A DNA stretch of 64,000 nt from Bispira polyomma (lineage: Eukaryota): assembly GCA_965649765.1 (NCBI GenBank), contig OZ287761.1:24304001-24368000 (forward strand), written 5' to 3'. The notes under the pieces were generated by a model. That model saw only the letters and a program-made list of their open reading frames with translations. It made no database searches and had not been told where the DNA came from. Both the position numbers and the translations under genes were made by a program. Positions 1-64,000 of the stretch are shown here, in pieces; positions within the stretch are counted from its first letter, which is position 1; the number at the start of each line of letters is the position of its first letter.

Positions 1-335
1 AGAATGAGCTTTGATTCTAAGAATGGTCAAGACCTTACTTAAGTTAAGAAAAAGACAGGGCATTCTTGTGTGCAGCTCTTAACTAAGAAAATTCTTATTC
101 TAAGTATAAGAATTTTTATTCTAAGTATAAGAATGATTCTTATTCTAAGTATAACAACTTTAGTGCATACAGCCCTATGTCTTTTTACTAACTTAAGTAA
201 GGTCTTGACCATTCTTAGAATTAAAGCTCATTCTTAGAAACTTTTCTAAGAATAAGCAAAAATTTTAAGTATAAGAACTATAGTGAATATCAAAAATTCT
301 TATTCTAAGTATAAGAACATTAGTGAATACAGGCC
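1..335. mobile_element. Foldback/MITE-like element (probably PIF/Harbinger-derived), cut by the window start
   Basis: 1-61 is the near-perfect reverse complement of ~172-234. TTATTCTAAGTATAAGAA is repeated internally. The end GTGAATACAGGCC resembles the GGCC-ended MITEs at ~5860, 42151 and 45386. Confidence 0.6.
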
Positions 336-1740
336 TTGGTAGCATAATCTGTGCTATTTTAAGATTAATTTCTTTGATACTTGTTTATGTTGATAACTTT
401 AATTATAATGAACAGTGATGAAGCCATCTGGTCTAAATATACAAACACACTGGTAGTAAGTGCAATTAAGACATGTCTTTGATGCTTCCATTATTATCTC
501 AAAGCAACACTTAAAAACTTTAGTGTTTCTTTAGCTGATTGAAGTCATGACAGGATTACCCCTTTCTCTTAATAGTCCTGAGTACAGTTGTAAAGGAGTT
601 AACCTTGCTATATATATGCTGTATCATTTGTGATATATAATGTTTTTTTGTTTTACTATGTTTTACTTGAATAAAGGTTTGATATACAATGTACTGTGTT
701 TTGGGGAAAAATGGGGTATTTGACATTTGGGGGCAAATGGACGGGGGGCAAATGATATACAATCGCACAGGATACAGCCATCTGTACTCAGCCATCACAT
801 ATTTTGTTTGTGATGTACTATTAAAATATAGACTAGTTTCTGTATGTTGGATTGTGACTAGCAAGTAAATTCATACACTATTTAACTCTGTATGACAAAC
901 TGAAGTAAAATATGTATGGTATACACTTGTCAATAAAATAAAATGTTATTACTATTAAGTTTTTTTTAAACCTTTTCGATCCCAAGAGAAAACCATGACC
1001 GGGAACTAAAAATTATCTTTTGGTAATAGGCGAGAGATGGCTGAAATTATTAAAACACTGACATGGGGGGGGGGGGGTCTGGTGTACTAACGACTAACTA
1101 TCACGAGCAACAGAAGGAAAATAAATAATAATATTAGTGTTGACTGTTTGTTGACAGAAGATAGGTTCTGGGAGTAACGAGAGCTGTCGAGTGGTTGTGA
1201 AAAGGATTAACTACATATATGATTTTATAAAACAACCATTGCCTACATGGTTCGAACACCTAGGTCTCATTTAGACAGATGGCTGTCACAAATGCACCAT
1301 GGACGTCTTTGTAGCGATCGGTGACAGTAGCTTTTAACTTCATTTCACATTTTCTACATTAGGAGCGGAAATCTTCATTGATATCCATGACATCTTCAGA
1401 AGTTTGACAGACGATTGCTTGTTCATGAGGGTTTTGGTGGGGGGGATGGGTGCGGAGTGGTATACGACTTGATTAGTTTTGGATCGTTTCTCATCAGTGG
1501 CAGTACGAGTTGGCTCGTTTTGCGTTAGCGTCAATTAGTAGCAGTTAAGAAACATTTATCGCAGTTAGTGATCCATTAGTGGGTTATTGTCCGTTATTGT
1601 CCGTTATGTCTTGGTAGTGTTAGTAAAGATACATGTAATTTCTGCAGCACGACAGTTTTGTTTCGAACTTGTCTCACCTCAGTGGCAGTGCGACTTGGAA
1701 GGAATTTCTGGGAGGTCAGGTGGTGGTATACGCAGTATAA

Positions 1741-2284
1741 AGCCCATTGCACACTGAAACCGGCGCGACGCGACACAGCCCTTGCCGACTCGACACTGCA
1801 GCAAATATACTTTGCTTGCACACCAAAAGCGACAGTACACAGCAGTATTGACATTCTGCTGGCAGCCTTCTCATTAGTGACAATTGCTTTATTAATATAC
1901 ATCCACATTAGTAAGTCTCCAACTTTCAACTGACACTTCTTAATTGTTAATTGCGATTTCTAGATTTAATTGCACAACTATAGAAGTCTATGTATGCTGG
2001 TCAAATCAATGATCTTAAACTTGAAAGAATAATTAGAACTAACCTGCAATTGGAATTCCTTAATGAAGCAATGACTAGACAGTATAAAAAGCTAACCAAA
2101 AGTGATTTTTTTAGCATTTTTATGGACGACTCAGATGAGACACCACAAAAATATAGAGAAATTTCTATTTAAAAAAATGGGTCGCGTCGTGACGTGTCGT
2201 GTCGTCTTCAGTCTGCAATGACTGGTTATTTTATTAGGTTTCTATTTTTTGCCGTGTCGCGTCGGTTTTAGTGTGCAATGGGCT
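1741..2284. mobile_element. PIF/Harbinger-type MITE
   Basis: TIRs AGCCCATTGCACACT(G/A)AAACCG..CGCGAC / GTCGCGTCGGTTTTAGTGTGCAATGGGCT. TAA flanks both sides (1738-1740, 2285-2287), a 3-bp TSD. Confidence 0.8.
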
Positions 2285-4509
2285 TAAGAGTCCGTTCATG
2301 GCGTAACCTCCCACAACAAAGGTCACAGACTAAGGGGACGGCATAGTGACCTACGCCTGCATTGTTACACGCCTGGGTAGATAGTAACAGCCAAAATTCC
2401 AGGAATCATGTACTTCCATTTATTTAGCTAGACTTTGGTATATTTTGGTATATTAATCCTTTTGACCTCCAGATTGTCAAAAACCAGAATCTATGTTTGT
2501 CGGTAAGGAATTGTCACCTCAAAAATATAATTCTGTTTTCTTTCAGTTCCTGGCAATTGTTTTTGCTTAAAGTTCGAAAGTGTTAAATAAAATGATGTCT
2601 TGTGAAAATGAGATAACAAATATGAAAATGCTATGATTTTATAAATGATCATAACCTTTTTTGTAGTTTTAAATGCTTTTCTTATGCAAACTCAGTTGTG
2701 ATACGTTTTTTATGGAACAGCCACAGCATGGAACCGCCTATGTAGTAGTAACACATTTCAGAAAAAAAAAATCATTTATCATTTTAGAATAGGAATAAAA
2801 TACTTAAACTTGTGTTTTCTGCCAATTTAAAACAATCTCAAGGGGCTGAATTAACACATCCACCCTAACGATCGTTTAAAATGTGTACAAAACACATTTT
2901 TTATTCCTATATTAAGGGAAAGGCACGATGTGTACAAATATAGTTTATGTGTACATGGAAAGTGTAATATCAGTGTTAAAACCAAAGGACATATTTGGAA
3001 ATATATCATCATTGTACAGCACACCCTGTATAAGTCAAATGTACAATATATCCACAGGATATGGATTTGGTTCTAGTTATGGCTACATTTTACTTAACGT
3101 TTTGATCTCGAGAGAAAACTATCACTATTGATTTTTTGAGGGGGTAACAGGTTACAGATAGCTGAAGACACCGAAACACACGCCACATACTAATTCCGAC
3201 ACTCAATAACGAGCTAACTTGTAATCTTTTTAAACAAAGGGGGTTTGCTCTACTGATAATTTCCTGTAGCCAATAACTGAAGAAAAAACATTATTTGGGT
3301 TGGTGACAGAAATACAGCTCATGACTCCTGAAGTCACTAAATCACACACCACAGATTACTTCCACTACTCACTAACGGCCTCAATTTTTTAAAACAGTGC
3401 GAGTCCGATGTCCTAAGAATTTCCTAAAAACCAAACGATTGGTTAAACTAATGTAGAAAACTTCAATTGATACCGATTGTAGTTACTGAGAGTCTTACTG
3501 AGAGTGTTTGATACAGTATACGCAGACTGCACTCATTTTGAAACCAGGCTTTAATTTACACATACATCTAGGTTTGCTTTCCTTTTTTAATAATTTTTGT
3601 GAAATCTAGAACACAAAACAGTACACATAGATTAGACAGATGAACTTGAATTTGCATTTTAACATTCTACATAGCGAGGTTGAAATTCAAGTCATGTCCT
3701 ATCGTGTGAACCATTATTCATGAGATGTTGATACCACAAAAAGTCGGATTTAAAACTCATTATGTGTCCTATTAAAGTTTTTTAGACATTTTACGTAGTA
3801 TTATACCATTATGGTTATTAACAATATACTTTGACTAGAATAGGTATTTTTTATATTTGGTATTAACGTCATTTTTGCTTGTATGTCGTATTATGACGCA
3901 GAGTTCATTGGTGGAGGAATTTAGAGCTAGGGTAGTTGGTCGGGGTTTTGCAAACTACCGACCTTCAGCAAGTCTTCAGCTAACTTATTTTAGACACACA
4001 AGCAGGGCCAGGAAAGTGGGCGGCAAGTTTATTACTAACTATACAAGAAAGTACCTTATATACATATATGATTTGCTAGAATAGGGGCAACATCTATAAT
4101 TATTTGATATCTAACCAGCATCAGTCTTAAATTCTTTCGACCCCTGAGGCTGTCGCCTAGCAGTCGACAAGCGTTCGCTACACACCGAAGACCCGATGTC
4201 GGTCGACAAGCTCTCCTCAACACCTAAAAATATTAATTAATTATTCTTCAGTTCCTCATAATAGAAATTGTTAGTACACCATAATCCGCCGTTTAAGAAA
4301 ATGTACGCAAGCCTGTTAATGAATGTCGCAAGCAGTCTTTGGTGTGTTTAGTATTTCCTACTTTCTGTAACCTGTTATTTTAATTTCTGGAGATTATTTT
4401 CTCTTGGGGTTGAAAGGGTTAGGTAATAGTTAAGTAATGTTATGGCATCATAGCAGCTCCCCAATACTGTATTAGGTCATTGTATATGACCTTTATCACC
4501 AAACTAACT

Positions 4510-4846
4510 GTACACATTATCAATAATGTCCATAAGTTCCAGTACACATTGTCAATAATGTCATCAATCTACAGTGTCCATAAGCTCCGGTACACATTAT
4601 CAATAAAGTCGTCAATCTATAGGTTCCATTAGCTCCAGTGCACATCATGAATAAAGTCCACAATCTATAGTTTCCATTAGCTCCAGTACACATTATCAAT
4701 AATGTCACCCTATAGTTTCCATTAGCGCCAGTACACATCATCAATAATGTCCTCAATCTATAGTGTGCATTAACTCCAGTGCACATTATCAATAATGTCA
4801 TCAATCTAAAGTGTACATAAGCTCCAATTACATTACACAAGTGCAA
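4510..4846. repeat. 48-bp minisatellite, about 7 copies
   Basis: Unit approx. CATTATCAATAATGTCATCAATCTATAGTGTCCATTAGCTCCAGTACA, seen as a 16-aa periodicity in the minus-strand ORF. Confidence 0.9.
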
Positions 4847-5073
4847 ATCGAAGAATTAAAGAACCTGACATTGATGTTATATATTGTGAACTAGTCACCT
4901 GTACTGACTACAGAATGCGGACTGTAGAATACTGTACTGCCATAGTAATTTGAATTTAGTTAGACACTTTTAGCCACTAGGCCACCACTGTCAAGTAGGC
5001 AAGTGTGCTTTTATATCAATTAAAATACATCTGTACGTTATAGGAAACTAATATGTCAAAATGAACAAATTAA

Positions 5074-5262
5074 CCCTTTTGACCCTGAGAGAAGACTATC
5101 GCCGGGAACTAAAAAAAAATGTTCCATGTACATGTTACATATAGCATGGCACTAAAACATACACCTCAGAACACTTCTGGCATTCAATAACAGCCTCATA
5201 TATAGTTCTTAGGAGTAAGAATTGCCGCCAGATGCTAGCCGACAAACTAGGGAGGAAAAGGG
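5074..5262. mobile_element. piggyBac-like non-autonomous element (related decayed copies at ~970-1207 and ~4131-4418)
   Basis: TTAA|CCCTTTT...AAAAGGG|TTAT ends. The internal CCGGGAACTAAAAA motif is shared with the ~970 copy. Confidence 0.5.
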
Positions 5263-7467
5263 TTATAATCGGTCTACTTGATATTCATGGAGCGATTCAT
5301 AGAATTTGATATGTATCAAAATGGAAGACTTTTGTTGAGCCGGGCATAAGATTTAAGTGGCGCCCCAAACTCAGAATATTATTCATTAGATGTTGATAGA
5401 GTCATATTATTTTACCAAGGTATGCTGTAAAAATATCAAGTCAAAAGCTAGACCCTGTCTCTATATTTTAATATTATCTATTTTACACTACATTTGGGGA
5501 CCTGTTTAGCCTGTATTCCAAATGTTTCAACATTTAAAAAAAATATATATATATATATACCAACCTAGAGTCACGCTGGTGCATACCTCCGCCAAGGTGC
5601 AGTAATGTCAAAATGGAATAACAATTTGCACACTTATTACTTTGTCAATATTACATTTTTTAAAAGAATTACCACCCACAAAGTTGCCAAGTTTTGAACC
5701 ATTCTGAGATTCTTTAGCCGCGGTCAAATAATTTCTTTAAAACAATCCAAGGATAGGATTAAAACAATTTTGAAATTGTTAGTTTTTCTTAGAATTTTCT
5801 TAGTCCAAGAACAAGTCTAAGAATAACTGTATTCTAAGAATAAGAATCTTTGCCAATACGGGCCCAGCCCTTCTTTAATGGTATAACAAAAGTTTCCCAC
5901 TCCTAAAATCACTCATTCAGTAGCACTGTAAGGCAAGATATATTTCAAAATTTTACACGCAAATTAATGTTTCAAAAATGTCGACCATGCTTTGCCCTTA
6001 TCTTGTTACCTTTCTAGGGATGATTTTTTTGTTTCTTTCAAAATATTATTATAAAACGATTTGGTTGAAGTTTACTTCAAGTCCATTGGAGTTAATATCA
6101 TTATTGCCCAAATTGTAAGTCAAAGGGCCAAATAAAAGTACACGTTTTCACAACTGGTGTTTAATGTTTACTAGGTTGGATCACAAGTGAAGATGGACAA
6201 CAAATTGGTCACTCGCTAAAATGACCAACAAATTGATCACACTATTGCTTTGTAGTGAGAAATGTTAAAAAAAAATGGTTAAGAAAACCCTGTGGTAAAA
6301 AACATTTTAAAACATGCTTATGCAGGAAAGTCTACTGTTAATATTCATGGCCATTTATGTAGAAAAAGAGAAGCAATAATTTGCATAGGTACTTAATTAC
6401 AAACAAGGACATTTAAAATAGCTAATGTGATTTATATGCAAATGCAGCAAATTATACAGTCGATCACTTTTTCGAAGTACACTAGTTTTGACAGTTGTAA
6501 GACATTTGGGTATCAAATTTAATTGATGTGTGTCCTGCAAATTATTCAAAAGAAGCCACTTTAGGAGTAACCACTGGCTTGAAATGTGTCACCCGTAAAA
6601 AAATATCACACATACTTTATCTAAGTTTTTTTTTTAAACACATGCGCAAATTTCCTGCATATATTTGAGCTATTGTATATTTCAGTTATAGGAACTATCT
6701 TGCTGTGGTTTATAAATGTTGTATATTGTTAAAAAAACCGGCACTCATTCAAATTATACATTGGTACTGTTACAAAAATTAGTACTAACTAGTGAATATT
6801 GCTGCAGCATTTTGTATACATTAGATCATCAGCAGCTTTAAATATATGTTTATAGTAGTGACCTTTTGTGAAGAGTGTGTACTTGCTTATAAGTGTGACC
6901 TTGAAAGGAGGAAAAGTCTCACTTTGTTTGGGATAAGTTTATTCAATTATTTTGGCTCTATATACACCTGTATATATAAAATTTATTAAAAATAGTCACT
7001 TAAAATAGATGCAACCTGAATTTTTATAAAACAATTAAAGAAAAAGGGGAGGGCTAGAGAATTGCTTGTTAAATCTTTTGCTTTAGCTGGAATATAATGA
7101 CCAACACATAATGGAAAAAGGCGGGAAACGCCTGTGTTATTTAGTGCATTGATTTATGTGATTGGGTGATAAAATATAAACAATTCGGGTGGTAAGCAAT
7201 ACCTTATTGCTATGTATTTGTGCACCTGAAGCCATGCATTTCTGTCTGCAGTCCCTTACACTCTACATCCTCAACACGCTTGGGAGAGCAAAGATCAAAG
7301 GTTTATAAAATAGAAAGATACATTTCAGCGTGTTCAAACAAACAGGGAAGAGCATCAATGCCAATTAAGGAATTGATTTAAAATGTGATATTTTAAACTT
7401 GTTTTTTAACAACATTTATTTAATAGAAGTTTGGAAACACTTCAGTTTGGATAACTGACGTTGAGAG

Positions 7468-8288
7468 ATGTTTCACGTCTTCAAAGAGTACTTCACCAAA
7501 CCGTGCCTGGCTGGGTTGATTTGTGGACTACTGGTTGTAATCCTAAGAGTGCGACAGCTATACGGTAACGTTATCTTGGACGCTTAAATATTTTTTATCA
7601 GTGGGCCTTTACACCAAGAAGAATATGGGGGTTGGCTGTTATATAAAGTGGGCTTTTTTTTGGTTAGATATTTTTACAGTATTTAGATATAAACCTCTGG
7701 TTGGGCTGTTGTTATGCAAGCATGTGCTTTGTTCATGTATAGTGGGTGTATTTACTGGTACTAGATGTTCTTTATATCACAAACGCAATGTATTCATCAA
7801 AGACCAGAGAGGTAAGTCAGTGATAAGGGGATCTCCTTCTAACCGTCTTACATCTCTTTTGTCTTTGATGAGCACGTTACAGTTTTGAAAGCATTATAGT
7901 CGACAGATTTGAGCCCAGTGCAAGGCTAACACACTTTGCACAGGAGACTGGAAAATTCCCCCAATGCCTGCAACTTTTGTATGTTTAGTATATAGATATA
8001 CATATATGTACCACACACACACTACCTTGGGTATTTAATAGGTAGTTAAAAATAGTTATGACTGTTCAATCGCCGGTCAATCAGTCATATTTTGCCCGAT
8101 TGATCCTAAAATCAATTATTGTATATAATTTGCTTGTTAAATCTTAATGTGGTAATTACACAGGTCGGAATTCTTGCCAGGCGCTGTTGGAATCTGGTCG
8201 GTACCGAGGCGATATGGTATGGCAGCCGGAAAACTGTTTAATGCACCTTTACACCACACAGTGAGTCTGAGTGTTTTAGTATATGTAA

Positions 8289-8340
<52 letters not shown>

Positions 8341-11300
8341 CTTATTGACATGGCAGTCATACAGAGGAAAAAGAAAAAAAAAACAGGACAATAGTAGCAT
8401 ACAATAACCAAAGCGACCGAGACAATATATGTATAATTTCTACACAAAACATGAGAGTTAATTGTATTGTACATTTTTTACGCGCCTTATTGATGCTAGA
8501 CATCTCCCAAGGCGCAACATCAGAATCAATCAGCCAATAGAAAAATCAATAAATAATAGCCAGGTCATAAGGATGGATGCGTCAGCGCCCAGGGAGAGCA
8601 CTACGAAGGATAGGCAAGCCTGAAGAGATATGTTTGTAGCTTTTTCTGAAATCCAGAAACTGTATACTACAAGTATATGCATTTAGAAGATACAATTCAA
8701 TGTAAAAAAGACAGGACAAATTTTTAAAGAAAATTTAAAAACAAGCCAAGTTTCTCTTCAAATACTGCTATTCTACCTTGATTAGTGCATATGCTCTATT
8801 CTCCTACAGAAATGTTCATTTTTAAGATAGCTGAAAATTGTGAAAAATACAAGTCTTTGCTTTTTGTTTTGTTTTCGATTTGCTAGTGAAATATTTTCCC
8901 ATCAAGATATCACAATTGGCAATATAATAATATTTACGATTTAAGTTAAGTATACCCGAGTATAAGATAAGTGTTTAGTATATTTTATTATGGTTTTATT
9001 ACCCCTTTGGTATTACGTCACAACTGAGTCCTCCAGCAACTCCACTGATGCATAATTATACAGCGGCAGAGATTACTATGGCCGTAATACATGATCCGCA
9101 TGGTCTACTGCTTAGGGTGTTGATCTGAGGATCAGAAGTTCCTGTGTTCCACTCCGGGCACCAACCGCTAGTTTCAATGGGTGGAATATCATCATTGTGC
9201 AAGATGTGAACACACATTTGCCAAGTGGCTCGGATGGCACCCTTTAAAATGGTGGTAGTCCTCTGTTACCGAGTACTATCTCCAGTGACAGATTAAAGAC
9301 CCTTGGGGACGTCAATAAATGGCGTCATTCTCAAGCTCCCATGCCCATAGTAGCTGCCCATTAGGACCTAAGGATCTTTAATCTGCCACTGGAGATAGTA
9401 CTTAGTGAATGAGGACAGCCATTTTAAGTGGTCATCCGAGACACAAGGCAAACTTGTGTTCACCTCTTGTGCTGCCCAAAAAAATGCTATCTTACCAAAT
9501 GAAACTAGCGGTTGGTACCAGGAATAGAATCAAGGACCTGCTGATCATCAGACGAACACCCTAAGCACAGTATGGCATACCAAACTAGACCCAGTTTTCT
9601 ATCCTCGACGATGCTTTTATTTACTGATGTATCGCTCGTATAAGGACAGAGTGTCTTACTATAGAAAATCATTGTAAATTTCTAACGGCAACAAAAACGT
9701 AAGAAATTACACCCTAAAATAAGGAATCGGCTAGTAAAAAATAAATGGAATTAAAGATAAATGGTTATATTTTGTATAACAACCTTTATTGAATGCCGAT
9801 CATCAATATGTTATTTTTTATGAGATTTTTGAAAGGTTTCTGTAAATTTATCCTCCATGTTCGCTAGCGAGAACCTGTTGGCGCATGCGCACACCATTTC
9901 TTTCTGTGGGATTCCCTGGGGTTTTGGAAATAATTCTATCTACGTAAGTAAAAAAACAATCAATACAAATGTCCTTGACATTATATGATGGCATCAGCAA
10001 AACTAAAATGGTGGACATAATACCGGAAATAGACAAATTGACTAATACATATATACCTCGTGATGTTTTCTAAATAAAAATGATGAACGGCTAATAACCT
10101 CTGTTAAATAAATAATTTCAGATATTTAAAACAATTAAATTATGAGTGTATATATGCCGTTACACATTCACAACGATTTGCTATAGTAAACAACTCTGTC
10201 GCCAACGGCCACACCATCAGAAAAAAAAGGCCATTTCAGCGACAGCCAACTCGGTGTAATACCAAATGTGTTGGGTTATATTTGTTACTTTTTTTAAAAA
10301 GTATGTTTGCATTGACGATATGTGCCCATGTGCCCATGATGCACAGAAAGTAGCAGTATATCTTACTACACACCATAATGTTCTCATGCATTACAAATAC
10401 GCACATTCTACATTTTCCACAATTCCACTTTGATAGTTTTTTTCCATCTGTTTACCACGTCCTACTGTACAAAACACACACACATACATACATATTAAAC
10501 ATATGAGAGATTCCTTATTATCACGCTATAGTAATCATTGTTTACCTTTTTGGGGTTCTTTCCTTAGAGACACCCAGACATGCTTCAAGATGCTTTCCAC
10601 AGTACAGCACGACGTCAACAACGGGTACCGCGTAACGTTTATAGGGGATTCCCGCATACGTCAGCAGTACCGCAAACTGAGGTACTGGCTGACGGGACGA
10701 GATGAGCCAATGCCTTTCTCCGATCGACACAGGGATACTCAGTTCCGGCACGACGTCACGGGTACCGTGTTAGTAAGTACACGTGCACTCGACTAGACAT
10801 GAGGTGTGTGTTGTGGTATTATATATTATATGGAGTCAGACCACTATTAATTTTGTTATATAGTATCTTATAGCATTTTGTGCTATACTAAAGTCCGGTG
10901 AAGAGCTGGCCCTACAAACCATATATCAAATTAAACACCAATCTTAGTTCAGACCTGTTTGCATTTATACTGAAAAGTCAGGCTATTGTTTCTTTTAGAT
11001 ATCTTGGAAAGTGTAGAACAAGGTGATTTCCTGTCAATACCAAGATGGCTAAATACTACAAAAAGGCCCTTAAACAAATAGCTTCTGAATACTTATCTTT
11101 GTGAATTACCTTTCGGAATGCATTTGAAATCATTCAGTAGCCATTTCCCTACAATATCTGTGAATATACACAGTTGGAACTGTTTACTACTGTTACGAAC
11201 TTGAGTTGCAACCCTATCAATTTCTTTCAGTTCTACCTTAATTACTCTGAAACCAGGAAGTTGTAAATGGTAAAATCACTCCATATGTCTACTCTTGTGT

Positions 11301-14300
11301 TGGTGATTCAAGTGTCGGAAATGAGTATATGCTTGCTGCATGCTGGGGTGTATGTGTGTGTAATAATGTTATAAGACATTCATATAAGGTTTTAACAGTT
11401 GTGTTTTTTTAGGAAAATTCTAAAATAAGGTGATGTTGCAACTGAGTGCACAGAAACAACAATTGATACAAACATCATGGTTGTTATTATAATGCTGTTT
11501 AGCAACTTTTTTCTTGGTAAAATCTCTGACGCCATGCTATGTAGGAACAGGCATGTTCTTCAGGTGGAATTTGAATTTGTTTAAATTTTACGGCGTTTTC
11601 AATTGCTTTGGTCACATTGCGATGGCTAGGATTTGTGACCTACAGCAAGTATACTCTTCAGGTTGAAATAGGAATTGACATTAAACTGTTCAGGTGTTTA
11701 TGTATGGTTAAACCAGTTGAAAAAATATAGAAATATTAAATGCTTGACACATCTAAGTTTTTACTATTTTGGCATTGTGCAACCTTGTCTGGTGTCTATG
11801 TTTTCCTGAGTGCCCTGAATTAAGACATTGTGTTGGTGGTGGTCATAATTGTGTCCGGGTCATAATTTTTTAATTAAAACTAATGTTTAGGTGTGGTAGA
11901 TAAATGTTTGTATCATGTTTTAAACTTAAAACAATAACAATTTTGATTAAAGAGCAAATCAGCTATTTAGTAGAAAGTATTTTGTGTTAAAGTAAATAAT
12001 CAAAATAGAAAAATGGACTCAATTATGACCCGCACACAATTGTGACCACCCTGTGTGAACACAATTGTGAGGGGCCAAAATAGTTACATATTACAATTAC
12101 TGGTCTCTCACCAATATGGGCTTGAATCTCGTTCCTTCGTTAATGTGGTCGACAGTCCTTTAGCTGAAGTTTCTTCCATCCTTTAATCTGGCCATCACAA
12201 TATGAGCCAAGCTGTTGAAAGCTAACTTTAATTCTAATATATTCAAACCAAACACATCATACTGAATTCCTTAGGTAATATTATGTGCACAAATTGATTG
12301 ATGTTGGATGTGTGTTGTTGTTTTTTTGAGAAACATGCACCTATAAAAATAGATGCACCTTTTTTTTAGATGAAAAAAATAGAATAGAATAATTGGTAGT
12401 GTGTGTATTTCCAGGATTTCCTATGGAAGCCTTTGCCCACAGAGATATTGGCACTGTTCCACTCTTGGGAGACTGTGACGTCACTGCCTCATTTTGTAGT
12501 GATAGGTTTTGGTCTGGTAGGTACATACATATACTATTTGAAGCTTGGCCCTTTTTAAAATAATAGAAAAGATGCCATTTTAACAAAGTTGTAAAAGCTT
12601 GGCTTGGTATCCTTGGTATATATGTATATATTTGGTTATAACTTTTCGATCCTTTCTAGCATCACCTAAAGAAACATAGCCGACAAGTGGACAAATCTGG
12701 GATAATCTCCACATATCAGTGTGAGTAGCTTAATGATGTCTGGTAACTGTATATGTCGAGTTAGGGTGTGTTAAATGCGAAGTTAAAATACCTTCCACCA
12801 TAGCAGTATAAAATTATAGTTTGACTAAGAATCCAAAGTCATAATAAAAAACTTCATTTGTGTTAAGAAGTGACAAAACAACTGTTAACGTTTAAAAAAT
12901 GGGTGACCTTTTCACAGGTTACCTTTCCATTAACCCAACATCACAATTGTAACATTCAAAATTAATCTTTTTTCCAAATTTAAGTTAAACTACTTCCCTA
13001 AAAATGGCAATAAGAACAATTAAAAATAAAAAATTATGCTTATTAAACACAAGTTTAAATTTGACGTCAAAATACCATACCTGTGATGTATTATAATCTG
13101 TCATACAAATATGAATTAAATGTTATATTAAAATGTTGATACTGGGATTTCATTGATGCAGCGTATTCCTCCTTCTATGTAATTGTATATTTGGCTTAAT
13201 CTTCCATTCCAGATTATGTTTCAAAGATGGCAGAATTTTTCAACAGCACCACAAATACAACATACATATGGATGGTGCAAGGTTTGCGCATTGTATTCTG
13301 TCTTAACTATATTTTGTAATTGCTTCCAATTCACATAAATCCAGCCCCGTATGGCCTGTATTCAAAGTAGCCACACTATAGCTGTCAGGGGAGAACATAT
13401 CAGTATGAATACCACTTGTCTTGGTCCTGGCATACTTGGTTGGTATATACAGGCCAGCATAAGTATTTCCAGGAATATTTAAAGAATGGAGAGTATACAT
13501 TTCCCCAAAAAGATTTTAAAAACATCAATGTTAAATTTTTTTTGTTAGACTACTGTTTGCTACGGCCCAAAAAATGATTTTAAAGGGGATGTGGGAAATA
13601 CTGACACCTTGCCCTCCCCCCATAAGCCAACTGTGGGGCTACACTTCTATTGAGGCATCCCCTTACTGTGTGCTTCCTCGTTATATACAATGGTCTCTCT
13701 TTCACTTGTACCACTTTTTTGTTAAATATATAGATTAAAGGCAATGTTTAAGGATGTTGTGATTTGAAAGCTGTTGTTGACATTTTACATATGCTTATCT
13801 AAAAAAAATGTTATTTCATTTTGAACTAGAATCTCAGGGTAAACAATAAAAAAATGCATTGCTGACTCTATTTTTCTAGTGCACAGGGGTTCATAATATC
13901 GGTCGAGTCATAATACCATCCCTTGCATTTCTAAAAATTTTTAGCAATGAAAATTGATGTTTATGAATTGAGTGCACAATATTATATGAAATCTACATTT
14001 TAGACATTGAAATGTGCGGTGAACGGTATTGCTATCCGACCGGTATTACAAATGCCAGTGTAGTTTAAAGTACAAAAATTAAGTCTAAAACTATGTATAT
14101 GTGTCTTGTACTAGATCCTATCCATGAAGAGCATTTCAAAGAGAGAGTCCACAAGCAGAAATCCAGAGTGTTTGTTTCCAATGAGCTCATCAACATAATT
14201 AATGAAAAAGCCACAGCCACTTTGTAAGAAGGTTTATGATTTGTAGTAACCGTGTACCACTTACATAGAGAGTTTCACTGATTAAAACATAAAGCAAACA

Positions 14301-15662
14301 ACCTATGTAAAGCTCACTTTCAATAACTTTGTAATATATTTAAGAATGGACAGTGGTGGCCCTGTGCTTCACAGGCCTTAACTTCATAACCACTGCCCGC
14401 CATAACCAATGTATTTTTAAATCCTGTTCTTTCTTTCATGTGAGAAAACTTAATTGTTATTATTGTTTAAGTATTTATATAGCACATTATGGATATTTCA
14501 TCCTCGAAGGCACTCATTCTCCGAAAGGGATAAATAGTCCTACACCATAGCTTGGGTTATCATCAGTAGGCAATGATGTGCTAACATCTTGCCCAAGGAT
14601 GTTATATCACCGCTGAACTGAGCAGCTTTAACGGGAGTTAAACCGGTGACCTTCTCATCACCAGACTCACTAATCACCAGGCCAGTGAGACTTGCCTTTA
14701 GATCGGTGGTTTACAGTGCATTAGCACTGCTTTTCTCCAATATTAAATCTGGTTGCCCGATAGTACCTAAATTCAAGTTATTTAAGAATGGAAGCAATAT
14801 CTAATTTGTTGACGTCCTTTTAGTCATGCCAGAGTGATAAGCGTGTTGTTTACTTTTGAGTGAGTGATGGTTCTAGCTATGGTGAACAATCAAAGTCTTC
14901 TATATTTCAAAAATTGTAGAAGGCATAGTCATGTTTACATATGGAGATCCAATACTATAGTCAGTAAGCTATACCTCAACCAAACTGTGAATCTGGATGG
15001 AGTTCATGTATCAGATGACGCACTGCACTGGGTAAGTAATAATTAATAATTTTTCTCCTATCGGACTATTCTTTTGTTACTGATTTTGATGTGCGCCACA
15101 GAGGATACTGGTTTTAAATTCAGCCAGGCCTTTAAATAGGAAAGTTGGCAGTTACTTGCCGATGGTCAGTGGTTTACAGTGTATAACCTTGACCAACTAG
15201 TATACATCAGTTCCTCCAGCCGTAAAACTGCCCGTCGTGATATTACCTATACCAGCGATGTAAAACCCAAATCAAACCAATTAAAACTCGCAAGGCTAAA
15301 ATTTTATTAAATTTACTGCTTCAATTCTTCTGATACAGGGCAAGAAAATAGTACAGAAAATTAGACACCTAAGCTACCGCAAGTTTAGCTTCATTTAGTC
15401 TAGAGGGTAATCAGTGGTGTAGACGTAACAACTTCCCTCCAGTCTTTGCAGTTGTAGGCCTCTAGACGATGTAATTGCTAACAATATGTCCTGTCATCAA
15501 ATAAAAAAGAATGCAATATATAAAATGCACATGTTACATTTTCTTTCCATTGAATACATCTTTTGCTCGTCATTCCAGGACAGCCAAATCCTGTTGAACT
15601 TTCTCTGCAATCAGGCGTCAAGCCATGCGGATGGGACTTGTTGTAACAGCGGCTACAGATAA
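7468..15662 (+). CDS. CASD1: CASD1-like O-acetyltransferase/esterase with the SGNH (PC-esterase) domain only; 9 exons, 311 aa
   Basis: Exons 7468-7564, 8164-8260, 10568-10772, 12415-12516, 12660-12720, 13213-13281, 14115-14223, 14920-15031, 15579-15662. All introns are GT-AG with matching phases, total 936 nt. There is an N-terminal hydrophobic anchor (LAGLICGLLVVIL). Motifs SCQALLESGRY..VWQPENCLMH, VTFIGDSRIRQ (catalytic Ser), DFLWKP, YIWMVQDP, LDGVH (DxxH) and ILLNFLCN..DGTCC are collinear with the CASD1 luminal domain as I recall it. Confidence 0.92.
8291..8338. repeat. (TA)n microsatellite
   Basis: About 23 AT units, seen directly. Confidence 0.98.
9085..9310 (+). mobile_element. tRNA-derived SINE copy
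   Basis: Decayed A/B-box-like head (TGGTCTACTGCTTAGGGTG..GTTCCACTCC) and a body that matches the inverted copy at 9362-9582. Confidence 0.6.
9362..9582 (-). mobile_element. tRNA-derived SINE copy, inverted relative to 9085-9310
   Basis: Reverse-complement matches include TCTTTAATCTGCCACTGGAGATAGTACT, GAAACTAGCGGTTGGT and AACACCCTAAGCA. Confidence 0.65.
11838..12050. mobile_element. Intronic MITE
   Basis: 30-bp inverted repeats GGTGGTCATAATTGTGTCCGGGTCATAATT / AATTATGACCCGCACACAATTGTGACCACC. Confidence 0.7.
15090..15280 (+). mobile_element. SINE (intronic); related fragments at ~14700-14750 and ~45240-45330
   Basis: GTTACTTGCCGATGGTCAGTGGTTTAC..TTCCTCCA..GCGATGTAAAACCCAAATCAAAC. The core and CAAA-type tail recur elsewhere in the window. 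Confidence 0.55.
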
Positions 15663-16462
15663 CACTTGGTGTACAAGATGAAAAAAGCAGATTCATTTAG
15701 AAAGTGGCATTAGCACCAAAGTAGCTGCTGAATAGCTTATAAAGCAGCTGGTTTATTAAAGCTGTACAGTCGATCTCAAAGTGATTATGACTGGACTAAT
15801 CAATTTCAAATATAGAATATGTTTCTTCAACTTACTTATGCTATATTAAATATGTACTGATAATACCTCTCGAGTGGGTGGATGAAACATGATTTAGGTC
15901 AATGACTTAAACACTGGTGTCTTATAAGAACAACTTGGAAATTTTATGTAATAATAGTATTATATTGTTTCCATAGTTTTTAATGTGTAAGGACTTATTA
16001 TGAATGTTAAGCCAGGCATGATAGATAATAACATACCATGCCATGGTTGATAAGCTATTCACCTCTACAAAGATACAAATTAATGTTTTAGAAGTATCAA
16101 ATGTGATTTGGTATACATAAGTAACTTAGGAACCACTTGTCAGTTATGATATACATAGCATCCCTGGATGCGCAAAGTTAGAATACAATTTACACCTAAT
16201 TTCAAGAACTCGTGTGATGTGGAGCAAACATCTAATATCTAATATTGCATAAACTGGCCATAAACTGGAGAGATCAGCAAGAACTGGAGGCAGAGCTTAA
16301 ATATGCACATGTTCAAAACTTCCATGGGTGATCAGCTTTGAAAGCACATCTTGAGTGAACTGGAGACAAGGGTTGGGGGTCGGGGCTTAAACCTTGTGTG
16401 ATCATGGCAGGCTTTAGGTAATTTGGTGTAATCCGGAGCCAACATTACATGAATGTGTGATG

Positions 16463-16629
16463 CAGTCTACTTAAGATGTGAGGTTTAAAGATCAGTCCAG
16501 AGATATTTGTAAAAGTCAGTAATAAGATTCTGTTTGAGATTTTATTTTATATACATGTTAGTCTTATTAACAGATAAACAATTTGTAAAATAATAGTTAA
16601 AATTTTTAAGTTGAATAAATTTTAAGCCC
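16463..16629 (-). repeat. B2 terminal repeat of copy 2
   Basis: Direct repeat of 17981-18147. Confidence 0.85.
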
Positions 16630-17980
16630 TATTACGAGCACCAACAACAATGGGAATAACCCAAGAATAACATAGGACTAGCCATAAGCAAATAATAATT
16701 TAATTATACATATAAGGACTAGCCAATATGAAACATTACTTTGAAATAATACTAGTACAACTCTCAGTTAAAACGGTAAGTAAACCCTTATTCGTTTCAA
16801 GCCTCAACAAGTATACCTGCATATCTAAAAGTTTACAATTAAAATGTTGTGTTCAATAATTCTATCATAAAGGTTTGCAAAAAGTACATATCATAAGACC
16901 ATAAATTAGCCATATACAGTGTTTTTCTTCTACTTATGAACTAACATTGTGTAAACACAATGTCCACTTACAGTACTTTTCCCAATAATTCTGTCATAAA
17001 CGACTGCACAAAGTATACATCATATGACCATAAACCAGCCATATACAGTGTTTTCCTTCTATCTATGAACTAACATTATGTAAACACAATGTCCATTTAC
17101 AGTACACTTCCTATAACACTGAATGACATTGAATGGTTTCCAGCATTGCTAACATATATAATTCTCATCCCATTGGGTGAGTTAATATTGTTTCAAGTTT
17201 ACAGTAAATTTAAACATTTCTCTTTGATAGCCACATCTATACATAGTCAGTATTTATCATGTCAGAGGGTCGGGTTGAGATTCAGAACCTGTGGCCTGTG
17301 GCACCAACCACCTAGCAGAGAAACGATCCTGTCGGTCATACCTCTTCCCTGGAGATGCATTATATGACCCAGGGGTGGATAATTAATTTATTATGAGAAC
17401 AATAAGACAGTTTCCGCATTAGAGCGTCTGGTTAAGTTAGGAAACAGAGGACTGTCGCACCAACCGCCTAGCAAATAGGGGATTCCATCATTCATACCTC
17501 AACCCTGGGGATGGATTGTATGTCCCAGGGGTGGAATATGGAATGGAATCCTCCCTCCACACGTCCAAAGGTTCGAATCTGCCGTCTGCTCTGATGCTAA
17601 AACTCATTAGAAGCAATATGTCAAGCAATTTAAAAGCAACCTTACTCATGATCAATCTGCTGATCTGTCTCTTATGCACTTAAACGCTCCAATTGCTGAA
17701 AATTAGTCTAGCAATGAGCTGTGGTGAGGGGAGGTGGTGGGTTGAAAATAATTTTTAACTTGTTTGCTCTTTGACATTGAAGCTTCAAATGAAAAGATTC
17801 AAAATGGAGTTAATAAAAAGGAAGCAAAAACAGCAAGTGTGTGGGCTCTTATTTGTAGTTAAGCTGATACACCAATTTTTGGTACACCTAGGTGTAAAAT
17901 AATGTGTTTAAGGTTTGTAGAATATATGGGGTTTAAGGTGTGGACTGAACTATCAGTCCCCAACAGGGGCCTGCTGTGCA

Positions 17981-18147
17981 CAGTCCACTTAAGATGTGAG
18001 GTTTACAGATCAGTCCAGAGATATTTGTAAAAGTCAGTAATAAGATTCTGTTTGAGATTTTATTTTATATACATGTTAGTCTTATTTACAGATAAACAAT
18101 TTGTAAAATAATGGTTAAAATTTCTGAGTTGAATAAATTTTAAGCCC
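17981..18147 (-). repeat. B1 repeat of copy 2
   Basis: Immediately follows the YR stop (minus strand); direct repeat of 16463-16629. Confidence 0.85.
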
Positions 18148-18567
18148 CAATCCCAACTAAAAAAAAGCGGGAATGTTGATGTCACTGCTAGCATAGCATG
18201 ACAAGTCAGTGGCAAAAATTCCAAACTTTACTGTAAACCCTCTCTTAAAATTGTTTACTTGGCTACCCCAATTAAACATCAGCACACTTAGGCTAAGCGA
18301 CCAATTACCTTCCTTCATAGCATAGCTCTTCCCGCCTGTTCTTACAAATTTACCATTATTAACTTGCAAGTCAAAGAAGCAACATACACATTTTTCTCAG
18401 CCCAAAGCGGCCATATTGGATTTTTAGTGTGTTTTGGAAGAATACTTGGTTATTTTATATGTTCTGGCTTATATTACACTTTGTTTTTACGTGTTTTTAG
18501 TGTTTTATTACTCAAGTCACATTATAGCTCCATTCTTGGAAGCTTATACTTGGACCTTACCAGTAAA

Positions 18568-19866
18568 ATGGGCAGAGGAAAGAAGAAGCAACTTGCCGTA
18601 AATATGGCTATGTGTTCTAAGTGTGACATCTCTCATCCCCGACCGGTCGGGACTAGATGCAACAGAGTATCCACTCTGCCCGAACTAGAACTTCCTCAAG
18701 GACAAGATCTGGGAGCGGCTAGTAATTTGGACAGCGATTGTGTGAGTAATTTCTCTGATAAAGTTACTTCTGACACATTCTACCGTGATATACATATCAG
18801 ACAGCAAGCCATGATGCAAACGTTGCTCTCAACTGTAGCTAAACTTCAAGAGGACGTTTCTGGCCTCAAGTCCCGTTGCCCTGATACCCCAGCTCCTCAG
18901 CTATCCACAGCAGCGGCTTCCGTCGCGACTCGTCCTACAACTACCACTCAGCTTCACGTACCAGTGCATAGTACACGCCTAGACCAGGCTTCTAGAGCCA
19001 CTGCTCAAGGCCCCCTCAGTGTACCCGGGTATGACGCACATAGAGATCTTTCTCAGCTTACTCACTCACCTTACGCTCAATCTCCTGTATCAGGTCAGAC
19101 ACAAGGTTTACAGAGTACTGACAACACACAGCAGGCCTTCCATGACGGCATTCTACCCACGCCCGATGTCCTCAAGCAGTCCTCTATGATCCAGAATGAG
19201 GTTTCACTCCGTCTTGCTCGTTACGAGGCCTGGGCAGCCGACGAAAGCCTGCAAGGTAAGCTAGCCACCAAGAAGAAGTCTGGGCGTTACAACATATCGG
19301 ATGTGTGCGTTTCCGACCCGATGAAACGGTGGCCCAACGAGGCCTGTCTCTCTGGCATTAATAAGAAACGGGTCTCCTTTGACGATTTGACTATACCCCA
19401 ATTCGCTGCCGGGCAGATTCAAAACATTTTAGAGGTCCAAAATCCAACCATCTCCAGGGCTATGCTTACTCAACTAGCTGACACTCTCAGGGACGCCTCG
19501 AACATTTCTTGGCAGATAGCGCGAGGCGCATATGCATGCAACATGCATGATGTGGAAGAGGGTCGCCTCAGTTGGCTTAACGAGACCAAGTGGACCCTCA
19601 ACAGGCTATCTTATTCTCAAGCTCTAGTCACCAGCAACGCTCCCACGAATTCTACTCTTTCTGCGTCCACTAAACAAGAAATTCCGTGTAGACATTATCA
19701 GAAGGGGCAATGCCAGCATCAGAGAGACCACGAGGGCACCAATGTGTTGTTTAAACATATATGTGCCAATTGTTTCCGGATCAGTAAAAAGTCTAACCCC
19801 CATCCAGAAACGAAATGTTTTAAACTACATGGTCGTCCGGCACCAACACCTACACCGACTCAATAG
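18568..19866 (+). CDS. gag: Gag-like ORF1 of copy 1
   Basis: ATG at 18568 (MGRGKKK). N-terminal CxxC..HxRPVGxxC motif (also in copy 3), a coiled-coil, and C-terminal CRHYQKGQC..H / HICANC..H..C zinc fingers. Confidence 0.88.
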   Translation: MGRGKKKQLAVNMAMCSKCDISHPRPVGTRCNRVSTLPELELPQGQDLGAASNLDSDCVSNFSDKVTSDTFYRDIHIRQQAMMQTLLSTVAKLQEDVSGLKSRCPDTPAPQLSTAAASVATRPTTTTQLHVPVHSTRLDQASRATAQGPLSVPGYDAHRDLSQLTHSPYAQSPVSGQTQGLQSTDNTQQAFHDGILPTPDVLKQSSMIQNEVSLRLARYEAWAADESLQGKLATKKKSGRYNISDVCVSDPMKRWPNEACLSGINKKRVSFDDLTIPQFAAGQIQNILEVQNPTISRAMLTQLADTLRDASNISWQIARGAYACNMHDVEEGRLSWLNETKWTLNRLSYSQALVTSNAPTNSTLSASTKQEIPCRHYQKGQCQHQRDHEGTNVLFKHICANCFRISKKSNPHPETKCFKLHGRPAPTPTPTQ

Positions 19867-19923
19867 TACCACGGACTGCCCACAGTCACCACCACCGACT
19901 GCCATCCAGATAGTGTATATAGT

Positions 19924-22508
19924 ATGAGTCAGAAGAGCAGTGTTAGTTATAGACATAGGTTTAAGACAAATTTTAAGTCAGACGATAATGAGAACCATAA
20001 TTTTTCTCCTAGCTTGAGTGATAACATTGAGTTTAACAGTACCGGACGTTTGCCTGTAGATAGCAGGATTAGTGCATCACAGGCACCAGTAAATTATGAT
20101 AATATTTATTCTGTCAGTAGGCATACTGAGAGAAAGTGTTTTAATGTAGACATTAACTCAGATGCTACAGTCTCTAACGTGTCGGGCAGCACATGTGGAG
20201 ACTATCGTTGGGACTTTAAAGCTTTTGATATGTATCTCAGTTGTAGTCTGGGTAATGGTTTATTTACAAATTTTTGTTACCTCGCATGTCGACAGGACGT
20301 ATCTCTTTCTGGCGTTTATGTGTGTAGTCTGGTACAAGGTAGCTGGCTATTCCAGCCCTCTTCTTGGTCATTACAACAAATTTGGCCAATAACGTATTAC
20401 AGCTCTGCATACATTCCTGTCTTGACCAGAATACCTGGTGCTACGGTCACTTCTCTTAACAGACTTCACAAAGGTAGTTCAAACAGAACTACTTCACATA
20501 CTCGTACCACTTTGGGTAGCACCATACATTACACAGACATCATAGATAACATATGCAAGCTTGACCAGCAGAAGCATGCTCAGGTAGAACCTGCTACAAA
20601 AAAGTTTCAGAAATTTTCAAACATTAAACACACTCTCAGCTCTAATACCACTGTCATACACACCCCATTTGCAGCCCTTGAGGACGTTATGACACAAAAA
20701 TTTCCATCACAATGCTCTCATATATTTACCAAGGACAACAACATACAAGAGGCCTATTCGGTCACTGAAAGTAAACCCTTTGGTTACATGCCTTACCATT
20801 ATAAAAAATTTTCCTTCGTGGGTCCTGTTAGACAAGAGGTCAACATGGACTCCTATCACAAACTTGTAGAGGTAGCCAACATTATCAAAGCCACTGGCGC
20901 CCCTAATTACCAGGTAGCACGTTTTCCACTTAAGAGTAATCTTAATGTAGCTAAGTGGAAAGAATATTTGGTTGACTACCCTGACAAAATCATTTTACAG
21001 TACGTGGAATTCGGATTTCCCCTTTCTTTAAGTGAGAGAGATCGCCTCCACGTCACAAATGTAAAAAATCATTATTCAGCCAAAGTCTTTCCTCAGGTAA
21101 TAGACAAATATTTCGTTACTGAGGTAAACAGAGGCACCATAATTGGCCCCATTAATGCTGATCTCCACCCTGACTTACATTGTTCTCCTTTGTTAACAGT
21201 CCCCAAGGACACCAATCAACGAAGATTAGTACTCAACCTTTCTCATCCAACAGGACAATCTGTTAATGACTGCACAGTCAAAACCAAATATGACCACGTT
21301 AATTTTAGCCTTAAACTTCCAACTATTGACCAAATCACTTCTCACATTTTGTCCATCGGTCTTAAGGCCACCTTAGCGAAAGTGGACATTTCTCACGCTT
21401 TTCGCAATATCAGAATTGACCCTTATGACTGCCTTAAACTTGGATATTTTTGGAAAGACAATTACTACATTGATCTTACTCTTAGTTTTGGCTTAACCCA
21501 CGGCACGGCGGCCTTTATGATGGCCTCAGATTGTGTCACTTATATTATGAAATTAAAAGGTTTTACAGTGTATAACTACATCGATGATTTTATACTCGTA
21601 CAGTCTGAAGATAAGGCCACCTTAGCTTACAACACCTTGCAAGAAACCCTTTCAGATCTAGGTCTTCCAGTCAATTCAAATAAATTAGTCCCTCCCAGTA
21701 AACGTGTCACCTGTATGGGCATCACTATTGATATCACCACTGAAACACTCAGTATTGACAAGGATAAACTGAATACCATATACGATACTTGTGTGCAGTT
21801 TCAATACTTAAGAAAGGTACGTAAACAAAAATATCAATCTTTACTAGGGAAATTGTTATATATACACAGATGTATTAAACCCGCGCGTATATTTATGAAC
21901 AGAATGCTTACTCTCCTTCGCCAATCTACCAGTAGTAATACAGTCGTCCTCAATACAGATTTCCATTTGGACTTAGCCTGGTTCCTAAAATTCCTCTTAC
22001 ATTTTAACGGAACTACCACTTATAACTACATTAACAAACCTCATGATGGCTTACTACAGGTGGACGCTTGCTTATCAGGCATTGGTGGTATATGGGATAA
22101 CAACGTGTTCAAAACTCCTCTACCTCTCTTCTAGACCCATACTTTATCAATCGTACACTTTGAAATGGTTAGCATTTTGATTGCCTTAAAACTGTGGAGT
22201 CACAGATGGAAAAACCAAAAACTTAAGGTTCAGTCAGACAACATGCTGTGGTTTCTGTGGTGCAGTCATCCAAGACTAAAGATAACTACTTAGGGCTATG
22301 CTTGAGAAACCTTTGGCACATTTGTGCCACAGAAAATATTGACCTTGTTATTAGCCACAGACCAGGTAAGGACAATATCATCGCTGACACACTTTCGCGT
22401 TGGTATGAACCTGATTCTTGTGATGACTACACTAGATCCTTTATCATTGATAGTTTTAATATGTTTGACATTCCTCTCGCTTTCTTTACATTACATAATT
22501 ATTTTTAA
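19924..22508 (+). pseudogene. pol: Reverse transcriptase-RNase H ORF of copy 1, disrupted in RNase H
   Basis: RT motifs KVDISHAF, LSFG and YIDD; RNase H VDAC...E...SDN...ADTLSR. In-frame TAG at 22132-22134 and a frameshift near 22245. Confidence 0.92.
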
Positions 22509-22514
22509 TTTCAG

Positions 22515-23497
22515 GCACCTCTCACTCAGCCAACTCACTCATCCAGGGTGCCCTATCAAGATTGCGTCAGACACACAGACCCAGAACCCAGAGACAATAT
22601 AACAGTCAATTCAGACTTTTCTTAGCCTTCACTGTGTATTACGACCTACAGCACACTTTTAGTTTCAATACCATATTGGCTTTCTTAGAGTTCCTTACTC
22701 AGTCAGGTATATCCCACAAAGTAATTGCAAATTATTTGTCCTCTTTAAGACACAATGCTAAATTACTCAATTTTAAACACACAGGCCTGTACGACCCTAG
22801 GTTACCCTTGTATATCAGATCTCTGGAACTCACCACCAAATACACTCCCAGAATCAAAGGAGTTTTTGACCTCCACCAATTATCCAGAATTTCACAGGCC
22901 TGCGACCTTCTCCACTTTCCTGACTTATACAGGACAGCCTTCCTTTTTGCCTTCTTTGGCTTCTTGAGAATCTCCAACCTTACTAATACTTCTGGCTCCC
23001 CCTTTGACCCTACAAGACACCTCACTAGGGCTGACATAGTTTTCGCCCCCCCAGGTATACACCTTATCCTTAAATGGAGTAAGACTAACCAGGGTAGGAA
23101 AAACCCAGATATCATTCAGCTACCCTCACTTACAAACCCCTGGTTGTGCCCAGTTAGAGCCTCTACCTCTTTGTTTGAGAAATACCCCCTACCCTCCATG
23201 GCCCCATTACTGGCCAATCCTTTAGATAAAGGCCTTTGCCTCTCAGATTCTAAGCTTAGATCTACACTTAAAAACATTCTCACTCATCTTAACATTCCTT
23301 TAGATGGCCATTCCTTTCATTGCTTCAGGCGTTCTGGAGCCTCTTTAGCCTTCAATGCAAATGTCAAACTTCAGGATATACAAAGACACGGGTGTTGGAA
23401 ATCCGATGCTGTTTGGTCTTATTTGCAGGCTACGTCCCATACAGCCTCCATCATACCATCTACTTTTGCCTCTATTGTCTCTACCACTACTTTTTAA
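22515..23497 (+). CDS. Tyrosine recombinase of copy 1 (no upstream ATG; frame opens at a splice acceptor)
   Basis: Catalytic R (FLRISN), K (WSKTNQ), HxxR (HCFRR), HGCW and Y (VWSYL). The frame is open from TTTCAG|22515. Confidence 0.93.
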
Positions 23498-24584
23498 CTT
23501 GGCTTTTGGCATTTTAAAATTTTACACAAATTTTACTTGTATAGTTGTACATAGAGACAGTAGATAGAAAATAAATATATCCCAAACAGCAACTGCTTTC
23601 CTCACCATCTATACTTACCTTTACCTATTCTTTGGTCAAGCTCCTTAAGTTATTAACACTAACTTCTATCACCCAATTTTAGCTACTGTTGATGTCACTG
23701 CTAGCATAGCATGACAAGTCAGTGGCAAAAATTCCACACTTTACTGTAAACCCTCTCTTAAAATTGTTTACTTGGCTACCCCAATTAAACATCAGCACAC
23801 TTAGGCTAAGCGACCAATTACCTTCCTTCATAGCATAGCTCTTCCCGCCTGTTCTTACAAATTTACCATTATTAACTTGCAAGTCAAAGAAGCAACATAC
23901 ACATTTTTCTCCCAACCCTCCGCCCTAAACCATTATACTTTCCTTGGCTTACCACTGCCGTCAACTCGAGCCTTTCTCTTTGTGGCCTCGACCCTCGGTC
24001 CGTGTGGTGCTGGTTCTCGGCTCGCACCTTCCCCCTGGTGTGGGCTATCAGGGAATTCAGCTCTGCAGCCGAGAACCTTCACTGCTAGGCGATTAGGTGC
24101 CATAGGACCGGGGTTCCATCCCCAGAGTGGCTTTGGTTGGAGGCGTTGGTCAGCCGACCCATTATATTATATTTTGCATGCTCACGTAGATTCTAGATAC
24201 ATTCACCTTCAGTAGATTTATTCTACTTTAGCACTTCTTAACTCAGTCATCCTGGGTATTATCACTTTTTTTTTTCTTCTTAAAAGATTTTAGTTTTTAC
24301 TTTGTTCAGTCATCCTGAACATTTTTTACTTTATGTTTTTTCTCTTTCCAGGGGCCATTTATGACCCCTCCTTTTCATTCTTGTTATTGTATGTAGCCAT
24401 ATTGGCATTTTAAAATTTTACACAAATTTTACTTGTATAGTTGTACATAGAGACAGTAGATAGAAAATAAATATATCCCAAACAGCAACTGCTTTCCTCA
24501 CCATCTATACTTACCTTTACCTATTCTTTGGTCAAGCTCCTTAAGTTATTAACACTAACTTCTATCACCCAATTTTAGCTACTG

Positions 24585-25517
24585 GTTGAGGCAAAGGTAT
24601 TAGGCAGCCTGGGAAGTCTTGTAAATAAGGCCAAACTGAGGAAGACATCTATAGCCCGTGGGCCATTATGTTCTGTAGGGATACATTATTGTTTAATTGC
24701 AAATGTGTCTCCAGATCTTCTGAAGGTGTAGAAGCCATGGGATAAATATTGAATGCCAATGTGAGTTAAAACTTTTTCTAGTGCTGTTCTGACATATGTT
24801 TCCACTACAGTGTGATGTGGGGTACCAGCGTCTGCAAAATGTGGTGCAGTAGGAGGTAGGGCTCTAGAAGCTAATAATTTTTGTAATGATAAAACAGGAC
24901 ATATAACCTTATTCTGAAGCTGTGGGATTTGTATAATGTGAGTATCTGTTCTATTCTGCAAAATTTTCCCCATTTTATAATAATGTGAGCCCCAGTGTGT
25001 CAAATAAAATATCTTATCTCAGTAAATGCCTGGTGCTGTCAAAAGAGGCCCTTGAGTGTGAAGCAATGTTGGACAGCCTTAGGAACGCAAAATAAGCAAA
25101 TAAGAAGATTGACCTGTACAATATAGGGTCATCTACTATGTCACATGCTAGTGAAATATGGCTTAATTGCGAAATTTCAAACAAACCCTTATGTCTTGGG
25201 CGAACTGTTGAGTTTATTGTGATACTCCTAATAAACGAGACTGAGTTATAAGGCTAGATCCCAATCAAGCTTTTTAGCCATAAATTTTAAAGATAAAATA
25301 TAGTTTGCCACTACAGCAGGAGATGTGTTGTTTTGAACCAAATATTTCAAGAACGCTAGTACAGAATGTACTGAGATAGTAGAAATTCCTGCAAATTGCT
25401 TAAAAGCAAGAAAAGTTTTGAATTGGTTACTGTAAGCAGCAGAGGTCTTTAGTCTTAAAGCGGTATCAATCATACTGCATGCTGAGCTCATAAAGTGTTG
25501 GCTGATGTTGGAAGAAC
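24585..25517 (-). pseudogene. YR gene of copy 2 (frameshifted)
   Basis: FLRLSN, ICPV, GFYTFRRSG, HG and VWPYLQ motifs spread over several frames. Confidence 0.88.
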
Positions 25518-28500
25518 CTGTAATTATATTAATAAATTGAGGTCAAAATATTGTAATGGAATTGTGTTTCAGTTGTAGTTATTGAATAGTTCATGCTGGG
25601 TGGAGTTTCAAAATACATTCTGGAAAGTGCATCTGCTGTGACATTCTTTTTTCCTGGAATATGTTTGACATGAATAGTGATATCATGTGTAGCTGAAATT
25701 AGCCATACATTTCTCAAGCAAAGTGCTAAAAAACTATCTTTTGTTTTCTGACTTTCAACAACCAGTACAACGGCCACGTTGTCACAGTGAACAACTAGTG
25801 TACTGTGTGCCCATTTCTTTGCCCAGATTCTTAAAGCTATCACTATGTCCAGCATCTCTAGATGCACAATGGTTAAATTTTGGTTGTACATTGTAATATG
25901 GAGTTGCATATACTTCCTTATTCCAGACGCCCCCTAAACCCAATAAGCAGGTGTCTAGATGTAATTCATCTATATGTGAAATATCTTCAGGACTAGTGTA
26001 AGTCATGCCATTGTAAGTGGGTAAAATTTTTTGAAACTATGCTATATCTCCCTGCATTTCAGTAGTGACTTTAAATTTGTTAATATTTTGGTTGTGCCTA
26101 AATGCAAATAATAGTTTGTTTATGAAAGGTCTTCCAGGTCGTACACATTTGTGAAAATATAACAATTTTCCTAATAATGATTGAAATTTTGTGCCTGAGA
26201 TGTGGCGTTTTTGGCTACGTTATAAGACCATAAGTAATATTTCCTCTATATTTTCTTGTTGTATGATGATGGTACCTGCTCTTATGTCAAAGTCTATACC
26301 TAAACATGTTAAATGTGTGGTTGGAGGGGTGAGCTTGTCTGCGTTTATAGGAAAACCTAGAGCTCGTAATAAATCACTTGAGATGTTAAAGCCCTCATTC
26401 GCTTTGTCTTTACTACATACGCAAATTTAAGCCCTATTTCCTCAAGTGTGATGCAATTGTGTCCGAATAACGCTGGAAAGCCGCACTTCGGTGTACCCAC
26501 CCAAATGCTATCGCAGGGTACACATACTGACCTTCAGCGAACTGTATACCCAATTTCAAAGCGTACACTGGATCCACTCGTAGGTTACGGAATGCACATA
26601 ACACATGATATCTCCATCATAGAAATAAAAATCATTACGAGCTTGTTGTATGTCGTTGACATTTAACTGGCTTACATCTTCAATATGAACCACCTGCTAG
26701 ACTTCCTTTGGTACATCAATTACTGCAATATATTTATCAGTAATTATTAACTCTCCCTGAGGTAAGTCAGTTACAGGTTCATATTTCATCTCGTCATCCA
26801 GGCTGTGGTGATACATGTAATGAAAACCTCTAATTTGGCTGCCAAGGCAATCAAGATACACTGTGGGAGCCCAAATGTGCCATTTTTTGCAAACCTGTTT
26901 TCAATTTGTAACATTAACAGTTATTTCTATAGACTTACTTTGCTGACCCATTTTACCATGATCACCACAGCCTATTGATCCATTTCTCTCCCCATGAGTT
27001 TCAGGAACAAAACTGTCAGTCTAGCTGACTTCATTATGTTGTACCTGCAAGTACTGTATGGACCATTATGAAAGTTAAATTCAGAATAACCTTGCAACCT
27101 TGGGTACATTCCTGTAACAAGATAAATCCTGTAACAAGATAAACTTTTTAAAATTTAAATTCTCTACTATTCTCAAAATTATTATTAAGGAAGTTTCACT
27201 GGTTGTTGAAATATTAGTAGCTTGATTTATCCTGATTTGCTTGACTGTCTAATTGCTTACTATTCGCCTTATATCACTTGAACTCCGGATGATTGGAATC
27301 CTTCCCTGGAGTACGGCTACAATGCCAACAGATATGTCTATAATTACTGTGGTCAGTCTTGTGACTGCATTTACCATTATTGTACAATTTGGAAATAATT
27401 TTAGAATCATTGTTAATGTTCAAACTACTAGAATTACCATTATTCAGCATAGCCATCTGGGAGGCACTTAACCTGTTAAATCCCCACTGGGTGTCATTCT
27501 GACAGGACAGCCTTCCCTCTTCAATCTCGTGCATACTGGGGCCCAGGCTGTCATGCGACTGGCCAGGGGAGAGACGAAGCATCCCTAAGCGTGGGGATTA
27601 CTTGTTGAATCATGTCCCTCATCTCGTTGGCATCTGGGACTAAAAGCGAGTTTGCAAGTTGCCCTGCGGCCGATTGTGACATGGATAACTCATCGAAAGC
27701 CGGTTTCTTCTTGGAAGAACCTCCTACCCAGCCTTCGTTAGGCCAACGCAATCTGGGATCTGCTGTGGTCACATCAGTGCTGTTAAACCTGCCTGACTTA
27801 TGTTCAAGTGATGTCCTACCTTGTGATAGGTCTCTTTGTGCCATAGCAGTGTACTGAGCCAACTGTCTGGTGACTTCAGCCTGCACGTGAGGCAGTGATC
27901 GTAATGCGCCCAAGTTGGGCACAATGCCGTTCCGTTGAAATTCAGTCTCTGTGTGAGTAGGGTGTGTAGGAGCAGAGATGTTGCGGCGAACGTTCTGCAT
28001 ATAAGTCGGAACTTCTCCAGTCGGGTGTAGTGGCACGTTTGCAGCCATGGCGTTGGCTGGTAAAGGAGCAGATGTGGCTATGGGAGGTGGTAACGCGGAT
28101 GAGGTCTGTCCATACAGGCCGGCGTGAGCCATCGTCAGCCCCAACAGGTGGCCATGTGAATGGTGAATAGAGTTTTAAAATCATGATAATATTGACAGAC
28201 AATTTGGCACTTAGCCAAAGGATTAAATTTTAGTCTATGAAATGATTATATATATAGTCGGAAAAGCCCCTCATTCAATGGTATCGTTGTTTACATGTTA
28301 GTGTTGATTGTCAGTATGGGGCAAAACAAAACACAAGTAGAGCTAATCATATGTCTTATTTATGATTGTTATGGTACAACTGGAGCAAAAAATATGATCA
28401 CAATTAATTAAGCCAGATGAAATCTGTCCAGAAAATATATGTCTGTATATTACATTCAAAGTTTGGGCATATGTAAATGTAGTGTGAGAAACTTGTGACA

Positions 28501-29019
28501 CGTGAATCAGAGTAAACACAGACTAAGTCCACACATGTACAGTAGTTGTGTTTGTTGTATATCTAAGTAGAACAAATAGTACCGACAAATATCAACCTAG
28601 GATTAGAAAGGAATTGGCGTAATCACATTTTGGTTTTTATATATAAAAAAGGAAGTTTTTTGTTATTGACAAGTGTAGGTAAACACTTACTTTCACTCTT
28701 TTTCTCTGGAGTATACCTGACCAAAACCAACAGTGGAGGTGTATATGAATCATGAGTTTAATCTTCTATAACAGTAGTCAGTTTCCAGTATTTTGGACCC
28801 AGTAGTGCATTAAAATGTGCTAAAAGTTATACACACTGTTAGGCCAATATATGACTGTGTTTCAGTCAACGTGGCCACCCCTGAGTATTGTGCAAAGTGA
28901 TATAGACATTGGAATGAAATGCATTGGCGTATCTCTTTGGGCATTTATTAAATACAAATCTACACTAACATCTATTGTTAACATGGTTAGTACATTTTAC
29001 ATAATTCATTACATCACAA

Positions 29020-29350
29020 CCGTGACCTTGCAAATTTAAGGTCACCACATATATAACCATTATACAGTTAACCTTTACCTTAAGCAAAGAAGAGGGTGAC
29101 TTAAGGTTACCTTAAATTAAATTTACAATGATGAATTTTTAAGACATTTACTTTTAGGTTTGAAGAGGGGTGACTTAGGGTCACCTTAAAATAGTGTTAA
29201 GCAGATGACTTAAGGTCATCCTAAATTATATATCTGATGATTTTTACAAACAGCCACTTGTTAAGGTGACCTTAAACATTACCTTCACTTTAAGATTAGC
29301 TTACAAGTTTATGTTTAGGTTACCTTAATGTGTAACCTTTTAAGGTAAAG
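29020..29350. repeat. Quasi-palindromic repeat (AAGGTGACCTTAA / TTAAGGTCACC motifs), MITE-like
   Basis: About 10 copies in both orientations. It abuts and truncates the 3' end of copy 3. Confidence 0.65.
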
Positions 29351-29369
29351 GGGAAGTTCTATTTTAAAC

Positions 29370-32300
29370 TATAAGATAGAAACTAGCTCACAAAATACTA
29401 AAACTATGTACATATTACAATGCCCAAACGCCATAGAAATTTTAGTATAATATTATTTTTTGTAGGGACTTAGCTACTGTTGAAAAGGCATTAGGAGTTG
29501 AATGCAGATAGGCCCATACTGCTGATGATCGCCAACCACCATGAGCCATGATGGATTGCAACTCCACGTTGTCGTCAAACGCTAGAGTTGCCTCAGAACG
29601 TCTAAATGCATGAAAACCGAAGGACTATGGGTGCAAGCCTAAAGAGACTATAATTTCTCTTAATACTTGCCGCACTTTAAAAGCTGTGAGGGGCTAATTG
29701 CCTGTTGACTTTATACATAAAAACTGGAGTTTCTTTTACATTTTTGTTTATTTTAAACATTACCTTCAGTGCTGCAACGGGGCATAACACTGATGATCCT
29801 AAAGCAGGCAACTGCACCACATGAAACTGATTATATTTTTGTAAATTCTTAGCCCACCTGAGGACAATGTGCACCCCAGGGGGGCCCCAAATAAAATCTT
29901 CACACGTTAAGTGTCTTTGAGGGTTAAAGAGGGAAGTACTAGTGGGGACTAAATTTGATAATCTGAAAAATCCAAAGAAAGCAGTTGCAAATAGTGCTTT
30001 TTAAACGTATGCATGTGGAAAAGCAGAGGCCTGGTGAAGGATGGATTTTAGAATAGGAATGGTTATGATGCCCTTCCACCTGGGTGTGTAAGCGATAGAT
30101 AACGTAAGAGATTTGAAAAATAGCTTTAGCTGTGCATGAGCAAAGACATGCACAGGAAATTTCCACAAGTGGAAATAGTACTTGACTGCTGATAAGTAGT
30201 TTTTAATTGAGGGGGGTTTGAGCCCCTGTTGTGTAAGATATTCGCAGAATTGAAGAATAAACTGCAGGGACACCAGCTCCACAGCTCCAATGAATACAGC
30301 AAAAGCAAAAAAAATCTTATACAATTATTGTAGGCCTGCCGCGTCTTGAGAGTCATCGCTGACTCTAGCCTAGCGTTGGCTGTTTGAGATAGGAGAATTT
30401 GAATTGATGTACCTGAAATTAAAAATCAGTATTTAATGTGAAATCGCCTTGGCTGACTTTCCACCACTTTTTCTGCATAACTTGCTCATGGACTCTGCTG
30501 TTTTTGTGCCCTGGAATAAACATGCGCGACAAGTAGTCAGCTTGTACATTTTTAATGCCAGCGATATGGACCACGTCCAATTTTATGTTATTTCTAGCAC
30601 TTTCCAACCAGATAGATCTTGCCATAATACCAAGACCTGTGTCATAGAATATACTAGAATTTAACCCTGCAACAACAGCCCCATTGTCACACCACAGCTT
30701 TACTGTACAATACCAAGACCTGTGTCATAGAATATACTAGAATTTAACCCTGCAACAACAGCCCCATTGTCACACCACAGCTTTACTGTACAATTTTTGA
30801 AACATTTACCCCACACACGTAGTGCCACCAAAATATTCCACATCTCAAAATGGACAATTCCGAATGACTCGGGTTTGTGTTCTGGTAAAGCTGCGGCATA
30901 GACATTGTTGGCCCACATGGCCCCAATACCAACCAGAGAGGCATCTACATATAATTCCAACACTGGCTCTTCCTTGAGAAGCATCTCAACCACTCCGTTA
31001 AAATCACCCAGAAATTTGTTAAACCATTCCAAATGAGCCTTAAACCCTCTAGTTAGTTTAATACATTTACTAGGATATGTTTCCCTGAGCAACTTTAGCA
31101 TTCTGTTTAGAAACAATCTAGCGGGAGCGACACATCGATGTATGTACAAAAGTTTCCCCAGAATTGATTGTAAGTCTCTTCTATTGCAGTTTTGTTTTGC
31201 TCGCCATTGCTTACACATTTCCTTTATTTGGTTTAATTTCTCATCCGGTATTTTAAGGGTACCCTTCTTAGCATTGACTAGTATTCCTATGCATATGACC
31301 TCTTCTGCCGACGGAAATACTTTTTTGGGATTTATCGGTAAACCAAGATGCTCTATCAATTTGTACAACTCCTCAAATGAGTTTTGGGCCCTACTACTTT
31401 CTTCTACGGCAACTAGATCGTCGATGTAGTTCCAAATTTTGTAGTTTTTACTCTTCATTAGCCTGCGGATACTATCGGTTACTCGCTCACAAACCACCAT
31501 TTGACAATTTTGCTGTAGGGCCAATTTTGTTAATTTGGTCAACCAACATGTCTATGGTGGGTAAAGTTAAAACAAAATCTTGTCCATCATATCTGCCCTC
31601 TGTTACCATGCTGTTAACTGACATAGCGTCATGCGGCCAAGATAGGTCCACTATAAGTCTTCTAGAATTGTCATCCTTAGGCCTAGTCATGACAGGGGAG
31701 TAGTGCAAAGACGTATATGGCTTTTCATTAAAAGGACCTGCTATCACCTTATGTAACCTTTCCGTAACAAAGTACTGGTCAACACTATCTGGGAACTTAA
31801 CTGCACTGTCATGATTTTTAACGTCGTCATTAAATTTAAAGTGTTCATGCATCATGTCCAGATGGAAGCCAAACTCTAAGTACTCGGGAAGTAACTTATC
31901 TTCATCCCCCATTAATACCTGACGCCATGCAGCTATATTGAGTTCAGAACGGACAGGTGCCCGAGCACCCAAGTAATTAGGACCCCCCCAGTCACCCACC
32001 ACTTTGTGTGCCTCAAGAGCCCATTGCTCTAGCGTATTAAAGTCAATTGGATTGGTATACGTGGGTGTACAACCCACCAAGTTAAATATACACTGAAAGC
32101 CAAAGTTGTCACTTGACTTGCCATGTAGTCGGTCTGTACAACTCTTACCAATTCCCTTAATTGATTGACACTCCACTGCGACTACAGAGGGCGGGAGAAA
32201 GGGTTTTTTGAACTCTGGTGTCACTCTGTGAACTAGCCTCTTCAAGTGAGGTGATTAGGGGTTCGCCCTGACAATTGACTGACTGACTTCGAGGGGGAGA

Positions 32301-34460
32301 AACCCTGCTTACATTGTTCACTATGTTTGTTATATCTGTCAACCTTGCGCCCCATACCTCAGGAGGGGGGGAAATGACTGCCACCCTTCTACTTTTGACA
32401 CGACTCGCTAACAGGTCCTTGTTAGGACACTCGTTGAACTGTTTTTGTTTACTACTACTGCTAACTTGTTTACCACTTTCTTTTTGTAAACTTTGTTTGT
32501 TAGAGTTTTGCAAAGGACTAATTGGTTTGTTAGAATTTTTTGGCGGGAATCCGCCTATACAATTTCTGGCCATTTTCCCGCTCTTTTCCAATGGCGGGAA
32601 CCCTACTTCATATGTGCACTTTTTACCATCACCAGTTCTACTATCTAATACACACTTTTCGCTTGCCCTATGGACAAACTTTTTACAATTTCCACTACAC
32701 ATATTATACTTTGGAATCATTTTTACATTTTTATTTACATTTGAAACACTTTTTTCACCCTTCTTATAACCCACTTGGTCATAGAGTCAGGTACTACAAC
32801 TATCATGACTTTTACAGTTTCTGCTCTCATGTGTGCTATAACTTTTCACCCCAGGTTCCCTAACTTCACACGTTTTTGAGCCCCTACCAAAGCCACTGTT
32901 CCAAAACACTCTAGTTTTTACTGACTGTCAGTTTTGATTAGTCCTACTGAAATCCCGTGTTTGAGCAGTAGTTTTCCCACAATCTTTCTCCCTATGTAAT
33001 TGGATTTTCTTATTTTGGTTAAAACATTTCGAACAGGCGTGTTTTAATATCATGGAGCCAAAGATGTGATCATCTGACTGGCTACACGTCCCTTTGTTGT
33101 ATGCACTACACATGAGCACAGAATTTTTGGGTTTCCCTTTTTGTGCATAACTGCTACCCTGGGCTGAGTCATTAACAGAAGTGTCTTTAAGAGTACGTTG
33201 TGTTAAACGGGCCCTGAGGTCGTGTATTTGAGAAAGGTTGCTCCAACTAGCTTTTCCCTTTTCAATTTCTAGCAAAATTTGGCAATGCGCGCTTTTGACT
33301 ATAAACCACAAGGTTTCTAGACCGTCCCTCATTAATTGCATTCCATATTGCAACATATTATCTCGTACTTTTGCATCCTTTTCCTCAAAAACACAATCCA
33401 AGTAACCCTGGAAAAACATTAAAGGGGTGAGGTCTTGGAAAGACGGTTGCTTTTTACCTGTTGCATTGAAGCAAAGCTCATGGGACCAATCAATTATTTG
33501 TTTCACTGAATGTTCATTAGTACGTTGAGGCCCTGATTTAAGTTTCTTACCGCTATCAGGTGACGTGTAGAACTGGGATCTGTTCCTCTGTAAACACTTA
33601 TCCACTTGTGCCTGGATCGTCTCATTTGACTTCAGAAATCTCTGACTGGACAGAATCACTGCATCTGTATCCAGATCGTCGTAGTTCGTCACATACTCCG
33701 GATCCAAGGCGAGGTCACCTCTTTTACCCTGCCTTGTCTCAGATTGAGACACGTACAGTTCATCACATTGAGCCCGGTAACCTTGCCGTGCTAGATAACT
33801 ATGTGACACATCCTGTGCTAACATTTTAGTCTGTTTTAAAGTCCCCTGCTCTTTTTTAACCTCACTCATGTCATTCTCCAGCTGATTTTACTGAATCCAG
33901 AATAATGTTCAGTTTGTCTCCCACTGGTACCGGCTCCCCGGCTGGGGTGTCTGTCCTGCTACTCTGCTTCTCCGTTGTACTGGTCACTTCCCATGTAGCT
34001 CGCTGCACTTGACGTCGGCCCCTAGTGGCTGGAGTGCTGGCAACAGTAATATCCAGTTTACACTGTCTCCCCACAGGTCGTGAATGAACTATGTTGCATT
34101 GTTTGCAGTATCCCGTTTTTGCTGCCATTATGTATATCTATAACTGTCAATAATTGTCTATGAATCTGTAGAAATATAAAAATGGATTCTGCAACTTATG
34201 CTTGCAAGTGAGAGGAACATATTTACAAATTTTGTGGATTTCAAAATTCACAAGATAGTGAAGAGAGAAACATGCTATGCGTGAATATAATTAGTATACG
34301 TCCACTCGCAATCAGGCTAGCAAGCCATTGTAAGCATAAATAGCAGATTCCAAGAAACAGCTCTCTCCAGTAACACTTTAATGACACAGGAGACCCTGAA
34401 ACATGAGGTTTTATACTCCCATTTCGTACCGCAGAGCACAAACCATTTTGGGCGATCACA
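29370..34460 (-). mobile_element. Ngaro/PAT-type YR retrotransposon copy 3 (decayed)
   Basis: gag 34128-32928 (frameshift at ~33870; CKQC..HSRPVGRQC and CCCH finger). RT-RH 32774-30419 (YIDD, VDAS; frameshifts; 83-bp tandem duplication 30626-30791). YR 30412-29442 (FFRLSN, LCPV, GFHAFRRS, HGGW). The 5' boundary is approximate. Confidence 0.9.
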
Positions 34461-34650
34461 AAATATAGGTTAAGGGGTGAAAGGGTTACATGATCTTTAA
34501 GGTGTGGCTGCTCTGACTGACACGAAGTGCTGCACAGCTTCTACACAATATATGCATGTGCACTATTTTATTTTTACTCTGTATAGTGAATTCAAAGGAT
34601 ATATAACTGACAAGAGATACACATGAAAATTGTGCTTTAGGATTAAAACC

Positions 34651-36703
34651 ATGGGCAAAGGCGACCATTTATTTGAACTGTATCTAAAGTATCAACGTGG
34701 CCGGTCAGATAGCCACAAAATCCTTCTGTTGAAGGAAGTAGGATGCTGTAAAAAGAAAAAGAAATGTTCTTGCAAAGATGGAGAAACCTTGCTCATCAGT
34801 GTGATTCTTGCATCTGACAATGAATTTGCTAAGACACTTGTGGAAGATGTCAAATTTGGCATTAACGATCCAAGCGACACTGGAATATATCCCCTTCATC
34901 ATGCGGTATACATGGATAATGTAATAATTGCCCATATTTAGATAGAAAATGGTGCAGATGTAAACATAAGAGAGCAGCAACTGCACGATACACCTCTACA
35001 CATATCCCTTAAGAGGCCTGAAGTGACAACGCACATGGTGAGTTTGTTCGTCAATGCTGGTACAAACTGTGAGGTAAAGAATATGTACAAGGAAAGTGCC
35101 CTTGATCTTGCGAGAAGGTGCGAAATAATCCAAATGGTAGCCTTTTGGCCATTACACAAAAACATGCAAACAGACCACCAGGTTTGGGGACCTTACAGAA
35201 GACTGTAAAGAAACTTGAAAAGGCAAACCAGCGGCCATGCAGAAAGATTAGTTGGACTAGAAGGTCATGTGGCTGAGACAAGAACCAAGGTCAAGGAATT
35301 CAAAGATGAGATGACAATACACTTCACCGAATCTGACTATCAATTTAAAGAACATACTAAGACCACTTCCCACGACATTGATGGCTAAAGATACATCTCA
35401 AAAGTTCCCCTACAATCCATTAAGATTCAACAGATGGCCATTAGGGATGCGCACTATAAGACACCTCAAAATAATGGAAAAAAGTGTGTGGCTTCAAAGG
35501 CCCACACATACTATCAGCTTAAGCCAACTCAGCGTGAATTAGTCACCCACCCAGAGGTTGTTCAGAGTAACACCAACAGTGAATATGAAGATTGTACACC
35601 GCTGTATTATACTGAAACTTTGGACATTACTGTGAGTCAAAAAAAGAATGTGAATCTGGACATAAGGGAGTCACCAAGTGGCTACGAATTCCCAGAAGTA
35701 AACCAAAAAGCAGCCCGTCACAAAATTGATGATGATCAAGAGGCATTATATCATGGTAGGCATATTCTATTTGACCTTATAATGTGTTAAAGCGGATATG
35801 CGGTGACCTGCCGGTTATATCTGCCTGCTTTAATATTGCTAGCCTCTTCGCACCTCTGGCTTACCAGCAACCGCTTCCATTATTTTTGGTAAAATTTGTC
35901 ACACAATTGCAGTTGATGAATTGTTTAAAGGACACGTGGTGCTGATGTGAAATGTTTGGTGGAAATGAGAAAATGTATGTTTATCATGTCTGTTTCTTAG
36001 TTGGAGATCTATCTTTCAATGTTCTTCGGAATGACCTAATGTTTTTTGGAACATGCCAATCTCTGTTACTCATGTACATGTTTCTATTCTATACCTCAAA
36101 TTGTTAGAATTCAAATTCACATGAACATTTTTGTCGTATTGCCTCGCTAAAATATAGTTTTGTTTGCTATTTACGTTTCTCGACTGAAAAACTGGCAACA
36201 CACAATGGGAGCAGTGTCACTCAATTGTAAAAAATTCAAAAACATCAACATGTCTCACTTAATGAAAAGCAAAAAAGCAAATTTGTGTAGTAATTCTGAT
36301 ACTCTTAAAACAAAAACAATTTAACATTGTTAGTGTGTATGCCTGGTCAAGATTATTTTTGAACTCTCGCAAATGTAAAAAATAAATAAAATCTAACCAA
36401 TTATTGTATACAAACATTGTATATATCATTGATGAAAGCAGCAAAAACATCCTGCAGACAAACATGGTCAAGTTTACCCGTAACGTCAGAATAGAAAGTC
36501 TCCTCACTACCTTCTTCTCTGAACATGTTATTTCATGCAGTCAAATGGAAGAGACGAGTGCAATGAAGGGCATGGAGTGTGAAATAGCCGAAGCATTTTA
36601 CATGCATCTGATGAAAGGAAACAAACAAACACTGTGTAAGGTGCAGCAGATATTCACCCAAGATGGTCAGCCAGATATTGCTGCGCTGATCCCTTCAGTT
36701 TAA
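34651..36703 (+). pseudogene. Ankyrin-repeat/coiled-coil pseudogene with a downstream CARD-like exon
   Basis: Exon 34651-35755 has ankyrin motifs GETLL, YPLHHAV, GADVN, TPLH and SALDLA, an in-frame TAG at 34939, frameshifts, and a phase-1 donor G|GTAGG. The putative exon 36414-36703 has a helical death-fold (CARD-like) pattern behind a mutated acceptor (CAA instead of CAG). Confidence 0.75.
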
Positions 36704-39149
36704 ATGACGTAAGACATATTGACAAAAACAAAAATAAAATACACGGCTAAAAAGGTTAACAAAGATGAGGCAGGCTGAAACTATTGGATACTATTGCAGA
36801 GAATTGTAAACTTGTGTGCATATATATGTATTTATCCTTGTATGTGATCACAACTGGCTATCCATGACATATTGTGTGATCTAGATCACCAACAGGAAAT
36901 TGAACGTACTATTATAGATATATATGCATATTTTATAAGCAACTAAATTTTAAAAATAAGTGAATAAAAAGCTATAGTGGATATTCTAAGGCCTATTTAA
37001 GCATCACACTGCTTTTAATTCTTATGGAATCAATATTCACTGAAAAAATAAGTTAGCTGTGCATTTGTATATCTATAGTCATCAAATACAGGCTTCGGAT
37101 ATTATTAAAAATGTAATGTTGTATATTTACAGTTGAAACAAATTTAGAAACATCTAGTTTGTTTTTTCAGAAACCGGTCTTATTTAGACAAATGTTTGGC
37201 AGTATTCGTTGCACATAACAAATCCTGGCTTGTGGGCTTTTGTCCTGGTTTAGACACACCTTTGGAAAAGGGTGCCACTATAAATAGAAATAAAATGCAA
37301 GTCCTTGATGGGCTAAACTGACGGATGCCTTTTTTAAAAGACAACTCTTGTTGTGCTGTGTAATTTTAGGAGTTGCTGAAGGTGTATGAAATAAGCTTCC
37401 TGGTACAAAAAAACCTGCCACTTCCAATAATTCATAAACAGCTTCATTCAAGACAAAAAACACATATGTTCTAATGGTATTGTTATACATTTTAAACCCC
37501 ATTATGTATATTCATTGATTAGCCTGCATTTACTATACTATCAGTATCCATATACTACTTCTTTTGATCACCTTATTGTAAAATTGTCTTTGAGGTCATT
37601 GATTTTGATACAATTCTTAACATTATAGGTACATTTGCTTACTATAAAACAAAATTAATGAAAAAACCTGTCTACTTAGACAATCGATTGAAATCAAACC
37701 ATTTGGCAGAAAACATGTAGAATTCTATCATTGTAGAGTAATGTTAACATTTCTCTCTAGACAGCACTCCTGTGCACAATAATTTTATAACCCCACATCA
37801 CTGGTAATTCCCCCAAATATTTTCCTTTGGTGTGAGCTCAGGTTTCATTGGATATTTCTACATCATGAGACTTATTCACATCTATGTTATTGACCAGTGA
37901 ATAATATAGCAAAAACTACATCCTAGTTTACTACCTGTCTAGAAGAATAAGGCCAAACATAGATTCACATTTGTTTTCATTATTAATTTTCTTTTCAAAA
38001 CAACAGTACATCCTACTTTTAGCTCAACTGTCTTTATTTTGCAATTAATTATTAAGAGACAAGATTAATAATAAACTTTAGATTATTATATTATTCACTT
38101 TGCTTCCTAATCTTTTCAATATACACCCACTGATTTACATAGAAACACACAGAAATAAATGGAAGGCACCTAATGTGACACCCGTGTATTGTGGTCTCAT
38201 TATTCAGATCTCATGTTATACATCAAATGTCCGCCATACAAAGTATACAAGAATGTTGTACATGTAAAGTTAAAGTGCTGAAATTATATAGATGTATGGG
38301 GAAAAAATAGGAATCATATTCAGAGCTCAGTGGCTAGGATAAAAATGTCGGATATATAGAGAGAATTAAATACATTCATATAATCTTTGGGGTATCTTTA
38401 TTACAGCAAATACCATGTTATTTATTCATGTTAAAGAGATTGCATAACAGTTAAATACTTCTTTATTTCGTGTAATATATCACAGAGTTTTTGAGAAGAG
38501 GAAAATGAATTATGCACAATTTCTTCAATTTCAATATCAAGTATGGTTGACATAAACAACCTTTTAGGGTTCAAACTTACAGACACGTTGACCTAATTTA
38601 CTGAAGCTTTATAAATATTCCCGACAATTATTTGTAACTATTACATAAATACGCCTTAATACTGTAAATTAATTCAAAAGAGCCCATTAGAAGACTTGTG
38701 TCATGTTTACAGCTGAACATTTGTTTTCACATCCGTATACATGGGAGTGTTTATTTTACCGTATTACCTCATTGTTATATTACTTTGCTATTGACTTTCC
38801 AATGTGAAGTATCACATGCAGAGAAAAATTATACTTTAACAGTAAGTAATATGGTTTAACTTTTTTTAAATACAAATTACCATTCTAAACTGGTGGAACT
38901 GGTTTATAATTGGAACTTTTTACATAATTCATACCAGCTATGCAGTTTTCCAAATAGGACCAAAACTGCATATGGGTAATGAGGCTAACACACACAAGTC
39001 ACAATTCTTATTCAAGACGTCCAAGACTTTTCGTGCAAAGCGTGTCACATTATATTGCCCACCAACATGTAGCTAGATAGACGTAATTGGAATCATAAGG
39101 TGGACGGAATTACACAGTCTCATGTCCAATGGCATATTGTCCGATCCAC

Positions 39150-39270
39150 CTCTGTCGCAAATCATGGCTTTAACACTGGTACTGGTTTTTAAGATGGGTG
39201 TCACCTGTAAATTCTTTCAAGAAGGTACTTGTAAGTTCATCTCAAGTCACAGAACTGCTGGGCAGTTCTT
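39150..39270 (+). mobile_element. Fragment of a DIRS/Ngaro gag CCCH finger
   Basis: CKFFQEGTCKFISSH resembles CRHYQKGQCQHQRDH of copy 1. Confidence 0.5.
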
Positions 39271-39559
39271 TTTTTTCCTCCTTTTTATTACCCTTATGGG
39301 TAATCTAAACCCAGTGCTCCGTAATAACTCCTTGAAACACACTACTTTTGACATTTATTCCAGCTTTCATCCCAATTTAAACCAACTTAACACTGTCTTC
39401 CTTGCGTTCCAAAGCCACTGTTGTAGAGTGACCCACACCTACCGAAATGTCAATCCATGGGTCTCTATGCTTTTAATATTGTCAGGAGATGTCTGAATAA
39501 ATCCTGGGCCCAACACGTCAAATCTAAATGTGTGTCTAATAAACGCCAGATCTACAGTG

Positions 39560-41380
39560 CTTCAAAAAGCCAGTTTATATTGGAGTTTACTGTTTCGATG
39601 GAAGCTGCTGCTCTAACGAGTCATGTAAATGTCATCTGCTGTGATCTCAAGATTTATATGCATTCATCGGATACATGGTCCTAAAATTTTACTGATATCT
39701 TGTCTCAGTTTGATTACACACAGTTAATTGATGAGCCCACCCACATACATGACCACACCTTGGATGTTCTGTACATCAGTAAGTTCTCAACCACTATCAG
39801 TCCCCATGTTATTAGCGATCTATCAGATCACCTCGCAATAGTTCTCACTGTAGATTTCCTCAACAGAGTTCCATGTAACTACAGATATACAAAAATCAAA
39901 AAGCTTAACAAAATAAATCCCTAGGATTTTAAGACTAACATTCTGAACTCTAACCTCATAAAGTGCCTACATAAACTGCTAGTCTCCTCAGTCATCACTA
40001 CTTTAATACCCTCAGAGACCTACTTGACAGGCATGCACAAGCAAACAAAGATAAAATTCCTCAACAACCTTTAAGCCTTAAGTCTAAACCAGAATGAACC
40101 TGGCGCCAAGCATAAAGAGGAGCAGGCACCGAGCTGCGGTTAAACACTACAACCATATGCTGGAGCTCTCCAAACACAGCCGTTACACTAAGCTTGAAAA
40201 TGAAAACAAGGATAACCCAAAGGCTTTGTGGAATTCAATAAAGAAAATTACAAATATTCGATCTTTTACTTTTATGTTCTTCCATACTTTGTCAGAGGAA
40301 GAAATTCTTGAGCTTTTCCAATCCTCTCCAAATAAATCCTGTGATCTGGATCCAATCCCTACATCCTTGTTACAGGAATGTATCGACATCCTTATCATAC
40401 CCATTAGTAGTATCATAACTCTTTCACTCCAGGAAAGCATTTCCCCATTTTGCTTTAAAACCGCCTATGTTCCTCCACAGAAATATCCTTAAAAACTACA
40501 GAACTGTATCTAATTTAAGGTATGTCTTCAAACTTATTGAGAAACGACTTTATGGCCCACGAGGCACCACAAACACACATCAGTCAGCATACAGACGCAA
40601 TCAATTAACCAAAACCGCCCCGTTGAAAAGGATATATCAGCAGCTGTTGACAATGGTAAAGCAGTTGCACTCACACTGTTGGACCTGACTGCTTCCTTTG
40701 ATACCATCGACTATACTATCATTTTTAATTGTATGAATGATTGGTTTTGCATTGATGGCATTGTCTTTACTTGGATTTGGTCCTATTTACACCATAGAAA
40801 GCAAAAAAGTGGCGTACAACAATTGGCGCTAATTCCTAAGAAGTTTTCTCACTACCCACAAGGTTCTGTATTGGGAGCTCTTCTTTTCACCATGTACACC
40901 ACCCCCCTCAGTAAAATAATCTTTAAGTTTAACGTCACCCACCACCTGTATGCTGATGACACACAAATATACGCTAGATGCTAGAAATTTTTGCTGAAGC
41001 ATAGATGGAAAGTGTCAAGCTTAAACTCAACCAAAAAAATAACGAATTTATTTTTTTAGGTGAAAACTCTACTCGATACAGCTGCAAACCATTCTTTCTG
41101 ATCAGTCTACTAAACAACAATATGTCACCATCAAGTAAATTAAAAAACCTTTTTTGACCAAGATAACTATTTCAGTAGTGATGTCAACAGTGTCTGCCGG
41201 CCCTGCCACTACCATCTACTCGATCTGCACAGAATACGCAGGTACCTCAGTCTCGAAACTGCAGTCCTAGTGGCTAACGCAATGGTGAGCAGTCGGCTAG
41301 ACTATTGCAATTCCTTGCTGTATGGTTTAAATAAGGTCAACATAGCAAGGCTCCAAAGAGTTCAAAAAGCCCTCTGCCAT
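39560..41380 (+). mobile_element. Degraded L2/CR1-group LINE ORF2 (endonuclease + RT)
   Basis: PTH..HTLD, SDH, SCDLDPIPT, YRTVSNL, DLTASFDTID, PQGSVLG, YADDTQIY and SRLDYCNSLLYG across broken frames. Confidence 0.9.
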
Positions 41381-42150
41381 TTATACAATAATTCCTGTGT
41401 TCCTGCATAGGTCTTTTTGTTTTTAGGTTTTTATAGTTCCCCCAATGTAGCAGACAAATCTTGTACCAATTCTATTTAATTTTAATCTGTTGTATTTTTC
41501 TGTAAAATATATACAGCAATCCATATATATCAATTAGAAATCTCCCCATTAGTACAAATGTGCCTAAGTCTTAAAATATACTTCTTTTATAACTGTTGGT
41601 TTATGTATTGACTGGACAAGGATTGTTTTCTCCCTTAAACTATCAGGCTTACAAAAAATGTTGGTGTCAACTTAACTCTAGATTACTTTAGTAGTTTAAG
41701 TCTATGGTTCATGATTTCTTTTATGAAACATGGAGATCTACTTTATTGACATTTCGTTTTTTTTCAGTTTATATTTACTTTGTCTCATTGGCATGTCCTG
41801 TAATGTAGCTTCAAATACTTTTTTATGTCCATTGAAGTTAAGTGTATCGGGCGAGTGTTGTTCTTAAATAGTGTTATTCCTATAAATATACATATAAAAT
41901 ATATTGTAAAAATATATATATATTGCATACATGTGTGTATGTGTGTGTACATGTGTCAAGTTGCAACACCTTGTTCTAAAACATAGTGCATAACATGTTG
42001 GTTACAATACAAAAAAGTGTATTTTTAGTATTGAAAACTGATATCACTAGACCTAAAAGCAGTATATTATACCATACCCTGGTGTATTCTTTCGAACATG
42101 GGTAAAAAGTCAAGAATTTACATGATTTGAACAGTTTATTTGGATGCCTG

Positions 42151-42241
42151 GGCCCATATTTAGTAACAGACTTAAACCTACCACAAAAGTATACTAGATT
42201 TAGGCCTAAGATTCGCCTAAGTACATCAGTGAATACGGACC
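42151..42241. mobile_element. Short Harbinger-type MITE
   Basis: CTG|GGCCCATATT...GAATACGGACC|CTG; CWG TSD. Confidence 0.6.
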
Positions 42242-42384
42242 CTGGTGTCCTGATAGATGTGGTACACAGAGAATCTACTGTAAACCTTGAAATGTTAACT
42301 TTACTGAAATTTACAAGTTTGCCATTTTGGGACTTCTTGTGGAATGAATTTTTAGAGGCATGACAGATACATTGAAGTTAGAGG

Positions 42385-42762
42385 CATGGTGGAACCTGGT
42401 AGGGGCACTCTGTCTTACCACTGGCATAACGTAATAAGTCAATGGGGAAGGTAGAAGTGTCAACAAATGATACCAGAGAAGTGTCAGAGACCCTGTCTAT
42501 CATTTTATTTTTGCTCTTTAATCAAGTCTGGTGCTGGCAGGTTTACTAACTATGGGCATTATGTGGTTCTATATGGCTCTGGGACCTTGTAGGGGCACTC
42601 TGCCTTACTGTTGGTATACTACACTAAGTCAATGGTGAGGGTGGAAGTGTCAGCAAATGACGTCAGAGATTGTAGCTGTAATTTTCTTTTGCTGTTAAAT
42701 CGAGTCTGGTACTGGCAGGCTCACTATCTATGACTATCACATGGTTACATATGGCTCTAGGA
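42385..42762. repeat. Diverged ~190-bp tandem duplication
   Basis: GTAGGGGCACTCTG..AAGTCAATGG..GAAGTGTCA..AGTCTGGT..CTGGCAGG..ATATGGCTCT occurs twice. Confidence 0.8.
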
Positions 42763-43419
42763 CTAGATAAATCGATAACATCACTATGTCATAGCTTGCC
42801 ATTGTGATGTCACAATACACCGTAATGGCCGCTTTTAGAATGTTGGAAGTATAACACATACAATTATATATCTGTGTGTTTGTGTTTCACCAGTGATGCA
42901 CATTTGTTGTTAAGAGTATTTTAGCAGCGATTACAATGTCCACCCCTACTTAAAGACCTCTTTGAATCCTCCCGTCAGTTTTCCTGTGCAAATATAGGCT
43001 CTCTAGAAAGACACCACTCCTTTGACCAGAGACTGCCTAAATGATTCCCAACAGCAATATCTGATTTGTATGGAAGAGACTGCTTCAAAATAATGCAGGC
43101 TATCACAAGTTAATAACGCCAGAGTTATCAGTTAGTTACATTGATCCTTCTTTCTGATTGTATTAAGCACACAGTTTTTTATAAGAACAAGATCTACAAA
43201 ACAGGAGAGTATTAATTTTTTATCATTCATAAATAACCTTTTATGTTATGGTTCAGAGTGTCACTCACTCACACATCTGAGACACCACATTCAGCTGCAT
43301 AGAACAACCCCAGATGAGACTGTTTTGAAGCATTCCCATGAGCGGCCTCTATACACAAGTTATACTGTATATTGTATTCAGCGATAAGTCACTAGAGCTT
43401 ATATGTGCCACTATAACTA

Positions 43420-43732
43420 GACCGAATAATCTGTCCCTATTTAGCGAGATTCCTTGATGTTATTTTGCCGACGGACTTACAAAAAAATACATCCCCTCAT
43501 TCCTTATATATGATATAGTAGCCAATGTTCTGTTACCTCATGCCAAAATGGTACACATCAATTAATACAAAATAAAAACGAAATCACAATCATTGAAACA
43601 ACACTGTCGGCCATGTTATGTCAGGTTAAATTTACAACGTTTTCCTTTTGGAGGCCATTCTGTTCCTTTTTGTGAGTCTGTTGTCAAAATAACAGCAAAG
43701 AATCTCGCTAAATAGGGACAGATTATTCGGTC
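43420..43732. mobile_element. MITE with TA TSD (Tc1/mariner-like)
   Basis: Perfect ~33-bp TIR GACCGAATAATCTGTCCCTATTTAGCGAGATTC, flanked by TA. Confidence 0.8.
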
Positions 43733-45385
43733 TAATTATAATAAAAAAAATGAACTTAACCGTGGATCTTTAAATTGTGTAGATCAGATTGCCTTGATCA
43801 ATACTAGAATAGGTCATTCACATATGAGACACTTTTAATTTCTTTTGAAAGGTGATCACTAACAAGAAAAAAACAAGAGTTGTCTTTAAAAATGGCATTG
43901 GGGCACAGTATAACTGGCGCCCATAAGTTTGGCATAAATTGTATTTTAAAGAAGAGAGAAATCTACATCAGTAGGACTGAGATCCGCGTAATAATACAAA
44001 TCTGACACCGTTCACTTTCGCCAGGTCGATGGCTTCCAACCAGTCCATGATAGTGTTAAATATTTCCTTCCAGCATGGCCAAATAAAATCAATATCAGGC
44101 CGCGCCTGATAAAAATAAACACATTTAAATCCCAGCACTTTTTTATCTTTTAAATTGCACACAATACACCATACTTTAGAATGTTACAAACAATACCTGT
44201 GTCTAAAAATTTTGAATTTATAATTTTTTAGACAATGTATATATGCTATATCATATAAATCCAACCAAGCTGAAAATTGTGCATGCAATGATTTATGTAA
44301 AACAGGCAACTTTATTGCAACAGCATTGGCCTATTTTGGTACTGAGGGAAATTCCCACATCAAGTTTAAAAACAGGAAAACTGATATTTGTCACCAGGTG
44401 TAACATTTAAAAAATATATTATAATACAATAATCACGGCAAATTTTTGTATTATATTTCTGTTTTTGAAATATCAAATAGTACGTGCGCCCTGATGTTGT
44501 GGTAAAAATATGGTCTTTAAACATCTCATTCGCAGAAGATCATCTCGTTATTACAAGATCTAACTCATTATAACTGACCAATTGAGATAATTTTGTTCTC
44601 AATTTAAATTGTCATGTAGTATCAAGATCATATTGTGTTCACACAGGTTAATTTTCTCATAATAATGAGACCTATAAACAGATTATCTTGTCAAGGGAGT
44701 AGTAAGGATTTTTCGTCTGGTACTCCCAAATTAAGCCAATATATCAGGTTTTTTTTTTTGTCCTACCAAAAATTCAATTCGTGTGTGTGTGTGTGTGGGA
44801 AGGGAAGGGGGAAGGGGGAAGGGGGGGATGGGGGGTTGGAGGGTTGGGGAGTACCAAATAAAATTTTATTTGACATCAAGAATCTATGTTACTGATAAAA
44901 CAAACAGAATAAAAAGAAATTTAAATTAATTTTTTTTTTTTTAATTTTTTTTTTCAAATTTTTTGTTTTTATTTTTTTTTTCCCCCCCTTTCTTGTCATT
45001 AAATTGGTACGCCTGGGCGTACTGGCGTTAATGGTAGCTACGCCCCTGCTTGTGCTCACAGCTTTATTACCTTCTGTATAACAAAATTATCTGGTGGAAA
45101 CTATTAAATTATGAGCACCAGTTCATCTTGTCTCCACAAAATCAAAGGGGTTAAACAAATTTGTATGTCCTAAAAGGGGTTCCGTACCTATCTACTTGGG
45201 GGGAAGACATTTAGAATGAACAAACATGTTGGAAACTGTATCAGGTAAATTGTCGGTGGTTTACACAGTGACATCAGCACTGGTTTCCTCCAGCATTAAG
45301 CTGTTGAAGGCGATGTCAAACTCAACTAAATTCAACTAAAGTTCAAGCTAATCCCAGGGCCGCATTGACTAATATAATTAGCCAG

Positions 45386-45627
45386 GGCCCGTATTCTCGA
45401 ACGTATACTCAGCTTAAACTCATACTCAACTCAAATATAGGCCATGTGGAAATCATTGTACATGGAAATAACCTAGACTTGTGACCATTCATTTTAATAG
45501 AGCTTTTAACCCTGAATTCAAATATACAGTCAGATTTTAGATATATTTACCATATCTAGAGTTATAGAGAATCTAGATTTGAGTTGAGTATGAGTTTAAG
45601 CTGAGTATACGTTCGAGAATACCGGCC
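45386..45627. mobile_element. PIF/Harbinger MITE nested in an older related MITE (~45358-45704)
   Basis: ~51-bp TIR GGCC(C/G)GTATTCTCGAACGTATACTCAGCTTAAACTCATACTCAACTCAAAT. CAG TSD at 45383-45385 and 45628-45630. Confidence 0.9.
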
Positions 45628-45834
45628 CAGGTCTTAGCCTTAAATCTAGTGTAATTTTGTGTTACATCTAAGCCTTAAACTAGGTATGTCAGTGAACAGG
45701 GGCCTTGAAACCCCACTTTGACAGCCCAGTTCATTATACAATTGGCTAAACTGTCTGCAGTTTGTTACTGTCCTTTTGTTCACAAATTAAAATGTTTAAC
45801 ATTTAAACGAAAACAGGAAAACTAAATTTCCACA

Positions 45835-45836
<2 letters not shown>

Positions 45837-45882
<46 letters not shown>
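45837..45882. repeat. (TA)n microsatellite
   Basis: Seen directly. Confidence 0.98.
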
Positions 45883-45886
<4 letters not shown>

Positions 45887-46466
45887 GATGTACTTTGGCA
45901 GTTGTTTGAAAATTGACAAAATCACTAAAATGTGTAAATTGTAACATTCAAGATCGAAAAAAATTAACTGGCGGTTTCAAAGAAAACATGTCCATGGCAC
46001 GGAGTCAGTTTTGAAGTGGGTTTTCCTCAAGTTTTGAAGTAAGTTTCCGCTATGTTTTTTATATTATTTTTTAATCTGGTTTGTATACTACATAAGTGTT
46101 TACTGTGTAAACAATATCAGTGTGCCTACACACCTTTTGTGCTTAAGTATAATTCAGTATAATGCTTCCCTTTCAAGAAAGTAGTGCAAGCATTATGTCA
46201 TTGGAGTTACCCCATGAAGACATATATTTGTAAATCTGTCAGGTTTTATAAACTAATAGAAGTTGGGTACTGATATTTAGGTTTAATCTGGAATACTTTT
46301 CCCAGTTTGTATATTTTATGTGGACACTCGCATGAAATAAACAGATTTGGTGTGAATGCACACAGGATTCATGAAATAAGCTGTATTCTTCTGAACTGTT
46401 CCAACATCGTGATATTTCAATTGGTTTTCTAATCAGAAGCTACACGAGCAAGGGATTCGGGCAATT

Positions 46467-47451
46467 ATGCGTGGCAAAGAGTCAACCTTGTTTAACCTTT
46501 ACACAAAGTACAAAGGGAATACATCGAAACCAGAAACCAGAGAGAGCCTTCTGAAACTGGTACGGTCGCTCAAAGCAGAAATCACCAAGAAGAAAAGGCA
46601 GAAGCATTTTTTCAATGAAGAAGGGGAAACTCTACTCTGTAAGGCTATCATCGATGGCCATGCAACCCTCGCCCGTGACCTGATCGAACAGGAGGAGTTT
46701 GGAATCAATGAAGCGAGCAAGAATGGGATGTACCCCATCCACCATGCTGTACAGAGGAATAACAGCAGCCTGGTGCACATCTTACTCCAGTGTGATGCGG
46801 ATGTCAATGTTCAGGAAAACCAGCAGGGCAATACACCACTCCACATGGCACTGAACAAGGCGGTAGTGGAGGTTCGCATGGTACATCTTCTCGTCGTGAA
46901 GGGGTCTGACTTTGATGTCGAAAATAGGTACGGAGAGACAGCCTTCCAGCTGGCACAAAGATATGATGACACAGATCCGAAGGATAGAATCACGCAGATC
47001 TTCGAGAGGGCCCGACATCACCACCATCTAGCCAGTTCAGGGGGAACGGTGATTCACCGAAGGATAGATGAACTGAACAAGCGTACGATAAACATGGAGG
47101 AAGGTTACAGGGAGCTGGATGACCGGGTATTCAGGATGGAGAAAGAGCTTAAGGACCACAAGCAGGAGACCGCAGCACTGTTTGAAAAGACTGCCTTGCA
47201 AAATGACAGAACTTCGGAAAACATTGAGAAGATGTCACAAATGCTGTCTTCTCAAGGGATCTCCATATGTCACAGACAAGGAAGCTATGTCAATGAGCCG
47301 AGTTTGTATGGTGAAATCGATGAAGATGCAATGGCTGGTGCATCAGCGGAAGTTGTCCCACCTGTTTCGGGAACCTACGAAAGACCGGTAAGAAGACAGG
47401 GGAGAGATGACCAACACTACAATAGAATTGAAGATGAAGATTTGGCAGGTG
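46467..47451 (+). CDS. Ankyrin-repeat + coiled-coil protein, large first coding exon (downstream exon not in the window)
   Basis: Uninterrupted ORF with ~4 ankyrin repeats (GETLLCKA, YPIHHAV, GNTPLHMA, GETAFQLA), a coiled coil and a Tyr-motif tail. Phase-1 donor G|GTAAG at 47451/47452, at the same position as in the paralog at 34651. Confidence 0.88.
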
Positions 47452-47589
47452 GTAAGCATCTCTTTGTTTTTTATATCGATATTTATTATCCAATGTGACT
47501 GTGATTATGAAGATTATGAATTGTGGTTGGTACCGATCAGGTGATACAATAAACTGTATCGCTCATAAAAATGTATATAAAAAGTGTAG

Positions 47590-49217
47590 TTTTTTTTTTT
47601 TATTGTTTTTTTTTTGGTTATTGCAAACATAATACATACATGCAAGTGTGGTATAAAAGATGCACATCATCCCCCCAAAAAAACATAAATTTGTAACAAA
47701 AATATAAACTAATTGGATAATATGCACAATTTGCTGCCATTTCCTTGATTATAAATTACATTTACATAGTTATATAAAATACTGCCAAAATCATGTCTCT
47801 AGTTATAGCTTTCTTATAATATTTTTTAGTTTAATACAAAATTCTCTCTCAACTCTTTCAATGTTCTCAGGGCACAAAAGACTTCTTTCATACGACTCCA
47901 AATTTATCTTCACTAATCTTAAAACATTAATAAAGATTATTGTATTACTGTTAGTCCTTGTTATATTAATATACCATTTGCCTAACAATATAATCAGATT
48001 TTGTGTTTCATTAGTTAAACTTAATTGTTTATCCTTTACCTCAATTCCAAATAAAATTTCACAGACAGAATATTCGCAAAAGTTATTTATATTCATGACC
48101 TTATTGAACCACCTCTTTGTTTCACCCCAAAAGACTTTAGAATTTGTGCAGTAATATAGATGATGTTCAATAGTGTCAATTAATCCGCAGTAGTTGCATA
48201 ATGAGCTTTCTTTAATCTTCCACTAAATTATAATTACAGTTAAGAATTCTGTTTAGAATCTTGTATTGGAAAGATTGAAAATAAGGTTCTTTAATAAATA
48301 TATGTATTGACCCAAAAATTTTGTGCCATGGGGCTACTTCTAAAAAGGGGTACATATCTATCCATTTATCTATTACTGTTGGTGGTTGCAATTTATTATT
48401 GACCACTGCCCAATAGAGAATTTTGTTTTTGACCTTTGTAAGATCTGTAAGTGTGCCTTTGACAATTATTTTGGGAATTTTCCTTAAATCTGATCGAATA
48501 ATCGGTAAACATTTGATTTCATCTTTCCACTGTTGTGGTATCGCACTAACGATCTTGTTATAACTAAGAATGTCTATATTTATCTGAAATTTAATATCAA
48601 ATTCTTGTTTTGTTAATATTCGACCTTGATCAGATAATATGTCTTTCACCACCAGGTCTTCTGTAATGTTACTTGGTAGCTTCAATTTTTTTTTTTGGAG
48701 AGAGGTTGATTATCTGAACATATATATTTATTGTCCAAAATGTATTCATTATAGGTGTCTTCTATGGTGTTGGGCACTATACCATTAATTTCTTGCCAGC
48801 AATCAAACAGTTGTTTATGAAATGGTGTAAGACACTTATCTTTCATTATACTTGGAAGTTTTTTTATATTTTATGTTTCTCTATATTTAGTAAGTACCAT
48901 GTCATAGGATGTCATTTATTATTTATTCCCTAAGGAATTACTCATTAACTTTTTGATCCACCTTTTCCCTGAGGCCACATGAACAGCGAATATATCTGGC
49001 ATTTTAAGACCTCCCATAGAGTAGGTAGCAATTATAGTATTTCGTTTTATTTTTGCTTTTTTTCCATCCCATAAAATGTCAAACAACACTCGGTCTACTT
49101 TTTGTAGTATGTGTAAGGGGCAATAGCATACTAATAATAGTTAACTTATCTGCGGCAAGATTAAAGTTTTTACTATTAATATTTTACCTTTTAAAGACAG
49201 GTTCCGACTAGTCCATA
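47590..49217 (-). mobile_element. L1/Tx1-clade LINE 3' portion, interrupted by the Polinton
   Basis: WTSRNLSLKGKILIVKTL, FQYKILNRIL and a CxxC..H..C zf-RVT-like region, with a poly(A) tail at ~47590-47615. Confidence 0.85.
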
Positions 49218-50120
49218 AGTAGTAGCGTATTGCAGGATTTGAGGTACCCCCCGGAGGAGTCGTGCCACCCCCATGATCATGATAAGCCCCCCCGAAGATC
49301 TTATAAACCACCCCAATGAGTAGAATCGTGATGAGCCCCCCCCCGAAGATCTTATAAACCACCCCAAAGAGTAGAATCGTGTGCCAACATGCTGTTCACT
49401 CTAAAATAAACACCAGTAGAAGTTGAATGAGTACAAACAAGCACTCGAGTGCAGTCACTCTAAAATAAAGACCAGACAAAGTGGCCTTGTCTGATCTTAG
49501 AAGGATATACAACAGAATCATCTACCAAATAAACACCAGGTAAGTGGAGTAGCCTTGTCTGCAACTTTAAAAGGTAAATCACCACCAAGGGTGTAATCCA
49601 AGGGTTGCAATCCTTTTGAATAACCCCTACAGGCTGAATTGGTCTATTAAGGGGAAAAGATCTCAAAACAGATGGAAAATCAAAGATCAGTTAAAATTCC
49701 TTTATATTACAAGATTACATGTTAAGATCTCTTAAAACACTAAAACAACTTATGTTTACGAACACATTTATTTGATGTTCTACTACCCTTTAAATCTTTA
49801 TTAATAACTAACTTTTAAGTTTGGTATTTCTAAGTAAAACTACACTTAGAAATCTTAGATGTTCGAAAACACGATTAGATTTTTTTTTTGTATAAATACG
49901 AACACATTAAACACTTAACACATAATTATACAAATTGTTGTAGAAGTACGCTACAGAATAAACATTTTATTTTATTGGCTGGTTCTTAATTCTGAGGGAA
50001 TTATTTCATTGGTTGGATTTCCAATTGTTGTGTTTGTTAACAAGTTGTAGTTTATAAAAGAACCGGTTAGCTTAAATTATAAACATCTGAAATAGGAATT
50101 TATTACAAATTGTGAGATAG

Positions 50121-50180
50121 TTTGGATAAATTTTGTGTTTGGATAAATTTTGTGTTTGGATAAATTTTGTGTTTGGATAA
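50121..50180. repeat. 17-bp tandem repeat (TTTGGATAAATTTTGTG) x3.5, just upstream of the first Polinton gene
   Basis: Seen directly. Confidence 0.9.
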
Positions 50181-50201
50181 CAACACCTTTTACGAAAAGA
50201 A

Positions 50202-51922
50202 ATGGCTTCAATGTAAGTTATTTTGTTTAAATTTATTTAATAAATAAAATTAATTATTGTAATATTATAATTAGAAAATTTAATACTTGAAACTTTATGA
50301 AAATGCAACGCAATTATAATATATATTTATATACTACGCAATTATAATTTATTCACATCAATCAAATTGATAAATACTTAAGATTTTTGTTTATTTATTT
50401 TTTTTTTTTCTGTTTTTGTAATAGAAGTCAAACTTCTTATAAAGAATCTTGGAAAAGTAAATTTGAATAAAAGGTTCTTATAGTCACAAGATTTTATGTA
50501 TTTTGTCGAGTCACGGAAAAAACTAAAATGAATAAAAGCTGATCATATTTTAAAAATTAAACAAGATTTGTATATATATTTATTTATTCAGGAAGAGAAA
50601 AGCACTAACAGAAGAGAAAGAGTTATTGATTAGGAAGACAAAGAAAGCAAACAGGTAAATAACATTATACCCATTTTGTTATTTAGTAGAAATATGTGTA
50701 AATATAAGTACTAACAACACTATAAAATACAACATATAAATATTTTCACCAAACCCACTAATTAAACTGTGAAAAAATTGTAGTTAAATTTGAGTTTTAG
50801 AGCTTCTTGCTGTGAAAATTTTAGAAATATATATTATTTAATAATTTTACATAATTTTAAAGAAAAATAACTTTATTACTAAATTAATTTCCTAATTAGA
50901 AAACAAATTCTAAACTTTAATAGGTATTTTAACATATTTATAATATTTGTATCTTTCTTTTTACAGTTCCTTGTTCAATGACGACATGAGTGATGAAGTT
51001 CACAGCGAGCAGGAAGACGGTAAAGAGGATTCGGACCTAGAGTGGGTGGAATCCTACACACCCCTTAAAACCACCCAAAATCCTAAAAAGTCTAAACAAC
51101 CCTCAAAACCCTGAAAACCTAAAATTATTCTTGAATCCGGTCCCTCCAACGTGGTAACAGGCTATCAAGCTTTAGCCACAATGGCTCAGTCCATCCAACC
51201 TCCAGCATGCAGTGTTGTCAATAAACCTCTACAGAAACAGATGTCTACAACAACAAGAACAACAAATAACAATACAACCACAAAGTGAGTATATTTAACA
51301 TCTTAATTATGTGTAATTTTCTTTAATGATGAAATAAGTAATTCATATTTTTTTTGTGTGAGTATATTCATAATCATGTAGGAAGATAATTGAAAATAAT
51401 CTTTGTATTTTGGTCTTATTCCAATTATAGTTACACCTAATAAAGGAGGAAAGAAGTAAGTATATAAAATTTTGTGTTTTATTAACAACTAATCAATTTA
51501 GTTATATATTTTTTTGTTTTTTTCTTTTTGCTACAGTTATGCGTTTGTGGAAATCATCAATGATCACTTCACCATGAAAAAAGACACAGGCGACGGTGAA
51601 TACACGATCATGACAGAGTACAGACACAGTGGACTAAGGCTATACCCCGAACATTGTGAGGGTGTACTCAGGAATTTGGATGTGCTTGTACAAGCTGTAA
51701 ATAGAGCTAAACAAGACCGTCGTGTGAACCTTAGGGTTGATATAACTGACGACGGTCTTAAAGCCTGTGTAGATACCAACCATTCGTACATATCGTTTAG
51801 GAGGTTTGAGAAGTTGTTCAAAGGAGGGCATTACCCACTCCCAGGAAAAGGATTTGTAGTCCAAAAAAGATGAAATAGATGTTTTTGTACAAAACCTCAG
51901 AGACTTTTTAAACAAAATGTAG
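50202..51922 (+). pseudogene. Spliced Polinton gene with basic/acidic N-terminus and C-terminal PC4-like ssDNA-binding region
   Basis: Exons 50202-50212, 50592-50654, 50967-51284 and 51537-51922 are joined by phase-2 GT-AG introns. One in-frame TGA (~51112) and a +1 A slip (~51868). The pattern YISFRRF..PGKGFVV..EIDVF resembles PC4. Confidence 0.6.
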
Positions 51923-52168
51923 AAAAAACAAAAACAAAACGAACATTTCACAGGAGAAGTGTTTAAAGACTGTTAAATTCACAATATTGAGAAGAGATTC
52001 TTTAGATGGACTTTCTTTAATATAAAATTTAGAATAAAAGAGACTGTTTAAATATTAAGCTAAAAGTGGTTTGTTTAAAAGCTTTTAAATATACAAGTTG
52101 AGTATCCTTGTTATACTTAGAAATATCATTTTATAATGTATTTAACAAATAAATAAATATGAAGATAC

Positions 52169-64000: not shown

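Follow-up and report, generated by a model that had tools for sequence, protein, structure and literature searches.

The window, a 64,000-nucleotide stretch of Bispira polyomma DNA, contains three retroelements with a tyrosine recombinase (YR), copy 1 on the forward strand and copies 2 and 3 on the reverse strand (Table 1). In copy 1, pol is disrupted twice, by a premature stop at 22132-22134 and by a frameshift within RNase H. Insertion of copy 1 interrupts the YR end of copy 2. The gag stop of copy 3 is a TGA (32930-32928), in frame with pol.

Table 1. Features of the three elements, including predicted splice sites (window positions)
Feature	Position	Strand	Remarks
Copy 1 repeat A1 (split direct repeat)	18174..18398	+	225 nt, 99.6-100% identity to A2
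Copy 1 gag	18568..19866	+	432 aa; ATG at 18568; order: CxxC-type zinc motif, coiled coil, linker, long helix, helical core, C-terminal Cys/His finger
Copy 1 predicted exon 1, coding part	18568..19255	+	229 codons + 1 nt
Copy 1 predicted 5' splice site	19255..19261	+	phase 1, within Gly codon
Copy 1 predicted intron	19256..22514	+	3259 nt; Gag core and whole pol; deduced from both sites
Copy 1 gag stop	19864..19866	+	in frame with pol; predicted readthrough site
Copy 1 pol	19867..22508	+	linker, RT, RNase H; no methyltransferase; RNase H stop 22506-22508
Copy 1 predicted 3' splice site	22490..22515	+	T-rich, G-poor run, CAG; phase 1
Copy 1 exon 2 (predicted)	22515..23497	+	complete Cre-like YR, 326 codons
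Copy 1 repeat B1	23506..23688	+	
Copy 1 repeat A2	23687..23911	+	
Copy 1 repeat B2	24402..24584	+	element 3' end
Copy 2 element	16463..28174	-	decayed, 5'-truncated; B repeats 17981-18147 and 16463-16629
Copy 2 predicted donor, 27820/27819	27814..27820	-	phase 1
Copy 2 predicted acceptor, 25518/25517	25517..25540	-	phase 1
Copy 3 element	28862..34548	-	decayed; ~95% identity to L051 and L052
Copy 3 predicted donor, 33551/33550	33545..33551	-	phase 1
Copy 3 predicted acceptor, 30413/30412	30412..30435	-	phase 1

Copy 1 is organized as a Ngaro element. Its split direct repeats have the arrangement A1-ORFs-B1-A2-B2; gag, RT/RNase H, and YR follow in order on one strand, with the internal repeats downstream of YR; a tyrosine recombinase takes the place of a DDE integrase; and, unlike DIRS1-like and PAT-like elements, it has no methyltransferase domain. 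Four unbroken pol frames matched RT and RNase H families only and ended ~35 residues past the RNase H match. RT identity to the fish elements compared, which we take to be Ngaro, was 24-27%. The YR tree was built without a DIRS1, PAT, or VIPER outgroup, and a PF05869 search for methyltransferase-bearing elements to serve as an outgroup found none. The layout of copy 1, its missing methyltransferase, and its YR position are the same as in the available portions of the Ngaro literature, where elements read A1-gag-RT/RNase H-YR-B1-A2-B2 and the YR start adjoins the RNase H end (PMC8547959, PMC4157794, PMC13465315). There, YR counts as an independent third ORF that overlaps or is frameshifted (PMC3783388, PMC9210276).

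The initial annotation had predicted an intron in each copy, running from a phase-1 donor in gag to a phase-1 acceptor directly behind the RNase H stop. All six splice sites were found at the positions predicted, with a gap of 9-14 nt between stop and acceptor and with a join in frame with YR in all three elements. The DNA around the sites has indeed diverged among the copies (ungapped identity 30-47% over 200 nt). In copy 1, the coding part of exon 1 measures 688 nt and thus ends in phase 1; the YR frame spans 22499-23497 and places 22515 at the second position of a codon. The predicted product (688 + 983 nt) has 557 codons including the stop, which agrees with the 556 amino acids first calculated. 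Alignment of 20 copies from three clades places the exon 1 end in one shared column, one copy having one additional residue.

We surveyed 60 further copies from the same genome, belonging to 16 Gag families. With donor calling started from Gly-Lys-like dipeptides, the donor GT was found in 59 of the 60 loci, as GGT in 58, and was followed by AAG in 58. GGT-AAG occupies the donor in 16/16 families, compared with 10% expected from codon use in the same gag genes (binomial p about 2e-16, families not being fully independent). The codons for Lys and Gly of the adjacent KSG motif and for Gly-Lys of RT are free to vary.

The acceptor is a phase-1 YAG, located 56-62 nt from the conserved YR Arg in 53 of the 60 loci (44 CAG, 9 TAG); six exceptions have no scorable YR 5' end, and one has lost the AG. 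Across the 16 families, T at -6 and -5 and the AG are invariant, and the encoded residue varies among Ser, Val, Pro, and Thr. G content in this region is 7% versus 20% in the background, and a branch-like YTRAY occurs in 12/16 families versus 0-10 in 17 control windows. The features of a U2-type intron are therefore present: a GT-purine donor, an AG acceptor, a T-rich and G-poor run, a branch-like motif, and equal phase.

A hold-out set of 20 loci, several of them near-copies of each other, was picked independently via fish YR. The acceptor was at the expected start in 18 of these. Four hold-out loci have no gag motif; among the 16 with a recognizable KS motif, 15 have a phase-1 GT-purine 11-32 nt before it. 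The residue after the donor Gly may be Lys, Thr, Met, Gly, or Ser, whereas the GT-purine stays. Among metagenome loci, 11 of the 12 scored have a pyrimidine run and YAG in phase 1, and equivalent donors occur in two loci from other organisms (L091 and L093). Nearly every Ngaro family examined keeps a donor in gag and an acceptor before a start-less recombinase. The initial annotation had named conservation across the family as a check and had suspected selection; both sites are kept in most surveyed loci, and the donor codon test and the acceptor sequence profile place this conservation above chance.

Joined forms were found in other lineages. A Gag-YR joined form makes up 58 of 104 database matches, the join running from QIL(A/S/T/P) to the YR start, and at the point where the joined proteins switch to YR, the Gag of P0227, which is unspliced, reads on into Gly. 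The joined proteins come from 19 named fish species, and many are RefSeq XP_ entries, that is, gene models possibly copied between species by homology. The sole joined fish protein assembled from reads is P0137, a Logan protein of 483 aa; its contig, of 1954 nt, is too short to hold the intron and may be DNA. Two metagenome contigs, L104 and L105, carry an ATG-started leader joined in phase 1 to YR at a CAG acceptor, which is visible in the unspliced relative L110. The L104 leader had no match in the Bispira polyomma genome, in the loci, or in the Atlas, and the donor side was not seen in L104. Joined sequences thus come from two distant YR lineages, and the intron of copies 1-3 is predicted from DNA. 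No homology was detected between fish exon 1 and exon 1 here; the fish and invertebrate donors appear analogous in position, a single ancestral site not being established.

Searches nearer to the window returned no junction. In three contig sets, apparently genomic, the predicted junction was absent among the 15 of 28 joints listed. A search of the same genome for spliced DNA copies, using three junction patterns that represent the clades of copies 1 and 2 and no positive control, found none, and in a whole-element DNA search none of the 30 candidates scored, out of 1235, was spliced. Fusion proteins of the invertebrate clade were found neither among the 120 of 648 near-length matches listed, judged by length and N-terminus, nor among 142 matches to an exon 1 profile. 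The protein matches of this clade appear to be mostly intron-blind gene calls on DNA.

We next consider the recombinase itself. The model of copy 1 YR is a complete Cre-like fold that begins at residue 3 (best structural match E 5e-8, TM 0.67), with its first helix starting 3 residues past the acceptor, and retains Arg-151, Lys-189, His-268-x-x-Arg-271, Trp-294, and Tyr-302. As originally noted, its frame has no upstream ATG; the first Met is residue 228, past the catalytic Arg-151 and Lys-189. A usable YR start codon is absent in most families.

The standing answer to how this start-less enzyme is expressed is a programmed -1 ribosomal frameshift at the RNase H end, yielding a Gag-Pol-YR or Pol-YR polyprotein. 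This was proposed, not shown, in the review by Poulter and Butler (2015), as quoted in the available part of PMC13003380. YR lies in the -1 frame with a short overlap in copy 1 and in 12/16 families, as the proposal predicts, and four database proteins (P0121-P0124) have RT and YR in one frame. This -1 geometry, however, is a consequence of an RNase H stop placed 9 nt ahead of the acceptor end. In 4/16 families YR is in frame 0 or +1, and loci of other organisms have 27-137 nt between the RNase H stop and the acceptor, with all three frames represented. Of 25 RNase H-YR overlaps, 4 contain a canonical slippery heptamer, at differing places. Because the frame varies and no slip site is conserved, we consider a frameshift improbable; it would also leave both the invariant YAG and the invariant gag donor codons unexplained.

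We give a similarly low probability to a real acceptor served by another donor, in the 5' leader or RNase H, or to a YR that starts at an ATG of its own or is expressed from an internal promoter, with some other role for the gag site. In fish models P0184, P0196, and P0197 the same acceptor is indeed paired with a donor in RNase H, in P0142, P0156, and P0165 the gag donor leads into pol, and the Gag identity of the L104 leader is not established. Nevertheless, donor and acceptor are both in phase 1 in every clade, and the gag donor is the one used in the 58 joined database matches. A Met occurs within the first 19 YR residues in 6/16 family representatives, but the position of the first Met ranges from 9 to 228 across families and is not conserved. 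That the motifs are kept for protein or chance reasons, with no splicing at all, seems very improbable. Gly-Lys is a conserved Gag dipeptide, donor calling began from such dipeptides, and an AT-rich genome favors T runs; yet synonymous positions are fixed at the donor only, the residue past Gly varies in the hold-out set at an unchanged GT-purine, the acceptor lies outside pol behind the RNase H stop, and joined contigs exist.

Taken together, the codon-level conservation across the family and the joined sequences from two distant YR lineages support the fusion first proposed from the window: the recombinase of these Ngaro-type elements is likely made from a spliced subgenomic mRNA as a Gag(N)-YR fusion from which the Gag core and pol have been removed. 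The donor sits at the end of predicted helix 22-45, just before a low-confidence linker. Of the two Gag(N) parts named initially, the predicted coiled coil is common to three clades, as is a long helix ending exactly at the donor; the zinc motif occurs in the clades of copies 1 and 3 but not in that of copy 2, and so cannot be the essential part in the particle targeting suggested initially. The Gag core, compared with a view to a retroviral-type capsid (CA) fold, had no Foldseek match at E <= 0.001 (best VIA, Z 4.9).

Pol is likely made by readthrough of the gag stop, judging from the reading frames. The frame past this stop is open for at least 250 codons in 20 of 49 copies, compared with 1 of 98 other frames, and its contexts are TAG-G (28) and TGA-C (13). 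One promoter in repeat A1 would produce a full-length RNA, which when unspliced would be both the genome and the message encoding Gag and, via readthrough of the single gag stop, Gag-Pol; the spliced RNA would encode the 556-aa fusion. Through the retained coiled coil and helix, YR might assemble together with Gag, and the recombinase would then accompany the cDNA it is to integrate. This co-assembly is the most speculative part of the scheme and could go either way. We are equally divided on a wider reading, in which from marine invertebrates to fish the Ngaro integrating enzyme would always be a spliced Gag(N)-recombinase chimera, never a free ORF or frameshift product. Its Gag part would bring the enzyme into the particle and also direct its choice of integration site. 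A single transcript would yield Gag, readthrough Gag-Pol, and spliced Gag-YR in a retrovirus-like manner, the recombinase standing where env does in retroviruses, and fish gene models called "proline-rich" or "mucin-like" would include hundreds of such chimeras.

Introns have been noted in some fungal DIRS elements. Retroviral env is a 3' gene expressed from a spliced RNA without pol, and gammaretroviral Pol is made by UAG readthrough. In contrast to env, the 3' gene here is a recombinase and would keep ~230 Gag residues; in contrast to gammaretroviral readthrough, no pseudoknot-like structure was found past the gag stop, where RNA folding gave just 3 pairs and no covariation. Another likeness is to the SD' RNA of MLV, in which, according to the part of the report available, a gag donor and a downstream acceptor give P50, a packaged protein that fuses N-terminal domains of Gag in frame to integrase sequence (PMC10496198). 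There too, a gag-internal donor joins Gag(N) to sequence of the integrating enzyme. P50, as described there, is accessory and holds only the last 116 aa of integrase, the working integrase coming from Gag-Pol, whereas here the entire integrating enzyme would be obtained by way of the splice. In the Ty1/Copia LTR elements of Arabidopsis, as the accessible text reports, conserved splicing sets protein ratios via a subgenomic gag RNA (PMC5580714); that splice gives Gag alone, with premature termination, whereas the one predicted here would remove the Gag core and pol and deliver a catalytic protein.

The portions of the Ngaro literature at hand mention neither a splice from gag nor gag-pol readthrough, unlike what we propose for these elements. 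The initial annotation knew of no such mechanism, and our literature search, with Repbase notes and supplements outside its scope, found no description of a spliced Gag-YR in Ngaro. The conserved splice is a claim open to test in existing zebrafish RNA-seq. Under it, the native form of the recombinase would be a Gag fusion, a point of importance for biochemical work on these Cre-like enzymes; it would also offer a physical explanation for the effect of ORF1 on Ngaro insertion preference described in the available part of PMC8547959. Many "proline-rich" proteins of fish in RefSeq would then be transposon products.

Contig C14, which carries the window, belongs to a genome of 1.04 Gb. By its structure, copy 1 is a Ngaro-type retrotransposon with the order A1, gag, pol, YR (tyrosine recombinase), B1, A2, and B2, where A1, B1, A2, and B2 are split direct repeats. 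The six splice-like sites that the initial annotation had claimed in three diverged copies were all found in place upon sequence inspection, and donor and acceptor are in phase 1 in copies 1, 2, and 3, as proposed. In copy 1, joining exon 1 (688 nt, the N-terminal part of Gag) to exon 2 (983 nt, YR) gives the predicted 556-aa product. The YR frame opens five codons ahead of the acceptor with no ATG among them, in agreement with the reported lack of an upstream ATG, and its first Met is residue 228, behind two catalytic residues. The pol of copy 1 is broken. Because close-to-identical relatives carry an unbroken 880-codon frame and the terminal repeats are 99.5–100% identical, the sequences indicate that this family moved recently. 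Copy 1 is inserted within the 3' end of copy 2 in a nested cluster (16463-34548); the empty site is present in sequencing-run contigs (joints 18163 to 24583), and the flanks of other copy 1 relatives are unrelated.

Positions of copy 1 features and of other features in the window
Feature	Position	Strand	Remark
Copy 1 A1 repeat	18174-18398	+	
Copy 1 gag	18568-19866	+	
Copy 1 YR frame	22499-23497	+	
Copy 3 tandem duplication	30626-30791		perfect, 83 nt, in the RNase H part
RT fragment	40541-40984		separate
Ankyrin-repeat ORF	46413-47498		single exon
Cluster	57500-63400		likely a decayed Polinton/Maverick-like element; includes a weak poxvirus F12L-like match
C2H2 zinc fingers	58337-58972		in the cluster
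Type B DNA polymerase-like ORF	61031-62056		in the cluster
NADAR ORF	62347-63336		in the cluster

Genome searches that used the three Gag cores as queries gave 150–151 matches per copy from 4911–8723 candidates, from which 20 loci per copy (60 in total) were hand-chosen across identity bands. When grouped at 80% Gag identity, they form 16 families, and the identity of individual pairs goes as low as 19%. The site conservation expected within the family was borne out: the donor is GT in 59/60 loci (GC in one), and an acceptor was scored in 53 of 60 loci; of the others, six have a YR 5' end that could not be used and one has lost its AG. L052 was assigned by hand. The junction codon is GGT in 58/60 loci, and the codon after it is AAG in 58/60. 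Taking one representative per family, GGT-AAG occurs in 16/16 versus 10% expected from codon use in the same genes (31% × 33%); because the dipeptide was used to find the donors, this test bears on synonymous positions only. Lys and Gly in the neighboring Gag motif KSG are encoded by varied codons, as is the Gly-Lys of RT. At the acceptor, all 16 families share the AG and have T at both −5 and −6; G is depleted, 12 families have a branch-like YTRAY, and the residue encoded through the site varies. The GC donors of loci L062 and L130 may reflect decay or a GC-AG intron.

A hold-out set was fetched without regard to gag, comprising 20 of the 109 loci matched by a distant fish YR, some of them near-copies of one another. 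A phase-1 YAG stands at the expected YR start in 18/20; the remaining two are damaged there and have a TAG acceptor nearby. Where a gag motif was recognizable (n = 16), a phase-1 GT-purine lies 11–32 nt upstream of it in 15 loci and a GC in one, and the residue next after the donor varies.

Exon 1 ends at one common alignment position in all three clades, following a conserved helix. It had been proposed to carry a zinc motif and a coiled coil; the coiled coil is common to the clades, and the zinc motif is absent from the copy 2 clade. The Gag model places the donor where a helix of 24 residues ends, ahead of a flexible linker and helical core, and the YR model is a complete Cre-like enzyme from residue 3; the predicted structures therefore suggest that the splice keeps to domain borders in Gag as well as in YR. 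For the Gag core (window 19258-19800), a helical domain was predicted with confidence (pLDDT >90); comparison with solved structures, retroviral capsids included, gave no significant match.

Joined and unspliced forms were also found in other organisms. A metagenome scan yielded 20 loci, of which 12 with a YR start were scored (L095 was left unscored); 11 of these have a pyrimidine run and phase-1 YAG, and L091 and L093 have G/GTAAT at the equivalent gag position. L104 and L105, metagenome contigs of RNA or DNA, match L110 at 96–99% from the YR start onward. Ahead of YR, L110 has RNase H and then a CAG acceptor; in L104 and L105 this place is taken by an unrelated frame that starts with ATG, a leader that may or may not be Gag, joined in phase 1 at exactly L110's acceptor base. 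Upstream of the joined frame, L104 carries an SGNH/GDSL hydrolase ORF (928-1530; PF13472, E 4e-12); hydrolase ORFs are known from Ngaro elements of Xenopus.

A search for longer YR relatives led to a 574-aa fish protein, whose junction as query gave 104 matches. Fifty-eight fuse the Gag motif QIL(A/S/T/P) straight to the YR start, and unspliced Gag of the same species has Gly after this motif, as predicted by a G/GT donor. Nineteen named cypriniform species account for these 58 matches, many of which are RefSeq models labeled proline-rich or mucin-like. Joined Gag-YR models are already present in databases, unnamed as such. One, P0137, derives from a 1954-nt Logan contig, too small for the intron. 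The other 46 are partial, begin within the pyrimidine run, rely on different donors or acceptors, or consist of Gag alone. In the fish models P0142, P0156, and P0165, this gag donor is connected to sites within RT; they may be artefacts or spliced Gag(N)-Pol. In a YR tree (long branches, no outgroup), fish, the L094–L098 group, and the invertebrate clade form three deep branches. No homology was detected between fish exon 1 and exon 1 of this genome's elements; homology of their YRs is detectable.

As cited in PMC13003380, Poulter and Butler 2015 placed YR in the −1 frame, overlapping RT/RNase H, and regarded −1 ribosomal frameshifting as the probable way in which it is produced. YR does overlap the RNase H end in this frame in 12/16 families, but the other four use different frames, and in other organisms the RNase H stop lies 27–137 nt upstream with all frames represented. 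Slippery heptamers occur in 4/25 overlaps, at differing positions. Frameshifting may be a minor route to YR. A spliced Gag(N)-YR fusion is likely, a reading that departs from the published proposal. Analogues are MLV P50 and Copia gag splicing, as presented in the accessible parts of PMC10496198 and PMC5580714, respectively. We found no description of a Gag-to-YR splice in the open-access Ngaro/DIRS literature; none appears in the available portions of PMC7192593, PMC8547959, PMC9341512, PMC3783388, PMC9210276, PMC12477816, PMC13465315, PMC4157794, PMC6681497, PMC13003380, or PMC5633606.

Finally, we considered pol expression. Gag and pol share one frame with a single stop between them (window 19864-19866; L031–L090), as they do in L091, L093, L095, and L097. 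Of the 49 copies whose gag end is full-length, 20 keep the gag frame open for at least 250 codons past the stop, versus 1/98 for the other frames. The stop context is TAG-G in the copy 1 and copy 2 clades, TGA-C in the copy 3 clade, and TAG-T in copy 1's own subfamily; TAG-G and TGA-C are prone to readthrough. No RNA structure was found downstream of the gag stop. From this arrangement, pol would probably be made through readthrough. One family (L070, oriented 2054-2100) lacks the in-frame stop and has a 43-nt overlap of pol with the end of gag, pol being in the −1 frame; it retains the splice sites and may have changed from readthrough to frameshifting.
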